64,000 nucleotides of DNA, taken from IMG/VR virus record IMGVR_UViG_3300042323_000705, positions 9,779-73,778 of that record. One strand, written 5' to 3'. The notes under the pieces are model-generated. The model made no database searches. It saw only the letters and a program-made list of their open reading frames with translations, and was not told where the DNA came from. The DNA is from a virus. Of the stretch, positions 1-64,000 are shown piece by piece (position 1 is the first letter of the stretch; each line of letters begins with the position of its first letter). A program made the position numbers and the translations under genes.

Positions 1-531
1 GGTGCTCAAGCAGGAGGAGGGTTCTTTAGTAGTCTCTTCTCAGGTATCCAAGGTTTCTTTGGAAACTTATTTGGTGGTATTGGTAACCTTTTCTCTGGCT
101 TGTTTGGTAGTGGTGGCCTTGGTGGGTTATTTAGCCTATTTAGTGGTGGTAGCTTATTTGGTGGTTTTGCTACTGGCGGTTTTGTTTCAGGACCAGGAAC
201 AGCTACTTCAGATTCTATTATGGCTATGCTATCCAATGGTGAGTATGTAGTAAATGCTGCTACAACTAAACGTTGGTTGCCTTTCCTTGAAACACTAAAT
301 GCTAACAAAGGTCGTCTACCAGCTTTTGCTAATGGTGGACTAGTTGGACCGAGCAATCCTAGTGCTTTTAAAACACTACAAGAAAATAATAACAATAAGG
401 ACAAACAACAAGTGTTCAACATTAATGTTTCAGGTGATGTCTCCATGCAAACTCGTAAAGAGATTGCCCGTATGATTCCGGAGATCACTGCTGGGGTCAA
501 TATGACTAATCGCGAGAGAGGATCACGATAA
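1..531 (+). CDS. Tail tape measure protein, C-terminal part (5' truncated by window)
   Basis: Frame 1 is open from base 1. Gly/Phe-rich repeats, then FATGGFVSGPGTATSDSIMAMLSNGEYVVNA, typical of tape measure C-termini; followed by tail-tip genes. Confidence 0.85.
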   Translation, partial: GAQAGGGFFSSLFSGIQGFFGNLFGGIGNLFSGLFGSGGLGGLFSLFSGGSLFGGFATGGFVSGPGTATSDSIMAMLSNGEYVVNAATTKRWLPFLETLNANKGRLPAFANGGLVGPSNPSAFKTLQENNNNKDKQQVFNINVSGDVSMQTRKEIARMIPEITAGVNMTNRERGSR

Positions 532-1136
532 TGACAGTTTATTATTTTGAGGGGAGCCCAATTGTGGCTCCTCTTACTATTGAATCTAATGAACCTGTAT
601 TTGTTGCAGATACAGTAAATCTTAAACAACAAAGGGCATCGCAAGGTGCCCAACGTTGGGAACTAAGCTTTCAAATTCAAACTAAAGATATAGAAGAAGA
701 TTACTTTGTTGGTATGGTAACAGGTATCAAAGATGCTAAGACTATGATTATGCCTCAGTTGCTTTCAGTTGATAAAAAAGTAACTGTAACTACTAACGGT
801 TCGGCTAGTGCTACTTCTGCAGGAGCTGACTCTGTTCTTATTAATTTTTCTCAAGCATCTAGACTTTTACCTAAAGGGTCTTTTATTAAATTTGCTAGTC
901 ATAGTAAAATTTATACAGTTACTGCAAACGTAACTACTCAAACAACTGTTGTTTCTGTGCCTATTTATCCATCTTTACGTCAAAGTATTTCTAGCTCAAC
1001 TGTAGTTCACCATCCAGGCTCAACTACAAAACCTGTTTTACAATACTACCGCGATTTAGAAACACTGCAAGGCATTATTTATGAAGACGGTGTACTTGTA
1101 AATCCTGGAACTATTAAGCTATTAGAGGCATTTTAA
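531..1136 (+). CDS. Putative distal tail protein
   Basis: 201 aa directly after the tape measure gene (TAATG overlap); QRWELSF motif; call rests on synteny. Confidence 0.6.
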   Translation: MTVYYFEGSPIVAPLTIESNEPVFVADTVNLKQQRASQGAQRWELSFQIQTKDIEEDYFVGMVTGIKDAKTMIMPQLLSVDKKVTVTTNGSASATSAGADSVLINFSQASRLLPKGSFIKFASHSKIYTVTANVTTQTTVVSVPIYPSLRQSISSSTVVHHPGSTTKPVLQYYRDLETLQGIIYEDGVLVNPGTIKLLEAF

Positions 1137-1137
1137 A

Positions 1138-1704
1138 ATGAGAACGCTAAGCGCAGCAGCATTAGCTGCAATAAATTTACCTAATCCAAAATTTGTATTA
1201 TTTGCAAAAATTGTGCTAAAAAGCACTACACTCTTAGTAACTAGTAACTCTTTTAATCATGATTTTAATGAAGAAACTTATTTAAGTAATAACTCTTTAG
1301 TTAGTTTTGGACCTCCAAGAATTTCAAGCTCAGTTGATCGTGAAGTATATGAGTTAATTTTCCTTGATCACGATAATTTAATTCAACAAGAATTAAGGCT
1401 TGGTATTACTGGGAAAAAAGTTACTGTCTATGCTGCTTTTTACAATAGCTCAAATGTTTTACTTAACTCAGTAAACGATGTTTTAATTGCCTATGAAGGT
1501 TTAATTGATAGTGGTAAAGTAGTTAATGATGGTTCAGTTAAGCAAGCTATCATATCAGTAGCTTCGCCAATGGCTACTTTAGATTCTATTGGTGGCTACA
1601 TCGTATCAAGAGATGGTATGGATCAAGTTAGCTCTACAGATACTTCTTTTGATGAAGTTTATGCTGGTGGCGACACTGTTAATCTTAAGTGGGGAAAAGA
1701 CTAA
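1138..1704 (+). CDS. Putative tail tip protein (lambda gpL/DUF2163-like)
   Basis: 188 aa between Dit-like and hub genes, ending in ...NLKWGKD. Confidence 0.55.
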   Translation: MRTLSAAALAAINLPNPKFVLFAKIVLKSTTLLVTSNSFNHDFNEETYLSNNSLVSFGPPRISSSVDREVYELIFLDHDNLIQQELRLGITGKKVTVYAAFYNSSNVLLNSVNDVLIAYEGLIDSGKVVNDGSVKQAIISVASPMATLDSIGGYIVSRDGMDQVSSTDTSFDEVYAGGDTVNLKWGKD

Positions 1705-4700
1705 TGGCATTTTTTACAGCATTTTTTACCACAGTAGTAGGCTTATCAGCAGCTGCTGCTGCTACTGCAGTTTCGTTAACCCTTACGGTAGCTTCAATAG
1801 CATATCAACAGTCTCGTATGAGAAAGCTTAGAAATGAGCTAGATAAGCGAAAGCAAGTTAACGTAGCTATAGATGGCGAACCTTTTTACTTGCCAATTGT
1901 TTACGGTAAAGCTAAAGTTTCAGGTGGTAAGGTTTATCATAAACTAAAAGATAGCTATACACATCCAACATCCATTAATGCTAATCAAACTTTTTTAAAT
2001 GGATTGACATCTAGTCGAACAGGTTCTAAAAATGAATACCTTTTTGTTCAGCAAGCTATCTGTTATGGCGGTATTAACAATGTAGTTGACATTACTGTTG
2101 ACGATAAAAATTGGGATGAAGAAACCTTAGCGTACGGGCAAAGAATTCATGTGTTTAAGGATGGTGGCGTAGCTGATACTATGGCAACCGCTAATGCAAT
2201 TCCTTCAACTAACCGGTTTACAAATACTGCTTACGCTTCTATGATTTTTAGATTAAACAGAGAAGAGTATAACTACAATAGCTCACCTAATGTATCTTTC
2301 TTTATTGAAGGGCAAAAAGTTTATGATATTGTAAATACTAGTGGTGTGTATTCTCTTTCTACTACTAAAAGTTTTACAGAAAATCCTGCTAGAATTCTTT
2401 TAGATTATCTTACAAATAACGTTTATGGAAAAGGGTTATCTCTTTCATCTATTGACTTAGCTTCTTTTTACAAAGCAAAAGTTATTTGTGATAGAATAGT
2501 TTCTACTAATGTTATACAAGATGGGCGTATTAATGGACGTAGACCTGATGTTGAAAATGAAGATGGCACTATTACAACTCAACCTCAGTTACCTAATACT
2601 TCTATAAAATTGTATGAGTGTAATATTGTTCTTGACTCAGAAAGACCTTTACGAGAAAATATTGAGATTATTTTAGAGTCTATGGAAGAGGCAGAACTAA
2701 TTTGGTCAGGCGGTAAATACAAGTTAATGCTTGATGCCCCTATTGATTTAGCTGAGCAAGATGCATTAGTTGTAGCTACTTTTACAGAGGAAGACATTAT
2801 CCGTGGAGGAATGGAGTTAGAGTTCCCTGACTCTTCTACACGTTACAACCAGTGCGTAGCTCGCTTTATGAGTGAATTTGAAAACTTTGTAGATGACACA
2901 GTTACTTGGCCAACTAGTTACTCTGCTCCTTACAATACTTACTTAACTGAAGATAGCGGAATTCTTTTAAAAACTGAAATTTATTTACCTTGCACTTCTG
3001 ATCCTTATCATGCTTTAGCTAAAGCAGAGCAAATCGTCAGAACTTCTAGAAGAGAAATGAGAGCTAAATTTACAGCTTCTAAAAAGGGTTTGCTACTAGA
3101 ACCTGGTGATATTATTAAGGTTACTGATAGCACTAGTGGTTTGCTTAATGAAACTATGAAAGTTGATTCTGTCAAAACTAATGCAGATTTAACGGTAAAT
3201 ATTGAAGCTAGACAGTATAGTTTTGAAAATTTTGCTTGGAACGTTCCAGATAACATTCCGTATGCTTCTGTAAAAACAGATTACTACTATCCTGTTGTAA
3301 AACCAACTAACGTGCTGTTTACCCCAGACAACCCTAATGGTGTTTTTGGAGTTAGCTCAGGAAAAATAACTTGGAATTATCCTAATACAGTTTCTGTAAA
3401 CGGCTTTTTAGTAGAGGTTTCTTCAGACAATGGAGTTACTTGGCAAGCCTTAACTACTACTTTAACTAACAGTTATGATGTTGTTGGTTTAAATAACGGG
3501 GTTTACAAGTTTTCTGTACGTTCTTTAAATAACTTAAATAAGTATTCTGCTAGAGTTTTAGCTAAAGATGCTGCAACTCAATTAGTAGAATCTTTTACTA
3601 TTCAAAAAGCAGCTGTTGATCAAGTAGCAGTTATTTATGCAAATAATGACAATATTGCAACTAACACTCAAACGTACTCTTTAGGCTTGAATGAGTATGT
3701 AGCTTACTATGTTTACTCAGGAGACTTACCAACACTACCTATCAGAACTGGAATTACTTTTGCTAGATTTATAGGTGCAGATGGTTTACCCGGTGTTAAT
3801 GGTATTGATGGCACATCAGGTACTAGTGTTGCACAACTACAGATTTACAAACGCTCTGCTACCGCTTTACCTACACCTACTGGTGGCTCTTTTAGTTTTG
3901 ATACAGGAGTATTAACTCCTCCTAGTGGTTGGTCAGCTACACCTCCCGCTGGTACAGATCCTTTGTATTCCTGCTTAGCTACTGCATCTATTGTAGGCAC
4001 TACTGGAACAGATACTAGTTTAACTTGGTCTTCTCCTACTATAGTTGTTCAAAATGGTTCTGCTGGTAAATCAGTTTATACTGCTATTGTCTTTAAACGC
4101 TCTACTACAGTACCTACTGCACCTACAGATGGATCTTTTAATTTTGGAACTAACGTTTTAACACCCCCTGTAGGCTGGTCTTTAGATGTACCTACAGGTA
4201 CAGACCCTGTTTATGCAGTTAGGTTTGTGTTTTCTATTATTGGAGATTCTGGTTTACAAAATGTTAGTCCTGCTTGGTCAACGCCTTTTATATTTGTTCA
4301 AGATGGCACTGATGGGGCTACAGGAGCTCCTGGTTCAAACGGTATCAGCACTTACCAGCTAAGTGTTTTTAGACGTTCTGCTGCAGCACCTGCTGTCCCT
4401 ACTGGAGGATCTTACAACTTTGGAACTCAGCTAGTAACAGCACCTTCTGGTTGGAGTGCTACTGTGCCTACAGGTACAGATCCTGTTTACGTTTCTACTG
4501 CTTTAGCTTCTGTTCAAGGCACAACTGGTTTAGACGATACACTAACTTGGTCTACTCCGGCTATACTTGCTCAAAATGGAACTCCAGGAGCAGATGGTGA
4601 AGACGCTTGGCCAGCAACAGGTAATGCTGTTGGAGGTTACAACGACTTGCAGTCTAACGCTGCATCACTAGATACTGATGTAGAATACCGATTAATTTCC

Positions 4701-5453
4701 TCAGGTGTTACAAGTACAAATAACTTAGCAATTACTACTGTATTACACATTGGCTATGCAAATGCTGATAATAATGTTCAGCAAAAGTTATCAACAGTTG
4801 TTGTTGGAGACTACGTTACCGTAACAGCTGTTTATGGAACAACAATTGTTAAGTTTGCTTATATCATAACTAGCGTAGCTAAACGTTCAAACTATACCTT
4901 TAACGCTATTGCTGGACAATATTTTTATGAGTTTGGTGTTACTTTAATAAAGTCTAACGCTGCAAGTTCAGCTATTGACTACACAACTGGTGGAAGTACT
5001 GCTACTTTTGATTTTTCTAGAGCCGTTGGAACTAGAGGTGCAGGCTGGTGGCGTTATGACGCTGGGGCAGCAGACTTGTCGGGAGTAGACACTACTGCAG
5101 AAGTAAACGTGTATTGGGATGCACTTCATACCCCAGATATTGATCCTGTAAAAGATGATCGTTTTGTTATTGCTACTACACATGTTAGCGGTACTAAAGC
5201 TTTTATATTTAACGGCACAGACTGGGTAACACAAGCAGCCTTTGTAGATGGAAATCTTCTTGTAGCAGGTACTGTAACAGCTAACGCTTTAGCTGCAAAC
5301 TCTGTTACTACAAACTCTATCTATGTTGGTCCAACAGAGGGTCTAAGTGATTTAACTTCAAATGCTGGTACAATTACAGCGGGGGTTTTAAGAAATAGCT
5401 CTGGTACTTTCGTTATCAACTTAACAGCTGGAACTATTACAATTTCAGTATAA
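1704..5453 (+). CDS. Central tail fibre / baseplate hub (lambda gpJ-like) with FN3-like region and three internal repeats
   Basis: LPIVYGK motif, NPARILLDYL, LEPGDII, FN3-like ITWNYP...YKFSVRS. The ATG at 1704 overlaps the upstream stop and is preferred over the ORF-track start at 1689. Confidence 0.85.
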   Translation: MAFFTAFFTTVVGLSAAAAATAVSLTLTVASIAYQQSRMRKLRNELDKRKQVNVAIDGEPFYLPIVYGKAKVSGGKVYHKLKDSYTHPTSINANQTFLNGLTSSRTGSKNEYLFVQQAICYGGINNVVDITVDDKNWDEETLAYGQRIHVFKDGGVADTMATANAIPSTNRFTNTAYASMIFRLNREEYNYNSSPNVSFFIEGQKVYDIVNTSGVYSLSTTKSFTENPARILLDYLTNNVYGKGLSLSSIDLASFYKAKVICDRIVSTNVIQDGRINGRRPDVENEDGTITTQPQLPNTSIKLYECNIVLDSERPLRENIEIILESMEEAELIWSGGKYKLMLDAPIDLAEQDALVVATFTEEDIIRGGMELEFPDSSTRYNQCVARFMSEFENFVDDTVTWPTSYSAPYNTYLTEDSGILLKTEIYLPCTSDPYHALAKAEQIVRTSRREMRAKFTASKKGLLLEPGDIIKVTDSTSGLLNETMKVDSVKTNADLTVNIEARQYSFENFAWNVPDNIPYASVKTDYYYPVVKPTNVLFTPDNPNGVFGVSSGKITWNYPNTVSVNGFLVEVSSDNGVTWQALTTTLTNSYDVVGLNNGVYKFSVRSLNNLNKYSARVLAKDAATQLVESFTIQKAAVDQVAVIYANNDNIATNTQTYSLGLNEYVAYYVYSGDLPTLPIRTGITFARFIGADGLPGVNGIDGTSGTSVAQLQIYKRSATALPTPTGGSFSFDTGVLTPPSGWSATPPAGTDPLYSCLATASIVGTTGTDTSLTWSSPTIVVQNGSAGKSVYTAIVFKRSTTVPTAPTDGSFNFGTNVLTPPVGWSLDVPTGTDPVYAVRFVFSIIGDSGLQNVSPAWSTPFIFVQDGTDGATGAPGSNGISTYQLSVFRRSAAAPAVPTGGSYNFGTQLVTAPSGWSATVPTGTDPVYVSTALASVQGTTGLDDTLTWSTPAILAQNGTPGADGEDAWPATGNAVGGYNDLQSNAASLDTDVEYRLISSGVTSTNNLAITTVLHIGYANADNNVQQKLSTVVVGDYVTVTAVYGTTIVKFAYIITSVAKRSNYTFNAIAGQYFYEFGVTLIKSNAASSAIDYTTGGSTATFDFSRAVGTRGAGWWRYDAGAADLSGVDTTAEVNVYWDALHTPDIDPVKDDRFVIATTHVSGTKAFIFNGTDWVTQAAFVDGNLLVAGTVTANALAANSVTTNSIYVGPTEGLSDLTSNAGTITAGVLRNSSGTFVINLTAGTITISV

Positions 5454-5465
5454 GGAATACTATAT

Positions 5466-5993
5466 ATGTATGAAATATTTTTAAATAAGATAGGTAAAAA
5501 ATTTAATGTAGTTAATGGCGAGTTTGTAGAAGACAGTGATGGAATACTTACTGTCTCTACTTCTCCTTTTAATAATAGTATTTATTTAAACACGCTAAAC
5601 AATACTTGGCTTGTAGTATCAGACCTCTTAATTGGTATTCCTTACAGAATAGCTAGAGATGATTGTGCTACACTTTGCGCTAGATACTTGGATAAACACT
5701 TTGGGTCTAAAATAGAAGAAAAGCTTTTTTCCCTTACTTTAAAAGAATGGACAAACTACATTAAACTTGGTGGTGAAACTCTTATTAAAGAAGTAGGAGG
5801 CTACGAAGTAAACTTATCACAACTAAAAGAAAAAGACGTAGTTTCTTATGAAATTGAAGATTCAAGAATTACGTCTCATCTTGCCGTTTATTTAGGAAAC
5901 AACAAAATACTACATCATGTACCTAACAAGTACTCTAGTATTGACGATATAGACATGTCAAAAGTAAAAAGGGTTTTTAGATATGGCAACTAG
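5466..5993 (+). CDS. NlpC/P60-like tail assembly protein (lambda gpK-like)
   Basis: DDCATL ... HLAVYLGNNKILHH gives the Cys-His pattern of NlpC/P60. Confidence 0.75.
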   Translation: MYEIFLNKIGKKFNVVNGEFVEDSDGILTVSTSPFNNSIYLNTLNNTWLVVSDLLIGIPYRIARDDCATLCARYLDKHFGSKIEEKLFSLTLKEWTNYIKLGGETLIKEVGGYEVNLSQLKEKDVVSYEIEDSRITSHLAVYLGNNKILHHVPNKYSSIDDIDMSKVKRVFRYGN

Positions 5994-6510
5994 TACATTT
6001 TACGCAGATAAAGATACTGGAGCAGTAATGATATCAAACATTACTGCAGGGTCTCCTACCTATGCTCAAATCCTTGCTAGCCCACAAACATACTTGTCTT
6101 ACATAAGATTCCATTCTAGTTTAAACTTTTTAACTATTAAAGGTGCAGTATCAGCGGCTTCAGTTACTTTTCCCGCATTTATTAGAGATACTTACACGGT
6201 AAGTCGCGATGGAGGCTGTCTTAACAGCGACGATTATTACACTACTATTGCACCTACAACAAAAATTCAAAGTGTAACAATTGGCACTTCACCTATTATT
6301 AACCCGGCATTTTGTCTGTTAGAGTATGCAGGAGAAATCTATGCAGATTTTTATGATGGCCTAACTACAGCAAGTGTAGATAGAAGAGTTTTTCCAGTGT
6401 ATAACTCTGCAGACAATACTATCAGGCTTCTTGCAGTAACTACTGCTGTATCTGCTGACGCAACTTCTCAAACACTAACTTCAGTTAAGGTTCATGTTGT
6501 AAATGGATAA
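5983..6510 (+). CDS. Putative tail-associated protein
   Basis: 175 aa beta-rich ORF coupled within the tail operon. Confidence 0.5.
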   Translation: MATSTFYADKDTGAVMISNITAGSPTYAQILASPQTYLSYIRFHSSLNFLTIKGAVSAASVTFPAFIRDTYTVSRDGGCLNSDDYYTTIAPTTKIQSVTIGTSPIINPAFCLLEYAGEIYADFYDGLTTASVDRRVFPVYNSADNTIRLLAVTTAVSADATSQTLTSVKVHVVNG

Positions 6511-7189
6511 GGTATTTATTAACTCTAGCAAAATTGAATGCAAAGATAATAGCGGAAATATTACTTTTAGTTCTAACTTTAATTATTTAAAAACTAATTC
6601 CGCTTCAAAAACAGAAATATCGGGTATTGCACTTACAAGAGTCCCACAAGGAGTTTCTACTGACTCTCAAGGTTTTGTTTCTTCAAAACAAGTTGGTAAT
6701 ATGAATTTTATATCTGCAACACCTAACAGCGGTGCACTTTTGGTTTTAAATCAAAGCATGAGTATTCAATTTTATTTTTCTAACTTTCACCCTGTGTCTA
6801 TAATGGGTTTTATTGGTAACAAACAAATTCTTCCTCAGTTTCAAACTGACCAGTCGATAAGCAGTACAAAGCATGCGCTTATTCAACAGTTTGTTAATGG
6901 TTCTTGGGTAACCAGGTATGAAAGCTTGTTAAACTCATTCTCTAGTTATTTTGCACCACAAGGAACACCACAGGCTTTTAATAGATTTTTTTATGTCCCT
7001 GATTGGGATAATGTTGCAATTATAAACAACTTAATTTCAACGCATGGTGGTGGAAACTACAGATTTTTTATAAATAGTAATTGGAATGTAGGCATGACTC
7101 CAGCTAATACTACTTATTTAGAGTTTGCTATGGCAAATTATCAACAAAGTGGCGGAGCTAGACTTATTAATGCAGAGATTACACCATGA
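6503..7189 (+). CDS. Putative tail-tip accessory protein
   Basis: 228 aa; N-terminus (INSSKIECKDNSGNITFSSN) resembles that of the next gene. Confidence 0.5.
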   Translation: MDKVFINSSKIECKDNSGNITFSSNFNYLKTNSASKTEISGIALTRVPQGVSTDSQGFVSSKQVGNMNFISATPNSGALLVLNQSMSIQFYFSNFHPVSIMGFIGNKQILPQFQTDQSISSTKHALIQQFVNGSWVTRYESLLNSFSSYFAPQGTPQAFNRFFYVPDWDNVAIINNLISTHGGGNYRFFINSNWNVGMTPANTTYLEFAMANYQQSGGARLINAEITP

Positions 7190-7680
7190 GCCTTAAAATT
7201 GATTCTAGCAAAATTTATATTCAAAACTCAAGTGGAGTCACTAAGTTTGATAGCTCTAATGGATTACTTTATCGTGCAGCTTACTTATCAGGAAGTCAAA
7301 CATTTTCAGGAGCTACTAACTACAACATTTCTCCACATGGTCTTAGCTATAACCCTAATACCGATATTATAGTAGGAAGCTACAAGATTACTGCATGCAG
7401 CGGTAACTTAGCCAGCGGCTTTCTTAATCTTCAACTACCTAGCTCTGTGCCTATTTGTTTACATGTAGAAAATGTAGCAGCAGTCCGTTCTTATGGCCAA
7501 CTAGACTCAAGGCCAAATATTTTAAGCATGATGGTAGACACAACTAATATTATGCTGCAATTTAGGAAAATTGGTTCACGAAGTCCAATAACTAATGCTA
7601 ATTTCGGAGCTCCAACTTTAAACCCTGATGTTTCTGTATCATTCACTTGGCAAATATCTTTATATAAAAGGACATATTAA
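7186..7680 (+). CDS. Putative tail-tip accessory protein
   Basis: 164 aa; N-terminus IDSSKIYIQNSSGVTKFDSSN; ATGA overlap. Confidence 0.5.
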   Translation: MSLKIDSSKIYIQNSSGVTKFDSSNGLLYRAAYLSGSQTFSGATNYNISPHGLSYNPNTDIIVGSYKITACSGNLASGFLNLQLPSSVPICLHVENVAAVRSYGQLDSRPNILSMMVDTTNIMLQFRKIGSRSPITNANFGAPTLNPDVSVSFTWQISLYKRTY

Positions 7681-7907
7681 TGGATATGACAAATAAAACT
7701 ATTAAAATTAATCACTTAAGTGTTGATTTTATAAAAGAAAAAACTATCTGCGATGTTTCTGTATACCAAGTTATTTCAGAAGGTATTCACAAAAAAGTTT
7801 TAGATCTTAGCTTAGAGGTTAGTTCTAGCTTTCAAGATGCAAATGATGACAGACTCACACTTAAAATTTTAGAAATTATCGGAGGATTAGATGTACCAAT
7901 TGGGTAA
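7680..7907 (+). CDS. Hypothetical protein
   Basis: 75 aa, translationally coupled. Confidence 0.55.
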   Translation: MDMTNKTIKINHLSVDFIKEKTICDVSVYQVISEGIHKKVLDLSLEVSSSFQDANDDRLTLKILEIIGGLDVPIG

Positions 7908-8313
7908 TAAATCTAAAGACAAACTAAAAGGTGTTCACCCTACTCTAGTACGAGTCATCGAGAGAGCTATCGAGTTATCCTCTCAAGACTTTATGGTGTT
8001 AGAAGGGTTACGTACTCCTGAACGTCAAGCAGAGCTGTACGCTCAAGGGCGTACTAAGCCAGGCCAAGTAGTTACTTGGACATTAAAATCAAGACATTTT
8101 GTTCAAGCAGATGGTTGGGGTCATGCAGTAGATATTGCTCCGTATCCTCTTGATTGGAATGATTTGTCAAAGTTTGAAGCTATTGCCGATGCAATGTTTC
8201 AGGCTTCTAAAGAACTAGGTACTCCGATTCGTTGGGGTGCTGACTGGGACCAAGATGGTCGTCCTCGTGAAAAAGGCGAAACAGATAGTCCCCATTTCGA
8301 GCTAGTAGTGTAA
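7891..8313 (+). CDS. Endolysin, peptidase M15 (L-Ala-D-Glu peptidase type)
   Basis: EGLRTPERQAELYAQGRT, SRH...GHAVD, WGADW, DSPHFEL zinc-ligand motifs; GGAGG RBS. Confidence 0.92.
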   Translation: MYQLGNKSKDKLKGVHPTLVRVIERAIELSSQDFMVLEGLRTPERQAELYAQGRTKPGQVVTWTLKSRHFVQADGWGHAVDIAPYPLDWNDLSKFEAIADAMFQASKELGTPIRWGADWDQDGRPREKGETDSPHFELVV

Positions 8314-8522
8314 TGAAAACTTACAAGCGTGAAGCGGCTATAGCAATTATCTTTTATCTTTGTTACTTGGGACTATACGGTCGTGTAGAAGCTCTAGAAG
8401 TTATCGCTTGGCCCTTCATGCTTTTTGTTGGAGCGGCCTTTGGTATGGATTGGGCAGGTAAACAAACCAGCTTAGTATCAAGAAAGAGAGAATACACAGA
8501 TGATGAGCTTAATAACAAATAA
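8313..8522 (+). CDS. Putative holin
   Basis: 69 aa, two hydrophobic segments, charged C-terminus, directly after the endolysin. Confidence 0.6.
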   Translation: MKTYKREAAIAIIFYLCYLGLYGRVEALEVIAWPFMLFVGAAFGMDWAGKQTSLVSRKREYTDDELNNK

Positions 8523-8745
8523 ACTTATGATAGGAGCGATTATTCTTCTTTTTAGCCTAGCAGGGGTAGCAAGCTATTACTTGTACAACAAAGGTTTTAA
8601 AGCTAAAGAGCAAGAGGTAATCATACAACAACAAGAAACTTACATTCAAACTAGGAGAAGGATCGATGAAGCCACTAGTGATAATCGTTCTGTTAACGAT
8701 GCTCTTGACAGGTTGCGGGCTAGGCAGAAATCTAGGAGTAAATGA
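8500..8745 (+). CDS. Putative i-spanin (Rz-like)
   Basis: N-terminal TM plus coiled-coil-like tail; overlaps a lipoprotein gene. Confidence 0.65.
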   Translation: MMSLITNKLMIGAIILLFSLAGVASYYLYNKGFKAKEQEVIIQQQETYIQTRRRIDEATSDNRSVNDALDRLRARQKSRSK

Positions 8746-8887
8746 GAAAGGGCTATGTGACGGTTTATCACCTAAGATAGACCGATTAAATGACGCTCTT
8801 CTGATTGACGGTGGTCAACAAACTATCCTTGCTGGTGAAGATGTAATTATAGGATTTGATGCAGGATGCTATGGACCAGTGGGTTGA
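8666..8887 (+). CDS. Putative o-spanin (Rz1-like lipoprotein)
   Basis: Signal peptide with lipobox LLTG-C; overlaps the i-spanin candidate in another frame. Confidence 0.7.
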   Translation: MKPLVIIVLLTMLLTGCGLGRNLGVNEKGLCDGLSPKIDRLNDALLIDGGQQTILAGEDVIIGFDAGCYGPVG

Positions 8888-9107
8888 CAAAATTATCGCA
8901 GGAGCAATAGCTACTGTCTTTGCTTCTATTACTTGGTTAGTTCGAACAGTTTTAACTAACAATCGTAAAATTGAGTTGCTACAATTAGAAATCAAAAATA
9001 GAGATCAACGTAGAGAAGAAGATCGTAAAGCAGTAGCTGAGTTAAAACAAGAAATGAAGGATCTTCGTAAAGAGCTTCATGATTATTTCTTCAGCAAGAA
9101 AGACTGA
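8856..9107 (+). CDS. Membrane protein of the lysis cassette (single TM plus coiled coil)
   Basis: IIAGAIATVFASITWLV TM followed by a charged heptad region. Confidence 0.55.
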   Translation: MMQDAMDQWVDKIIAGAIATVFASITWLVRTVLTNNRKIELLQLEIKNRDQRREEDRKAVAELKQEMKDLRKELHDYFFSKKD

Positions 9108-9134
9108 CAAAAAAAAAAAAAAAGAAAAGTGGAT

Positions 9135-9170
9135 AGCCCCCGCCAGCGCAATGCTGACAGGGGCTTTCTT
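9135..9170. terminator. Likely bidirectional intrinsic terminator between convergent blocks
   Basis: AGCCCC..CAGC GCAAT GCTG..GGGGCT followed by TTCTT; A15 tract at 9109-9123 on the other side. Confidence 0.75.
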
Positions 9171-9171
9171 A

Positions 9172-10017
9172 TTAAAAGTTATTAAGTGTTAGGTTATTAT
9201 AGCGTACTGCTGCTGCTTCTACAGGCTCTGCAAGTACCCAATCGCCTATAATTGTAGTTGGCTTTTGAGGTTTAATCTCTCCTTTTTTCATGTTCTCTAT
9301 TTTAAGTTGCAACTCAGGATGCAGCCTGTTAAGATAACCGTAGACTTTATTCTTGAAGTAAGCTGGGTGATCTAGGAAGTCTTCAGCCCAGTAACTAAAA
9401 GGAAAGTCAGTTAGCCCCCATTGAAACAACTCACCTAAACTTTCACAGTTTAGTACAAGTTCTCTTAACGCAGGTGCTTCTACAGGTAACCCTAGTGCTA
9501 CTAGCTTTTCTGTATGTACTTCTGGCTTATTAAACCGTTCAACGATATACTCGAAGCAGTAACAGTAAGTTTCTAGCATAAGTACTAGGTCTTCTTTCGA
9601 TACCTTCCTTTTCTTGTCTGCAAAGTGAAGATCTCGGAAAATAGCCGCAAGATACTGATCGTTCATCCTTTCAGTGATCACTAACTTTCTGTTGAAGCTA
9701 AAGAAGCGATTCCTTTCAAAGTTCTTGAAAGAATACTCTTCTAGCACCCTCAGAAAGTCTAACTTGAAGATAGAAAGATCTTCCTTGTAATCAGTACCGA
9801 AGTCTTTTGGTTCTGGTCCTCCTGCGAAGTAAAGGTTGAAATCATGCAACATCGTTTGAGCAAGCAGATTTCTGTTTTCTTCTGAGTAGTGAGTTCTCCA
9901 GTCTGCTCTGACTTTTAACCAAAACTCTGAAGATTCATAGCTCCATCCTAGATAATCAGGCTCAAACACCTTTTGAATCTGGTAGAGTACTTTAGATACT
10001 TTCCGGAAATTAATCAT
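9172..10017 (-). CDS. Hypothetical protein (last gene of the amidoligase cluster)
   Basis: 281 aa ORF coupled to the ATP-grasp gene. Confidence 0.7.
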   Translation of the reverse strand: MINFRKVSKVLYQIQKVFEPDYLGWSYESSEFWLKVRADWRTHYSEENRNLLAQTMLHDFNLYFAGGPEPKDFGTDYKEDLSIFKLDFLRVLEEYSFKNFERNRFFSFNRKLVITERMNDQYLAAIFRDLHFADKKRKVSKEDLVLMLETYCYCFEYIVERFNKPEVHTEKLVALGLPVEAPALRELVLNCESLGELFQWGLTDFPFSYWAEDFLDHPAYFKNKVYGYLNRLHPELQLKIENMKKGEIKPQKPTTIIGDWVLAEPVEAAAVRYNNLTLNNF

Positions 10018-10807
10018 TCTTCAGCCTGTCAAACATTGCTACATAGTCTTCGATAGTAGAACCCTCTAGTCCGGGGGCAGTGTTTAGCTCTAGAGCATAA
10101 GCTGTTGCTTGCCTTTCATTGTAGATAACATCGACTGCACCAAAGTCAAGACCAGTTACAGCTAGCGCTTTTACTGCTTGCTCTTTACAGCCCTCTGGAA
10201 CATCGATGTCTTGTTTAGCAAAGATGAAACCATTTGCATGATTTCGGATTTGGTAGTCCACTTCCTCATTAGGTACATCTTTCTTTTTCAGCTTTTCTTG
10301 AATGCAGAACACACCTGCTTTACGATCTACGTGGAAACGAAACTCACGTTTCTTTGGAACGTAAACAACAAACATAGTGCCTTCAGCAATAGGGGCAAGA
10401 TCCTCTACTGTGTTTACTTTTACAATACCTTCACCAGAGTGCCCTGCTAGTACTGTACGAGCAAACAGTTTCTTAGGCTTATCTTCTGTTAGCCATTGTC
10501 TAGCTTGCTCTTTACTAAATGTAAACTCAGGAACATTAGGACCAGCTTCACCCGCTTCTTTAGCCAACTCAAAGAAGTTCTTTTTGTTACTAGCACGGTT
10601 AACTAAGCTAGGTGGGTTGATAACTTTAGTCAGCCGCAGGATATCTGGCTCCATAGTTGTAGAACCCCAGTTAACTACTGTTTTTCTAGTAGAGGGTTTG
10701 AACTTAGAGTTCTCCAAACGAATAACCTTGCCTTGAATACCTTGAGCAAGAGCAATAGCGCTGTTAGACCCTTGACGATAGGGGTAGACGAAGTTTTCAG
10801 TAGCCAT
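10010..10807 (-). CDS. ATP-grasp amide ligase (RimK/glutathione synthetase-like; phiEco32-type)
   Basis: GHSGEGI, REFRFHV, IRNHANGF, GLDFGAVDVI, LELNTAPGL motifs. Confidence 0.9.
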   Translation of the reverse strand: MATENFVYPYRQGSNSAIALAQGIQGKVIRLENSKFKPSTRKTVVNWGSTTMEPDILRLTKVINPPSLVNRASNKKNFFELAKEAGEAGPNVPEFTFSKEQARQWLTEDKPKKLFARTVLAGHSGEGIVKVNTVEDLAPIAEGTMFVVYVPKKREFRFHVDRKAGVFCIQEKLKKKDVPNEEVDYQIRNHANGFIFAKQDIDVPEGCKEQAVKALAVTGLDFGAVDVIYNERQATAYALELNTAPGLEGSTIEDYVAMFDRLKND

Positions 10808-10808
10808 G

Positions 10809-11636
10809 TTATTTAGTCTCCCAGTTGTTTAGAAATACCCAGTGTTGGATTTGACGAATACCCTCATACAAGGATTCTTCGAAGTTAGGTTTGCTGATTT
10901 GTTTTTCAGCATGAGCACCTAGCAGTTTTCTCACTACCTCTGCTCCACCGTTTGCAGACATACTGTTTAACAACTCTACAGGACTAGAAAATTCTTTTAC
11001 TGTATTCTCTTTTAAAGTCAAAAAGAGATCAGCCCACTCGATAACCTTATCTGCTGTTTGCGGAGTACGTAAAGCTCGGAACTCAAGAGAACCAAACTTA
11101 GAGACGCTAACAAGATTCATTGCACCATAGCGCAAATTCTCGTTAGAAAAAATACCACCATCGGCTAGGAAGTCTCGATGCGTAAGACAACCCATAATAC
11201 CTGTATTAACATAGTCTGCATCTGACAACCGCAAACAGAACAAATTACCTTGTCGCTCTTCTCCTGCATCCTCTGTTAGCAGATTCTCTAAACAGTAGTA
11301 AGCCGCCATTACAGTGAACAACTGCTTGATAGTAAGTCGTTGACAGTTGACATGTACGTGAACACCTGCTCGCATAGAGTCATTGACTTTACCATCTAAA
11401 TAAAGATAAAGATTCCTGACTTCTGCAAAAGCTACCTCCTTAGCTAGAGGCTTAGAGAAGACATATTCTTTGGCTTCACCACGTAAAGAACCATCGTTTA
11501 GTACTTTCCAGTAGCTATCTGGAATTTGAGTAGGTAGCTTTTGATTTGACTCTACCTCAACTTCAATTCCAAGATCACCTTCTTTGATAGAATGACCGAA
11601 TACCTCGTATACTTTTTTAGCGAGAAAGTTTGTCAT
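10809..11636 (-). CDS. Putative amidoligase (COOH-NH2 ligase, Amidoligase_2-like)
   Basis: GIEVEVE, DGSLRG..EYV, AGVHVHVN, RYGAMN, SLEFR motifs. Confidence 0.88.
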   Translation of the reverse strand: MTNFLAKKVYEVFGHSIKEGDLGIEVEVESNQKLPTQIPDSYWKVLNDGSLRGEAKEYVFSKPLAKEVAFAEVRNLYLYLDGKVNDSMRAGVHVHVNCQRLTIKQLFTVMAAYYCLENLLTEDAGEERQGNLFCLRLSDADYVNTGIMGCLTHRDFLADGGIFSNENLRYGAMNLVSVSKFGSLEFRALRTPQTADKVIEWADLFLTLKENTVKEFSSPVELLNSMSANGGAEVVRKLLGAHAEKQISKPNFEESLYEGIRQIQHWVFLNNWETK

Positions 11637-12222
11637 TGCCGACCTCTTTTGTGAACTCTTCTTCGATAAAGTTAAACGCAGTGTACAGTTTAAACTTATC
11701 GTCTTTTGTTAGATCACCAACAGTAAACCCTTTATATAGCAGCTTGTACTTACTACTTAGAGCAAAGTTCTTGCTAAAAGCAATATCACCATTACATTCT
11801 TCAGCTAGCTCAATAACAGTGTCAAAGCTTTGGTATCTGTTTCTTAGACACTTGTTGACACTCTTTGCGTTACTCTCTAACCAGTTTTCAGAGAGGTTGT
11901 TATAAGAACCATTACGAACATGAGACAACTGAGAAGAACGTAAACCTTGACGGAAGTCTCGGCGAATCGGAAGACGACTAATAAACATAGCTGTTCCCGA
12001 ATAAGCATCATTTACGTAACCTAGCTTTCCAATCGAGAAGTCTAGGTCTCTAATATTCAACTTAACTTCGTTTCGGTCTTCATCAAAGGCAATAATAGTC
12101 GCTTTATCTAAGTCATTAGTCTTAGAGTATATATCGACAATCTTGTAAAAGCCTTTTTCTTTACCTTTCATGTAACTAGAGTTAAGCCTTGACCTTGCAT
12201 AGCTTGCATCATTATTGAACAT
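11617..12222 (-). CDS. Hypothetical protein of the amidoligase cluster
   Basis: 201 aa overlapping both neighbours. Confidence 0.7.
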   Translation of the reverse strand: MFNNDASYARSRLNSSYMKGKEKGFYKIVDIYSKTNDLDKATIIAFDEDRNEVKLNIRDLDFSIGKLGYVNDAYSGTAMFISRLPIRRDFRQGLRSSQLSHVRNGSYNNLSENWLESNAKSVNKCLRNRYQSFDTVIELAEECNGDIAFSKNFALSSKYKLLYKGFTVGDLTKDDKFKLYTAFNFIEEEFTKEVGNDKLSR

Positions 12223-13057
12223 ATTGCGCCTTTAGGTTGTTAAAGATAGCTTCGCCAAGATAAGCCCAGTTGCTATTAATAATCTCTTGTGAGGGAAGAT
12301 TAATAGCTCCTTTGAAGAAGGTTTGATTATTGAGACCCTTCCTCTGCTTTTTATCCATCAAGCTTGTAATCGCTTGAATAGTAGTATCATACACAAAACC
12401 GATTAACTCGTCAGACTTCAACCATTGATTTGAACCAGAACGATACTCCATACCATAAGGTTTAGGACGGAAAGCACCCGCAGCACCGTAGATAGAACGA
12501 CGAAGAGCATCTTTGTCCCAAGCAAGAGAAGCTGCACCCATGTAGTAGTCCATTTCTGCGGCTAGAGCAGCACAAGCCTCGATATGCTTAGGGTCTCGAG
12601 TAGGTAACCCAGCAGCCCAACCAATATGCACATGACCACCTGCTGATCGAATGTTAGGATCAGGTAGCCTAGGGCGAGGATTCTTGTCTAGAGTATAAGC
12701 ATTGTAGTCAGGATCACAACCTAACTCAAGAGCTTCTTCAGGTTGAGCAGCCATGATCTCTGGAGAGAACTTGGCAATAGACGAAACTGACAGACTGTGA
12801 CCCTCTGGCAGCATTTCTTTTAGTTGAGTTAGTACATCATTAATACGATAGACGAAGTCCCTTTTATTAGTGGCAGGATCGATACCAAATTCGAGAGCCA
12901 TACCATCTACCTGAACCATACCGTTACGTACTTTTAGTGGTTCTGTTTTTGTTCCGGGAATCATTCCGTGAGCACTAACAAACTCACCTTTAGCATTAGT
13001 AACAAATACTTCAGGGTCACAGCCAATAAGGAATTCTACGTTATTGATGATAGTCAT
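12212..13057 (-). CDS. phiEco32-like COOH-NH2 ligase type 2
   Basis: IGCDPEVF, QVDGMALEF, GCDPDYNAY, RSAGGHVHIG, FRPKPYGMEYR motifs. Confidence 0.9.
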   Translation of the reverse strand: MTIINNVEFLIGCDPEVFVTNAKGEFVSAHGMIPGTKTEPLKVRNGMVQVDGMALEFGIDPATNKRDFVYRINDVLTQLKEMLPEGHSLSVSSIAKFSPEIMAAQPEEALELGCDPDYNAYTLDKNPRPRLPDPNIRSAGGHVHIGWAAGLPTRDPKHIEACAALAAEMDYYMGAASLAWDKDALRRSIYGAAGAFRPKPYGMEYRSGSNQWLKSDELIGFVYDTTIQAITSLMDKKQRKGLNNQTFFKGAINLPSQEIINSNWAYLGEAIFNNLKAQYVQ

Positions 13058-13074
13058 TTCCTAAGTCCTTCTAG

Positions 13075-14160
13075 TTAGGAAGCGTGTTTCCATTCTTTAG
13101 AACATGCAAGGCAGATAGGTGTTTCTCTATCCATCCACTTTACAAATCCTTCTACATGATCTTCGTATTCCAAGTCTGTTTGGCACATAGCACAACCGTC
13201 TCGAGCATCTTTGTCAAACTCCTCTTTAGTGATGTATGATCGATCCAACCAACCGGAGGCTGGACGAAAGGGTTCTTTTGATTTGTTAACCTCGCTAGCC
13301 CAGTTAGGCTTTTTATGGTTTAACAACTTGACATGCTTGTTAGCAAAGGTAGTTACAACGCCCGTACTCCGATCCCCATAAGAACTGTTGGTAGGCTTCA
13401 CTACTAAAGGGGCTACGGAGTTTACTTTTACCTCCTCGATTTTGTTGTCACCTAAAACAATCTCTACATGCTCGTTTACTGGAAACTCTTTAATATTTTT
13501 AACAAGTTCACTAAGTTTGCCTTTTACAAGAGCTACTCGTAGAATCCACTCTTCACTAGCATAAGCATAGACTGTTTTAGTGTCATTGTGAGTCAAGAAT
13601 AACGATCGTTCTTTATTGCGGTAAATATTGAAGGTTTTCTTTTCAGAATCCCACCAAGTCATTGCCGCTGCACCAGTAACAGTATCCATAATCTTTTTGA
13701 TAGACCAACCTTTGCTTAGAGCAAAGATTAGTTTTTCAGAGTCAGTATGGCCAGAGATAGCTTCTCCTGTCGGAAGAACCAACAGTCCTCCGCTAATAGT
13801 TCCATTATGGCAACCAGTGATTGATCCATGATGGAACGGATGAGCGTTAGTGGCGTTAACTGCACCAATAGTAGCCGCACGGTTATGACCCATTAAAAAG
13901 TCAAACCGTTCAGTCAGCTTATTATGCAGCATACCCCTATGATCAAACAACTCTGGAAATTTACGTGTCAAGTTAGAAGGATGACCTTCTGTCTTAGCAA
14001 CAATTACTTGTGAACGATTTTTCTTACCTACGAAAGACTTACGAAGAGCAATGCCCGTGGAGTCTTCTCCTCGAACAGTATCTAGATGTAGCATCCATTT
14101 GAATGCCTCAAGATGTAGAGTGGAAAGATTTGCTCCCACAATACCGACTAGTCCACACAT
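13075..14160 (-). CDS. Class II (Ntn) glutamine amidotransferase with C-terminal Zn-ribbon
   Basis: MCGLVG N-terminal Cys, RGEDSTG, GHNRAAT, NAHPF, HNGT, TDSE; CAMC...CLAC. Confidence 0.92.
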   Translation of the reverse strand: MCGLVGIVGANLSTLHLEAFKWMLHLDTVRGEDSTGIALRKSFVGKKNRSQVIVAKTEGHPSNLTRKFPELFDHRGMLHNKLTERFDFLMGHNRAATIGAVNATNAHPFHHGSITGCHNGTISGGLLVLPTGEAISGHTDSEKLIFALSKGWSIKKIMDTVTGAAAMTWWDSEKKTFNIYRNKERSLFLTHNDTKTVYAYASEEWILRVALVKGKLSELVKNIKEFPVNEHVEIVLGDNKIEEVKVNSVAPLVVKPTNSSYGDRSTGVVTTFANKHVKLLNHKKPNWASEVNKSKEPFRPASGWLDRSYITKEEFDKDARDGCAMCQTDLEYEDHVEGFVKWMDRETPICLACSKEWKHAS

Positions 14161-14762
14161 TATAGCATCCCTTGGAATTTATGTTTCATTAGTTCAGCAA
14201 AGAAGTCTACCGCATTTTCAGGGCAGTTTGAGTATTCTGGATGATACTGTACGCCTAAGAATCCACAACTAGTAGCTACTACTACCTCTGTAGAGCCTTC
14301 ATGACTTACGTACACTTCATCCGCGTAGTCTACTTCATGGATAGGCACACACTGGTGATGAGAAGAGTTGATAGTTAACCCTTCCCATCCTTCGATTTCT
14401 TCCTCATCCATAGCTAGTAGGCGATGTGGTGTTCCTGCATGACCTGAGATATGCTGGATTAGTGTACCTCCATTAGCTACGTGTAACAACTGTAAACCTC
14501 TACAAATACCTAACATTGGAATCTGCTTTAGTTTACCTGCAATAACTGTGCAGAAGTCTTGGTAGTCAACGTCACTGTCAGAGTAGGTACCTCTAAGCTT
14601 TTCAGCATTGTATAAAGAAGGAGAAACATCGTACCCTCCTCCAAAGACAATGAAGTCAGGTGTTTCCTTATCACTAACCTCTTGATAACCTAGTTTTCGT
14701 AGAAGACTAGCTACACCATAGTCAAAGCGACTCATTAGAAACTTAGCTGCCATGTTATTCAC
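14160..14762 (-). CDS. Class I glutamine amidotransferase / peptidase C26 (PuuD-like)
   Basis: GGGYDVSP, LGICRGLQLL, NSSHHQ, GVQYHPE (Cys-His-Glu triad). Confidence 0.9.
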   Translation of the reverse strand: MNNMAAKFLMSRFDYGVASLLRKLGYQEVSDKETPDFIVFGGGYDVSPSLYNAEKLRGTYSDSDVDYQDFCTVIAGKLKQIPMLGICRGLQLLHVANGGTLIQHISGHAGTPHRLLAMDEEEIEGWEGLTINSSHHQCVPIHEVDYADEVYVSHEGSTEVVVATSCGFLGVQYHPEYSNCPENAVDFFAELMKHKFQGML

Positions 14763-15741
14763 CTAGTTTGAGTTGTTTTGAAAGCATTTCGATTGGAGTC
14801 AAGTTGATAGGCACTCCATTCGAATCAGCTTTGTCTGTGATAATAAATGATTTTAACTCGTCAATAGCATCTTGCCACAAAGAAGCGTAGTCTACCTCAA
14901 CTACTTCTGCTGCAGTGTTAAACAGCATTGAGCCATTACCACGCATAATCTCAGAGAAAGATTGTTGTAGTTCAAACTCGTTTCTTCCTGTATACTCTTT
15001 AGCGAGAGGAGACAAGATGTAGTTACTGTTTGACGGCCAGCGTCCTTCTGTAAAACTAATCTGATTTACCCAACCAAAAGGTTTGTTTGGATCATCTTTA
15101 CACATATCTTTTAGTGCAGCTATAGACTCAGCGTACACTAGAGGTAGATGCGCACTATTAGAAGAGTGCAAACTATCACGAAGACTTTTTACTCTTGGAG
15201 TTCGTGTTGCCTTGACAGTTTTCTTGTCAGAAACAAGATTTAGCTCAGTAGCTACGAGTAGCAGTAGCATAGGGTGAATATCATAGCCTGAGGCTAGAAT
15301 ATCATAGACTGCATGCATAAACTTTTTAAACTCACTAGTACTTAAACGAGCTAACTGAGCAGCACCTAACCACTTAGCCGCGGATACGTCTACTCGTTTA
15401 ACGAAACCATAACGAAGACTTAGTACTGGGTCTTTACAAAGAAACACATCAGAGAAGAAGCTTTTATTAATTAGCCAGTCGTAGAATTGAATTGCACCTT
15501 GGTTGTCTACTAGTTTGTTATCTGCCATAGTAATAACAGCAAGAGCTTTGTCTCGATAGATTGCACTATTTACTGCTGCATGGCAAGCTCCTTGGACTAT
15601 ACCTCTAGTCCGATAACTACCTTCTGGATCATCATTGTGAGCAACATAACCTGTCATAGCATAAGTGCTATTTCTATAACCTTCAAAGATTTGATCGTAA
15701 AAGCCTTCAGCATGTTGACGTAGTACAGTTTGAATATCCAT
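14755..15741 (-). CDS. Hypothetical protein (first gene of the amidoligase cluster)
   Basis: 328 aa, GAGGT RBS, overlaps the GATase start. Confidence 0.7.
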   Translation of the reverse strand: MDIQTVLRQHAEGFYDQIFEGYRNSTYAMTGYVAHNDDPEGSYRTRGIVQGACHAAVNSAIYRDKALAVITMADNKLVDNQGAIQFYDWLINKSFFSDVFLCKDPVLSLRYGFVKRVDVSAAKWLGAAQLARLSTSEFKKFMHAVYDILASGYDIHPMLLLLVATELNLVSDKKTVKATRTPRVKSLRDSLHSSNSAHLPLVYAESIAALKDMCKDDPNKPFGWVNQISFTEGRWPSNSNYILSPLAKEYTGRNEFELQQSFSEIMRGNGSMLFNTAAEVVEVDYASLWQDAIDELKSFIITDKADSNGVPINLTPIEMLSKQLKLGE

Positions 15742-15767
15742 TTTAGGACCTCTTAGCTAGGTTAAGT

Positions 15768-15790
15768 AAAAAGCCCAGTTTTCACTGGGC
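15768..15790 (-). terminator. Intrinsic terminator
   Basis: Minus strand reads GCCCAGT GAAA ACTGGGC TTTTT. Confidence 0.8.
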
Positions 15791-16075
15791 CTTTGTTGAG
15801 GGTAGTTCTTTGTCTTTACCGCAAACATAGCGGCCAACAACTTCAAAAGTAAGAAGTTTCTTTTCATCTTCCATTAGCACGACAAGATAAACATCTTGGA
15901 AAGTTATAACCCAAGAATCTCTTAGACCAATAGAATGACTTACGATTCTTTCTACTTTTTCTCCTTCGATTTTAATGATGTCTCCTCGTTTAAGGGAACA
16001 CCATTCTTCATACAGAGTAGACATGACGTTGAAACTCTGTAGCACCTCCGATGTAGTTTTCCATAGATACAGCAT
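15782..16075 (-). CDS. Hypothetical protein
   Basis: ORF downstream of glutaredoxin; real start may be the internal MSTLYEEW. Confidence 0.55.
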   Translation of the reverse strand: MLYLWKTTSEVLQSFNVMSTLYEEWCSLKRGDIIKIEGEKVERIVSHSIGLRDSWVITFQDVYLVVLMEDEKKLLTFEVVGRYVCGKDKELPSTKAQ

Positions 16076-16238
16076 CTTTGAATACTACAGGAACTGTTTT
16101 TAAACCATTCTCTTGCATAAACTCAATCATAGATTCTAATGATAACTCTTTGTAGTCTAATCCTGCCTTTTTAGCAAGATTCTTTACCATTTCACAGTAA
16201 ACACAACGAGGAGTATCTCTTGTAATAAAGTAGTACAT
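16008..16238 (-). CDS. Glutaredoxin
   Basis: CVYC, TVPVVF and YIGG motifs; adjacent to RNR. Confidence 0.88.
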   Translation of the reverse strand: MYYFITRDTPRCVYCEMVKNLAKKAGLDYKELSLESMIEFMQENGLKTVPVVFKDAVSMENYIGGATEFQRHVYSV

Positions 16239-17923
16239 TATGCCTCACAAGATGAGCAAGTTAACAAGTTTCGAACTAACTCTTGAGCAGGGTTAGTTGA
16301 TCGTTGGTAGTACATCGTCTTTACTCCTAGGTGCCAAGCCATAACAAGAAGATCATGGACATCACTTGGAGGGGAATTAGGATGCACAGTAATATTAAGA
16401 GATTGCGATTGATCAATATACTTTTGCCGATCTGCTGCTTGAATTACAATTTCTAGTTGTGAGATTTCTCCGAAGGTTTTGAAAACTTCTTTTTCGTGCT
16501 CACTGAGAAACTCGAGGTGTTGGACTGAACCTCCACGGATGAGGATTGATCGCCATACCTCTTCAGTATCTTTTTCATGAGTTGCGAGGACACTTTGAAG
16601 GTAGGGGTTTTTGTAGGTGTATTTCCCTTTTGCAAGATCTTTCGTGAAGTAGTTACTAGCAAGTGGTTCAATACTAGGAGATACAGCACCAAGGATAAAA
16701 CTTGAGCTAGTAGTAGGAGCAATAGCCATGAGAGTGACATTACGACGACCATAACCTTTCAGTAGTTCAGGCTCACCAAACAACTTAGCCATTTCTTTAG
16801 AAGCAGCTAGTGATCTGATGTTAATAAAGTTGTGAATAGTTCGGTTTAGATCACGTGCTTCTTCTGATTCAAAGGCTAGTAGTTTAGACTGAAGTAAGCT
16901 ATGATACCCAAGAGTACCAATCCCGAGAGCGCGTTGCTTAATAGCGAAATTACGAGCCGCTTCCATAAACCTGATGTTAGCGGTTTTTTCAATGTACTCT
17001 TCCATAACAGCATCGAGGAAGAAAGCCAAGACTTCAACTGCATCTGTTTCCTTCCATTCATCCCAAGTAGCCATGTTCATTGAAGACAAGTCGCAAACAA
17101 AAGATTCATCTTCTGTTGAAGACAATGCAATCTCTGAACACAGGTTGCTTGAGTAGATTTTACGCCCTAGAGCCTTATAGACCTCTGGGGCTGCATTATT
17201 TACTGTGTCTGTCCAGAAGATATAAGGATAGCCAGATTCGAAACGTTTACGAATAATAGCTCCCCATACCTTACGTTTGTCTTTATCACCACCAAGCATA
17301 GATTGCATCCAAGCGTCTGTAATACAGACCCCTAGCGAAATGTCCTGAATCGGTGATCCTTCTTCTCGCATGTTGAGCCACTCGTGAATGTCTGGGTGCT
17401 CGACATCAAGGTAGCCCGCCCAGGCTCCGCGACGTGTAGTGCCTTGACTGATGACGCTTGTGGTCGTCTGAAACATTTCCACAAAATGTACAGGACCGTC
17501 AGCTGAACCACCAGACCTAATAGGAGTCCCCCTAGGACGAATGTGACCAAGATAGCCGCTAGTACCTGCTCCATGTTTTGTTTGCATCCCCACTTCTGCT
17601 ACTTTTTCAAGAATACCACCCATGTCATCCGGAACATAAACGTTATTGCAACTGATAGGTAGTCCTTCACGACCAAAGTTTGACCACACAGGAGAGGCTA
17701 GACTATAGAAGCCTCGTGACATGTAGTCGTAGAATTTAGCCTCTAACTGATCTACAAACTTGTAGTCAGCCTCAACTAGCATGTTAGAAACAACTACACC
17801 GAATCGTTTAGCGATGTTTCCTACTCGTTGTTGTACCGTTTCTCCGTTACGAAGATAGCTACCTCCTTTAGACATAAAATCGACAGTATCTTTTGTTACC
17901 CAGTACCAAGGTTCTTGCATCAC
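16238..17923 (-). CDS. nrdA: Ribonucleotide reductase class Ia alpha subunit (short, no ATP cone)
   Basis: PISC, SNLCSEI, IAPTTSSS, DQSQSLN, KTMYY and C-terminal CSSC. Confidence 0.95.
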   Translation of the reverse strand: MMQEPWYWVTKDTVDFMSKGGSYLRNGETVQQRVGNIAKRFGVVVSNMLVEADYKFVDQLEAKFYDYMSRGFYSLASPVWSNFGREGLPISCNNVYVPDDMGGILEKVAEVGMQTKHGAGTSGYLGHIRPRGTPIRSGGSADGPVHFVEMFQTTTSVISQGTTRRGAWAGYLDVEHPDIHEWLNMREEGSPIQDISLGVCITDAWMQSMLGGDKDKRKVWGAIIRKRFESGYPYIFWTDTVNNAAPEVYKALGRKIYSSNLCSEIALSSTEDESFVCDLSSMNMATWDEWKETDAVEVLAFFLDAVMEEYIEKTANIRFMEAARNFAIKQRALGIGTLGYHSLLQSKLLAFESEEARDLNRTIHNFINIRSLAASKEMAKLFGEPELLKGYGRRNVTLMAIAPTTSSSFILGAVSPSIEPLASNYFTKDLAKGKYTYKNPYLQSVLATHEKDTEEVWRSILIRGGSVQHLEFLSEHEKEVFKTFGEISQLEIVIQAADRQKYIDQSQSLNITVHPNSPPSDVHDLLVMAWHLGVKTMYYQRSTNPAQELVRNLLTCSSCEA

Positions 17924-18903
17924 TTAAAAATATCCTCTAGATCGAAACTTTTGTTGTTTTTAGCATACTCGACTGGACGCTTGTGAAAGAAATCTGTCAT
18001 GTTAGACCCTAGTGTTTCTTCTTCCATCCAAAGTGTTTGCTTTACTAATTCTTTTTCTTCTGTTGACTCTTCTAGTTTGGGAAACCCAATCTGTTCCATA
18101 GAGTCATTAATACGTCTTTTAATATAGGCTTTTAGAATGTCCTGTGATAAGTGTTTGTTAGTGTACCCTTGTAGGATCCAGTCGATAACTTTAGCTTCAG
18201 CTTCATAAGCTGCTTGGCATTCCTCTTTAATCCTTTGTTTGAGTTCTTCGTCGAATAGCTCAGGATATTCCTCTTTCAGTTTGTTGATAAGATAGATACC
18301 AACTTGTGCATGAAGCATTTCTTCATTTCGAGTATACTGGATTTGTTGTGCTACATCTTTTAACACGTTATCAAAACGGTTAAAGTGCATCATAGTATAG
18401 AACTGACTGAAAAGAGATACGTTTTCTACGAACAGAGTGAAGAGACAGATAGCATAGACATACTGTTTCTTATCATCTTTATATTTCTTTTCAAGGTACT
18501 TTTGTAGATACTTGACACGGTTAGCTACGACATCTTTCTTTAGATTCTCTTCGAATACCGCTTCTAAACCTAGAACTGTAAGTAACTTCTCATAAGCAAT
18601 GTTATGAATGACTTCTGAGTTAGCCATAACATAACCTAAGTCTTTAATAGCAGGATGGGGTAAGTGATCACCTAGCTGTGCCCAAAAGCTTTTGACAGCT
18701 ACTTCAATTTGACCGATAGCAGAAAGAGTGCGTACTACTACTTCTTTTTCTTCTTCAGTTAATTGAGTTTTGAACTGAGCATAGTCGGACTTGAATGAAA
18801 ATTCATTACTAGTCCAAAAGCCTGACCACATAGCATCGATGAATTGTTGTGTTTCCGGATAGTTATTAGGTTTCCGTGATACCTGTTTGTCGAATAAGCC
18901 CAT
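17920..18903 (-). CDS. nrdB: Ribonucleotide reductase class Ia beta subunit
   Basis: SEVIHNIAY, ENVSLFSQF, NEEMLH, DFFHKRPVEY. Start placed at MGLFDK (GAGGG RBS, phage promoter upstream). Confidence 0.95.
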   Translation of the reverse strand: MGLFDKQVSRKPNNYPETQQFIDAMWSGFWTSNEFSFKSDYAQFKTQLTEEEKEVVVRTLSAIGQIEVAVKSFWAQLGDHLPHPAIKDLGYVMANSEVIHNIAYEKLLTVLGLEAVFEENLKKDVVANRVKYLQKYLEKKYKDDKKQYVYAICLFTLFVENVSLFSQFYTMMHFNRFDNVLKDVAQQIQYTRNEEMLHAQVGIYLINKLKEEYPELFDEELKQRIKEECQAAYEAEAKVIDWILQGYTNKHLSQDILKAYIKRRINDSMEQIGFPKLEESTEEKELVKQTLWMEEETLGSNMTDFFHKRPVEYAKNNKSFDLEDIFK

Positions 18904-19096
18904 AGTTCCCTCGTCGTTTCTTATTGTAAATTGTCTCTGCTTTATAGCTAAGAGGTGAACCAAGTTTCAGTACTGTTGTTACAATACGTTCTTGTTCTTT
19001 ATTATGGATTTTTGTATAAACAGCAATATAGAACTGCTGCTTTACATAGGTTCTATCAAGTTCCAGCAGCTCGGCTGCTTTGTCCCACAAGCTCAT
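18866..19096 (-). CDS. Hypothetical protein
   Basis: 76 aa ORF filling the gap; contains the promoter motif. Confidence 0.45.
   Translation of the reverse strand: MSLWDKAAELLELDRTYVKQQFYIAVYTKIHNKEQERIVTTVLKLGSPLSYKAETIYNKKRRGNYGLIRQTGITET
18935..18957 (-). promoter_or_regulatory. Phage RNAP promoter (upstream of nrdB)
   Basis: CACCTCTTAGCTATAAA-GCAGAG; one of five copies of a 23-bp motif. Confidence 0.8.
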
Positions 19097-19394
19097 TTGC
19101 GATATCCTTTACAATAAGTGGGTAATCTTCTTCAGCAAGTAGTAGCGTTCCAGCAGCTAAATTTTCCTTATCTATCAACTGTTTATGCCTATGCTCTATA
19201 GTGTCATAGTTTGCTAACAGCTCTTTTGCCATCGTGTCGAACTTAGCATCAGTGATAAGACTCTCGTCTAGTATGTAGTATGCGTAGGCCGTGATCAGAT
19301 ACCACGGCACAAGCATGTTAGGGTTAGTCTTTGTTACCTTGAAGTTTTTTATACTTAGCAAGGATTTCTTCGATCGCAATCGGTTTGTAGTCAT
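19056..19394 (-). CDS. Stand-alone NAD+-dependent DNA ligase subdomain Ia-like protein
   Basis: AYAYYILDESLITDAKFDTMAKEL matches the YY..D.P.ISD.EYD.L pattern of LigA Ia. Confidence 0.7.
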   Translation of the reverse strand: MTTNRLRSKKSLLSIKNFKVTKTNPNMLVPWYLITAYAYYILDESLITDAKFDTMAKELLANYDTIEHRHKQLIDKENLAAGTLLLAEEDYPLIVKDIANELVGQSSRAAGT

Positions 19395-19860
19395 TCTGTT
19401 CTACACAAGCGTTAAAGTAAGGACCTGGAGGGCTATCGTTATTATGGATATGCCCGTGAACATTAACACCACCAGCTACAACAATACGCTCATGGATGCT
19501 AGCTTCATGAATAGGGACATGAGTCAGTAGAAGGTTCCATTCAGTAAAGACTCGCCACATAGAAACTTTTTTAAACCATCCACCTTTTGACAAGAATGGA
19601 ATATCATCATGGTTTCCTACGATCAACCGTTTAGATCCATGTAGCTTACTTAGTAGACTACCTAGCTCTTCATAGCAGTTCTTACCCATACCAACATCAC
19701 CAAGATGATAGACCTTATCACCGGGCTTTACTACAGAGTTCCAGTTATCAATAAGGCACTCATTCATTAACTCTGCATTAGCAAAAGGACGACCACAGTA
19801 CTGGATAATATTGTCGTGAAAGAAGTGAGTGTCAGAAGTAACCCAGATATCATGCGCCAT
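19324..19860 (-). CDS. Calcineurin-like metallophosphoesterase
   Basis: SDTHF, HLGDV, GNHD, THVP, HGHIH motifs. Confidence 0.9.
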   Translation of the reverse strand: MAHDIWVTSDTHFFHDNIIQYCGRPFANAELMNECLIDNWNSVVKPGDKVYHLGDVGMGKNCYEELGSLLSKLHGSKRLIVGNHDDIPFLSKGGWFKKVSMWRVFTEWNLLLTHVPIHEASIHERIVVAGGVNVHGHIHNNDSPPGPYFNACVEQNDYKPIAIEEILAKYKKLQGNKD

Positions 19861-20173
19861 TCTTAGGACTCCATAACTTTGCAAACTTCAGTACGTTAGG
19901 ATATTCCGCACGAGGGCAAACTACTGCACAAGCCTTACGTGCTTCTAGTGTACGGTTCTCATGTGCTAAGTATACATCAGGTAACTCCGCAATTTTATCA
20001 AATTCTTTTTGATTTACACGAACTACACACTTTTTGAAACTGTTATCAATCCAATCTTCATAGTCTTTCTTAAATTCAAAAGTTAGATGAGCACCAAGAA
20101 CAGCATGAGCTACAAGAGTGGGGACCATGTAGTCAGGGAATTCATCTAGTACTGCGATGTATAACTTAGTCAT
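19850..20173 (-). CDS. Peptidyl-tRNA hydrolase 2 (Pth2)-like protein
   Basis: KLYIAV...LVAHAVL...W...SFKKCVVRV resembles the PTH2 fold pattern. Confidence 0.6.
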   Translation of the reverse strand: MTKLYIAVLDEFPDYMVPTLVAHAVLGAHLTFEFKKDYEDWIDNSFKKCVVRVNQKEFDKIAELPDVYLAHENRTLEARKACAVVCPRAEYPNVLKFAKLWSPKNGA

Positions 20174-20459
20174 GACTCATCCCATTACCCATTGAAATCT
20201 TACGATACTTTTCAATCTTTACAAACTTCATATCAAGTAGATCTGCGTTAGGGTCATACTCAAAACGAGGATCTTCACCTTCAACAAGAATAGCACAAGC
20301 GCAGACATCGTTCCACTCTTTAATAAGAGCTTCATAGTTTTTCTCAAGAGTGTTAGGATGAACTTCATCCATACCAAACTGAGCGCACTTGATAGCTACT
20401 TGAGCTAGCTCTGCTGCTTCTTCTGCTAGCTTTAGAAGGTAGTATTGCTGCTTATTCAT
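20166..20459 (-). CDS. MazG-like nucleotide pyrophosphohydrolase
   Basis: LAEEAAELAQ...KEWNDV gives the EExxE...ExxD pattern. Confidence 0.7.
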   Translation of the reverse strand: MNKQQYYLLKLAEEAAELAQVAIKCAQFGMDEVHPNTLEKNYEALIKEWNDVCACAILVEGEDPRFEYDPNADLLDMKFVKIEKYRKISMGNGMSHD

Positions 20460-20609
20460 TTTTGCATTCCACTTTTGTGTCTAGTGTTGGGGGTAACTGA
20501 TACTGTTCAACTATTAACTTTTCACCACAAGTTTCGCAGACATAAACTTTTCTTAAGGTATTAATCAGAATGTCATGGAATTTCCATTTGCAAGCTTTTA
20601 CCTTTATCA

Positions 20610-21056
20610 TTACAAAGCTTTCTTGTAAGTGAACTCGATAGCCTCATAACCAAGCTTAGTATAAAGCAGACCTAAGTTACTCATCTTACTAGTATAAGTC
20701 ATAACTACAAAATCTGCTTTAGCTTTTTCTTTAGCCCACGTTTCAAAGTCTTTAAGCATAGCTAGGCTCTTACGCCCTCGGTAATCAGGCTTGACATACC
20801 AACCTAACTCTGAGGCAAGTACATCATCAAAGTAGATTCCTTCGCTAGCAACACCAACTAGCAATCCTACTAGCTTGTTCTCTTCTTTTAAAACAGAGCA
20901 GTAGTAGTTTTTATCGTAAACGAGAGAAGCTTCTAAGATCCTTCTCAGCTTAGCTCGGTTAAACTTTTTAGAAGTTCCATAAAGAGTATTGAACTCAGCA
21001 GCTAAATCTAAAGTAGCCTCAATATCAAACACTTGTAATTTTTCTAGCTGAGTCAC
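20610..21056 (-). CDS. GNAT family acetyltransferase
   Basis: WYVKPDYRG...LYTKLGY motifs. Confidence 0.8.
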   Translation of the reverse strand: MTQLEKLQVFDIEATLDLAAEFNTLYGTSKKFNRAKLRRILEASLVYDKNYYCSVLKEENKLVGLLVGVASEGIYFDDVLASELGWYVKPDYRGRKSLAMLKDFETWAKEKAKADFVVMTYTSKMSNLGLLYTKLGYEAIEFTYKKAL

Positions 21057-21057
21057 T

Positions 21058-22767
21058 TTATGCTACCTCTGTTGTAATTATTTCAAAGTCGTCCTCATCT
21101 TTTTTCTCAACTTCTTCAAGGCGACCTGTAGCTGAGTTGAATCGATACGCACCTGCAGGACCTGTATTTCCGGTTTTCCGGTCTTTGAGAAGGTAGATTT
21201 GACTACGATTTCGAACCAGCTCATTTTCTGCAAGCTTGTTCCTTGAAATCGCAATAGTCTGAAAGGAGATTTGCTTAAGTGATCCAGAGCCTTTAAGGTC
21301 ATCTTCACTAATTGGAGCACCTGACTCAAATGAGTCTTCCCCCGACTTAACTTTTCTAAGATGCGATACAACTCCGACCCAAATGTTGTGGCGTTTAACG
21401 ATCTTAAGTAGATCGGACATGAATCGATCGATTGCAGCGTTAACATTGCCATCTTCTGTCTCCGATACTGCGATAGTAATATGGTCTAGATAAATATAAC
21501 GGCAACCATTTAAAGCCATGTATTCAATCTTGTCTATCAACCCGTTATCGCTAACAGAGCCTTGATGATCAAGAAGAATAACACGGTTAGGTAGACCTAC
21601 AGTAGATTCCCAAGCTTTACGCTCTTCTTCTTCTGTGATCTCTACTCCTGGAAGTCCTAAACGTTTGTTCAGATACAAACCCATGATACCACCAACAGTT
21701 TCGCCTACATCTTCTTCAAGGAAGATACAACCGATTTTTTCTTCAGTTGTTTTTAGAAGATGAAAGATATCTTCTCGAAGCATAGTAGACTTACCGATTG
21801 AAGTACCAGCAGCAATCATAGTAATAGTGCTTAGTGCACGACCATGAGTCAACTCATTTAGTCGATTAAGGAAAGGAGGCCAAGGAACAAACTCTAGGTT
21901 TTTAAACTCGTTGTAACGTTCCCAAGTCTCTTCACCAGCAATAATACCAGAAGGACTGTAGGGTTTAGCATCCCAGATGTAAGCCCAAGCTTTCTTAGTG
22001 CCTTCCTCTGATCCATACTTCTTTAGTGTGTCACAAGCATCTTTTTCATTAGCCTTGACAATCTTTACTTTGTCAGCTCCAAGAATCTTTGCAGCTTCTT
22101 TAGATGCTTTTTGACCTTGTTCATCTGCATCAAACCAGATAACAATCTCGTTGAACTTTCGAAGTACGTCACGATTCTTTAGAAGATAATTAGTTTGATT
22201 AACTCCTCCCATAGAACAAACAGGATAGATGCTACCATACTTAAGTAGACTAGTCTGTGCAACCGCGAGTGCATCCTCTTCTCCCTCAGTGATAACAATA
22301 CGCTTACCGCCATTCATGAAGTGCTCAATGCCGAAAAGGTTTTTAGCTTCTCCGATAGCGTAAGTGTCTGATTTATCTTTAGGATTTTTAGTTTTGTATC
22401 CAGCAGTAACCGTACCTGTAGAATCAGGGAAAGGAAAGTAATAACGGTCTACGTCTCCTTTCTCATCATAAGAAGCCTTAACATTAAAAAATTCGGATAC
22501 TGCTTTAGTAATAAGTCTCTCAGAAAATCCCCTAGAAGGTAACACCATCACATCTTCAAGGGCAATCTCTTTTTTGTAGTGACTTCTTCGGTAGTTGTCT
22601 GTTTTATAGACGATCTCTCCTTTATCGTGTTTCTTTGCATACTCTTTGTTGTAGTCATAAGAGGCTTTACAAGAGAAGCAGTGAGCTGGACCTTCCTCAT
22701 AAATTTGAGCAGCATCACTAGAAGCACAACGAAGGCAAGGTTGGTTACGATGTAATACTTTTCCCAT
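21058..22767 (-). CDS. T7 gp4-like primase-helicase
   Basis: CLRC..CFSC Zn finger, TOPRIM EGEEDA / FDADEQG, Walker A AGTSIGKS, LDHIT, VSHLRK, LKGSGSLKQ. Confidence 0.95.
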   Translation of the reverse strand: MGKVLHRNQPCLRCASSDAAQIYEEGPAHCFSCKASYDYNKEYAKKHDKGEIVYKTDNYRRSHYKKEIALEDVMVLPSRGFSERLITKAVSEFFNVKASYDEKGDVDRYYFPFPDSTGTVTAGYKTKNPKDKSDTYAIGEAKNLFGIEHFMNGGKRIVITEGEEDALAVAQTSLLKYGSIYPVCSMGGVNQTNYLLKNRDVLRKFNEIVIWFDADEQGQKASKEAAKILGADKVKIVKANEKDACDTLKKYGSEEGTKKAWAYIWDAKPYSPSGIIAGEETWERYNEFKNLEFVPWPPFLNRLNELTHGRALSTITMIAAGTSIGKSTMLREDIFHLLKTTEEKIGCIFLEEDVGETVGGIMGLYLNKRLGLPGVEITEEEERKAWESTVGLPNRVILLDHQGSVSDNGLIDKIEYMALNGCRYIYLDHITIAVSETEDGNVNAAIDRFMSDLLKIVKRHNIWVGVVSHLRKVKSGEDSFESGAPISEDDLKGSGSLKQISFQTIAISRNKLAENELVRNRSQIYLLKDRKTGNTGPAGAYRFNSATGRLEEVEKKDEDDFEIITTEVA

Positions 22768-22930
22768 CAGGTTCCCGATTAAATTCTTTTTCTTTAAAGG
22801 TTACAATAGCAATTAGAGTTCGAAGTGTCCCTACACTAATACCTAAAAGTTCCTCATTTGTACGAGGGAAACCTTCATGGTCATAGGTTTGTTTTGTTAA
22901 CCAATCAACTAGTTCTTTACTTGCTTTCAT
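22745..22930 (-). CDS. Hypothetical protein
   Basis: 61 aa coupled ORF. Confidence 0.5.
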   Translation of the reverse strand: MKASKELVDWLTKQTYDHEGFPRTNEELLGISVGTLRTLIAIVTFKEKEFNREPDGKSITS

Positions 22931-23123
22931 AGTACCAACGCCTCCAATTCCAGTTAAAGGTCAACAGTCTAGTTAAATGCTTATCAAAGGTAACCTCTTT
23001 ATAGTTAAAGAAAACTACAGGGTTGTACTCTAGCTCTTTGTATACAATTGCCCTTTGACGGTGAGTTTGCACGTAGCAGATAAAAAACCAAATCACTGGT
23101 AGATAAACCACATATTCAAACAT
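22917..23123 (-). CDS. Hypothetical membrane protein
   Basis: 68 aa, N-terminal hydrophobic stretch. Confidence 0.5.
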   Translation of the reverse strand: MFEYVVYLPVIWFFICYVQTHRQRAIVYKELEYNPVVFFNYKEVTFDKHLTRLLTFNWNWRRWYYESK

Positions 23124-23553
23124 ACTTGTACTTCTTCATGTAGTGTTTTAACCTCCGCTTATGACGAGCTGTTACAGGTTCTGTTACTTTCCAAGTTACT
23201 TTATCAATGAAACGATTCATGAATTCATCGTTGTTACTTGGTGTTTCTACAAAAACCTGACTCCAAGTCTCTGCAAAGCTTAAACCTCCAACAGTATGAT
23301 ACTCCTCAAGTATGATAAACTCAAACTTGTCTTTACCTTTCTCTTTTATTAAGTCGTTAAGGTAGGAGCTAGAACTTGTGTAAGTCTTCCAGTTGGAAGC
23401 CTGACCTTTATTCAACTTGCCCCTACCTTTGTAGTTCTTTTTACCGATATACTTTTGGTTAGTTTCGGTATAAACTATCATGTAAACAAAGCCGATTGCA
23501 CCAGCAGGATCTAGTTTTAAACCTGTGCAATCCCAATGGCCTTGTTTAGTAAT
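23116..23553 (-). CDS. GIY-YIG family endonuclease (probable ATT start)
   Basis: GFVYMI...KYIGKK. The first half-motif lies upstream of the ATG at 23481; GAGG RBS precedes an in-frame ATT at 23553. Confidence 0.75.
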   Translation of the reverse strand: MTKQGHWDCTGLKLDPAGAIGFVYMIVYTETNQKYIGKKNYKGRGKLNKGQASNWKTYTSSSSYLNDLIKEKGKDKFEFIILEEYHTVGGLSFAETWSQVFVETPSNNDEFMNRFIDKVTWKVTEPVTARHKRRLKHYMKKYKYV

Positions 23554-23568
23554 GCAACCTCGCTAAGT

Positions 23569-23763
23569 TCATAAAAATTCCTTTTTCAATTGTTCCCAGT
23601 AGTGCAACTCTGCTTGCTCAAAGTTGTAAAAAGTTTTAGAGTGGTAAAATTTATTTTTATCCCACAGTTCTACTTTATAGGTAACTGGTCGTTTTTCTGT
23701 CTTTTCTTGACGTGTAACACAAGCGTAACCTAGGTCTTTAAGCCGGAATTCCAGTACGATCAT
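23569..23763 (-). CDS. Hypothetical protein
   Basis: 64 aa ORF. Confidence 0.55.
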   Translation of the reverse strand: MIVLEFRLKDLGYACVTRQEKTEKRPVTYKVELWDKNKFYHSKTFYNFEQAELHYWEQLKKEFL

Positions 23764-24481
23764 TTAGGAAACTCTCCTTGAAGGTGTCTAGAGTAAACCA
23801 ATCATAATCTTTACGTTGTAACCAAAGTAGCTTTCCGTTAGATAAGAAGTAGCTCTCCCAGTCTTTATCATAGGTAAGAAAGTAATGATCAAGAACAGCA
23901 CTAGCTGCCTCTTTCACAGTGTCATACGAGTCGATGATCTTTTCTGCCTTGATAGGTCCATACTTAGGTAAGCCTGGAATCTTATCCATTGCGTCTCCCA
24001 TAAGCAACTGCTTTAGGAAGAACCGATCTGCTTGTTCTTGATCGAGAATATAGTAACGCTCTCGATTATACTTAGGATTGTAGTGCTTACCAGACAACTG
24101 ATCCATGTCTTTGTCAACAGTAACAATGACACAGTCTTCACCTAGCTGTCTACTAAGAATACCTAGCAGGTCATCTGCTTCTATGTTGTCTCCAACTACA
24201 ACATTCTCTAGTGAGTACAAGTACTCTTTTACCTTAGCAAAGTGTTCAGGACGTTCACCACGACCTTTTACTCGCATAGGAGTTTGTTTGTAGTCAGGGT
24301 ACAAGTCGTCTCGGTAGTTCTTACCGTTTAACGGACCAACAGCAATGACGCATTCATTGCAGAAGGCCCCATCAGTGTAATCTTCAATGTTGTATAGTAG
24401 TTTAGACAAGGCATCTTCATAGTTACTAGTCTCCCAGAGTGTTGCGTGAAGTAGAACATCACCATCAATTAACGCTATCAA
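23738..24481 (-). CDS. 5'-3' exonuclease (T7 gp6/FEN-like)
   Basis: LIDGD, YPDYK, EADDLL, VDKDMDQ, GDAMDKIPGL motifs. Confidence 0.92.
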   Translation of the reverse strand: MIALIDGDVLLHATLWETSNYEDALSKLLYNIEDYTDGAFCNECVIAVGPLNGKNYRDDLYPDYKQTPMRVKGRGERPEHFAKVKEYLYSLENVVVGDNIEADDLLGILSRQLGEDCVIVTVDKDMDQLSGKHYNPKYNRERYYILDQEQADRFFLKQLLMGDAMDKIPGLPKYGPIKAEKIIDSYDTVKEAASAVLDHYFLTYDKDWESYFLSNGKLLWLQRKDYDWFTLDTFKESFLNDRTGIPA

Positions 24482-24872
24482 ATTCTTCCACTACCTCTAA
24501 CTTGTAGTCAATATCGATTCGCTCATCGAGTTGACCAATAAGGTTTTCAATACCTTCGATTAAGTGTTTTCCTTTAGTAAAAGTCTCACCTTGCTTTACA
24601 GGCTCTAACTTACAAGTATAAACCAAGATATCGTTATAGACAACGAACTCTTGTAAATTCTTGTGAATAGATAACAAGTTATCTGTGAGAAAATCACAAA
24701 GGTCGTAATATTTTTCTGTCGAAATAAAGTCTTCATTACGAAGAGCACAATATTGACAGAAATGGTAAAAAAGGAGTGCGTGTTCAACGCACCCCAGTTT
24801 TAGAGTTTTATCTAGTTCCTTTTCGTACTCTTCTTTAGTGTAGTACTCAGGATAGATAGCTTTACTTGACAT
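24465..24872 (-). CDS. Hypothetical protein, possible second ligase-Ia-like domain
   Basis: FYHFCQYCALRNEDFISTEKYYDLCDFL weakly resembles LigA Ia; start placed at MSSKAIY. Confidence 0.5.
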   Translation of the reverse strand: MSSKAIYPEYYTKEEYEKELDKTLKLGCVEHALLFYHFCQYCALRNEDFISTEKYYDLCDFLTDNLLSIHKNLQEFVVYNDILVYTCKLEPVKQGETFTKGKHLIEGIENLIGQLDERIDIDYKLEVVEEFDSVN

Positions 24873-25206
24873 TTGCACGGACCATAGCTGAGAGGATGTC
24901 TTTAGTGTGTTTAGTGCCTGGAAGCAGAGTGTAATGTTTTTCATTTTGCAGATCATAACGTTCTACAAAAGGAGTCGTTACATTCCAACCAAAGGAATTT
25001 TTAGGTGTTTTGTGTACAATACCACGTGAAGGCAGCTTACCTAGTGTATAAGCAGTGCTTAGAAACTCACGGAGTAACTCAGTAGTTTCACGCTTAGTGA
25101 TATCCCACTTTACAGGCTTGTCACCACCGTAAAAGGTTAGAACACCTTTGTCGATGTTTAGACGACCATCTTGATTTCGAAATTGTGCGCGGATTACGTT
25201 AGCCAT
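24862..25206 (-). CDS. Hypothetical protein
   Basis: 114 aa with RBS. Confidence 0.65.
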   Translation of the reverse strand: MANVIRAQFRNQDGRLNIDKGVLTFYGGDKPVKWDITKRETTELLREFLSTAYTLGKLPSRGIVHKTPKNSFGWNVTTPFVERYDLQNEKHYTLLPGTKHTKDILSAMVRANVK

Positions 25207-25415
25207 TAGTTGATTCCTTCTAATTTATAATAGTTGTTTTCTTGCATAGCTGCAAAGTAGGCTCTTGCAACTAGATCGTTAGGGAAGTGTTTAATTTCAA
25301 CTTCATCATTGAAGCTGTTATTCCAGCCATAGGAGATCCAAGTTTCAGGTGGATCTACCTGTGCTTTACCTTTAAATAACTCATACTCTTCTCGAGTCAT
25401 TCCATACTTAGACAT
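25206..25415 (-). CDS. Hypothetical protein
   Basis: 69 aa, coupled to the DNA polymerase stop. Confidence 0.6.
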   Translation of the reverse strand: MSKYGMTREEYELFKGKAQVDPPETWISYGWNNSFNDEVEIKHFPNDLVARAYFAAMQENNYYKLEGIN

Positions 25416-27286
25416 TAGTGTGTCTCATACCAGTTTTTACCGATAGCTGCAGAGCCATCCATAATCATTGCTCCTAGTTGTTTTGGTGCTTCTCTAAAAG
25501 CTTCAAGAGCTAGTTCTTTAGCTGCTTCAGCTTGGTCTTCTCGAACAAGAAACTGACACTCATCATGATAAACAATTAGAGGTTGCCAGTCAAACCCTCC
25601 TTCATCAAGCCTCGTTTGTAGTTGATCAATAGCAGAAGCTACAGTGATTTTTTCAAAAGACTGTAGTAGGTAGTTCAAAGCAAGTCGCTTACCTTCCATG
25701 TAGATCGGTCTACCATCTAGTGCCATGATGTAACCTTTACCAGTTTTAGAGTTAGTAGCGTCAAACATCTTCTCTAGTTTAGTAACTAACTCGTTTAAGC
25801 CTGGGATTTTTCTGAGGAATTCATCTTTAATCTTTTGCCCAACAGAGGCATCACGACGACCTGTAACGATCAACGCTAGTTTGCCTGCACCACCTGCGAA
25901 GATCAGAGCGTAGAAGAAAGCCTTAGCTCGCTTACGTCCGTCTGGTCCCATAGGTCCAACAATAGACTCAAGAATCTTTCGGTTGAAGTCATGAATGTCA
26001 CCTGTACAAATAGCTTCTGTATAGGCAGCATTGTTTAGATAGTGGGCTAGAGCACGGTTTTGGTTACCCTTAGAGTCTGCACCAACAATGACATAGCCCG
26101 GTGGACTAGAGAACAAACTACGAATCTCAGGACCAAAAGTAGCATCTGCTGACGGAATGTTAGCAATGATACCATGTCTAGAACGTGCAGTAGGTGTACC
26201 GATAACGAAGCAGTCACCATGAATTCGGTTATACTCAGTTAAGTTCTCTTCCATCCAAGTCTTCAAGATAGAATGCCTAGAACGAAGAGTATAGTATTGG
26301 TCAACCATCAACCCTAGCTCACCTAGTGGCTCTAGTGAAGCAGTGGTTAACTTTGGGCTAGACTTGACCAAGTTACCCTTAGCATCTTTAACGTAGTTCC
26401 ACTCGTCAGGCTCCCAACCTTGCTCATACAGCAACGCCTTAACAGACTCCATAGACCCGATATCAGGGTGAACAGCCTCTACTCTGCAGTAGTCTCCCCA
26501 CACAGGACGATCGTCTTCTTGTCCTCTAACTGGATCAAACTCAAACCATCCAGCTGTTCTTGCTGCATAGTTTCCTGTCTTAACCCAAGCAGGTGACTTG
26601 AACTCAGGATCTCTGTCCATTTGAGCTAACTTTAGTTTTAGTTTAGGATTGATGTAGTCTTCAATCTTACCCATTTCTTCTTCAAGTTTTGCTTTGACTT
26701 CTTTTGCTTTTTCAATATCAAAAGGCCAACCATGAAGAATAGAACGCCCCACAAAGCGGGAAGTACCATGTTCTGCTTTTAACCCTAGTTTTAACTTTTC
26801 TTTGTTCTTTCTAGAGTTCAACTCTTTAACGAGATAGTTATAAACCATCACGTTTAACTTTACGTCTGTTACACACCGTTCACGCATTTCAGGACTGTAT
26901 TGTGACCAGTCTTCATGCTCCTTCTTTGGATAACCAAAAAACTCACCCCACTTCTCTAGACTATGACCAAATCCAAAACGTTTATAGTTAAGGACTTGGG
27001 ACATGACCATAGTATCTACTAGTTTCTGATTCTGTTTGGGTTTCCAGCCTAACAGTTTTTCTAAGATCAACACATCATACATAAGGATATGGTGACCTGC
27101 TAGCATCCTACAGGAATCTAGAAAAGCAGGGAGTTCTTTAAGTGGTTTAGCGTCTTTGTCTTCGTCCGAGAAAACTGTCTGCTCACCAGTAACTAAGTCT
27201 TCAGCTACAAAAATCCAAATAGTTTCTGCCTCATGTAACAGACCATTGGTCTCGAGGTCAAATACTACTTGTTTAGTTGGTAACAT
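25415..27286 (-). CDS. Family A DNA polymerase with 3'-5' exonuclease (T7 gp5-like)
   Basis: Exo FDLETNGL; motif A GADSKGNQNR; motif B RKRAKAFFYALIF; motif C VYHDE. Confidence 0.95.
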   Translation of the reverse strand: MLPTKQVVFDLETNGLLHEAETIWIFVAEDLVTGEQTVFSDEDKDAKPLKELPAFLDSCRMLAGHHILMYDVLILEKLLGWKPKQNQKLVDTMVMSQVLNYKRFGFGHSLEKWGEFFGYPKKEHEDWSQYSPEMRERCVTDVKLNVMVYNYLVKELNSRKNKEKLKLGLKAEHGTSRFVGRSILHGWPFDIEKAKEVKAKLEEEMGKIEDYINPKLKLKLAQMDRDPEFKSPAWVKTGNYAARTAGWFEFDPVRGQEDDRPVWGDYCRVEAVHPDIGSMESVKALLYEQGWEPDEWNYVKDAKGNLVKSSPKLTTASLEPLGELGLMVDQYYTLRSRHSILKTWMEENLTEYNRIHGDCFVIGTPTARSRHGIIANIPSADATFGPEIRSLFSSPPGYVIVGADSKGNQNRALAHYLNNAAYTEAICTGDIHDFNRKILESIVGPMGPDGRKRAKAFFYALIFAGGAGKLALIVTGRRDASVGQKIKDEFLRKIPGLNELVTKLEKMFDATNSKTGKGYIMALDGRPIYMEGKRLALNYLLQSFEKITVASAIDQLQTRLDEGGFDWQPLIVYHDECQFLVREDQAEAAKELALEAFREAPKQLGAMIMDGSAAIGKNWYETH

Positions 27287-27464
27287 AGTCTACAATCTTA
27301 AACTTTTCTGAGCTGATTGAACGTAGTTGGTTCACAAGAATTTTAGCGGTACCGTGGATATAAGGACCCTCTGGAAACCCTAGCTGACGTAGGAGAGGAC
27401 CACTATAACCTGTACCACCCTTATAGCTATCACGATCACGAACAACGACAAATTTTTCTAGCAT
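27273..27464 (-). CDS. Hypothetical protein
   Basis: 63 aa ORF. Confidence 0.55.
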   Translation of the reverse strand: MLEKFVVVRDRDSYKGGTGYSGPLLRQLGFPEGPYIHGTAKILVNQLRSISSEKFKIVDYVTN

Positions 27465-27466
27465 TA

Positions 27467-28348
27467 TTATACTTCTCCGAGTACTTGGACAACCTTGTCT
27501 AGATCTACTTTATCTTCTGTAGAACACATCTCAAGGATTTGTTTTAATGTTTTGTTTTCAATACCATAGATACCGAGCAGCTCCTCTTCAAGAGCTTGTC
27601 GGTTAGCCCAGTCTACTTTACTAGAAGACACAGCTAAAGACAACAAAGAAGAAGGGCTAATACCCCAACCTCTCTTAATAAACTTATTCAACCGACTAAC
27701 TGCCGACAACACGAAACGAGTGTTTCCAGTGTAGATCAACTCGTTCTTAGCGATAGACTCTTGACTACGACCTTCATAGGTTACAGTACCAAGTAACAGA
27801 CCTAGCGGATTAGGACGCCAGTATACTTTGCAATGCTCATAGTCAAAGGTAGTGAAGACTTCTTTTGGTTCTCCGATAAACCGGAAAATCAGCTGAATTC
27901 CGTTGTTTAGCGTTAGAGCATTCTTAGACAAGTAAGCAGGAACAACCTTGTGAGATCGACCTGAAGTTTTGAAACTTTTACAGTTTTGGTTAAACTCGTC
28001 AATCATATCCTCTAAACTCTTTACATTCTCTTGAGGCCATTGAACTACAGCTGACTTAAGAGTCCCTCTTTCTAAGTTAGGATTCTTTTCGTCTTTAGTT
28101 ACTTCCAATTGAAAGTTACTACCTCCTGGAACTCTTTGCACTAGAGAGTTAAATAGTGTTACTGCAGAAGTTCCTTTAGTTACAAACAAGTCATAATCTT
28201 TAATCTTTTCTTCTTTAGAAACAGAGATAATTGCTCCCCCTGCAATAAAAGAGTTACACAGTATGTGAGAACTAAAAAACTTACCTCCGAAGTTAAGTTC
28301 TTTAAGTTTAGCTTCACAGAGATTATTGACTGTTCTTAGAAAGCTCAT
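27467..28348 (-). CDS. Pol-beta superfamily nucleotidyltransferase-like protein
   Basis: FIAGGAI...IKDYDLF (GG..DxD), TFDYEHC, RLNKFIKRGW. Confidence 0.7.
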   Translation of the reverse strand: MSFLRTVNNLCEAKLKELNFGGKFFSSHILCNSFIAGGAIISVSKEEKIKDYDLFVTKGTSAVTLFNSLVQRVPGGSNFQLEVTKDEKNPNLERGTLKSAVVQWPQENVKSLEDMIDEFNQNCKSFKTSGRSHKVVPAYLSKNALTLNNGIQLIFRFIGEPKEVFTTFDYEHCKVYWRPNPLGLLLGTVTYEGRSQESIAKNELIYTGNTRFVLSAVSRLNKFIKRGWGISPSSLLSLAVSSSKVDWANRQALEEELLGIYGIENKTLKQILEMCSTEDKVDLDKVVQVLGEV

Positions 28349-28623
28349 TGTTTCATCCGTTTATAGACACTACGAAGATATTCGATGTACCACGCAGACT
28401 TACCTAACTCTTGAACTTCATCATCTTTTCCTCCAAGTCGAAGCATGTACTTCCACGCTTGACCTTTAAGGTGACCTTGGAACTCTTCCTGAGTCATGAT
28501 ATACTCCATAACTTCAATGTATTGAAGAGTGATGTTGCCATCGATATCAGTATGATAGGTTACTCGATCCTTAGGAATTACTAACACACCCTGATAGTGT
28601 TTAGGGTTAATTGCGTCAGCCAT
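28345..28623 (-). CDS. DUF3310 / T7 gp1.7-like protein
   Basis: AINPKHY...GQAWKYMLRLGGK...ELGKSAWY. Confidence 0.8.
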   Translation of the reverse strand: MADAINPKHYQGVLVIPKDRVTYHTDIDGNITLQYIEVMEYIMTQEEFQGHLKGQAWKYMLRLGGKDDEVQELGKSAWYIEYLRSVYKRMKQ

Positions 28624-28879
28624 GTTGTCTTACTCCTACTCTGTCTACTAAGACACAGATAAATTCGTTTAGTTCTTCATAGTCTTCAGTTTCCCAAACT
28701 AGCCCTGTGGCTAAGTGTTTAACCTTAACTAACGGTTCTGTTTTAAGTCGATTACTCTTTAACGTTTTACGAAAAAATCTTTGAGCCTCTGTCGGATCAA
28801 AGCATACACGATTAGGACCCTTGTCAGGATTAACATGAATTGAGAATTCCCAGTTTGAGTTTCTTCTTTTGAGAGACAT
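28616..28879 (-). CDS. Hypothetical protein
   Basis: 87 aa coupled ORF. Confidence 0.6.
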   Translation of the reverse strand: MSLKRRNSNWEFSIHVNPDKGPNRVCFDPTEAQRFFRKTLKSNRLKTEPLVKVKHLATGLVWETEDYEELNEFICVLVDRVGVRQHG

Positions 28880-28881
28880 GA

Positions 28882-29292
28882 TTACCTGTAATAAGCTAAA
28901 GTTGCTTCCAGTGCGTCTTCAAGTGTGTGGTGTAACTCTGTTGCAAAAACATCGACAAAAGGATGTTTAAATCCTTCTTCTAGCACAACAACAATTGTTT
29001 TACCCTCGTTATAAGCAAGAATCAACTCACAAATAGTACCCCAAGCTTTACCTGCTCCTCGATCTTTAAGATTCATAAGAATAACATTTGATTCACAAAT
29101 ATCGTTAAGATCCATTCTAACAATTTTGTTTGCTAGATTTCTGGAGTAAGGTTGATCATGAAACTTTTTACGTCGAGTAGGGTCTAGTGTAGGAATTTTA
29201 TGCTTAAAAAAGAAGTTAGTGGCAGTCTCCCGCCACTTTGTTGCTTCCTCTAGAGATACGCCTTCAATTGGCCCAGCCAAATAGACGGTCAT
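28882..29292 (-). CDS. Nucleoside 2-deoxyribosyltransferase / dNMP hydrolase-like
   Basis: VYLAGP, DLNDI, GTICELILAY motifs. Confidence 0.8.
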   Translation of the reverse strand: MTVYLAGPIEGVSLEEATKWRETATNFFFKHKIPTLDPTRRKKFHDQPYSRNLANKIVRMDLNDICESNVILMNLKDRGAGKAWGTICELILAYNEGKTIVVVLEEGFKHPFVDVFATELHHTLEDALEATLAYYR

Positions 29293-29302
29293 TTAGTGCT
29301 CC

Positions 29303-29800
29303 TTAGTAAGGGTCATTCTCTGAGTTGTTTGGATCGATAACTTCGAAGTTATCTGTTAGCTCAAATTCATCGTCGTCTCCACGAGCTTCGAACTTGATTA
29401 GCTTAGTAACTTGGATACCTTTTAGTGTACGACCAGACTTATCTTCTTTCGTAAAGAAGCTAACGTTAGCAATTGAGCCATTGCCAACAGTGTTTGGATC
29501 TAGCTGAGTACCATCAGCAAGAATAACGTTGACTGGTTTGTTTGGTTTTGTTAGATCTTCATTACCGTCTGGACCAGAACCATAAGCATAGCGAGAGATA
29601 CTGGTTTTGTAGATAACTTTATCATCTACTTCCATAGGAGAAAACTTGAAACCATAATCCTTTTCATAAGCCTCTTTTACCTTCTTGTCACGTACACGAA
29701 GTTGAATCGAGAACTTAGCTGGACCTTTGCCTTGATAACGCTCAGGTTTTGCAGGATCACACTTTACCCAGTGAATTTCAACGTTGTTAATAATAGCCAT
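29303..29800 (-). CDS. Single-stranded DNA-binding protein (T7 gp2.5-like)
   Basis: VGNGSIANV, LKGIQVTKL, acidic tail ending in an aromatic residue; first gene after a phage promoter. Confidence 0.8.
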   Translation of the reverse strand: MAIINNVEIHWVKCDPAKPERYQGKGPAKFSIQLRVRDKKVKEAYEKDYGFKFSPMEVDDKVIYKTSISRYAYGSGPDGNEDLTKPNKPVNVILADGTQLDPNTVGNGSIANVSFFTKEDKSGRTLKGIQVTKLIKFEARGDDDEFELTDNFEVIDPNNSENDPY

Positions 29801-29862
29801 TAGACATTTCCTTTTTCTTATTTTTATACATAGTTAGACAAACAAAAAGCGGTTTTTCAGCT

Positions 29863-29885
29863 TTCTGCTTTAACGTTAAGAGGTG
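29863..29885 (-). promoter_or_regulatory. Phage RNAP promoter (replication operon)
   Basis: CACCTCTTAACGTTAAA-GCAGAA immediately after the RNAP stop codon. Confidence 0.85.
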
Positions 29886-29886
29886 G

Positions 29887-32067
29887 TTAACAGAAGCAAA
29901 AATCAGACTCAAGAACTTTCTTGATATCAAGATTTCCCCGTTTAGGTAACATTGAAGCACAACCTAACTGAGTTAGAACGTGCTTTAGTGGATCAGCTTC
30001 GTATAGCTCTACAAACTTTTCACGAACTAAAGTAAAAAGTTTTCCCATAGAGCCAGCAGTAGTACCCCAAGAGTCGTGGATAGCAGCTACATCAAAGCTA
30101 GCAGCATGCACTACCATAGACATGTGCACAGCATCAAGACTGTGAACAATGTTTGGAGAGGCACCGAGTTTCTGGGAGTCTTTGTCTAGAGTAGACTCTT
30201 CCCAGTTTTCAACTACAACATGAAAACGAGCATCACCATAAGATAACCAAGTACGGTTACTTGTTGGTTGACGATAGTTTTGAACTACAGGGAAGTTAGT
30301 CACAGGTGACTTCCAAGCCATGTACTCATGTTTTTCATTATACTGGTCAGCAACTTGCTCGAACAACTTTAGAAGCCCACCGGGACCTTTTAAGTCTTCA
30401 TAACAAGCAGCATGTAACTCACGACCTAGCATAGACGCCCAGAGTTTTTCTTGACGACCAAGATACTCATTGATAGTGCGAGTATCATCCCAGACTTGTT
30501 GACCCATACCATAAGGTACAGCTCCATAGGCTGAAGTCATTGTAGGACGTTTGGTAATCTTTCGTCGAACTTTTAAGTCTTTGATACGATTCCAATAGAC
30601 GGGATAAAGAGCTTCTCGTAGTTTACGATTATTGTTTCTCCAGGTTTGAACTGAAGTATAGGCCAATGCTTTCCGTTCGGATCCAGCTGGTGCTTCATCA
30701 TACTCCTTTTGCAGACGCTCTGCTTCTTCAAGAACGTAGTCTAGTTGATTATAAATCACGCTAGGGATACGCATTTCTAGTTCTTCAAGTCGTTTCCAAA
30801 CTTTCTCAGCTACAAGAGCATACAGATCTCCTGGAACTTCACTAGGTACTAGGTTCACATAAGGGGCTAGCTCTTCATCTTTTGACATTGCTGTAAGATG
30901 CTGAGAACCATTGTTTGAACCGTCAATAAACAGAGGTAAGTGAGAAACAAACAACTCTTGTTCGTTACCTGCTTCACACCAAGTTTGTAGCAACTTCAGT
31001 TCCATGCAGAAAGCTAAGAAACTGAAGGGCTTATCTGCTTTCATCCAGCCAGTGTTCTGAGTAGGATCACTAGCATAAGACAGAAACAAGTCATAGTTCT
31101 GAAGGCAAAACTCTGCTCGGTCATCAAGAGAGCACTTGTCATTACCCCAAGTATTAGAACCATGAATCAGCATCCAATACAGACCCTCCTCACCAATAGG
31201 TTGCCCATTAGCAAAGAGTAAAAGAGACTTAGCGTTATCACTAGACTGCTCATGAAGGAAAGCAGTGTTAGGATACAGTCGGCCTCGAAAATCTGTATTG
31301 TAAAGATGGTAGAACACCTTGTCGATATTCTTTTTAGCTAATCGCTGAATAGAACTCAACTCGATGTAAAGACTCTCTTTTTTCTCGAAGTCCTTTTCTT
31401 GTTTGTATTTTAGAGGGTTTCCTTCCTCAGGTGCTTCCATGTAATACTCAATAACATCCAGAAGAGGCTTGTTGATTATCCAAGGAGTTGACCCGAGTTT
31501 GTTTAGAACATCAAATAACATCTGATGCTCTTCTTTGTTGATCTTACTAGTAATCTCAGGGCTAGACTTCTTGATGATAGAGTAGCCAAGAGGATGCATA
31601 GGTCCTGTCCAAGGTTCAGGAGGAGTATTGACTGGGAAAAGATCAATCTCTTCTTCAGTGTTTAACTCCTCCCAAAGCTCGAACAAGGCTTTCTTGTTTT
31701 TAACGCTAACAGTATAAGTAAGGTACTTAGAACGACGACCCTTCTTATCTGTCTTAACTAGTTTGTACTCTAAAAGGCCAATCTCAAAGAATGAGACTAG
31801 CACAAAGAAGCCAACATGGCAAGCTGCAGTACTGTTACGAGACAACCTTAGTTTTTGTCGTACTCTACGGCCTAGGGTAACTGCCAGATCAACCAACGTA
31901 GCTTTCCGCTCAACACCCTTAATGATGTGACCAAACGAGAACAAAATAATTCTACGTGCGTCTTCATCTTTAAGAAAGTGGGTGTATTGGTTTCTGTCAG
32001 CCCTAAGAGTAGCTTTACGAAAATTAAAATCGTCAATAAGTGCTTTTAAAATAGAGTTTTCTGACAA
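29887..32067 (-). CDS. T7-like single-subunit RNA polymerase (726 aa, short N-terminal domain)
   Basis: DFRGRLY, motif A DGSNNGSQH, motif B RKITKRPTMTSAYG, PNIVHSLDA, motif C IHDSW; TTG start with GAGG RBS. Confidence 0.96.
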   Translation of the reverse strand: MSENSILKALIDDFNFRKATLRADRNQYTHFLKDEDARRIILFSFGHIIKGVERKATLVDLAVTLGRRVRQKLRLSRNSTAACHVGFFVLVSFFEIGLLEYKLVKTDKKGRRSKYLTYTVSVKNKKALFELWEELNTEEEIDLFPVNTPPEPWTGPMHPLGYSIIKKSSPEITSKINKEEHQMLFDVLNKLGSTPWIINKPLLDVIEYYMEAPEEGNPLKYKQEKDFEKKESLYIELSSIQRLAKKNIDKVFYHLYNTDFRGRLYPNTAFLHEQSSDNAKSLLLFANGQPIGEEGLYWMLIHGSNTWGNDKCSLDDRAEFCLQNYDLFLSYASDPTQNTGWMKADKPFSFLAFCMELKLLQTWCEAGNEQELFVSHLPLFIDGSNNGSQHLTAMSKDEELAPYVNLVPSEVPGDLYALVAEKVWKRLEELEMRIPSVIYNQLDYVLEEAERLQKEYDEAPAGSERKALAYTSVQTWRNNNRKLREALYPVYWNRIKDLKVRRKITKRPTMTSAYGAVPYGMGQQVWDDTRTINEYLGRQEKLWASMLGRELHAACYEDLKGPGGLLKLFEQVADQYNEKHEYMAWKSPVTNFPVVQNYRQPTSNRTWLSYGDARFHVVVENWEESTLDKDSQKLGASPNIVHSLDAVHMSMVVHAASFDVAAIHDSWGTTAGSMGKLFTLVREKFVELYEADPLKHVLTQLGCASMLPKRGNLDIKKVLESDFCFC

Positions 32068-32401
32068 GAGTTTTCCTCTTTGTTTTATTATTTTTTAGGT
32101 GTTTCTTCTAGGATAAGTAGTCCACCATCCCAACCAGCCTTTTCGGCTGCTTCTAACACTAGATCTTCCTCTTTCACGCTTTCATAGGTATGTCCCCACT
32201 TTTTGTCGATATCTTGGACTAGTTTAGAGAAGGTAGCATCTTCGAGTTTCTTAGTCATCTAATATTACCCCTTCTTAGGTATTCACTTCCGTGCCTGTTT
32301 TAGGTAATCATAATTAGATCTGACTTACTGTTGTTTCTTTGCAATGAATTGTACAAGACAAAGCAAAAGAATAGCTGCAAGTAGATCCAAATTATTTCCT
32401 C

Positions 32402-32917
32402 TTATGGTAGGTCACACCAGTTTGGCTTTTCACCTGTTGACCAAGTAGGTGGTTTCTTGTCTTCTTTCCAACGATGGTTTAGATAAAGACGATAAGCTAG
32501 ATGTACGTCTTTTACATTCTTGTAGTTGATTCCTGCTCCTTCATTTGCAGCACAATTTTGAAAGGTCATTACATCGTTGTTAGGCAACCTCCAAAAGTTT
32601 GTAGTTAACCACTCTTTACACAAGTTGTAGTTAGTGTAGCACTTGTGATCTTTTTTACCTCGCAACTCTAGCAACCAACGAGTATGCTCTAGTAGCCAAG
32701 CAAAGTTTTGCCTACTAGCTTGAGTCCACAACCCACAAGGATGATTAGGATTGAAGTTTTTGTAGGTCTTTAACCCATGATCAGGATGCACAGTGTTGAT
32801 AGTAGTAGACAACAGCTGACAAGATTCAAGAATCATCTTGTTAGCTCGTAAGTCGTCTAGCCAAAGAGCGCAGAGCCTTGGACTAGAATGTGTAGCAAAG
32901 ATATTCATCGTTTCCAC
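32402..32917 (-). CDS. Pyrimidine-dimer DNA glycosylase (DenV-like family)
   Basis: MNIF...CALWLDDLRANKMILESCQLLST, NHPC, AYRLYL. Confidence 0.75.
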   Translation of the reverse strand: METMNIFATHSSPRLCALWLDDLRANKMILESCQLLSTTINTVHPDHGLKTYKNFNPNHPCGLWTQASRQNFAWLLEHTRWLLELRGKKDHKCYTNYNLCKEWLTTNFWRLPNNDVMTFQNCAANEGAGINYKNVKDVHLAYRLYLNHRWKEDKKPPTWSTGEKPNWCDLP

Positions 32918-33294
32918 TCATAAGCTTGATGTTCTTCGTTTACTGGACAAGGAGCACCTCCACCATAACGACCGTCAGGCACCTCATAAATCCAAGCCTT
33001 TACTTTTTCCTCAAAGAAATCAAGGATCTTTACGTCTCTGATCACACGAGTATAGAAGTGACCGTTGCTCTCAAGACGATCTAAAGCTCTCACGACTTCA
33101 TCAGAAGAAACGTCATATAACTCTCCTAGTAAGGGTAATCCATCATTGTAAGGCATAGCCTGTGGAAAACCCATGTGATAAACAGTGTAGTTACTTAGAG
33201 TTAACCCTTTACCTAAATACTTACAGTCTTTTAGAAGAATATGGTTACCTTGATTTTTCTTCAAAGTACCATACACAAAGAACAGGTTAGTCAT
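32905..33294 (-). CDS. Gamma-glutamylcyclotransferase (AIG2-like)
   Basis: FVYGTLK, GELY, LDRLE...FYTR motifs. Confidence 0.88.
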   Translation of the reverse strand: MTNLFFVYGTLKKNQGNHILLKDCKYLGKGLTLSNYTVYHMGFPQAMPYNDGLPLLGELYDVSSDEVVRALDRLESNGHFYTRVIRDVKILDFFEEKVKAWIYEVPDGRYGGGAPCPVNEEHQAYEWKR

Positions 33295-33616
33295 GAGGTA
33301 TCATCCTTAGTGAGATTAGCTTTGAGCCTTCTGGAATTACTTCTGGTTTTTCATCATACTTCACGTAATCGTTGATATCACGAATCAACAGATAGCACAG
33401 TTGCTTTTCTTTCTGAGCTGTTAAGCTTCGTTCATGCGCCATTAGCATACCTAGTGTAGTTTTGACAAGGTAAACGTTAGTCTCTCGAACATCACAGTAA
33501 TGTCTAGATACAATCTTACCTGTCCACTTTTGATGATGTTTACCACCTTCTACAAACACTCGTTTCAACCCAACAGGGTACACTTCTTGGCCTACTTTAA
33601 ACTTATACTTGGGCAT
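33287..33616 (-). CDS. Hypothetical protein
   Basis: 109 aa; KFKVGQEV start typical of small phage proteins. Confidence 0.6.
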   Translation of the reverse strand: MPKYKFKVGQEVYPVGLKRVFVEGGKHHQKWTGKIVSRHYCDVRETNVYLVKTTLGMLMAHERSLTAQKEKQLCYLLIRDINDYVKYDEKPEVIPEGSKLISLRMIPHD

Positions 33617-33923
33617 TGTTTTCCACCTCTACTTCGAAAGTGACTTGATAGTATAGTTCTTTTTCAGCTTCTGGTACTTGATAGTTTACAAACTCAACTT
33701 GCAACTCATTGGTTTCTAACAATTTAAGTGTTAGGTTTACTTTCTTTCTTACTTTTAGAACTAATTGTAGGTTTTCTAGTCGTACTACTTGATACCCAGC
33801 ACCGTGTCCAAACGGGCCTGTATAACTTACAGCTCCATACAGTTTCCCCTCTTCCATCCAGATAGATTTCAGCACTACAGGTCTATGCTGCCAGTAGTAA
33901 GTCTTGTTTAGCTCGTAACTCAT
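33603..33923 (-). CDS. Hypothetical protein
   Basis: 106 aa with AGGAG RBS. Confidence 0.6.
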   Translation of the reverse strand: MSYELNKTYYWQHRPVVLKSIWMEEGKLYGAVSYTGPFGHGAGYQVVRLENLQLVLKVRKKVNLTLKLLETNELQVEFVNYQVPEAEKELYYQVTFEVEVENNAQV

Positions 33924-33926
33924 AGC

Positions 33927-34502
33927 TTACTCCTTTGCAAGAACTAAGATGTTTTCTTTAAGATCCCAATTGTTACGAATAGTAGAGGATAGTTTGTTAA
34001 CTTGAAAACCAGTTACAAGTTTGAAACCCATGTTAACTAAGTGCGGTATACAAAAAGATCTTGTAGAATAGCCTCCATCTACAAAACTTACATACTCATA
34101 ATCTTTAGTGTAAATTTCTTTTTTAAATTGTTCTTTAGAAATACCTTTTCTATAACGATTGGTTTTTGATATCACGTTTACAATTAAAAGGTTATTGTCT
34201 AGGTTGGCCACTTTAGCTTCGATAGGTAGCTTACGTTTAACATCAGTGTCAGCTCCCCAAGAAGTAAAGTAAGGTAAATGTTTAGTAAAGAAAGCTACTT
34301 TTTTACTTTCAACAACCTTCAGCGAGAAATTATTATAAAACTCTCTCAGTTCTTTAAGCTCTTTAAGATCTTTGTAGTTCTTAATCATTAACGAGTTTGT
34401 ATTAGTTAGCTTGAAAAAAGATTGCAACACCTCTTCAGCATTATGTGTTTTGTTGTCTGCTTCAAGCAGGCTAGGTAGTCCAAGAGCGTTAGATTTTAGC
34501 AA
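33927..34502 (-). CDS. Hypothetical protein
   Basis: 191 aa, TTG start; its GAGGTG RBS overlaps the (+) promoter. Confidence 0.6.
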   Translation of the reverse strand: MLKSNALGLPSLLEADNKTHNAEEVLQSFFKLTNTNSLMIKNYKDLKELKELREFYNNFSLKVVESKKVAFFTKHLPYFTSWGADTDVKRKLPIEAKVANLDNNLLIVNVISKTNRYRKGISKEQFKKEIYTKDYEYVSFVDGGYSTRSFCIPHLVNMGFKLVTGFQVNKLSSTIRNNWDLKENILVLAKE

Positions 34503-34507
34503 GTTTT

Positions 34508-34530
34508 CACCTCTTTGCTATAAAGAAGAA
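34508..34530 (+). promoter_or_regulatory. Phage RNAP promoter (terminase small subunit island)
   Basis: CACCTCTTTGCTATAAA-GAAGAA followed by AAGGAG RBS and ATG at 34543. Confidence 0.85.
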
Positions 34531-34542
34531 AAGGAGAACCAT

Positions 34543-34782
34543 ATGAACTATTCCGACTATTTCGAAAATAAAGTAGCTGCTGCCCTTTCTAACAAGTTAA
34601 ACCTTATCATCGTAAAAACAAAGGCTGCTACTCAGCTTGACTTCATTTCTGAGACTATGTTACTAGACTCAATGAAGGAAGTTTGGTCAGTTATTGACTC
34701 ACTCGATCCTTATTCTGTAACTCTAACAGATAAGATTGTCACTGTAAAAGTTATGGACTATGGCCAAGAAAAAGTACAATAA
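34543..34782 (+). CDS. Hypothetical protein
   Basis: Start corrected to MNYSDYF on the basis of RBS and promoter. Confidence 0.65.
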   Translation: MNYSDYFENKVAAALSNKLNLIIVKTKAATQLDFISETMLLDSMKEVWSVIDSLDPYSVTLTDKIVTVKVMDYGQEKVQ

Positions 34783-35251
34783 GGCAAGACCTGGTCATTA
34801 CAAGCCAGGTTCTAACTTTGCTGGTTATAGGAAAGGTTATGAGCCTAAAACAGGCGAGTTTAGAGAACCTTTTAAAGCATACAAAGTCAACGAAAGGGCT
34901 ATCGCAATGCTAAAAGACTACGAAGAAGGCGGTGGCTTTAGAAAAGGCTCAGGAGCAAAGGCTCACAGAGCGGCTACCGACAAACTAAGAGATCTAGATT
35001 TTGATCCTCTCGAAGAGTTAGTTAAACAACTAGATGATATTGAAGAACTCCTAGCTAAAGAGCAAGGAATGACAAACCCAAGAATCATGGTTATTAACAA
35101 TCTTATTAACTGTAAAATGAGAATTCTTGAGAGCCTGCTGCCTTACCGGTATGGTAAAGCACCTACACTTACAGTAGAGTCGGCAGATATTCGAGAACCT
35201 ATTAAGATTGTATTAGAACATGATTTTACAACTAATTATCCGAAAACCTGA
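34760..35251 (+). CDS. Putative terminase small subunit
   Basis: Basic Gly-rich N-terminus, FDPLEELV helix, LLPYRYGK, C-terminal beta strand; pattern of TerS-like proteins. Confidence 0.6.
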   Translation: MAKKKYNKARPGHYKPGSNFAGYRKGYEPKTGEFREPFKAYKVNERAIAMLKDYEEGGGFRKGSGAKAHRAATDKLRDLDFDPLEELVKQLDDIEELLAKEQGMTNPRIMVINNLINCKMRILESLLPYRYGKAPTLTVESADIREPIKIVLEHDFTTNYPKT

Positions 35252-35471
35252 TCAAGAGTTGTCTGAGGCTATTCTTGTAGGCACTAGACATTCTGAAGAG
35301 GTTTGTATTGAGTCTATTAAACTGCTTCTAAATGACAAGATTACACCTTCTATTGCTAAACTTTGTTTTGGATTTTTTCCAGAAGGGTTTATAATAGAGG
35401 GAGTAGCTTATGGTCAACCAGAAGAAGAACCTATAGATGCTTACGACTTAGAACTAAAGGTACTGCATTGA
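35220..35471 (+). CDS. Hypothetical protein
   Basis: 83 aa in the (+) island. Confidence 0.55.
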   Translation: MILQLIIRKPDQELSEAILVGTRHSEEVCIESIKLLLNDKITPSIAKLCFGFFPEGFIIEGVAYGQPEEEPIDAYDLELKVLH

Positions 35472-35731
35472 TTGCTTATTATGAAATCCAATTAACTTGG
35501 TTATCGCCAAAAACTAAACGTCAAGAAATGGTGTTTGCACGTGATTTAACTCATGAACAGACAAACAGTCTTCTTGGTCGAATTTTCAACTATCAAGACT
35601 GGTCAGAATTAAAGTCTTTTATTGAACAACATGAGGGAGAAAAAATCTCTTACATTGTTAGCGGAGTAAGACGTTCTGCTAATACTTATGTTGTTCCAAT
35701 TATTGTGTCAGGAGTTAAAAATGCTAAATAA
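35468..35731 (+). CDS. Hypothetical protein
   Basis: TTG start overlapping the upstream TGA, preferred over 35363. Confidence 0.5.
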   Translation: MIAYYEIQLTWLSPKTKRQEMVFARDLTHEQTNSLLGRIFNYQDWSELKSFIEQHEGEKISYIVSGVRRSANTYVVPIIVSGVKNAK

Positions 35732-35858
35732 AGAAACACAAAAAGAAGTGCTTAAGCTAGAACCAAAGGATCCCTTTGAAGCTCTATATAAAGAACTTCT
35801 TAAAAAACCACAAGGCGACATTATGGTTGCTAGAATTAAAAAATTCTTAGAACTTTAA
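35721..35858 (+). CDS. Small hypothetical protein (45 aa)
   Basis: AGGAG RBS; MLNKETQKEVLKLEPKDPF...; ends before the terminator. Below the ORF-track cutoff. Confidence 0.6.
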   Translation: MLNKETQKEVLKLEPKDPFEALYKELLKKPQGDIMVARIKKFLEL

Positions 35859-35864
35859 GTAAAT

Positions 35865-35892
35865 CGGGGGGCCGCGAAGCCCCCCTTTTTTA
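35865..35892. terminator. Intrinsic terminator between convergent genes
   Basis: GGGGGGC CGCGAA GCCCCCC TTTTTT. Confidence 0.8.
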
Positions 35893-35893
35893 T

Positions 35894-36235
35894 TTACTCC
35901 ATAGGCTCGTAGGTCCAACCTAAGTCATAGAGATCTTTTTCAATCTCAGCATCTACATGCCCCTCACTACCTGAGCAGTAAAACTCCATATAGTCGCTTA
36001 TCCGGCTAGTACCGTGATGAAGTTCAGAGGTAACACCGCCAGCGGTTCGCCAACTGACTGCCCAAGGCTTTTGATCATTGTAAGCATAGCCTTCCTTTTT
36101 CCAGTAGTTGTTGCAGAGAGCTGCATAGAGTTTTTGAGCATATTCATAATGAGACGCTTTCTCCATCAACTCGCGTGATTGTTTAAACTCGTAGTCTAGC
36201 TCTGGGTAGGCTTGTTCAAGCATGATAGTACTCAT
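35894..36235 (-). CDS. Hypothetical protein
   Basis: 113 aa; YAQKLYAALCNN...SWRTAGG...FYCSGSEG. Confidence 0.65.
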   Translation of the reverse strand: MSTIMLEQAYPELDYEFKQSRELMEKASHYEYAQKLYAALCNNYWKKEGYAYNDQKPWAVSWRTAGGVTSELHHGTSRISDYMEFYCSGSEGHVDAEIEKDLYDLGWTYEPME

Positions 36236-36422
36236 ATCCTGGGACGGTTGCGTTGTAGTCTTTTTCTAACTTTTCTCTTTTGGCTTTTTCCAAAAGATAA
36301 GCTTCATAATAGTCACAGGTAACATTCTTCTTTAGCTCCTCATGTTCTTTCAAGAGTTGATCATACTTCTCTTGAAGTTCATCGAGTTGAGCTTGCTCTG
36401 AAGGTACACCCCACTTAGCCAT
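36216..36422 (-). CDS. Hypothetical coiled-coil protein
   Basis: 68 aa. Confidence 0.55.
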   Translation of the reverse strand: MAKWGVPSEQAQLDELQEKYDQLLKEHEELKKNVTCDYYEAYLLEKAKREKLEKDYNATVPGYEYYHA

Positions 36423-36730
36423 TAGTTACTCCATTTGTAGGTTGAGTTTTTAGTTTTGAAGACTACAATTACTGTACCGTCTTCTTCCTCTTCACGAGAC
36501 ACAATCTCAGTAACAGCAGTAGTCATCCACCAGTCTCGAGAAGAAAAACTACGAGCATAAGGTGTACCTACTTGCATACAGCAGCCTACTTTTGGTTCTG
36601 CATTGTATTTTACCCCTACAAGACTCTTCCCGTCTTCTCCAACTTCGTGAGCAGCAGACATAGGTCCGCTATCTCCCTTGTACTCATTATAAGACCCATC
36701 TGGGTTTAGAGCATACATCCAGTAAGCCAT
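36422..36730 (-). CDS. Hypothetical protein
   Basis: Start placed at MAYWMY after an AAGGA RBS. Confidence 0.6.
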   Translation of the reverse strand: MAYWMYALNPDGSYNEYKGDSGPMSAAHEVGEDGKSLVGVKYNAEPKVGCCMQVGTPYARSFSSRDWWMTTAVTEIVSREEEEDGTVIVVFKTKNSTYKWSN

Positions 36731-36732
36731 GG

Positions 36733-36900
36733 TTATTCCTTTTTGATATAGCCGGGACATCCAACACTAAAGTCGGATTGAGCGATAGGTAGCCCAAAGT
36801 CATGAGCTTCCTTTGCTAGACCTTTGTACATAAAACGACGACAAGTCGTGTTTGCACAGTCTGACTTGCAAAAAGTCATATCTTTGTAGCAAAGTGCCAT
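36733..36900 (-). CDS. Small Cys-rich protein (55 aa)
   Basis: MALCYKDMTFCKSDCANTTCRRF...GCPGY; hand-translated. Confidence 0.55.
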   Translation of the reverse strand: MALCYKDMTFCKSDCANTTCRRFMYKGLAKEAHDFGLPIAQSDFSVGCPGYIKKE

Positions 36901-37094
36901 TACTGTTTTGCTCCTCGCTTCATACGGTCTTCTTCTTTAAAGATCAACTCATCGATCTGCCAACGATTGATACCCATATCGAGTAGAGCTGCATCACTCA
37001 AAGAGTTTAGCGTCTTAATTGTCTCTCGATGTTTACGCCAAGTTACCATGTAACGCCAGTAACGAACAAACACATTCTCAGTTAGTAACTTCAT
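36900..37094 (-). CDS. DUF1127 (YjiS-like) protein
   Basis: WRKHRETIKTLNSLSDAALLDMGINRWQI matches the DUF1127 R..T..L..LSD..L.DIG..R..I pattern. Confidence 0.8.
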   Translation of the reverse strand: MKLLTENVFVRYWRYMVTWRKHRETIKTLNSLSDAALLDMGINRWQIDELIFKEEDRMKRGAKQ

Positions 37095-37311
37095 GATACA
37101 CCTTTTTGATTAGAGTTAGATCGGGTTCGCCATAGACACCTATCAAGCTTCCTGTAAGAGAGTGGCCAGTTACAAGATCCTCAAAGACTTCGTCAACAAG
37201 AAAGTAGTGCTCATCCCAACTGTCTAGTAAGACTCCATTCATAGTAGTAGGTTCACGGAAAGCTTCCTGAGAACTTTTAATAACTACAATGTCTCCGGAA
37301 TGAACTTTCAT
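37078..37311 (-). CDS. Hypothetical protein
   Basis: 77 aa. Confidence 0.55.
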   Translation of the reverse strand: MKVHSGDIVVIKSSQEAFREPTTMNGVLLDSWDEHYFLVDEVFEDLVTGHSLTGSLIGVYGEPDLTLIKKVYHEVTN

Positions 37312-37451
37312 CGACCTTGCCCTCGATAAGCTTTTGTTGCTCGACGTTTAGCTTTGTTCATTGAGCTTGTTTTCATAGCTCCTTGGTGAGTTGCCTGAGA
37401 AGTATGCTTATACTTGGGTTCAACTCGGCTTAGACCACCTTTTTTGCTCAT
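37308..37451 (-). CDS. Small basic protein (47 aa, ...YRGQGR)
   Basis: MSKKGGLSRVEPKYKHTSQATHQGAMKTSSMNKAKRRATKAYRGQGR; ATGA overlaps at both ends. Confidence 0.7.
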   Translation of the reverse strand: MSKKGGLSRVEPKYKHTSQATHQGAMKTSSMNKAKRRATKAYRGQGR

Positions 37452-37636
37452 TGTGCTTTATCCTTCTTGAAGATGTGAATTAGTACTAGAGGCAATCCTA
37501 CAAAGGCTACCAATGTAGTACCTAGGATAGACTTCAGCCCATCTTTGTGGATAGGTGACTGAGGTAAGCTGTAACTAGAGTAGAATACAGTAACAAGAAC
37601 ATTTAACACGATTAGTGCGGGTAGATAATCAAACAT
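37448..37636 (-). CDS. Small membrane protein
   Basis: Two hydrophobic segments. Confidence 0.55.
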   Translation of the reverse strand: MFDYLPALIVLNVLVTVFYSSYSLPQSPIHKDGLKSILGTTLVAFVGLPLVLIHIFKKDKAQ

Positions 37637-37919
37637 TATTCCATAGCCTTTTCTTTAGCCCCCGTGAGGGTAGCCATCTAACACAAACAAAAGTTTCTTT
37701 TTCTTCTTTAGGTTCTAGCTTAAAGGTTTTAAAGTTAGACTGAGGCATTTTTCTTTCAAACGTAACGAAAGAACCGATACCTCTTAGTACTGTGTTATTC
37801 CTTTCAACTAGACCCTCAGTAATTGTTTCGAAGATTACATCGATAGCTCCTTTTATGGTTTCTGCTTTCAAGTGAGGAAAGTCTTTTCTTAATTTTAAAT
37901 ATAAATCTGTTTTCGTCAA
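37629..37919 (-). CDS. IHF/HU-like DNA-binding protein
   Basis: MTKTDL...FPHL...IDVIFETITEGL...LRGIGSF, IHF-beta-like. Confidence 0.8.
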   Translation of the reverse strand: MTKTDLYLKLRKDFPHLKAETIKGAIDVIFETITEGLVERNNTVLRGIGSFVTFERKMPQSNFKTFKLEPKEEKETFVCVRWLPSRGLKKRLWNNV

Positions 37920-37930
37920 TAGGATATCCC

Positions 37931-39286
37931 ATGTCAGTTATTAAATTACATCGCGCCCAATCTGAGGTGATTCACCATTTGTTTAAACCAGTGGAGCCTA
38001 ACACAGAAGATTGGAAGATGCGCTTTGCTGTAGTTGTTGGTTCTCGTGGTTTTGGCAAGTCTTATGTTTCTGGTGCTGCTGTTACTCTTGCAGTAGGTGA
38101 ACTAGAAACGCTTAACGAATCTGTTCCCAACAAAAACATTGCTCTTCTATGCGGTAGCCATACACAGGTAACCGACATTTACTGGCCTATGCTAGCTTAC
38201 CAGTTTGGACTTGAGAGTCGTTGTTGGAAGCATTCACGCAGTCTCGGTAAATTTATCTTTGCAAATGGTACAGAAATCCGTTGTTGGTCAGCAGACGCTT
38301 ATGAACGACTTCGTGGTTCAGGTCAGTACTTAGTAATTTCAGACGAACTACCTTCTTGGAAAGTCCCCGGTGGATCAATCAAGGATGCGTGGGAGTCTGT
38401 TATCGAGCCTTGTGTTATTACTCGTTGGAGTCCAAAGCAGGCAGCTGCAGTAGGCGCTCCTAGCCCTGGACGTGCACTTCTTCCAAGTACGCCTCTTGGT
38501 AAAGACTACTTTTATGATCTTGCTCAACGTGAGCATATCGACGATCGTTGGAAGACTTTTTCTTACTCCTACAAAGACAGCCCACTGTTGTCTGAAGAAG
38601 AAATTGAGAAGGCTAAGAAGCATAGCGATCCTCTAAAGTTTGCTCGTGAATATGAAGCAAGCTTCGAAGAGTCTGGTCTAACGCTGTTCCATACATTTTC
38701 TCGTAAACTCCATGTTGATCCTGATTTACCTTACTTTGAGGAAGATGAAACAGTACACTGTGCTATCGACTTTAACATCATGCTTAACGCTACAAGCTTC
38801 CACGCTATTCGAGGTGGACAAGTGCATACTCTTGACGAGTCAAAAGGCACGGCTAACACTGAGGAACTTGCCCGTCTCATTCGTTCCAAATTCCCTAAAA
38901 ATAAGATCGTCTGCTATCCAGACCCTGCTGGGAAGGCCCGGAAGACGTCTGCAGCTGTGGGCGTGACAGACTTCAGCATACTCCGCGAGGCGGGATTTAC
39001 CGTACTGGCGAAAGACAAAGCTCCCGCTATTGTTGATAGTGTGGCTGCTGTTAATCGGAAACTCCTTAATGCTGATGGTGATGTAGACATGCTGATTCAT
39101 CCTCGTTGTACTGGGTTAATCAGTTCTTTTGAGCGTACTAGCTGGCTTGAAAACCGACCAGAAACAGCTACAATTGACAAGACTCAAGGTGTAGAGCACT
39201 ACACTGACGGAGTTCGTTATTTTGTAGACTATCTCTGGCCGATTGTTCATTCAAGACCTAGTATTGTTGTTAGCTCAATGTTCTAA
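37931..39286 (+). CDS. terL: Terminase large subunit
   Basis: Walker A GSRGFGKS, LRGSG, Walker B VISDE, STPLGKD, FAREYEASF, nuclease AIDFN, YPDPAG, HYTDGVRY. Confidence 0.95.
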   Translation: MSVIKLHRAQSEVIHHLFKPVEPNTEDWKMRFAVVVGSRGFGKSYVSGAAVTLAVGELETLNESVPNKNIALLCGSHTQVTDIYWPMLAYQFGLESRCWKHSRSLGKFIFANGTEIRCWSADAYERLRGSGQYLVISDELPSWKVPGGSIKDAWESVIEPCVITRWSPKQAAAVGAPSPGRALLPSTPLGKDYFYDLAQREHIDDRWKTFSYSYKDSPLLSEEEIEKAKKHSDPLKFAREYEASFEESGLTLFHTFSRKLHVDPDLPYFEEDETVHCAIDFNIMLNATSFHAIRGGQVHTLDESKGTANTEELARLIRSKFPKNKIVCYPDPAGKARKTSAAVGVTDFSILREAGFTVLAKDKAPAIVDSVAAVNRKLLNADGDVDMLIHPRCTGLISSFERTSWLENRPETATIDKTQGVEHYTDGVRYFVDYLWPIVHSRPSIVVSSMF

Positions 39287-39498
39287 TTAACACCAAGTAC
39301 TTTTCGGATCTCTTTTTGTTGGTGTTGTTTACCAAGGTTGTACATATCACGCAAAGCCGAGACTACTACTTTAGATTGTTCTAAAGGAATCCTTCCAGAT
39401 TGGAAGTAGTAGATTTTAGCATGTTGAGTTCCCTCTGCACGAGGATCGGGATTTTCAACGTAAACTTCTCCTGCATGGTAGTCAAATATGATAGTCAT
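39283..39498 (-). CDS. Hypothetical protein
   Basis: 71 aa with GGGAG RBS; convergent with terL. Confidence 0.6.
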   Translation of the reverse strand: MTIIFDYHAGEVYVENPDPRAEGTQHAKIYYFQSGRIPLEQSKVVVSALRDMYNLGKQHQQKEIRKVLGVN

Positions 39499-39539
39499 AG
39501 GTCTCTCCCAGGTTGAAGAAAAAAGTGAAGTAATAAGAT

Positions 39540-39567
39540 GGGGGGCGCGAAGCCCCCCGTTTTATTT
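39540..39567. terminator. Hairpin terminator
   Basis: GGGGGGC GCGAA GCCCCCC GTTTTATTT. Confidence 0.7.
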
Positions 39568-39748
39568 ATACGTGTCGAAACACCAAACGTTTTTGATCGT
39601 CTGATGCTTCGGGTAGACTACAAAGCTTTGCAGCTTTTCGTTGATAAGTCGTCCACTCGATATTCCATAGTAGTTTTTTCTTATTAAGAACTTTTCTTTC
39701 AATAGACATCATTTTGCGAATGTAATATGACAACTCAATCAGATGCAT
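39566..39748 (-). CDS. Hypothetical protein
   Basis: 60 aa with AGGAG RBS. Confidence 0.55.
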   Translation of the reverse strand: MHLIELSYYIRKMMSIERKVLNKKKLLWNIEWTTYQRKAAKLCSLPEASDDQKRLVFRHV

Positions 39749-39766
39749 TGTTTTGCTCCTTGTATT

Positions 39767-40036
39767 TCACAGGTTAGCTTTTTTAGACATGAGGTAAGTT
39801 TCTAGCTCGTTACTAAGTTTTTCGAGCTCTGCTTGCTTTTTATTTTTTATTTTTTCTACTTCTCTAGTAAAGTTAGCTCTTACTTCTTGTTTAGCCTTTC
39901 TATACTTTTCTAGCATAGCTTCTAATTCGTCTGTTATAGGGTAACTTGAGTTGTCAATTAAAAAGTCAATTGGCCCTGCAATGATCTTGTCGTACTTTTC
40001 TGTGTTTGTTTCTTTCCGAGAGAAAAAACTAAACAT
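39767..40036 (-). CDS. Hypothetical protein
   Basis: 89 aa with AAGGA RBS. Confidence 0.6.
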   Translation of the reverse strand: MFSFFSRKETNTEKYDKIIAGPIDFLIDNSSYPITDELEAMLEKYRKAKQEVRANFTREVEKIKNKKQAELEKLSNELETYLMSKKANL

Positions 40037-40342
40037 GGGTTTTCCTTTGTTGAATTGGTAGAAGTGCCGAGTTTCGATCTCGGTCCAGAACAGTCATCTA
40101 CTGCTAAAGGGATTATAAGGCCCTCCTGCGTCCCAACGCCCACTTCCATACTTTAACGATGATCCTTTGACTTTGGTTTAGCACGTTTATGCTTTTGAGT
40201 TTGGTATGTGCTAGTTGCACGAGTATGTTTGCGCCCTTTACGAAGATCACCACCTGCACAACAGCGACAGTGAGGGCGAACACCAAGACGAACGTCACAG
40301 TTAGCTTTTTCGTGATTTCCTGAATCCATGTTAGCCTCTTAG

Positions 40343-40909
40343 CTATATCTCATTTAGTTTAGCAAATTCACCATGGTATTTTAAAGCTGCTTCGTTATAA
40401 GCTTTTGCAGCTTCTATTAGGTCTTCAAAATAACCAATATGTTTAGTTATCGTATTTATCATTACTCTAGCTTGCCATTTTTCTTTTTCTTTATTCCAAT
40501 GAACACCTTTATACCCAGAAGTATTATTTTTAGGTTTTTTAGAATTTCTAGAATTTTCTTTTTGATTAGCTAACCTTAAATTCTCTAGTTTATTGTTAGA
40601 AGGATTCCCATCTATATGATCAATATAGTATCCTTCAGGTATAGGACCATTAAACATTTGCCAGATTATCCTATGAACTCTAAAAGGACTACCTGCAATT
40701 GTTACTTCGAAATAGACTTTACTGCTCTTATTTCCAGCAAGATCTCCTACTTTTTTATTATTACACATAGGATGAACAATTTTCCAGTAAATTTCTCCAT
40801 TTTTATACTCAAAAATTTCATTAAGAGGTTTATTAAGAAATTCATTTTTTAACTGTTCTGCTTTTTGTTTTTTAATTTCATTATTTTTATGTAAATGTTC
40901 CCATCCCAT
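40343..40909 (-). CDS. HNH homing endonuclease with AP2 domain
   Basis: HRIIW...IDHIDGNPSNNKLENLRLA, NTSGYKGVHW...KWQA...GYF...AAKAYNEAALKYHGEFA; very AT-rich. Confidence 0.93.
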   Translation of the reverse strand: MGWEHLHKNNEIKKQKAEQLKNEFLNKPLNEIFEYKNGEIYWKIVHPMCNNKKVGDLAGNKSSKVYFEVTIAGSPFRVHRIIWQMFNGPIPEGYYIDHIDGNPSNNKLENLRLANQKENSRNSKKPKNNTSGYKGVHWNKEKEKWQARVMINTITKHIGYFEDLIEAAKAYNEAALKYHGEFAKLNEI

Positions 40910-40926
40910 ATTAGTTTCCTTTTTAA

Positions 40927-41002
40927 TGGCAGCTCCGGGGTGAATTGCACACCCGACCTAGAATTTAGAAGATTCTTGCTCTGTCTGCTGAGCTACGGAG
41001 CC
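40927..41002 (-). tRNA. tRNA-Arg (anticodon UCU), CCA encoded
   Basis: GGCTCCG acceptor / CGGAGCT-G-CCA; D arm GCTC..GAGC; anticodon arm AGAAT CTTCTAA ATTCT; T arm GGGTG TGCAATT CACCC; 76 nt. Confidence 0.9.
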
Positions 41003-41008
41003 ATACCT

Positions 41009-41031
41009 TTCTGCTTTAGCGTTAAGAGGTG
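41009..41031 (-). promoter_or_regulatory. Phage RNAP promoter (tRNA-Arg/HNH)
   Basis: CACCTCTTAACGCTAAA-GCAGAA; predicted +1 is 12 nt before the tRNA. Confidence 0.85.
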
Positions 41032-41067
41032 AGAAGGCCAGCCATTAGTCACACAGCCAGCCTTCTC
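41031..41067 (-). other. RNA hairpin (terminator or processing site)
   Basis: GAGAAGGCUGGCUGU-GUGACUA-AUGGCUGGCCUUCUC pairs fully only on the minus strand, via G-U pairs. Confidence 0.55.
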
Positions 41068-41074
41068 AAGTTTA

Positions 41075-41257
41075 TTACTGCATAGTCTCTACGATCTTGT
41101 CGATACGTTGATGCAGTCCTTCAAGTGTAGTCACAATTTCTTTCGTTGAAGTCCACTCATCGTCTTCATCTTTGCCTGAGTAGTTTAGGACAAAGCCGTT
41201 ACTAACGATTTCAACATCAAAAGTTTCTACTTTTTTAGTTACAGGTTTCTTAGCCAT
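41075..41257 (-). CDS. Hypothetical protein
   Basis: 60 aa, GGAG RBS. Confidence 0.6.
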   Translation of the reverse strand: MAKKPVTKKVETFDVEIVSNGFVLNYSGKDEDDEWTSTKEIVTTLEGLHQRIDKIVETMQ

Positions 41258-41590
41258 TTATGTCTCCAGTTTGTCAAGAGCAAACCACCACAGTTTCAAC
41301 CGGGTGTTTGCATGTGATGTTTTAGTTGCCCACTTAGTGGATTTAAAACCAATGTCTTTCAAGAAGGCATTAGCTTTTACTTGTTTGTCGTTGGTAAAGG
41401 CTGTAACCATAGCCTTTCCTTCGTTTTTAAGCTTTAGCATTTCATTTAGCAAAGCTTCTTTAGTTTCTTCAACTTTCATGCCTGGATAGTTATAATCAGC
41501 TCCTTGAGCAGGAACTCCATCACCATCAAAGCGAAAGCTAGACAGGACCACAGCAGTACAGCACGAGGCTACGTTATCTACTTTCATCAC
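41258..41590 (-). CDS. Hypothetical protein
   Basis: 110 aa. Confidence 0.6.
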   Translation of the reverse strand: MMKVDNVASCCTAVVLSSFRFDGDGVPAQGADYNYPGMKVEETKEALLNEMLKLKNEGKAMVTAFTNDKQVKANAFLKDIGFKSTKWATKTSHANTRLKLWWFALDKLET

Positions 41591-42186
41591 AGTTCTCCTA
41601 CGACAAGACGCTTGCAGTTTTTAGCCGACAACTCAGAACAGTTATCTTGCTTAGTATCTAGCTCCGCTACAGTCCAAATTGTAGCGCCATACACAATAAC
41701 ATCATTCTGTTTCAGCTTATCCTTTTCAACAGTAGCATGACGAGGATTACCTGTTCCAGCCAACGGTACAAGTTTAACAGTATAAGGTTTCACTTCCTCA
41801 AGAGCATCTTTCTTAAATGCCTTGATAGCGTTGTTAGCGTCACCGCGAATCTCAAGTACTAGCTCACCAGCAGTATTGGTACCGATGTGGATACCATACA
41901 CTTCTTCACCGATAACTTTGAATAGCTTAGACATGGTTTTCTTTTCCTCTTTTGTGTTGCCGATTACTGTGTAGTTGCTTAGGCTGTAGTTATCACCATC
42001 ATACAAGGTACAATCGTTTAAACCTTTAGTATTGTAGTCTTGACCTTCCCAACGTTCTAAGGGACGGCAACTTGCTGTGTCTGCTCTGTCATTTCTAAGA
42101 TGAATCTTGTAGACTTCAAGAGGCACCTTGTTACGTCGATGCTTTAGAACATCACCTTCTTTTAGATACTTTAGTACTACTGCCAT
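41587..42186 (-). CDS. Hypothetical protein
   Basis: 199 aa, possibly with an internal start (MSKLFK). Confidence 0.65.
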   Translation of the reverse strand: MAVVLKYLKEGDVLKHRRNKVPLEVYKIHLRNDRADTASCRPLERWEGQDYNTKGLNDCTLYDGDNYSLSNYTVIGNTKEEKKTMSKLFKVIGEEVYGIHIGTNTAGELVLEIRGDANNAIKAFKKDALEEVKPYTVKLVPLAGTGNPRHATVEKDKLKQNDVIVYGATIWTVAELDTKQDNCSELSAKNCKRLVVGEL

Positions 42187-42330
42187 TTTACCCCCAAGGT
42201 GTCTTTCCCAAATACAACGTAAAAGGGATTAGTGATTGCTGATGGAGCCTCTGAATAGCTCATGTGTTCATGATGGTCCCAGTCGTCTTCGTTCCAAGCC
42301 TTGTGCTCCTTTATCAGGTTAAACTCTGCT

Positions 42331-42687
42331 TTACTCATAGAACGTATGTTCGCCATAGCGTCCGATCCTTTTTCTAGTGTTAAAGAAACCTTTACGAGAT
42401 CCACTGTGGAAAAACAAAGCTTCAGTACCAGGTAACTCTGTGTGACCCCAGTATACTTCTCCTGCCATGGTTACTGAGTCTAAGAAGACAGCTTCAGTAA
42501 TAGGCAGGTCTTTGTCAGACCAAGCGAATTGTTTAGGCTGGTAGACTACCTCACAAATAGTTGCTGGGAAGTCTTCGTGTTTAACTCTGTTCATGATAAC
42601 CTCAGCTACAAGTAACTGGGCTTCGATAGTTTCTGAACGAGCTTCGTGGTAGAGAGCTAGGGCTAAGCATAGTACGCTTTCTAGCAT
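42331..42687 (-). CDS. Cell wall hydrolase (SleB/Hydrolase_2 family)
   Basis: CLALALYHEARSE...VAEVIMNRV...FPATICEVVYQPKQFAW...HTFY. Confidence 0.9.
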   Translation of the reverse strand: MLESVLCLALALYHEARSETIEAQLLVAEVIMNRVKHEDFPATICEVVYQPKQFAWSDKDLPITEAVFLDSVTMAGEVYWGHTELPGTEALFFHSGSRKGFFNTRKRIGRYGEHTFYE

Positions 42688-42701
42688 GCTACCTCCTTTG
42701 T

Positions 42702-42902
42702 TTAGAAAGGAATCAGTAGAGACTCCACGTACTGCATGTGATTTTCACTCATCTCTGCTAGGTCTTCATCAGTTATCTCTTTCCAAGTTGAGTTGTCTAA
42801 GGAACGCTCGATGTGTCTCCAGTCTCGACATCGATAGTACCAAACGGTTCCGTCGAACTCTGTGTAAGAGTTCAAAGGATCTATGCGGCAGTCGTTACAC
42901 AT
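42702..42902 (-). CDS. Hypothetical protein
   Basis: 66 aa. Confidence 0.5.
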   Translation of the reverse strand: MCNDCRIDPLNSYTEFDGTVWYYRCRDWRHIERSLDNSTWKEITDEDLAEMSENHMQYVESLLIPF

Positions 42903-43311
42903 AGTTTATTGTCACTCCTGCTTCTTGTAGCATTGATCGTGCTACTGTGAAGTTACGATACCAAGAAGACCAAGGTTCAGGTGCAGGTGCTACTACTCTA
43001 CTGATTCCTCGCTGTATAGCTAACCCTGCACAAGTACTGCAGAGAAAGCTGGTACAGTAAAGAGTGGCTCCGTGGCAGTCGTTAGAGGAGAGAAGAGCAT
43101 AAGTCTCTGCATGCACTACAATTAGGTTCTTATACTCTTTGTCAGCCCAACGAGCATCGGTGTTAGCGATACCTTTAGGAAACTGGTTAAAGCCTCTAGT
43201 AAGGACTCTACCGTTTCTTGCAACTACGCAACCTACTTTTTTGTTAGGATCTAGAGACCAAGAAGCTTGTTCTTGCGCTAGTCCAAAGTAGAACTGATCC
43301 TGATCATTCAT
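42895..43311 (-). CDS. dCMP deaminase-like protein
   Basis: KVGCVV, GFNQFP, VHAE, LYCT..CSTCA zinc motif. Confidence 0.85.
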   Translation of the reverse strand: MNDQDQFYFGLAQEQASWSLDPNKKVGCVVARNGRVLTRGFNQFPKGIANTDARWADKEYKNLIVVHAETYALLSSNDCHGATLYCTSFLCSTCAGLAIQRGISRVVAPAPEPWSSWYRNFTVARSMLQEAGVTINYV

Positions 43312-43480
43312 TCCAGTTCCTCTGTACAGTCACAGTCGTATACGTACTCAGACCAGATAGAGTCGTAACCAATGTCCATCTTAGCTTTCCATTCTCCTAG
43401 CGAAGTAGGGTCAAGCAGCAAAGAAAGACCAAACATAAACAGGATAGCCTTGTAGACTTGGTTGATGTACTCGTTCAGTC

Positions 43481-43891
43481 TCATTTGTTTTCTCCTTTGA
43501 TTTCTGCTATGAGGTCTTTGATACGTTTATTGTAAACTCCAGCACCACTGTGCATAGAGCTATTGTAACCTAATACTGATTTTAATAACTCTAGAGTCTT
43601 CTCGAGAAGTAGCTCCTTTTTGTGTAGTTTTTCAGCTAGTCGATCAGAAACAGCAGAGTGAGTCTTTATTGCTTCTTCAAGGTGATCTACTGGGCGTTCT
43701 CCTTCGTAGGCTTGCCAAAGTAAGTTGTAGTAACCTAGCTTGGCTTCAAGGGCTTCGATGCGATCGGCGCGGACGTATTCGATGCAAGGCTTATCGTTCA
43801 GCGTCTTGCCCTCGTTGTCGTCCCAATCGCCCTCGCTCCAATCGCCTTCGCGCCAAGGAGCAATCCAAATCCGTTCTGGTGCGTCAGTCAT
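43481..43891 (-). CDS. Hypothetical protein (chimeric GC-rich 5' / AT-rich 3')
   Basis: MTDAPERIW...EYVRAD; base composition switches near 43740. Confidence 0.6.
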   Translation of the reverse strand: MTDAPERIWIAPWREGDWSEGDWDDNEGKTLNDKPCIEYVRADRIEALEAKLGYYNLLWQAYEGERPVDHLEEAIKTHSAVSDRLAEKLHKKELLLEKTLELLKSVLGYNSSMHSGAGVYNKRIKDLIAEIKGENK

Positions 43892-44043
43892 AATGACACC
43901 CCAGTCTTCCGCAAATCATGCAGCGCGTTTCAAATACGATGTGACCGCGATCAGTGACATGGACTCGGCTAACCTTGTTTTTATGCAGACCAATCCAGTG
44001 CAGGAGTCTCCAAATCATTTCCCAGATTTGCCCGTTGTTGTAG

Positions 44044-44394
44044 TCAGTCATCTCTTGCCTCTACATACTTCACGGCGATGCGGACATCGTGAGGGCTGAC
44101 ATAGCGAAGGGCGGCTTCTTTTGATGTGAAGGTCACCAAGCCGCCTCCTTTCGTCTCATTCACCCAGATCACCTTCGGCTCGACATGCTGTTTGACCACT
44201 TGGAAGGCGATGATATCTGCGTCACCATAGTCATGCCGCCATGAAATAAGTTTAGCCTGCCATAAAATAGGCAAACCCAAGTTTCTCCGCCACGCTCTAA
44301 CCTCAGTCTCAGGATGCACAGGACAGTCGCCACCGTTCCAGCCGTGGATTTTTCCGTCGTTGTAGTTGGTCATTTCGTCCTCCTCGCCGGGCAA
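44044..44394 (-). CDS. Hypothetical protein
   Basis: YNDGKIHGWNGGDCPVHP; GC-rich; likely start at MTNYND after GAGGAGG. Confidence 0.65.
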   Translation of the reverse strand: MPGEEDEMTNYNDGKIHGWNGGDCPVHPETEVRAWRRNLGLPILWQAKLISWRHDYGDADIIAFQVVKQHVEPKVIWVNETKGGGLVTFTSKEAALRYVSPHDVRIAVKYVEARDD

Positions 44395-44462
44395 TCTCTA
44401 CCTTGATTACAGTTGTTGTTACAGGGTGGGCACATGGTTCTCTCCTTAGTTTGTTAACCTCC

Positions 44463-44485
44463 CACCTCTTAGCTATAAAGAAGAA
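44463..44485 (+). promoter_or_regulatory. Phage RNAP promoter with no adjacent (+) gene
   Basis: CACCTCTTAGCTATAAA-GAAGAA. Confidence 0.8.
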
Positions 44486-44645
44486 TGAGAGTTCTTTGGG
44501 GGTCGTCATCAGTGGTTCAGTTAGAAGAACTATGATGTTTTTCCTACTTTCCGGTGACTAGCGTCAGCTATAGGGGGTAGGGGGCCATCATAGTGGTTAG
44601 TTAGAAGAGAGAAGAAATAAATCAGTCACATCTAACTTCTTTTCT
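44480..44645 (+). ncRNA. Candidate structured RNA / replication-primer RNA
   Basis: Long G-U-rich hairpin 44529-44594, three G5 runs, imperfect direct repeat, downstream of the promoter. Confidence 0.4.
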
Positions 44646-44872
44646 TCTTCTTTCTTCTTATACTGATCTAGTATCAACTGTGCTTCTTCTTGTGTTTTAA
44701 CCACACAATAAAATAGCTGTAAATCTGGAAAGCGAAAAGTAGTCAACTCTGAACATACACCAGACCACTCATACACTGGTTTAGACCACCAGAGCATACC
44801 TGTTGTTCTTCCTGTTGATTTCCAAACCTGAGGAACATAGCCTTTAGTGACCACGACAATACGTGTTTTCAT
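44597..44872 (-). CDS. Hypothetical protein
   Basis: Start placed at MKTRIVV after GGAGG. Confidence 0.55.
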   Translation of the reverse strand: MKTRIVVVTKGYVPQVWKSTGRTTGMLWWSKPVYEWSGVCSELTTFRFPDLQLFYCVVKTQEEAQLILDQYKKKEEEKKLDVTDLFLLSSN

Positions 44873-44873
44873 G

Positions 44874-45125
44874 TTACGCCTCCAGACGGTTGTGAACAGC
44901 CAACGGTACTTCATTATGACGTACCTTTGTCCAGTGTTCTTTAGCGAGACTAAACACATAGTCTCCCTGTTTGTAACTGTACTCGTAGTCAAGGTCAGCC
45001 CACATAATCTTTACCTTGTCTACAGTGATACGTGCCCACTTGTTACGTACAGGATGGTGATACCAACCCTGTGCACAGTAGTAGCCACGGTTGTTGACGG
45101 TAGTTACAGCGGTGTCCTTGCTCAT
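44874..45125 (-). CDS. Hypothetical protein
   Basis: 83 aa coupled ORF. Confidence 0.6.
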   Translation of the reverse strand: MSKDTAVTTVNNRGYYCAQGWYHHPVRNKWARITVDKVKIMWADLDYEYSYKQGDYVFSLAKEHWTKVRHNEVPLAVHNRLEA

Positions 45126-45421
45126 AGTCCTAGTTCCTTCTTTAGCTGTTCATATTGTGAGCGTTTGTAAGCTTGCTGTCGAGTAGCTTCTAATACTACT
45201 CTTTTATTGTACTCTTCTTCTGTCTCTCCACGATAGAAGATCCAACGTAGTTCTACTGAACCTTCATAGTCTGTACAATATTCGAAGTAAACACCATCAC
45301 AGCCAAATAGAGACTTAGCTCTTTCTTGTGCTGCTTTAGTTTCTGCTTCTATTGTGCTTGCAGGAGTTTCATATCCCCAGTTTATTACTTCTTCGACTAG
45401 GTTAAACTTACGACGAGTCAT
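45122..45421 (-). CDS. Hypothetical protein
   Basis: 99 aa, GGAGG RBS. Confidence 0.6.
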   Translation of the reverse strand: MTRRKFNLVEEVINWGYETPASTIEAETKAAQERAKSLFGCDGVYFEYCTDYEGSVELRWIFYRGETEEEYNKRVVLEATRQQAYKRSQYEQLKKELGL

Positions 45422-45690
45422 ACTGCCTCCAGTTGTTTGTAATGTTTCTTAAAGGGTCGATAGTAAGGTTTAGTTTTTAACAACACCATACCATCCCCAA
45501 GAAAAGCTTCAATTCTAGCTTCATGTCCAGTATTTGAAATTCGAACTAACTCTCCTTTGCTAAAGGGACCTCCACCCTTCTTTTGTGGTGTAGTAGGTTC
45601 TTTTGATTCCGAATGCTTCAATTGCACGTGAGCATCCATCGCAAGGGCAACTTGACGCTGTACTTCCATCTTTACAAGTTCTAGCAACAT
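45418..45690 (-). CDS. Hypothetical protein
   Basis: 90 aa, AGGAG RBS; overlaps the deaminase 3' end by about 130 nt. Confidence 0.5.
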   Translation of the reverse strand: MLLELVKMEVQRQVALAMDAHVQLKHSESKEPTTPQKKGGGPFSKGELVRISNTGHEARIEAFLGDGMVLLKTKPYYRPFKKHYKQLEAV

Positions 45691-45943
45691 AAAGAGTGCA
45701 CTCCTTTAGTATTTCGGTTCCATAAAGATTCACTGCCCTGATTATGCAGTCTATTTCTGCATGCAAGTTTACACAGTCAGGGTGTTTATTGTAACGTAGC
45801 ATCATAGGATGCGTTTTGTAGCGGTTGACTCCTGTGGCCAACAACCGGCCTCGGTAGTAGAGTCCCGCTGCATGTTTAGAGCGGAACACTGGTTCTGTTT
45901 TCCTTGCCAGTTCGATTATATAACTAGCGTGATTTACTTCCAC
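45560..45943 (-). CDS. Cytidine/deoxycytidylate deaminase-fold protein
   Basis: KHAAGL, TGVN, LHAEIDCI, LYVAR, SCPCDGC. Confidence 0.8.
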   Translation of the reverse strand: MEVNHASYIIELARKTEPVFRSKHAAGLYYRGRLLATGVNRYKTHPMMLRYNKHPDCVNLHAEIDCIIRAVNLYGTEILKECTLYVARTCKDGSTASSCPCDGCSRAIEAFGIKRTYYTTKEGWRSL

Positions 45944-46290
45944 GATCGACCTAGCTCAAACACGTACCTAAAGTATTCTTTTTCTAGTAGATAAGAAGAC
46001 TTATCTTTAGCTTCTTCCCAAGCTTTCTCCCAAGGTTCTAGCTTGTTTTCTAAATAGTAACTTACTGCATTTGTTGTAGTTAAGAATCGGAAAGTAATAG
46101 CAGAGACACGATGTATAGATCCTCCTGCATTCTCTACAATTAGCTCTCCTTGTCGATTTTTACCGATGTAATGAAAGTCACCCCAACCTTTAACTGTGAG
46201 AGGTTTAGATAAATCTACTGTAGGCATTTTAGTTTCCTTTGCAGGTGGATAGTCTCGTTGACAGATAGAACAACTTCCAGATAGACACAT
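45934..46290 (-). CDS. Hypothetical protein (paralogue of next)
   Basis: VDLSKPLTV...VFELGRSWK. Confidence 0.6.
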   Translation of the reverse strand: MCLSGSCSICQRDYPPAKETKMPTVDLSKPLTVKGWGDFHYIGKNRQGELIVENAGGSIHRVSAITFRFLTTTNAVSYYLENKLEPWEKAWEEAKDKSSYLLEKEYFRYVFELGRSWK

Positions 46291-46778
46291 TATTTCCAGC
46301 TCCTACCTAGCTCAAAAGCATCTTTGAAGGTTTGTTCAACTGAGTATTCTTTTTCAGCTGGTTGACCTTTCCAGAGCTCAAAAGCTTGTTTCCACTCTTG
46401 TGGTGGGTTAGTTACTCGAACAAATCCTAGTTGACCTTGTACAAGTCCTGTATCTTTGTAAGCAGCGTAGACTGTTCCATCTGCAGTCTCTACTACTACC
46501 TTGTCTCCTTTTTTAGTTGAAGAGACTAAGAGAGTACAAGTCAGAGGAGCTTGACCTAAACCTTCGATTTGTAGCGGTTCTTTCCAGTTTACTGTCATTT
46601 TAAGTTTCCTGAATAGTGTGTACTTAAGGTTTCCTAACCGACGAACACCTGTACTAGTTTCAATAGTAAGGTAGCCGTTAGCGTCTTGTTTCAGTTGATA
46701 ACGTTCACCATGTTGAGTCTCAACACAGTCTCCACGGCAAACACTATAAACGATTTCATCTCCATACTTCCAAGTCAT
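46290..46778 (-). CDS. Hypothetical protein (paralogue of previous)
   Basis: VNWKEPLQI...AFELGRSWK. Confidence 0.6.
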   Translation of the reverse strand: MTWKYGDEIVYSVCRGDCVETQHGERYQLKQDANGYLTIETSTGVRRLGNLKYTLFRKLKMTVNWKEPLQIEGLGQAPLTCTLLVSSTKKGDKVVVETADGTVYAAYKDTGLVQGQLGFVRVTNPPQEWKQAFELWKGQPAEKEYSVEQTFKDAFELGRSWK

Positions 46779-46999
46779 GTTGCGGTATAGGTCCCTTCTG
46801 GTAGCCCAAGAGCGGTTAACGCTTCTCTTAGCTGTTGGTTTGTCATTTCTACGACTTCATAACGCTCATACTCTTCATTCCACTGACGAACAAAGACTCC
46901 CTGCTCGTCGAGTAGCCATTCAACGTCTTCTAGTCGTCCACTGTCGTCTAGTACTGTTATAATCGACTCCGCGAACACATGCTCTACTGTGAAGGTCAT
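46775..46999 (-). CDS. Hypothetical protein
   Basis: 74 aa. Confidence 0.6.
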   Translation of the reverse strand: MTFTVEHVFAESIITVLDDSGRLEDVEWLLDEQGVFVRQWNEEYERYEVVEMTNQQLREALTALGLPEGTYTAT

Positions 47000-47155
47000 T
47001 GCTTTGATACCGCCTGATACCAGAACAAACCCTCTTTATAGGTTGCTCCTGTTGTTGACCAGCCTAGACGAGTTAGCTTTGCTACATCAGATAGTAGCTT
47101 AGATTCTGAGTAAGCGCGTAGTACTTGTTGGATCATTTTGACCTCAGTTAGCCAT

Positions 47156-47200
47156 GAAAAAAATAATGAAGTTTAGAAAGCCCCCGCCGAAGCGGGAGCC
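47156..47200 (-). terminator. Hairpin terminator with cUUCGg loop
   Basis: Minus strand reads GCTCCCGC TTCG GCGGGGGC TTT...ATTTTTTT. Confidence 0.7.
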
Positions 47201-47205
47201 TTATC

Positions 47206-47391
47206 TTACCAAAACAACACAGCAGTTACTAGGAAAGCACCTATTCCTGCTTGATAGTTTTCGGAAGAAACTCCTACAAAGATACCAAACAGCAATGCAG
47301 CAAGCAAAGCAGAAGGACCTAGTCGAAGTCTTGGTAGTTTCAGAGAAGAAACTATGATTACAAACAGTATGATGCTACCTATGATAATCAT
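47206..47391 (-). CDS. Small membrane protein
   Basis: 61 aa, three hydrophobic segments. Confidence 0.55.
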   Translation of the reverse strand: MIIIGSIILFVIIVSSLKLPRLRLGPSALLAALLFGIFVGVSSENYQAGIGAFLVTAVLFW

Positions 47392-47402
47392 CTATTTTTA
47401 CC

Positions 47403-47648
47403 TTACACAAGAGTAGGGGCAGTAAAGCCGGGGTAGTAAACTGCAATACGCTTTGCAGACTTGTTTAGTAAACGTTGAAAAATCTCAACGTCTTGGTTAT
47501 TACCTTTATCGTAGTCAGCAAGTAACTTATAGAAGTAACGAAGCTCTAGTTTCTTATATGCTTCTTTCTGTTTACGATGCTCAAGATACTCATGAACACC
47601 AACAACAATACCGATGAAAAACAATGCCACAAAGGTTGCAGTCCACAT
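47403..47648 (-). CDS. Membrane-anchored hypothetical protein
   Basis: N-terminal TM, GGAG RBS. Confidence 0.6.
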   Translation of the reverse strand: MWTATFVALFFIGIVVGVHEYLEHRKQKEAYKKLELRYFYKLLADYDKGNNQDVEIFQRLLNKSAKRIAVYYPGFTAPTLV

Positions 47649-47649
47649 T

Positions 47650-47868
47650 TCACACTCTCCGTCCAGTGAAGGGTTTTTGATCTGAAGCTAGCTCGTATAG
47701 TCTTTGCCAAGCTACTTCGGTTGAAGCGTAGTATACCTCAGCCCAAACGAATCCGGGCTGAAGCTTTCTGTTACAGACGAACTGTCCAAATCTCAAAGAC
47801 GACCGAAGACTTGAATCGCCAATCCAAGTGTTCCAGAGCGTTCTAAGCTCTTCAGTTGTGAGTTCCAT
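47650..47868 (-). CDS. Hypothetical protein
   Basis: 72 aa; LRFGQF motif. Confidence 0.6.
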   Translation of the reverse strand: MELTTEELRTLWNTWIGDSSLRSSLRFGQFVCNRKLQPGFVWAEVYYASTEVAWQRLYELASDQKPFTGRRV

Positions 47869-48017
47869 TTCTTTTTGTTCCCTTTCATTCTAAACACGAT
47901 AGCAAGTTCAGCTTCTTTCAGCCGATGCTTCCAACCATGTTCGGTTACGAGTAACTCGTAGGTCACCCAAGAAACTTCGAGTAACTTTCCTGAGTCTAGT
48001 TGTGCGTAGTATCTCAT
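47793..48017 (-). CDS. Hypothetical protein
   Basis: AAGGAG RBS. Confidence 0.55.
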   Translation of the reverse strand: MRYYAQLDSGKLLEVSWVTYELLVTEHGWKHRLKEAELAIVFRMKGNKKKWNSQLKSLERSGTLGLAIQVFGRL

Positions 48018-48075
48018 GTTTCTCTCCTTAAGAGGGTTGTAGTCGAGCAGTTAGTCGCTTGCTCAGGCCAAGACT

Positions 48076-48276
48076 CTACAGAGTCATTACCAGTTCGTAC
48101 ACCGCAACACCTGCAAGAGTCTTAGTTACGTCCTCATGCAACTCAAGGGCTTTTTTCAAAGCTTCTTCTTTGTTACCTGCCATGAAGTAATCGCTTGTCA
48201 TAAAACCGTTTTCACCATCGTCAGTGGTGAAAGCCAGTTTAACAAAGTACGGCATTGCTCTCATAAGAGCCTCCAT
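48076..48276 (-). CDS. Hypothetical protein (first gene of the minus-strand block)
   Basis: 66 aa. Confidence 0.55.
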   Translation of the reverse strand: MEALMRAMPYFVKLAFTTDDGENGFMTSDYFMAGNKEEALKKALELHEDVTKTLAGVAVYELVMTL

Positions 48277-48366
48277 CGTTGGGGGTTAAGAGATTTCTCG
48301 TCTTGAGATTATCTCATTATAGATACACACTTTTCCTCACTTTTTTAGCATACCAAAAGGAATAAA

Positions 48367-49044
48367 ATGACCAAAAGAATTCGTACTCGCCCACGACCTC
48401 TAGTTGAAAAGGCTGTCCACATTCAGCCAAAGACTCAAAACCAAGATCGGCTAATCAGAGCTATCGAGCAAAACCAGTTAGTAGTTACAATTGGTCCAGC
48501 AGGTGTTGGTAAAACTTATTGTGCTGTTAACGCAGCTGTAAACTTGCTTGTGCAAGGTCGTGTAAAGAAACTGGTACTAGTTCGTGCTAATATTCCTACA
48601 GGAAAAACTCTTGGTTCTTTCCCCGGTGACATTTACGATAAGCTTGGTCCTTGGTTAGCTCCCATGACTAGTGAGATTAAAAAGAGACTTGGTGCAAATG
48701 ACTACGATGCTAAGCGTCATTCAGGTCAAATCGAGTTTCATCCGCTAGAAACTATTCGTGGTGCTAGCTTTGAGGACACAATTATTCTTGTTGACGAATC
48801 TCAGAACTTAACTTATGAAGAAGTGAAGGCAATTACTACAAGAATCGGTGAGAACTCTAAAATGATTCTTATGGGTGATCCAATGCAAAGAGATACACGT
48901 GACTCTGGTCTAACAACCTTTAAAAAGATTATTAATCAATTTAACTTAGAGATTCCTGTTGTTGAGTTTGATCTAGACGATATCGTTCGTTCTGATCTAG
49001 TTGCTCAGCTTGTGAAAGCCTATGTAAAATATGAGAAAAACTAA
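48367..49044 (+). CDS. phoH: PhoH-like ATPase
   Basis: GPAGVGKT, LGSFPG, RGASF, VDESQN, TRIGENSK, GDPMQ, DIVRS. Confidence 0.93.
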   Translation: MTKRIRTRPRPLVEKAVHIQPKTQNQDRLIRAIEQNQLVVTIGPAGVGKTYCAVNAAVNLLVQGRVKKLVLVRANIPTGKTLGSFPGDIYDKLGPWLAPMTSEIKKRLGANDYDAKRHSGQIEFHPLETIRGASFEDTIILVDESQNLTYEEVKAITTRIGENSKMILMGDPMQRDTRDSGLTTFKKIINQFNLEIPVVEFDLDDIVRSDLVAQLVKAYVKYEKN

Positions 49045-49128
49045 CACACACTAACGCCCATTGTTTTCAGGCCAAAAACTTTACTAAAAGAATCGACCCT
49101 GAAACTCTAAAAATAAAGGACAACAAAT

Positions 49129-49437
49129 ATGGCAAGAAATCAAGCAGCAGTGCATGTACCAGTTGGTGTATGGACTGAACTAACTGGCGGTGATGCAACT
49201 AAGATCACATGGCAAATCGTCACTAACGAAGACAAACTAAACGGTGTTTACGTTCGTGTAACAGATACTGGCACAGCTCCAACAGACCAGTACGGCCTCC
49301 ATTTCGCAACTTGGGATGATGCTGAGATTAATCGTGCACTTACAGACTATCGTGCAGGTGTAGCAGGCTCTAAACGTGTCTGGGCCAAAGCAATTAAAGA
49401 AGCTGTTGTAGTAGTCGTATCAGACGATAGCGTATAA
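49129..49437 (+). CDS. Hypothetical (likely virion) protein
   Basis: 102 aa upstream of the portal. Confidence 0.6.
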   Translation: MARNQAAVHVPVGVWTELTGGDATKITWQIVTNEDKLNGVYVRVTDTGTAPTDQYGLHFATWDDAEINRALTDYRAGVAGSKRVWAKAIKEAVVVVVSDDSV

Positions 49438-49453
49438 CTCTAAGGAGAACTAA

Positions 49454-51025
49454 ATGACCCAGATACCAACTCTTACTTCGAAGTCTAGTGTTGGCACTCC
49501 AACTTACGAATATGAATCTATGGTTCGTATCTGGAAACGTTGCCGCGCTATTCTAAACGGAGAGCTTTATGCTAAAGAGCATGACCGTTATCTCGATCAA
49601 GTTAACTACACTAACCTACTAGTACCTTTTAGTCCTCGTATGTCAGCAGAACAGTATCGCTGGTACGTAGCTGAAGCAGAACTACCCGGTTTAACTTCAC
49701 AGTATGCAAAGATTCTTACAGGTGGTTTGCTTCGTAAGCCACCAGAAATTATGCTACCTGAAACAGTACCTGAAGAAGCTGCCTCTTGGCTACGTAACCG
49801 CTTTACGGAAGATGGTCGTCCAATTATTGCTTTTCTTGATGCTGCTATTTGGGAAGAGCTATCGACTTCACGTGGTTGGGTTTCTGTAGACTTTCCTATG
49901 GTTCCTAACTACACTGATTTAGATCCTGAACAAAAACAAATGATTGCGCCTTATCCAGTTCTTTGGAGAGCTGAGGACGTTATTAACTGGCAAACAGGTA
50001 TTGATAAATCCACTGGTCGTCCAACTCTTACTCGTATTGTTTTCCGTTACATTGGCAGAACTTATAGAGACTCTGAGTGGCATCCTAACTTAGACATTGT
50101 TGCTGCGGATCATTATCTTGATGAAGAAGGTATTTACAGAGTACAATACTACAAAAAAGAAGGTGAAGCTACAGTAGACCTGATTAACGGTGACATTAAA
50201 ATGACTCAGCTCTTTGGTACTGAGCTGTTTAGTAATGACCACTGGATTGCAGACGGTGAACCTTTAACTCCAATGATGTGGGGTGAGCCAATGACACAGC
50301 TCCCTATTTTCCCATTAAATGGTGAAGTTACCCTCGAAGCTCCAATGCTAACTCCTCTTATTGACAAAGAAATTGCTCTTTACAACAAAATCTCTCGTCG
50401 TAATCATCTTCTTTATGGTGCAGCTACTTTTACTCCTGTAGTGTTTTCAGACATGAGCAACGAAGACTTTCAACAAGTAGTTAATGCTGGTTTAGGCTCC
50501 TGGATTAAATTAGGCTCACAAGACAAAATTGATGCTTTTAAAACTCCAACGGATGCTTTGTCAGATATGGATCGTGCAATTGAAGGTGCCTTAGCTGAAA
50601 TGTCTCGTTTCGGTACTCAGATTCTAGCACCAGACGCAAGAACTGGAGACTCTGGTATTGCGCTTGAAATTAGAAACTCTAGCATCACAGCTCAGCTAGG
50701 ACTTCTTAACAACAAGCTCTCTGCTACTATGGCAGAAGTTCTTAAGCTAATGATTAGATGGCGTTATGGAAAAGATGTAGAAGTTGAAGATCTTAAATTC
50801 AAACTATCAGCAGACTTTAACCCAACACCTCTTGGTTCTGAATGGACTCGTCTAGTAACTGAATGGTATCAGAATCGTTTGATTCCTCGTTCTGTATGGC
50901 TTTCTGTAGCTAAGCAGCATGATATTATTCCTAATGATTATGATGATGTAGCAGGTATGGAAGAGATCGGCCAAGATCCTCTGATTCAAGATAACTCTGG
51001 CATGGACATAGAGGACAATATATAA
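49454..51025 (+). CDS. Portal protein (DUF4055-like)
   Basis: 523 aa; LLRKPP, PYPVLWRAEDVINW, PLIDKEIALY, DSGIALEIR, LSADF pattern; head-gene context. Confidence 0.82.
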   Translation: MTQIPTLTSKSSVGTPTYEYESMVRIWKRCRAILNGELYAKEHDRYLDQVNYTNLLVPFSPRMSAEQYRWYVAEAELPGLTSQYAKILTGGLLRKPPEIMLPETVPEEAASWLRNRFTEDGRPIIAFLDAAIWEELSTSRGWVSVDFPMVPNYTDLDPEQKQMIAPYPVLWRAEDVINWQTGIDKSTGRPTLTRIVFRYIGRTYRDSEWHPNLDIVAADHYLDEEGIYRVQYYKKEGEATVDLINGDIKMTQLFGTELFSNDHWIADGEPLTPMMWGEPMTQLPIFPLNGEVTLEAPMLTPLIDKEIALYNKISRRNHLLYGAATFTPVVFSDMSNEDFQQVVNAGLGSWIKLGSQDKIDAFKTPTDALSDMDRAIEGALAEMSRFGTQILAPDARTGDSGIALEIRNSSITAQLGLLNNKLSATMAEVLKLMIRWRYGKDVEVEDLKFKLSADFNPTPLGSEWTRLVTEWYQNRLIPRSVWLSVAKQHDIIPNDYDDVAGMEEIGQDPLIQDNSGMDIEDNI

Positions 51026-51219
51026 TGTTTTTAGCAATGCTACTAGTGTGCACTTCAGCTGAAGTACAATCTTGCGAAATCTTTTACAATACTGAAGAGG
51101 TCTTTGTAACTCAAGAAGCTTGTGAAGCAGATCTTGATGAAGCTTCTACTTTTCTTGACAGTCCTGAAGTTTACTACAGCAAGACTGGTTGCATTGTTCT
51201 TCCAGGAGACTCTGCATAA
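51025..51219 (+). CDS. Small secreted/membrane Cys-containing protein
   Basis: MFLAMLLVC...C...C...C. Confidence 0.55.
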
Positions 51220-51365
51220 TGCCACTTAAAAAAGGTTATTCACAAAAGACCATTTCTTCAAATATTCGTAGAGAGAAAAAACGTGGTCATTCACAGAAAC
51301 AATCTGTAGCTATCGCTTTGTCGGTAGCTGCAGAGGCTAAGAAGAAAAGAAATAAAAAGAAATAA
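51219..51365 (+). CDS. Small basic protein (48 aa)
   Basis: [48 protein letters not shown]; AGGAG RBS. Confidence 0.75.
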
Positions 51366-51429
51366 CTCTCCTCAATGAAGGACCCCAACAACACAACCCA
51401 GCTGAGGCTCGGTTAGAGGAGACACACAC

Positions 51430-51867
51430 ATGGCACGCAGTAAAATTACTTCTGCTTCCCAAGATCTTATCTCTGATAATGGAGCAGTCTTAGCAAGTAT
51501 TGTTGACGGAGAACAGATTCAATTAGATGTAACACTAAACTGGCTAACCAATCTTACAGGTTATCAGATGAAAGTTACTGTCATTGAAGCTCAAAATACT
51601 GGTGATGGTAAGATTCCTACGGCTGTGCAGCCTAGTGGAGTTATTACTCAGCTACCTATTTTAGATTCTCTCGTAACCGATAATACTTTCAAGATTGTTT
51701 TCCCAGAGAACTTGATTGCTACTTGGAACGTACAACCTTCCCCTGACAAACCTGTTTATGGTTATATCGAACTAGAAGTAAAAGACACAGGAACAGGGAA
51801 TCTACAACAAATTTGGAAACCTCTCAGAGGACTAGTAGAAGTCTTATATTCTCCAACGGAGTTCTAA
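51430..51867 (+). CDS. Putative virion adaptor protein
   Basis: 145 aa, beta-rich, GAGGAG RBS, precedes fibre genes. Confidence 0.55.
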   Translation: MARSKITSASQDLISDNGAVLASIVDGEQIQLDVTLNWLTNLTGYQMKVTVIEAQNTGDGKIPTAVQPSGVITQLPILDSLVTDNTFKIVFPENLIATWNVQPSPDKPVYGYIELEVKDTGTGNLQQIWKPLRGLVEVLYSPTEF

Positions 51868-51868
51868 G

Positions 51869-52351
51869 ATGACATACAAACTAAGCACTAAAGGCAATAA
51901 GTTAGAACTTTCTCTAACTAAAAACGAACTTGTTACAGAAGTAGACAAGCTAGAATACACAGTTTCTCTTGCTAGGACAGGAGGGCAGGGTTCTAAAGGC
52001 GATACTATTAGTAATGTTTATGTTGATGCTAACCAACACCTTATTGTACAAACGGTTAACTCTGCAGGAGTAACCACTACAATCGATGCAGGTGATGTTG
52101 AAGCTGAAATCAACTTAGACCATCTTGAAGATGTTATTTTTAACAACTTACAAAATGCTGACTACATCGCTTACGACTTACCTACTCAAACCTTTAGAAA
52201 CTACCAGCTAACAACTTCTCGTATGGTAGATGTAAACAATGACGATAGAACTGACGGTTCTCTTCTTGTGTTTAAAGAAACTGATAACAAGTATGTTGCA
52301 ACAAACGTACTTAATAATCCAAATACTATCATTACTGGGGGTAACTTCTAA
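51869..52351 (+). CDS. Putative virion fibre-associated protein
   Basis: GGQGSKGD collagen-like stretch, LEDV/MVDV repeats. Confidence 0.55.
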   Translation: MTYKLSTKGNKLELSLTKNELVTEVDKLEYTVSLARTGGQGSKGDTISNVYVDANQHLIVQTVNSAGVTTTIDAGDVEAEINLDHLEDVIFNNLQNADYIAYDLPTQTFRNYQLTTSRMVDVNNDDRTDGSLLVFKETDNKYVATNVLNNPNTIITGGNF

Positions 52352-53445
52352 TGGCAACTAAAATTCTTCTTAAAAAATCTAGTACAGCAGGTGCTGTGCC
52401 GCTAACAACCGATCTTGAAATTGGTGAAGTAGCACTTAACCTTGCTGACCGTAAACTTTATTCTAAAAACAATTCTAACATTGTAGTACCCATTGGTTCT
52501 GCTTATGTTGGTGGTACTGCTCCTACTGCTCCTGCTGAAGGTGACCTTTGGTACGATTCTGCTAACGATTTGTTAAAAGCTTACAACGGTACTGCTTGGG
52601 CAGCTGCAGGCTACACCTCTCTCACCCAGTTCGGTGTTAATGCTAGTGCTGCAGAGCTAAACATCCTTGACGGCGCTACCCTAACTACTACTGAGCTAAA
52701 TTATGTAGACGGTGTTACCTCTGCTATTCAAACGCAGTTAGACGGCAAATCTTCTACCTCTCATAACCACACTGTTGACTCTCTTTCAAACGTCCTTGTT
52801 ATTGACAACTCTGATAACGAAGTACTAGCTTGGGACTCTACAAGCTCTAAGTGGATTAACCAAACAGCAGCAGAAGCTGGTCTTGCCACTTCAACTCACA
52901 ACCACACTCTAGACTCTCTTTCTAACGTTACGATCACATCAAATGCTAGTGGTGAGATCTTAAAGTGGAATGGTACTGCTTGGATTAACAACACTCTTGC
53001 AGAAGCAGGTATTCAACCAGCTGGCTCTTATTTAACTGCTGAAGTCGATACTCTTGCTACCGTAACAGGTCGTGGTGCAACCACTTCAACTGCTATTTCT
53101 ATTGCTAATGCTACAAGTTCTACTGGAACTACTAGTGGTGCTTTAACTGTAGCTGGTGGTGTAGGCATCGTAGAAAACCTTAACGTTGGTGGTAATGCTA
53201 TTATCACAGGCAACTTGACTGTTAATGGTACAACTACTACTGTAAACTCAAACACTGTTAACATTGGCGACAACATCATTGTTCTTAACGCAGACGAAAC
53301 AGGAGCAGCCAGTCAAAATGCTGGTTTTGAAGTAGAGCGTGGCACTGATACAAACGTACAGTTTATTTGGAATGAAGCTAACGATGCTTGGGACATGGGT
53401 GACTATCCACTACAAAACGTAAAGCTTGACGGCGGTACTTACTAA
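52351..53445 (+). CDS. Fibre-like virion protein
   Basis: Tandem HNHT.DSLSNV...WIN.T.AEAG repeats; GNLTVNGTTTTVN; ERGTDTN. Confidence 0.7.
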   Translation: MATKILLKKSSTAGAVPLTTDLEIGEVALNLADRKLYSKNNSNIVVPIGSAYVGGTAPTAPAEGDLWYDSANDLLKAYNGTAWAAAGYTSLTQFGVNASAAELNILDGATLTTTELNYVDGVTSAIQTQLDGKSSTSHNHTVDSLSNVLVIDNSDNEVLAWDSTSSKWINQTAAEAGLATSTHNHTLDSLSNVTITSNASGEILKWNGTAWINNTLAEAGIQPAGSYLTAEVDTLATVTGRGATTSTAISIANATSSTGTTSGALTVAGGVGIVENLNVGGNAIITGNLTVNGTTTTVNSNTVNIGDNIIVLNADETGAASQNAGFEVERGTDTNVQFIWNEANDAWDMGDYPLQNVKLDGGTY

Positions 53446-53467
53446 GACATAGAAAGGTCTCATCTAT

Positions 53468-54922
53468 ATGGCGACTAAAATTATTCACAAGAAGTCTAGC
53501 GTTGCTGAAAAAGTACCGCTAACGACTGATCTTGAAGTTGGCGAGCTTGCTATCAACCTTGTCGACAAAAAACTATTCTCAAAAGATGGCAACGGTAACA
53601 TCATCGAGTTCGGCTCTGTAGAAGTACAGCAGTTAACTGTATACAACGGTACTGGCGCTACAATTACTAAAGGCTCTGTTGTTTATATCAACGGAGCACA
53701 AGGACAAAGACCAAGTATTGCGCTTGCTAGCAACTCTTCTGAAGCTACTTCCAGCAAGACTATTGGTTTTGTTGTTGCAGACATTCTCAATGGAGCAGAA
53801 GGAACAGTAACCACAGAAGGTTTAGTTTACAACCTAAATACTCTTGGTTTAACTGAAGGGGGTCCTGTTTACTTAGGATCAACAGCAGGGTCTATTACTC
53901 AGACTAAGCCTGTTGCTCCTGCTCACTTAGTTTCTCTTGGTTGGGTAGTTAAGGCTAATGCTAGCTCAGGCCGTATTCTTGCTCATGTGCAGAATGGTTT
54001 TGAGTTAAATGAAATTCATGATGTCCTTATCTCTAGCCCTACTAATGGCCAAGTTTTAGCTTATGAAACTTCTTCAGGTCTTTGGAAGAATACCACAAGT
54101 CAAAGTACTGCAAGCTCATATGCAACTGGAAAAGTAACGCTATCAACAACTACTGCAGATCAAATTATAGATAGCTTTTTAGTTACAGCAGTAAAAACTA
54201 CAAAATATTATGTAGAAGCAACAACAGCAAGCTCATATCATGCTACAGAAATTTTATTAATACAGGATGGTACTGCTTGTTACGTAACTGAATATGCAAC
54301 TATTTACTCAGGATCAAGCCTTATTTCCTTTAATGCAAATATTAGCGGAGGAAATGTTAGACTACTTGCAACTCCGGTAAACACAAATACTACAGTAACC
54401 TTTGCAAGAATTGATGTACTTGAAGGTGGTGCTGTAGGGGGAACTATTCCAACAGCTAGTACAACTGTTCTTGGTGGTGTTAAAGTTGACGGAACTACTA
54501 TTGCAATTAGTAACGGCATTATTTCTTCGGTAGGTGGTGGAGGCTCAAGCAGCTTTTCTAACCAGTATTCCCTGACAGGTACTACAACAAATTCTACTGA
54601 AACAGAACTGCTTATTGACGGTTTAACTCGAATTCCTGTAGCAACAAATAAAGCTATAAGCTATTTAGTAACTATTGCTGCTCGGAGAACAGATACTCCT
54701 GGTGATTATGCTATGTTTGAACTTAAAGGGGTAGCAGCAAATAGTAGCGGAGTAGTAACTGATGTTGGATCTGCTTATGAAATTATTGTAGCAAGAACAA
54801 ATACGGGATATTTAGTTGATGCTAGAGCTGATGATACAAACAATTCCATAAATATTTACGTAACAGGAGTGACTGGTCATACGATTAGTTGGAAAGCTTC
54901 AGTTCAGGTAATAGAGGTTTAA
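53468..54922 (+). CDS. Fibre-like virion protein
   Basis: N-terminus paralogous to 52351 (MATKI..KKSS....PLTTDLE.GE.A.NL.D.KL.SK). Confidence 0.7.
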   Translation: MATKIIHKKSSVAEKVPLTTDLEVGELAINLVDKKLFSKDGNGNIIEFGSVEVQQLTVYNGTGATITKGSVVYINGAQGQRPSIALASNSSEATSSKTIGFVVADILNGAEGTVTTEGLVYNLNTLGLTEGGPVYLGSTAGSITQTKPVAPAHLVSLGWVVKANASSGRILAHVQNGFELNEIHDVLISSPTNGQVLAYETSSGLWKNTTSQSTASSYATGKVTLSTTTADQIIDSFLVTAVKTTKYYVEATTASSYHATEILLIQDGTACYVTEYATIYSGSSLISFNANISGGNVRLLATPVNTNTTVTFARIDVLEGGAVGGTIPTASTTVLGGVKVDGTTIAISNGIISSVGGGGSSSFSNQYSLTGTTTNSTETELLIDGLTRIPVATNKAISYLVTIAARRTDTPGDYAMFELKGVAANSSGVVTDVGSAYEIIVARTNTGYLVDARADDTNNSINIYVTGVTGHTISWKASVQVIEV

Positions 54923-55407
54923 CAATGGCAAGAAGAACTCGTAAATTTCTTTTAGATAATACTACCGGAACAGCTTATACAAATATTAACAATGTTACAG
55001 GCGCACCTCTTTCAAGCGTAGCCGCTGGTATCAAACCTAAAACTTCTAGAATTGCCTTATCTGCAGCTGGGCGACCAGTTGTAAAACTTACAGGCAATAA
55101 AGCTGTATTTACTCGAGCAGCAAATTTAATATCTCAAATTTATTTAGAAGTTACTGATGCAAGAGGCGCAAGAACTGCAATAGCTGCACCAGCAGGTGGC
55201 TCAATTGACATTAATTTAAGAAAAGTTGACTCATCAAATGTTTCATCAACTTTAGGAACATACTCAATTACAAGCGGAAATACTTCTAGTACATATGCTA
55301 CAGCACTTAACATACTAAACACTGATACTGTGTTTATTGATATTACTGGTATAGGAACTATACGTCCTGGTACAGGGCTAAACGTTGTAATAACCTTTTA
55401 CGGATAA
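54889..55407 (+). CDS. Hypothetical virion protein
   Basis: Likely start at MARRTRK. Confidence 0.55.
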   Translation: MESFSSGNRGLTMARRTRKFLLDNTTGTAYTNINNVTGAPLSSVAAGIKPKTSRIALSAAGRPVVKLTGNKAVFTRAANLISQIYLEVTDARGARTAIAAPAGGSIDINLRKVDSSNVSSTLGTYSITSGNTSSTYATALNILNTDTVFIDITGIGTIRPGTGLNVVITFYG

Positions 55408-55412
55408 ATAAA

Positions 55413-55613
55413 ATGACAAAAGAAGAAATAATGAACCAGTTTCAGGGAAACAACGAAACAGCACCGACTGTATACGTTTTTAATGGAAGTTTAAGTGAAC
55501 TCGAACAAGTAGCTGCAACAAGTATTAAAACATTTGGTGTACAAGGTATTTTATATTTTATGTCACTTGATCCTGAGTATACTCCAGTAGACTCAAGAAT
55601 GGAGATTTTATAA
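55413..55613 (+). CDS. Hypothetical protein
   Basis: 66 aa. Confidence 0.55.
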   Translation: MTKEEIMNQFQGNNETAPTVYVFNGSLSELEQVAATSIKTFGVQGILYFMSLDPEYTPVDSRMEIL

Positions 55614-55614
55614 C

Positions 55615-56715
55615 ATGTACGCAAAATTAGTAACAAGCGGTGCTGCAGTTATACCATCACGCCTAATTAGAGATATTGTGGCTCTATGTACTTCTGCAAC
55701 TCCATCTTTAGCTAACCTAAGTGGTAGTGGATTTAGTAACACATCAAGTGTTATTGTAGACAATACTCCAGCAGGATGGACATATGTTCATAGTAGTTTA
55801 GATGGAGCTGCTTTAGGAAGTGGCTCAGTCCCAGCGGCAACATCATACCAGTGGTGGGCTATGAAGTCTCCATGTCTTGCCCCAGCTGGAAAAGAAAAGT
55901 TTGCTGTTATAAACATGACATACAGTGATACTACTACATATGGAGGATTTTGGTTAGCAGGTGCTTCAAACGTAGTAACTACTACAATTACAAATAGAGG
56001 TTCGCATGGATATGCGACTACTGATGCGTTTGCAACAGCATTGATAAGCGATGCTCAGAATGCCTTTAGTAACGCTGCAAACCAAACCTTTCACCTTATT
56101 GCAACTCCAAGATTTGTATTGATAGTAAGAGAAGGTCTAAAGTACCATGGTGTATTTGAACATAGTGCATCAGAATTACACGAGTTTTATAGTACAGCAC
56201 CATTTTGTCAACTTAATATCGGAGCAAATACTTATGGTCCGGGATCTTCTGGCCCAGGCACACTTGGAGGAATTCAAATAAACGGTACAGTTTCAGTTGC
56301 TGGAGCTGGAAATACTCATACTTTTGAAACATTCAACTTTACTGACCCTAATACTAATATAAACTACGGTGTTCTAAGTTTTGGAGGCCCAAGCGAAGGC
56401 GGCATCGCCGCGGCTGCTTCTTTAGCACAACAACCTTTTATCTGGTCATCTAGAATGTCAGCAACATTATCGGCAACTGGGGCTACAAGAAATATTGTGA
56501 AGCCAATGTTGTTCCAAGGATTCGGTTATGGACTACCAACTTGTTGGATCACCGGCATCAGTGATGTTTGGTTTACACGAGGCAGTGCTGGTACAACCGG
56601 AGACACTATGATCATTAATGGTGATACTTATACCTACTTCAATGCAATTTCTTCTGCACAAGCCTCTGGTAATAAAACTGCCGGATTTGTGGTGAACACA
56701 GGACAGACGGCATAA
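55615..56715 (+). CDS. Putative virion structural protein
   Basis: 366 aa, Ser/Thr/Gly-rich, ending GDTMIINGDTYTYF. Confidence 0.6.
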   Translation: MYAKLVTSGAAVIPSRLIRDIVALCTSATPSLANLSGSGFSNTSSVIVDNTPAGWTYVHSSLDGAALGSGSVPAATSYQWWAMKSPCLAPAGKEKFAVINMTYSDTTTYGGFWLAGASNVVTTTITNRGSHGYATTDAFATALISDAQNAFSNAANQTFHLIATPRFVLIVREGLKYHGVFEHSASELHEFYSTAPFCQLNIGANTYGPGSSGPGTLGGIQINGTVSVAGAGNTHTFETFNFTDPNTNINYGVLSFGGPSEGGIAAAASLAQQPFIWSSRMSATLSATGATRNIVKPMLFQGFGYGLPTCWITGISDVWFTRGSAGTTGDTMIINGDTYTYFNAISSAQASGNKTAGFVVNTGQTA

Positions 56716-56717
56716 AA

Positions 56718-56882
56718 ATGGCAGAAATAGTAGAAACACCTATACAGTCTGAACTAGACTTTTTCGCAGATATAATAGAGTATGACAGGTTTGCACCAAT
56801 GACTCTTGGATTTGTATACGATGGGTTAATTGACTATAATATCATTAGACCCGCAAATGGCGTTCAAATCGTAGAAAATTAA
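56718..56882 (+). CDS. Small hypothetical protein (54 aa)
   Basis: Hand-translated MAEIVETPIQSELDFFADII...; fills the gap. Confidence 0.5.
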   Translation: MAEIVETPIQSELDFFADIIEYDRFAPMTLGFVYDGLIDYNIIRPANGVQIVEN

Positions 56883-56922
56883 AAATTTTTAAAAACAACA
56901 ACACCACAAGGGAGATTGAACT

Positions 56923-59223
56923 GTGGCAGACAAAGACTTTATAGTTAAAAATGGACTAATAGTTGGTAATGGTAATCTTGGCGTTGGAACGACTACCCCT
57001 GCAGTCAAGACAGAAATCTCCGGCAATACCTCTACCGCCTGCATCTTTTCGTCCACGATAACGGGAACCACGATGGACGTGACCGCAGTCACCAGCGGTA
57101 CTTTGGCTGTCGGGCAGTATGTGAACTCATCAACTGGTCGAGTCCGCATCACCGCGCTTGGCACTGGAACGGGCGGTGTTGGAACCTACATCTTAGATAC
57201 CGATCTAACGGGGACTTTTGGTATCAACAGAAGCTATGTCACTGAGCCGATAACGACACGTCTGGGAAACTCGACAACTTCTTTCGACCGAAGCATCCCT
57301 TTTGGTGTGATTGAATTTGGCGGTGCTATCACTAATATTGGCCCCAGAGGCTATATCCAGACGATATCGTCAATCAATGGGACATCTACCGGATCTATGA
57401 TGTTTGGTGTTGGCACTGGAAACGCAACAGCGCCGCCCAGAACAGCTTTAAACCTCCTTCAGACTAACGCCCAGTTCTCGGGGAATCTATCTATCGGCGT
57501 TTCGTCTCTGTCACCGCGAAACCTAACGATTTTCCCAGCTACCCTGTTCCTCGGCGGTCGCTCCCAGACTATCTTCACGTCCGGGAACAACCTCTCCACC
57601 CTGTTCTTTGCTTCCAGCTACATTGACGGCGGCGTAGAGACACCCACCATTACCTACGGCCAACTTGGCTACCGCGTGGACAGTTCGATCACCTCGGGCC
57701 AACTCCCGACGAACTTCTACATCCAGACCCGCAATGCCTCCGGCACCACTGCTGACCGCTTCACCATCGACAAGGATGGCAGTGTAGGTATTGGGACAAC
57801 TGCTCCTTTGCATGATCCAAACTCCGGTCCTGTGATTGAAATAAAAGGTACAGCAACAAATAGAATTGGTGGTTTAGTTCTTAGGTCATCAGATAACACA
57901 GTTGACGCTAGATTTAGAGCTTGGAACGGTCAAGTTTTTATTGGCGCAGAATCATCTAACGATTTGATACTGAGAACAAATGGTGCTGATCGCATAACGA
58001 TTAAGTCTTCTGATGGATACGTCGGCATTGGCACAGCCACACCGTTCTATAGGTTAGACGTTTCGGGAGACGTGAGGCTTGGCGGCTCTGTCGGTGTCCT
58101 CAAGGACCCCGGGAGCTTCAGCCTCGACGTCTTTGGGTACGTAAACGCTGACGGTCTGGCTATCGGCGGCACGGCGATCACCGCTACCGCTGCAGAGCTG
58201 AACTTCGTTGATGGTGTCACTTCCGCCATCCAGACGCAGCTTGATGCTAAAGCCCCTCTGGCTTCCCCCGCACTCACGGGCACCCCTACGGCTCCGACTG
58301 CTGCTGTAGGCACTAACACTACGCAGATTGCTACTACAGCTTATGTCAATGCTGAGATCGCGAATGACGCCCCGACCAAGACTGGCGGAGGTGCTTCTGG
58401 CTCTTGGGGTATTGACGTAACGGGTAACGCTGCTACAGCTACAGCTTTAGCTTCTGGTGGGGCTGATCGTATTAAGCTCGATGGTATCGCTAGCGGAGCT
58501 AATAACTACACCCTGCCTGCCGCTACTTCCACTGCTCTTGGTGGTGTAGAACTCTTTTCAGATACAGTGCAGTCTGTTGCAGCTAACGCTGTTTCAGCAA
58601 CTGCTAGCAGAACCTATGGAGTTCAAGTTAACTCTGCAGGTCAAGCTGTTGTTAACGTTCCTTGGGTTGACACAGATACTACCACAGATGCTACTAAGCT
58701 ACCTCTAGCAGGTGGTACTATGACTGGTGCAATTACCTTTGCAGCTGGTCAAACTTGGCCTACCTTTAACCAAAACACTACAGGTACAGCTACTACTGCT
58801 ACAACAGCAAACGCACTTAACACTGCAAACAACTACCAAGTAAATAGTCTTGGTGTTGGTACTGCAGCTTCTGGCACTGCTGGTGAAATTAGAGCTACTA
58901 ACAACGTTACAGCCTATTACTCTGATGACAGGCTTAAAACTAAGCTAGGTGTAATTGATAACGCTCTAGAAAAAGTCTTGTCTTTGTCTGGCTTTTACTA
59001 TGAAGCAAACTCAGTAGCGCAAGCTCTTGGGTATGAAGTAAAACAAGAAGTAGGTGTTTCTGCTCAAGAAGTACAAGCTGTTATGCCTGAAGTAGTTGCT
59101 CCAGCTCCTATTGACGAGCGTTACTTGACTGTTCGTTATGAACGTCTTGTACCCTTGTTAATCGAGGCTATCAAAGAACAACAACAACAAATTAACGAGC
59201 TAAAAGCTAAGCTAGGAGAATAA
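56923..59223 (+). CDS. Tail fibre/spike with C-terminal intramolecular chaperone (peptidase S74)
   Basis: Repeated G.VGIGT..P; SDDRLK...GVSAQEVQAVMPEVV...VRYERLVPLLIEAIKEQ. Confidence 0.88.
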   Translation: MADKDFIVKNGLIVGNGNLGVGTTTPAVKTEISGNTSTACIFSSTITGTTMDVTAVTSGTLAVGQYVNSSTGRVRITALGTGTGGVGTYILDTDLTGTFGINRSYVTEPITTRLGNSTTSFDRSIPFGVIEFGGAITNIGPRGYIQTISSINGTSTGSMMFGVGTGNATAPPRTALNLLQTNAQFSGNLSIGVSSLSPRNLTIFPATLFLGGRSQTIFTSGNNLSTLFFASSYIDGGVETPTITYGQLGYRVDSSITSGQLPTNFYIQTRNASGTTADRFTIDKDGSVGIGTTAPLHDPNSGPVIEIKGTATNRIGGLVLRSSDNTVDARFRAWNGQVFIGAESSNDLILRTNGADRITIKSSDGYVGIGTATPFYRLDVSGDVRLGGSVGVLKDPGSFSLDVFGYVNADGLAIGGTAITATAAELNFVDGVTSAIQTQLDAKAPLASPALTGTPTAPTAAVGTNTTQIATTAYVNAEIANDAPTKTGGGASGSWGIDVTGNAATATALASGGADRIKLDGIASGANNYTLPAATSTALGGVELFSDTVQSVAANAVSATASRTYGVQVNSAGQAVVNVPWVDTDTTTDATKLPLAGGTMTGAITFAAGQTWPTFNQNTTGTATTATTANALNTANNYQVNSLGVGTAASGTAGEIRATNNVTAYYSDDRLKTKLGVIDNALEKVLSLSGFYYEANSVAQALGYEVKQEVGVSAQEVQAVMPEVVAPAPIDERYLTVRYERLVPLLIEAIKEQQQQINELKAKLGE

Positions 59224-59224
59224 C

Positions 59225-60031
59225 ATGGTTTTACCTACAGGACAAATTTCTATGTCTCAGGTTAACACTGAGTTAAGCTTAGCTACTACTACTACTATTA
59301 GCCTAAACCAAACAAACGTTAGAACTCTTGCTGGTGTAGCTTCAGGAGCAATTAGTATGAACAACTTAAGAGGTAAGTCTGCTGGTGTAGATAAATCTGC
59401 AACTACTTGGAGCAGAATTATTTTAACAACTGCAACTAGTGCAACTTACCCTGCAGGTATACGTGCTGGTGATGCTGTTTTTATTTTACATCATCAGATT
59501 TTCAATGCGCCTGCTCCAAACGCAACCCTATTTTCAACAATACCAGGTACAGCGGTAGTGAAAAGGCAATTTATGGCTTTTAGCCCTCAAATTAACAGAT
59601 TTGTACATTCTCAACAGTCTATAAACTTTTTACCTGGAACTAATACCCTTAGTGGTACTAGCATAGCAGCCGCTAACAATCGTATTGTTGTATTTCGTCG
59701 TAGTCCAGATTATTTTCAAGATCCTACTATCGCTTTTCTTGGCACAGAAGTTTCTACAGCAGCATACCCGTCACAAGCGGTTGCGTACACTGGAAGTCCT
59801 TCCGTTATCCTAGGTCTAGCCAGCACAAGTAGATCTAACCTTTCTTCTAACACGATGACAACAACAATAGGTGGGGTTACTCCTACTCTTGACTCGTTTG
59901 CAGCTAGTACTGTTGATGTAGTGCGTTTATTCTATCGTTTAAATATTACTCCTGCTTCTCTAACAACTGCTGCGACTGTTAACTTTACTGGTACTACTAT
60001 GTCTGGTTATCGCCCATTTGTTATCCATTAA
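59225..60031 (+). CDS. Fibre-associated / adhesin-like protein
   Basis: MVLPTGQISMSQVNTEL...GAISMNNLRGKS N-terminus, common after S74 fibres. Confidence 0.6.
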   Translation: MVLPTGQISMSQVNTELSLATTTTISLNQTNVRTLAGVASGAISMNNLRGKSAGVDKSATTWSRIILTTATSATYPAGIRAGDAVFILHHQIFNAPAPNATLFSTIPGTAVVKRQFMAFSPQINRFVHSQQSINFLPGTNTLSGTSIAAANNRIVVFRRSPDYFQDPTIAFLGTEVSTAAYPSQAVAYTGSPSVILGLASTSRSNLSSNTMTTTIGGVTPTLDSFAASTVDVVRLFYRLNITPASLTTAATVNFTGTTMSGYRPFVIH

Positions 60032-60045
60032 TAAAAAGGAAAATT

Positions 60046-60393
60046 ATGAATACTTATACATGGAAAATCTTATCTCTCGAAGTTACTCCTCAAGAAAACT
60101 CGCTAGTAAATGTTGTAAAAGGAGTAAACTATAAAATAGTAGCTGTTTCAGAAGATAACCTTACCTCTGAAGTGTTACTTTGGGCAACACTTAACTCACC
60201 CACAGAAAGTTTTACAAACTATGAAGAACTTACAGAAGAACAAATAATTTCTTGGATAAAAAATTATTTGCTAAGTTTTGATGTTGAAATGATAGGAGAT
60301 ATCGATTTAGTAAAACAAGTATATAACAGTCTTGATCATAAAATTAATTTTATTCGTGAGAATTCTCTATTACAAAAACCTTTACCTTGGTAA
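60046..60393 (+). CDS. Hypothetical protein (paralogue of 60628)
   Basis: YTWKI...YEELTEEQIISW...LPW. Confidence 0.65.
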   Translation: MNTYTWKILSLEVTPQENSLVNVVKGVNYKIVAVSEDNLTSEVLLWATLNSPTESFTNYEELTEEQIISWIKNYLLSFDVEMIGDIDLVKQVYNSLDHKINFIRENSLLQKPLPW

Positions 60394-60635
60394 AACAACA
60401 ATATATTATGAAAAGGATTAAAAAGATGGAAAAGAAACAACCACAAACCATCACTATTAATAACGTAGAGTACACTGAAGACCAGCTTACTGATCAACAA
60501 AAAGTTATCATTAACCATGTAGCTGACCTAGATCGTAAAATCGGCTCTACGCAGTTTAACTTAGACCAGCTGCAAGTAGGCCGTGAAGCTTTCATGAAAA
60601 TGCTTACAGAATCTTTGGAAAAGAAAAATGACTGA
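60387..60635 (+). CDS. Hypothetical coiled-coil protein
   Basis: ITINNVEY...DLDRKI...LDQLQVGREAF; real start probably MEKKQP. Confidence 0.65.
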   Translation: MVKQQYIMKRIKKMEKKQPQTITINNVEYTEDQLTDQQKVIINHVADLDRKIGSTQFNLDQLQVGREAFMKMLTESLEKKND

Positions 60636-60927
60636 TATCGTTTGGACAATTGAGCATCTAGAGCGTAATGCTATTAATGACGGTGTAACTGTTGCTCATT
60701 GGCGAGCTACAGCTACTGAAGGAGAGTATTCCTCTGCTACTTACGGAGCTAAAGGATTTAGCCCTCAACCTGATTCTTCTGACTTTACACCTTTTTCTGA
60801 ACTTACTCAAGAGCAAGTTTTAGGCTGGGTTTGGCGTACAGTAAATAAAGAAGAGACTGAAAAAGCTTTAACACTAGATATTGAACATAAGAAAAATCCA
60901 ATTACACTAACGGGCTTACCTTGGTAA
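60628..60927 (+). CDS. Hypothetical protein (paralogue of 60046)
   Basis: VWTIEHLE...FSELTQEQVLGW...GLPW. Confidence 0.65.
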   Translation: MTDIVWTIEHLERNAINDGVTVAHWRATATEGEYSSATYGAKGFSPQPDSSDFTPFSELTQEQVLGWVWRTVNKEETEKALTLDIEHKKNPITLTGLPW

Positions 60928-60942
60928 AGCTTAGGAGGTAAA

Positions 60943-63900
60943 ATGAGTCTAACCCAAGAATTATTTGACAGACAAATTGAGCACTTGCTCACAATTAGAC
61001 GTTATCAAGATGCTGCAAACTTACTTATCGATAAAGCTTCTAACCGTCACCGTGGCTTTCTAAAGAAAATTCTTGGAAAAGACTTAAGAGATCGGCTAGC
61101 ACTAGAGCGTGAGGTTACAAGGCATGTCCAAGAGCTTCACGCACTAGGCTCTAATGCTGTTTCTGACTTTATCGGAGCAGAGTTAGACTTCCAAACTAAC
61201 AACCTTAGACGCTCTGTTGGTGACTTTTATAGCGTAAACTCGGTTAACCGCGGACAACTTGCTAGAGAGATCACTAGCCAACCTCTCAAACTCTTTAACG
61301 AGAACAAGTCTCACCCTACTATGGTAAAGAGTTTTGAGAACGTAGGTGGTGCAGAGCTAACACGTATTAATCTTACAATTCGTAGAGGCATCGCTGCAGG
61401 TGAAGTCGAAGAAGATATCATCAAGAAAGTACTACAGACTACAAAACTAACTGACAACCAAGCTAAAACTCTTGTTACTACTCACATGACTCAAGCTGAC
61501 AACCTTGTCAAGCAAAAAGTACTTGAAGCAAACAAAGAAGTTTACTCTGGTTATGTCTTTACAGCTATCCTCGACTCTCGCACTAGCGAAATCTGTTCTC
61601 GTTATGACAATTTGTTCCAGTCAGCAGACAACGTAAAAGTTCGTCCTCCGTTACACTGGCGTTGCCGTTCTGTTCTTGTTCCTGTACTAAAGTCTAAGAA
61701 AGAAATCGCTCGCTCTACAAGTGACAGACTAAACAAAGAAAAGCTAGCTGCTGTAGCTGATAACACTCTTTCAGGTGCTCTACCTATCAAGGAAACCTTT
61801 AGCGAGTGGTTGATCCGTCAACCTATGGCAACAAAGTTAGACAAGTTAGGCTCAGAAGAACGAGTAGCTCTCTTCGAAAGAGGTGCTCTTGGCTTAACAG
61901 ATTTCTTTAGCAACTTAGGACGTCCTCTAGACATTAGTGCTGTACGTGTTAAGGACAACTTACTTACTTTCTTCAGTCCTGTTTCTCTTCGTGACAAAGA
62001 TCCTCAAGCTGCTTTCCTTAATGTTGCTAGACCTTTCCAAATTGTTCGTTCATCGCAAGTACAAAAAGATCTTGCTGATCTTATTGTTGCGGATACTTTA
62101 AACGGTAACTCAGCGATTAGTTTAACAGACTTTCGTGGTACTAGTATCGGTGGTAAGCGTGGTGTTCGTTCCCAAGCCAACAATGAATTTGATCCTCGCA
62201 ATCAAACCTTTGATCCTTTTACAGGAGAAGTACGTTCTACTCTTTACTACGATCCTGATTTCACGCTTCTTCGTGAACGTATTGACTATATGAAAGAGTC
62301 TAAGTTACTCGATCGTAATCAAAAACAGTTCATTGAAGACTTTACTAACAGTCTTGAAGATCGAGTGTCTGTAAACCAACAAACAGTAGTAGTAGAAAAC
62401 CTTCGTGTTCTATTTGAACGCTATCAAAAGAACCCAGAACCTTGGGAAAATTTTGTAGCTACCGTTCGAGCAGAAATGAACTTTTCTACGGTAAACGTTT
62501 CAAGGTTACTAGATCGTCGTTCACGTGCTCGCTCAGAGCTGTTCCTTGGTTTCAAGGGAGATCCTAACGAACCTGCAGTAATGATTCAGGGTCAAACACT
62601 AGCTATCTCTAAGCTACATAAAGAGAAGTTAGAATACGAACGTTATGTGAAAGACTGGGCTTCAACTGAAGGTATCAAGCTAGCTCGCAGTGTCTATTAT
62701 CGTGGTAAAGCTCCTTGGACTTCTTATTTCTTCGGTCCTAACGAAAAGCCAGAGGGTTTGTTTGAAACTCTTAAAGACAGCTTTATTAAACGCTCTATTC
62801 GCTCTATTTTTTATAAAGATGATCCTATTGGTTTTTATACTCGTTTCGGTAAAACTCCAGACAAATTTTCTAAAATTGTTAAAAAGTACTTAAAGAAGAA
62901 AGTTACTCCTGATTGGCTAACTATGTTTCTTGAAATTAAAGAAGAAGGCTTCGTTGACTTTATCACAAGAACTATCCGTGAAGAGTATCGTTCTATTGTA
63001 GACTTAGAATTCTTTTATAAGCTTAGACGCTCTTTAACCTTAGAACGTTTATTTATCCAAAAACTAACTGAACCTATCGAAGGTGACGTCACTCGTTCTA
63101 TGTCTCGTTTAATGGCGGTAATTGCGGAAGGTACTACTACAGACTATGACTCTCTAGCTATTAGCTTAGGTAAAGAGCTAAAATCTACTTGGAGTCCTAT
63201 CTACCCTATCTTCGGTTCTTCTCTTGAAGACTATCACGAGCAGGGATCAAAAATTCTTGAGTTGTTTCGTCAACAAGGGCTGATTAGAGTAAACTCTCGT
63301 GGTGTTACTCGCAGAGCTACAACAGACTTAGACACAGGTCGTGCTTCAGGTAATTGGAAAGATACTGTCTCAAGAGAAGTTCAAGTTGTTGATCCTGTTA
63401 TGCTCAAGCTACAAGACTACAATCGTCGTATTGAGTTATCTAATCGCTTAGGTGTAGACCGTCCTGAAAACAAATATTTTGTCGTTCCAGGTAAAAAGAC
63501 TTATGTAGACGCTCGTGGCCGTGATACTGGTGTTCCTGTTGTAACTCGTTCAGCTTTTTCTAAATTTGATGAAAAACAAATTGATGGCGATTTCGCCGAT
63601 ATGTTAAACCACACAATGTCTTTCCGTTATGAAGTAGACGATGAGTTTACTAGCTTTATGGATGATTTAGTTAGATTTAAAGACCAGAGAGGTAAAGCGG
63701 CTTACTATGACTCAATTAACGGCTTTCGTGAAGAAATTATCAGGCGAGGAGACCAAGGATATGGTCTTATGGAAACTATCAGGTACTATCGGGCCAATGG
63801 AAAGGCTTTCACCGTACATGCCCGTATTGACGGTCGTGGCCGCGTATATTATAATGGGTACTTAACACCTACTGGTGGTGAAGTAGTTCGTCCTTTCTTA

Positions 63901-64000
63901 AACACAGCTCATGCTGTTTCAATGACTCCTCAAGGCTTAAACCAGCTACGTATTCAAATGGCAGCTGTTATAGGTCCAGGTACTGAAGCACTTACTGATG
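60943..64000 (+). CDS. MuF (SPP1 gp7-like) head morphogenesis domain fused to a T7-family RNA polymerase; >1019 aa, 3' truncated
   Basis: AGGAGG RBS at 60933-60938; stop-free to the window end. MuF motifs TAILDSRTSEIC / PPLHWRCRS / FSEWLIRQP; RNAP motif IDGRGRVY...P.G at 63826-63876. Confidence 0.85.
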   Translation, partial: MSLTQELFDRQIEHLLTIRRYQDAANLLIDKASNRHRGFLKKILGKDLRDRLALEREVTRHVQELHALGSNAVSDFIGAELDFQTNNLRRSVGDFYSVNSVNRGQLAREITSQPLKLFNENKSHPTMVKSFENVGGAELTRINLTIRRGIAAGEVEEDIIKKVLQTTKLTDNQAKTLVTTHMTQADNLVKQKVLEANKEVYSGYVFTAILDSRTSEICSRYDNLFQSADNVKVRPPLHWRCRSVLVPVLKSKKEIARSTSDRLNKEKLAAVADNTLSGALPIKETFSEWLIRQPMATKLDKLGSEERVALFERGALGLTDFFSNLGRPLDISAVRVKDNLLTFFSPVSLRDKDPQAAFLNVARPFQIVRSSQVQKDLADLIVADTLNGNSAISLTDFRGTSIGGKRGVRSQANNEFDPRNQTFDPFTGEVRSTLYYDPDFTLLRERIDYMKESKLLDRNQKQFIEDFTNSLEDRVSVNQQTVVVENLRVLFERYQKNPEPWENFVATVRAEMNFSTVNVSRLLDRRSRARSELFLGFKGDPNEPAVMIQGQTLAISKLHKEKLEYERYVKDWASTEGIKLARSVYYRGKAPWTSYFFGPNEKPEGLFETLKDSFIKRSIRSIFYKDDPIGFYTRFGKTPDKFSKIVKKYLKKKVTPDWLTMFLEIKEEGFVDFITRTIREEYRSIVDLEFFYKLRRSLTLERLFIQKLTEPIEGDVTRSMSRLMAVIAEGTTTDYDSLAISLGKELKSTWSPIYPIFGSSLEDYHEQGSKILELFRQQGLIRVNSRGVTRRATTDLDTGRASGNWKDTVSREVQVVDPVMLKLQDYNRRIELSNRLGVDRPENKYFVVPGKKTYVDARGRDTGVPVVTRSAFSKFDEKQIDGDFADMLNHTMSFRYEVDDEFTSFMDDLVRFKDQRGKAAYYDSINGFREEIIRRGDQGYGLMETIRYYRANGKAFTVHARIDGRGRVYYNGYLTPTGGEVVRPFLNTAHAVSMTPQGLNQLRIQMAAVIGPGTEALTD

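Follow-up and report, generated by a model that had tools for sequence, protein, structure and literature searches.

The window, meaning the whole 64,000-nucleotide stretch of DNA analysed here, comes from a lake-water phage and ends where its 73,778-bp record ends. Its last part is occupied by an open reading frame (60943-64000) that starts at ATG 60943 after AGGAGG and runs without a stop through 1019 codons as far as the last base of the window. Both the sequence and the ORF list agree on this point with the preliminary description of the region. The frame encodes the front two thirds of a ~1507-aa protein, in which a MuF head domain is followed by a T7-type RNA polymerase (RNAP). The features of the gene are listed below.

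60931-60945, plus strand: ribosome-binding site AGGAGGT (60931-60937) and ATG start of the MuF-RNAP gene, from direct sequence reading and the ORF list
60943-64000, plus strand: MuF-RNAP fusion gene, codons 1-1019 of a full length of ~1507, cut by the contig end
61150-61929, plus strand: MuF (SPP1 gp7-type) head morphogenesis domain, aa 70-329, with invariant P236, H238, C241, R242 and S243
61366-61677, plus strand: Pfam core of the MuF domain, aa 142-245, including PPLHWRCRS
61933-62112, plus strand: poorly conserved linker, aa 331-390
62113-62562, plus strand: strongly conserved, mostly helical middle domain, aa ~391-540, of no recognisable family
62605-63999, plus strand: N-terminal part of the T7-type RNA polymerase module, aa ~555-1019, corresponding to T7 RNAP ~41 to ~470
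aa 601-720, plus strand: variable insertion in the polymerase module, from the conservation profile
63283-63387, plus strand: long arginine-rich β-hairpin, aa 781-815 (strands 262-275 and 282-296 of model m14ed77c590eb)
63829-63849, plus strand: DxRGRxY motif (D963, G, R965, G966, R967, V, Y969), corresponding to T7 D421-Y427

The MuF signature reported earlier was recovered by two profiles. Pfam Phage_Mu_F (PF04233) matches aa 142-245 with an E-value of 3.6e-11 and 44.2 bits (cut-off 29.6), and PHROG 241 (phrog_241, ‘head morphogenesis’) matches aa 70-329 at E 1e-46. The fusion gene is the only MuF gene in the record. A complex prediction of the portal with MuF aa 1-340 gave a score of 0.00, which is uninformative either way.

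Conservation in alignment A1 is 0.43-0.49 in the linker. In the middle domain, column conservation lies at 0.65-0.74 with at least 30 invariant residues, and the AF2 model of this domain has a pLDDT of 81. Foldseek comparison of aa 330-560 with solved folds gave nothing below E 0.6, and a wide VIA-align search reached a best Z of 4.7; sigma-factor region-2 entries were frequent among its rows, but none rose above the noise expected for helical domains. The ESM Atlas gave no usable match to this domain.

The start of the polymerase had previously been placed at ~720; the fold model puts it further upstream, at ~aa 555. That earlier placement accompanied a series of parallels to the window's own 726-aa polymerase, of which the DxRGRxY stretch stands and the short upstream ones do not. 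The latter are at chance level by BLASTP (E 24 for DSLAISLGKELK against DLAVTLGRRVR) or, for the other two, were not recovered in the pairwise comparison. The DxRGRxY stretch was the best pairwise BLASTP match between the two enzymes, at E 0.35; it is invariant in 32 relatives, is aligned by the family profile to T7 RNAP 411-465, and overlaps a weak match to the phrog_414 RNAP profile at aa 953-1011. Upstream of it, the arginine-rich hairpin carries the invariant residues R786, G787, R790, R791, D795, T798, R800, T808, R811, E812 and V813. Judged by residue offset, this hairpin would lie roughly at the place of the T7 intercalating hairpin.

Owing to an assembly break within the gene, the window stops at codon 1019. 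In the closest relative (P0004), the protein is 1507 aa long and 97% identical to the window protein. On the locus of this relative (L003), the two ends of the record fall at L003:11058 (contig end) and L003:12890 (contig start), with 1831 bp absent between them. The probable source run contains a 3245-nt contig that bridges the break and continues through the rest of the gene. The gene is whole in nature, and the break is an assembly artefact within it.

As the preliminary description had anticipated, catalytic motifs A, B and C lie beyond position 64000; they are present in near-identical relatives and nowhere else in the record, where tblastn of the whole record found no match to the catalytic part. 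The motif A aspartate (D1105), motif B (K1173-x7-Y1181-G1182) and motif C (H1423-D1424) are invariant in the 97% relative and 31 other sequences, down to 43% identity. Conservation of the fused protein peaks in the palm and fingers region, and one relative has a group I intron with an HNH gene exactly in motif B.

In the full-length 97% relative, Phage_Mu_F and RNA_pol both score above their Pfam cut-offs and are the only Pfam families found. No toxin family was matched, and the C-terminal part is an RNA polymerase. The RNA_pol scores are modest (27-42 bits), and a single-sequence PDB search with the fusion protein gave no polymerase match. T7 RNAP was reached through the family profile and the fold model alone, by the former at E 2.5e-5, in three collinear blocks containing D421/R425/Y427, D537 and H811/D812. 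An AF2 model of residues 520-1507 of the relative (pLDDT 78.7, pTM 0.74) has the right-hand fold and matches T7 RNAP at a Foldseek E-value of 4e-21. Model residues 37 to 986 (aa 556-1505) align to T7 RNAP 41 to 882 with Z 30.3. For individual structures, the values were Z 30.3 with 618 aligned residues and rmsd 8.5 (8dh5_M), and Z 29.9 with 502 aligned and rmsd 3.8 (8dh1_L); identity to T7 RNAP is only ~15%. These motif, Pfam and structural results support the interpretation given in the preliminary description. The protein is a MuF-polymerase fusion, with the MuF minor head part at aa 1-330, the middle domain at aa ~391-540 and a complete T7-type single-subunit RNAP at aa ~555-1507. The invariant motif residues point to selection for polymerase activity, and the module appears catalytically competent.

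If the genome were circular and the record's ends were joined, the frame would stay open for 47 more codons and then stop without the catalytic domain, giving a gene truly truncated in this phage and the stop before motifs A-C that would speak against a polymerase. CheckV, moreover, scores the record 100% complete. The record has no terminal overlap, however, and its ends are 1831 bp apart against the 97% relative. The join is in frame only by chance, its 47 codons belonging to another gene, which has a start of its own and encodes a 52-aa zinc-ribbon protein, and the break itself is bridged by the probable-source-run contig. We therefore rejected the circular join and consider a true truncation extremely improbable. 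That the module is an inactive relic, kept as DNA-binding or structural head cargo, is also very unlikely. High sequence divergence, seen in the empty PDB search and the modest Pfam bit scores, would fit such a relic, but DxRGRxY and the catalytic signatures (the Asp residues, K-x7-YG of motif B and HD of motif C) show no variation, the fold spans the full T7 enzyme (Z 30), and the palm and fingers region is the most conserved part of the protein.

Elsewhere in the window, the following features bear on the fusion gene.

49454-51025, plus strand: portal protein, at the front of the late module, which closes with the MuF-RNAP gene (phrog_145, E 2e-43; 44% identical to the DSS3_VP1 portal)
29887-32067, minus strand: stand-alone 726-aa T7-type RNA polymerase (PF00940, E 4.9e-76)
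42913-43311, minus strand: Dcd homologue, 42% identical to that of DSS3_VP1
18936-18957, minus strand: T7-style phage promoter copy of 22-23 bp, CACCTCTTWRCNNTAAAGMAGA, one of five in the window
29864-29885 (minus), 34508-34529 (plus), 41010-41031 (minus), 44463-44484 (plus): other promoter copies, from sequence matches and alignment

Portal, tail fibres, fusion gene, scaffold and major capsid protein follow one another in this order; most relatives have the portal gene directly upstream of the fusion gene, whereas in the window tail-fibre genes intervene. The fusion stands beside a second T7-family polymerase, as had been claimed, and this 726-aa enzyme is 44% identical to the annotated RNA polymerase of the roseophage DSS3_VP1. 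Both polymerases occur together in DSS3_VP1, in five of the six IMG/VR records with a completeness of 60% or more, and in a further record of 55%. The two-polymerase system is conserved, with the 726-aa enzyme as its likely non-virion partner.

The 22-23 bp promoter is found five times in the window against 0.09 matches expected; it is the one clear promoter class, T7-style and not assignable to either polymerase. A further copy lies just downstream of the fusion gene in the 97% relative (L003:12771-12795), within the stretch absent from the record and before the capsid genes, and copies are also present in the loci of 15 other relatives. No copy of the 23-bp promoter heads the operon of the stand-alone polymerase (34502 to 29887, minus strand), whose first transcription must therefore come from some other source. 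The contigs of close relatives stop short of the region upstream of this operon. A search between 39 and 48.5 kb for a second promoter class, belonging to the fused polymerase, gave no convincing repeated motif or hairpin family. GAGA-N2-3-TCTC palindromes show no enrichment, nor do sigma-70-like sites (13 observed, 18.2 expected). The divergent region 48277-48366 is nearly unchanged in one relative's record, which says little because the shared flank, on the late-gene side, is ~94% identical.

A search for the same architecture in databases, as the preliminary description had advised, found the fusion in at least 222 protein clusters and 573 viral contigs, and also in cultured Naomviridae phages including DSS3_VP1. 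When the polymerase profile was run against 1.84 billion representative proteins, the full-length matches listed all start after ~480-650 N-terminal residues, with no stand-alone form of the fused polymerase among the matches listed; all 10 of the distant or long matches checked carry Phage_Mu_F. The MuF fusion thus appears to be obligate, kept in every full-length relative checked across deep divergence. In the literature library searched, no paper links MuF to RNA polymerase or describes the fusion, and RNA polymerase is listed as a MuF cargo in neither of the MuF surveys (PMC5576092, PMC5512222).

The orthologue in the roseophages DSS3_VP1 and DSS3_PM1 (QGH74596.1, 1463 aa, with Phage_Mu_F and RNA_pol) is 40% identical over aa 1-1018. 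DSS3_VP1 has the same order of portal, fusion, scaffold and capsid genes and the same second polymerase. QGH74596.1 is annotated only as ‘minor head protein-like protein’, and the Naomviridae paper that describes DSS3_VP1 makes no mention of a polymerase.

Among MuF proteins, SPP1 gp7 is portal-bound and present in 1-2 copies per capsid (PMC5576092), and MuF fused to effectors has been proposed to deliver them into the host (PMC5512222). The fusion resembles these MuF-effector proteins in joining an N-terminal MuF domain and a C-terminal cargo in one polypeptide. Known cargoes, however, are toxins or host-modifying enzymes, mostly of temperate phages, whereas here the cargo is a ~950-aa polymerase with the middle domain. 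T7 RNAP shares with the fused enzyme its fold over almost the whole length, together with the DxRGRxY motif and the key residues of motifs A (Asp), B (K-x7-YG) and C (HD). It is nevertheless a free early protein made post-infection, and the fused enzyme is both distant in sequence and extended by ~550 N-terminal residues.

Phage N4 encodes a T7-family virion polymerase among its late genes, carries it in the capsid and injects it to transcribe the early genes, after which a second phage polymerase takes over (PMC5512222; PMC13434306). The present system resembles N4 gp50 in having a T7-family single-subunit polymerase among late genes and a second phage polymerase. In contrast, gp50 is ~3500 aa long, with its own N- and C-terminal ejection and encapsidation domains and without MuF, while the fusion has ~1507 aa and a MuF loading part; N4 (Schitoviridae) is, furthermore, a podovirus, and the window phage is related to the long-tailed Naomviridae. 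The fused polymerase aligns to N4 mini-vRNAP with only Z 16.9 (607 aligned, rmsd 5.5), as against Z 25-30 for the T7 and mitochondrial enzymes, and the fusion family profile gave no match to N4 mini-vRNAP. The fused polymerase is of a lineage different from N4 vRNAP and is nearer the T7 and mitochondrial enzymes. With the MuF loading route and the polymerase lineage set aside, the arrangement would otherwise resemble N4.

A further parallel is the Thermus phage P23-45, in which the tape measure protein bears an injected virion polymerase that transcribes pre-early genes, including that of a second, non-virion polymerase (PMC10770324). Both are long-tailed phages with a polymerase fused to a virion protein, which exits the particle at infection in P23-45 and would do so here. 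The P23-45 enzyme, however, belongs to the two-barrel polymerases, homologues of cellular RNAPs, and is carried on the tape measure, whereas here a T7-type enzyme is carried on a portal-associated head protein.

Since MuF is joined to a complete T7-type RNAP, the capsid probably contains a transcription enzyme of the phage's own, with which infection would be started. From the known behaviour of MuF, the late-operon position of the gene and the strict retention of the fusion, we infer that the protein is packaged, injected and used to transcribe early genes, and we regard this as the probable function. The fusion gene would be expressed late, with the structural genes, and the MuF part would dock the protein on the procapsid portal, as SPP1 gp7 does, so that a small number of molecules is packaged along with the DNA. 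In the following round of infection the protein would exit through the tail with the genome and transcribe the first genes without the host polymerase. These probably include the operon holding the 726-aa stand-alone polymerase, which would then read the 23-bp promoters before the replication genes and, in relatives, the capsid genes.

Several observations sit uneasily with delivery for early transcription. A ~110-kDa polymerase fused to MuF would have to lose most of its folding to cross a siphovirus tail and regain it afterwards. Being made late, the enzyme could also function within the producing cell. The record itself lacks the catalytic third, and no separate early-promoter motif assignable to the fused enzyme was found. 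T7-type enzymes drive genome entry and prime replication, and the T7 and mitochondrial RNA polymerases can make primers. The packaged and injected fusion might thus serve mainly to pull in the genome by transcription or to make primers for DNA replication. This would draw on the same structural and conservation evidence and would suit the missing set of distinct early promoters; we nonetheless consider it unlikely, since the two roles normally coincide, early transcription is not excluded by it, and the stand-alone operon, with no 23-bp promoter at its head, needs another first transcriber. It is quite unlikely, too, that the polymerase is not delivered at all, but acts late in the producing cell (on late genes or in packaging at the portal) or is cleaved off MuF and left behind. 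The position in the late module, the relatives' promoter copy before the capsid genes and right after the fusion gene, and the poorly conserved linker (aa 331-390) as a possible cleavage site are compatible with such a late role. A separate 726-aa polymerase is already at hand for the middle and late genes, however, and the covalent tie to a capsid-targeting MuF domain in every full-length relative found is hard to explain for an enzyme that acts outside the capsid.

Virion-carried RNA polymerases are known from few phage groups, namely the N4-like, crAss-like and jumbo phages and Thermus phage P23-45, and each has taught something new on how viruses take over the cell. Here, a compact T7-type enzyme is apparently loaded simply through fusion to a minor head protein, in a design shared by hundreds of uncultured aquatic phages and by two cultured roseophages on a tractable host, which makes it directly testable. 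If packaging and injection for early transcription hold true, they would amount to a new, small, host-independent early transcription system, would explain how infection starts in Naomviridae-like phages, and would mean that MuF can carry a ~110-kDa enzyme through a tail. They would also correct the annotation of a large protein family, whose current label is ‘head morphogenesis protein’ only.

The virion DNA of DSS3_VP1 contains deoxyuridine, and the polymerase of the deoxyuridine phage AR9 reads uracil-containing promoters. A broader reading, which we put forward as tentative and rather doubtful, takes the MuF-tethered T7-type RNAP as a third independent delivery route, present throughout a large aquatic clade to which the deoxyuridine-DNA Naomviridae belong. 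The reason for the fusion might then be that a phage with uracil in its genome cannot depend on the host polymerase during the first minutes. The fused enzyme could in that case read uracil-containing promoters, and the middle domain (aa ~391-540) would represent a new module that governs release from the portal or the choice of promoter. No YfbR-type dTMP phosphatase (Dtm) was found in the record. Identities to DSS3_VP1 proteins are 44% for the portal, 52% for the capsid, 40-44% for the polymerases, 34% for the DNA polymerase, 55-62% for NrdA/B and 42% for Dcd.

The fusion gene, which joins a MuF minor head protein to an RNA polymerase, opens with the ATG at 60943 behind an AGGAGGT ribosome site. 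As the preliminary description had read, it stays open for 1019 codons and is still open where the window stops, which is also the end of the whole 73,778-bp virus record. The MuF signature reported there was borne out by Pfam (Phage_Mu_F at aa 142-245, 44.2 bits against a cut-off of 29.6) and by a PHROGs ‘head morphogenesis’ family match (aa 70-329, E 1e-46), with a further, weak PHROGs match to an RNA-polymerase family at aa 953-1011. The record has no other MuF gene. Upstream lie small ORFs and the following genes:

49454-51025, portal gene
52351-59223, tail-fibre genes

Given these upstream genes, and the scaffold and major capsid genes at the record start, the fusion gene is part of the late structural module. 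The portal gene is the immediate 5' neighbour of the fusion gene in most relatives; in this lineage they stand ~10 kb apart (51026-60942), separated by tail-fibre and small genes, apparently an inserted host-recognition module.

One reading of the open end is that the gene is truly truncated in this strain. The preliminary description had placed motifs A, B and C beyond 64000, and no copy of the catalytic part exists anywhere else in the 73,778-bp record. Joining the record ends, which show no terminal overlap, keeps the frame open for 47 more codons. Aligned to L003, the IMG/VR locus of a relative whose 1507-aa fusion protein is 97% identical, the record stops at L003:11058 with its 3' end and resumes at L003:12890 with its 5' end. 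In L003, codons 1020-1507 fall in the 1831-bp gap between these points, together with a 78-aa ORF, one phage-promoter copy and the beginning of a 52-aa zinc-ribbon gene, and it is because the record begins inside this last gene that joining the ends yields an in-frame 47-codon ‘tail’. The DNA is present in many lake-water metagenomes. A 3245-nt contig covering L003:9920-12239 and 12531-12694, from a sequencing run that is probably, not certainly, the source of the record, spans the break point and extends past the end of the fusion gene. The gene is thus cut by assembly, not by biology.

That the protein joins MuF to a T7-type polymerase is near certain. Across an alignment of 32 full-length members, reaching down to 43% identity, the DxRGRxY residues singled out at the start (D963/R965/G966/R967/Y969) are invariant, as are D1105 of motif A, K1173-x7-Y1181-G1182 of motif B and H1423-D1424 of motif C. 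Searched against the PDB, the family profile matched T7 RNAP (E 2.5e-5) in three collinear blocks that contain T7 residues D421-Y427, D537 and H811-D812. An AlphaFold model of aa 520-1507 of the 97% relative (pLDDT 78.7, pTM 0.74) also matched T7 RNAP, with a Foldseek E of 4e-21 and a Z of 30.3 across T7 residues 41-882, against Z 25-27 for mitochondrial polymerases and only 16.9 for N4 mini-vRNAP. Since the match covers T7 residues 41-882, the module begins near aa 555; the T7-like polymerase first proposed is upheld, and its suggested start at ~720 is not. The enzyme is complete, T7-like N-terminal domain included, and is no close kin of the N4 virion enzyme.

The conservation profile divides the protein as follows:

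aa 1-330, MuF part
aa 331-390, variable linker
aa ~391-540 (window 62113-62562), strongly conserved middle domain
aa 601-720, variable insertion
aa 721 onward, well-conserved polymerase
aa 781-815, long arginine-rich beta-hairpin within the well-conserved polymerase

The middle domain ranks among the best-conserved stretches of the protein and is modelled confidently (pLDDT 81). It has no recognisable family, and comparison with solved structures gave no match above noise; most of its top-ranked structural rows were sigma-factor region 2, at a non-significant Z of 3.8-4.7.

The closest phage-database relatives, at 40% identity over aa 1-1018, are proteins of the cultured roseophages DSS3_VP1 and DSS3_PM1 (Naomviridae). 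Their 1463-aa orthologue, labelled ‘minor head protein-like protein’, bears both Phage_Mu_F and RNA_pol; the 97% relative scores 41.9 bits for RNA_pol. A large database search for the same architecture, as the preliminary description had advised, yielded at least 222 clusters with both Pfam families, mostly of 1450-1510 aa, and in IMG/VR relatives were encoded on 573 viral stretches. A polymerase-only profile run against 1.84 billion representative proteins gave 218 matches (74 below E 1e-30). The module is preceded by ~480-650 residues in every full-length match listed, and Phage_Mu_F was found in 7/7 distant full-length matches and 3/3 longer forms checked. Shorter matches start or stop mid-profile and are therefore fragments or split-gene pieces. 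Among full-length forms the lineage turned up only fused to MuF, and the fusion appears to be obligate.

In a 65%-identical relative (L029:3453-4313, from IMGVR_UViG_3300009716_000434), motif B is interrupted by an 836-nt insert, placed after codon 1177 of the fusion gene and before codon 1178. Rfam assigns it to the group I introns, at a score under the gathering score (31.6 bits, E 6e-6), and it encloses a 209-aa HNH-type endonuclease ORF (3681-4310). Splitting of the gene in motif B by such an intron accounts for many ~1140-1200-aa MuF-only database entries. Three database proteins, P0131 (1821 aa), P0138 (1890 aa) and P0140 (2073 aa), run roughly 300-570 residues beyond the usual ~1500 aa. 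The extra residues lie on the C-terminal side of the polymerase in P0131 and P0138, and the polymerase profile matches four separate stretches of P0140. By Pfam all three carry Phage_Mu_F and RNA_pol only, and the additional residues may be further cargo.

The phage also encodes a stand-alone 726-aa polymerase (29887-32067, minus strand), canonical T7-type (PF00940, E 5e-76) and 44% identical to the annotated DSS3_VP1 polymerase. Of the six IMG/VR relatives' records with a completeness of 60% or more, five have both polymerase genes; so do one 55% record and DSS3_VP1. The presence of two polymerases is confirmed; the pairwise likeness earlier drawn between them is at chance level by BLASTP (E 0.35). 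Profile comparison aligned 521 columns at E 0.015, and the two are at most old, distant paralogues.

We infer that the fusion protein would be packaged through contact between MuF and the portal, would exit with the DNA at infection, and that its polymerase would then start early transcription. This full chain is likely, supported by a T7-type polymerase catalytically intact by its residues, invariably covalent with MuF and encoded in the late module, with a second polymerase alongside. It is much less probable that the polymerase serves mainly in genome entry or priming, or acts late, inside the cell; that it is inactive cargo is less likely still, given those same catalytic residues. There are precedents. 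Many effector domains thought to travel into the host along with the DNA are joined to MuF, and N4 has an injected virion polymerase of the T7 family (PMC5512222). In Thermus phage P23-45 a virion polymerase fused to the tape measure protein transcribes a second polymerase's gene (PMC10770324). By analogy, the fusion would work like the N4 and P23-45 systems; it is a member of neither. It lacks the giant architecture of N4 and is structurally nearer T7, in keeping with the separate route suspected earlier, and the two-barrel enzyme of P23-45 is unrelated. With the MuF-cargo ‘polyvalent’ proteins it has its architecture in common, whereas polymerase cargo appears in neither survey of them.

No paper describing a MuF-polymerase fusion was found in the literature searched, and the Naomviridae description mentions no polymerase. 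Both Pfam domains are already tagged on fusion proteins in databases, so the architecture is visible there; we found no paper interpreting it. Judged by its genes, the phage appears to be a freshwater virus related to Naomviridae. The cultured phages of that family contain deoxyuridine DNA (PMC8323127; PMC12697855). Window 42913-43311 (-) encodes a 42%-identical homologue of the DSS3_VP1 dCTP deaminase that makes dUTP for such DNA, whereas a search of the record for a YfbR-type dTMP phosphatase gave none. Since a virion polymerase is also carried by the dU phage AR9, uracil genomes may be linked to self-sufficient early transcription.

A 22-23 bp T7-style promoter, CACCTCTTWRCNNTAAAGMAGA, has five copies in the window against 0.09 expected:

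18936 (-), promoter copy
29864 (-), promoter copy
34508 (+), promoter copy
41010 (-), promoter copy
44463-44484 (+), fifth copy, pointing into minus-strand genes

The fifth aims rightward across ~3.8 kb of minus-strand genes to the late operon at 48367; if active, it would make late transcription antisense to presumed early genes. A sixth copy (L003:12771-12795) lies in the 1831 bp missing from the record, just 3' of the fusion gene. Conserved in 16 relatives' loci, it precedes the zinc-ribbon, scaffold and capsid genes, so the 23-bp class also serves late capsid genes. No copy heads the minus-strand operon with the 726-aa polymerase (34502 to 29887) or the leftward small-gene block from 48276. 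Sigma-70-like sites are not enriched in the regions of these two heads, and no second promoter motif turned up in 39-48.5 kb of the window or in a palindrome check. The layout fits a relay: the injected enzyme would, we infer, read the first genes, leaving the 23-bp promoters to the stand-alone enzyme.

The first promoter to be used may lie in window 48277-48366, the divergent region from which the small-gene block runs leftward and the late operon rightward. This region is without a 23-bp promoter. Its minus strand carries a TATAAT, and two small palindromes sit side by side in it, GAGATTTCTC at 48290 and GAGATTATCTC at 48305. Two near-identical hairpins, GGGGGGC...GCCCCCC flanked on either side by T-runs, at 39540-39558 and ~35745-35770, adjoin plus-strand ORFs 34760-35731 and 37931-39286. 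They look like bidirectional terminators, and the one at 39540-39558 was confirmed by a terminator scan.
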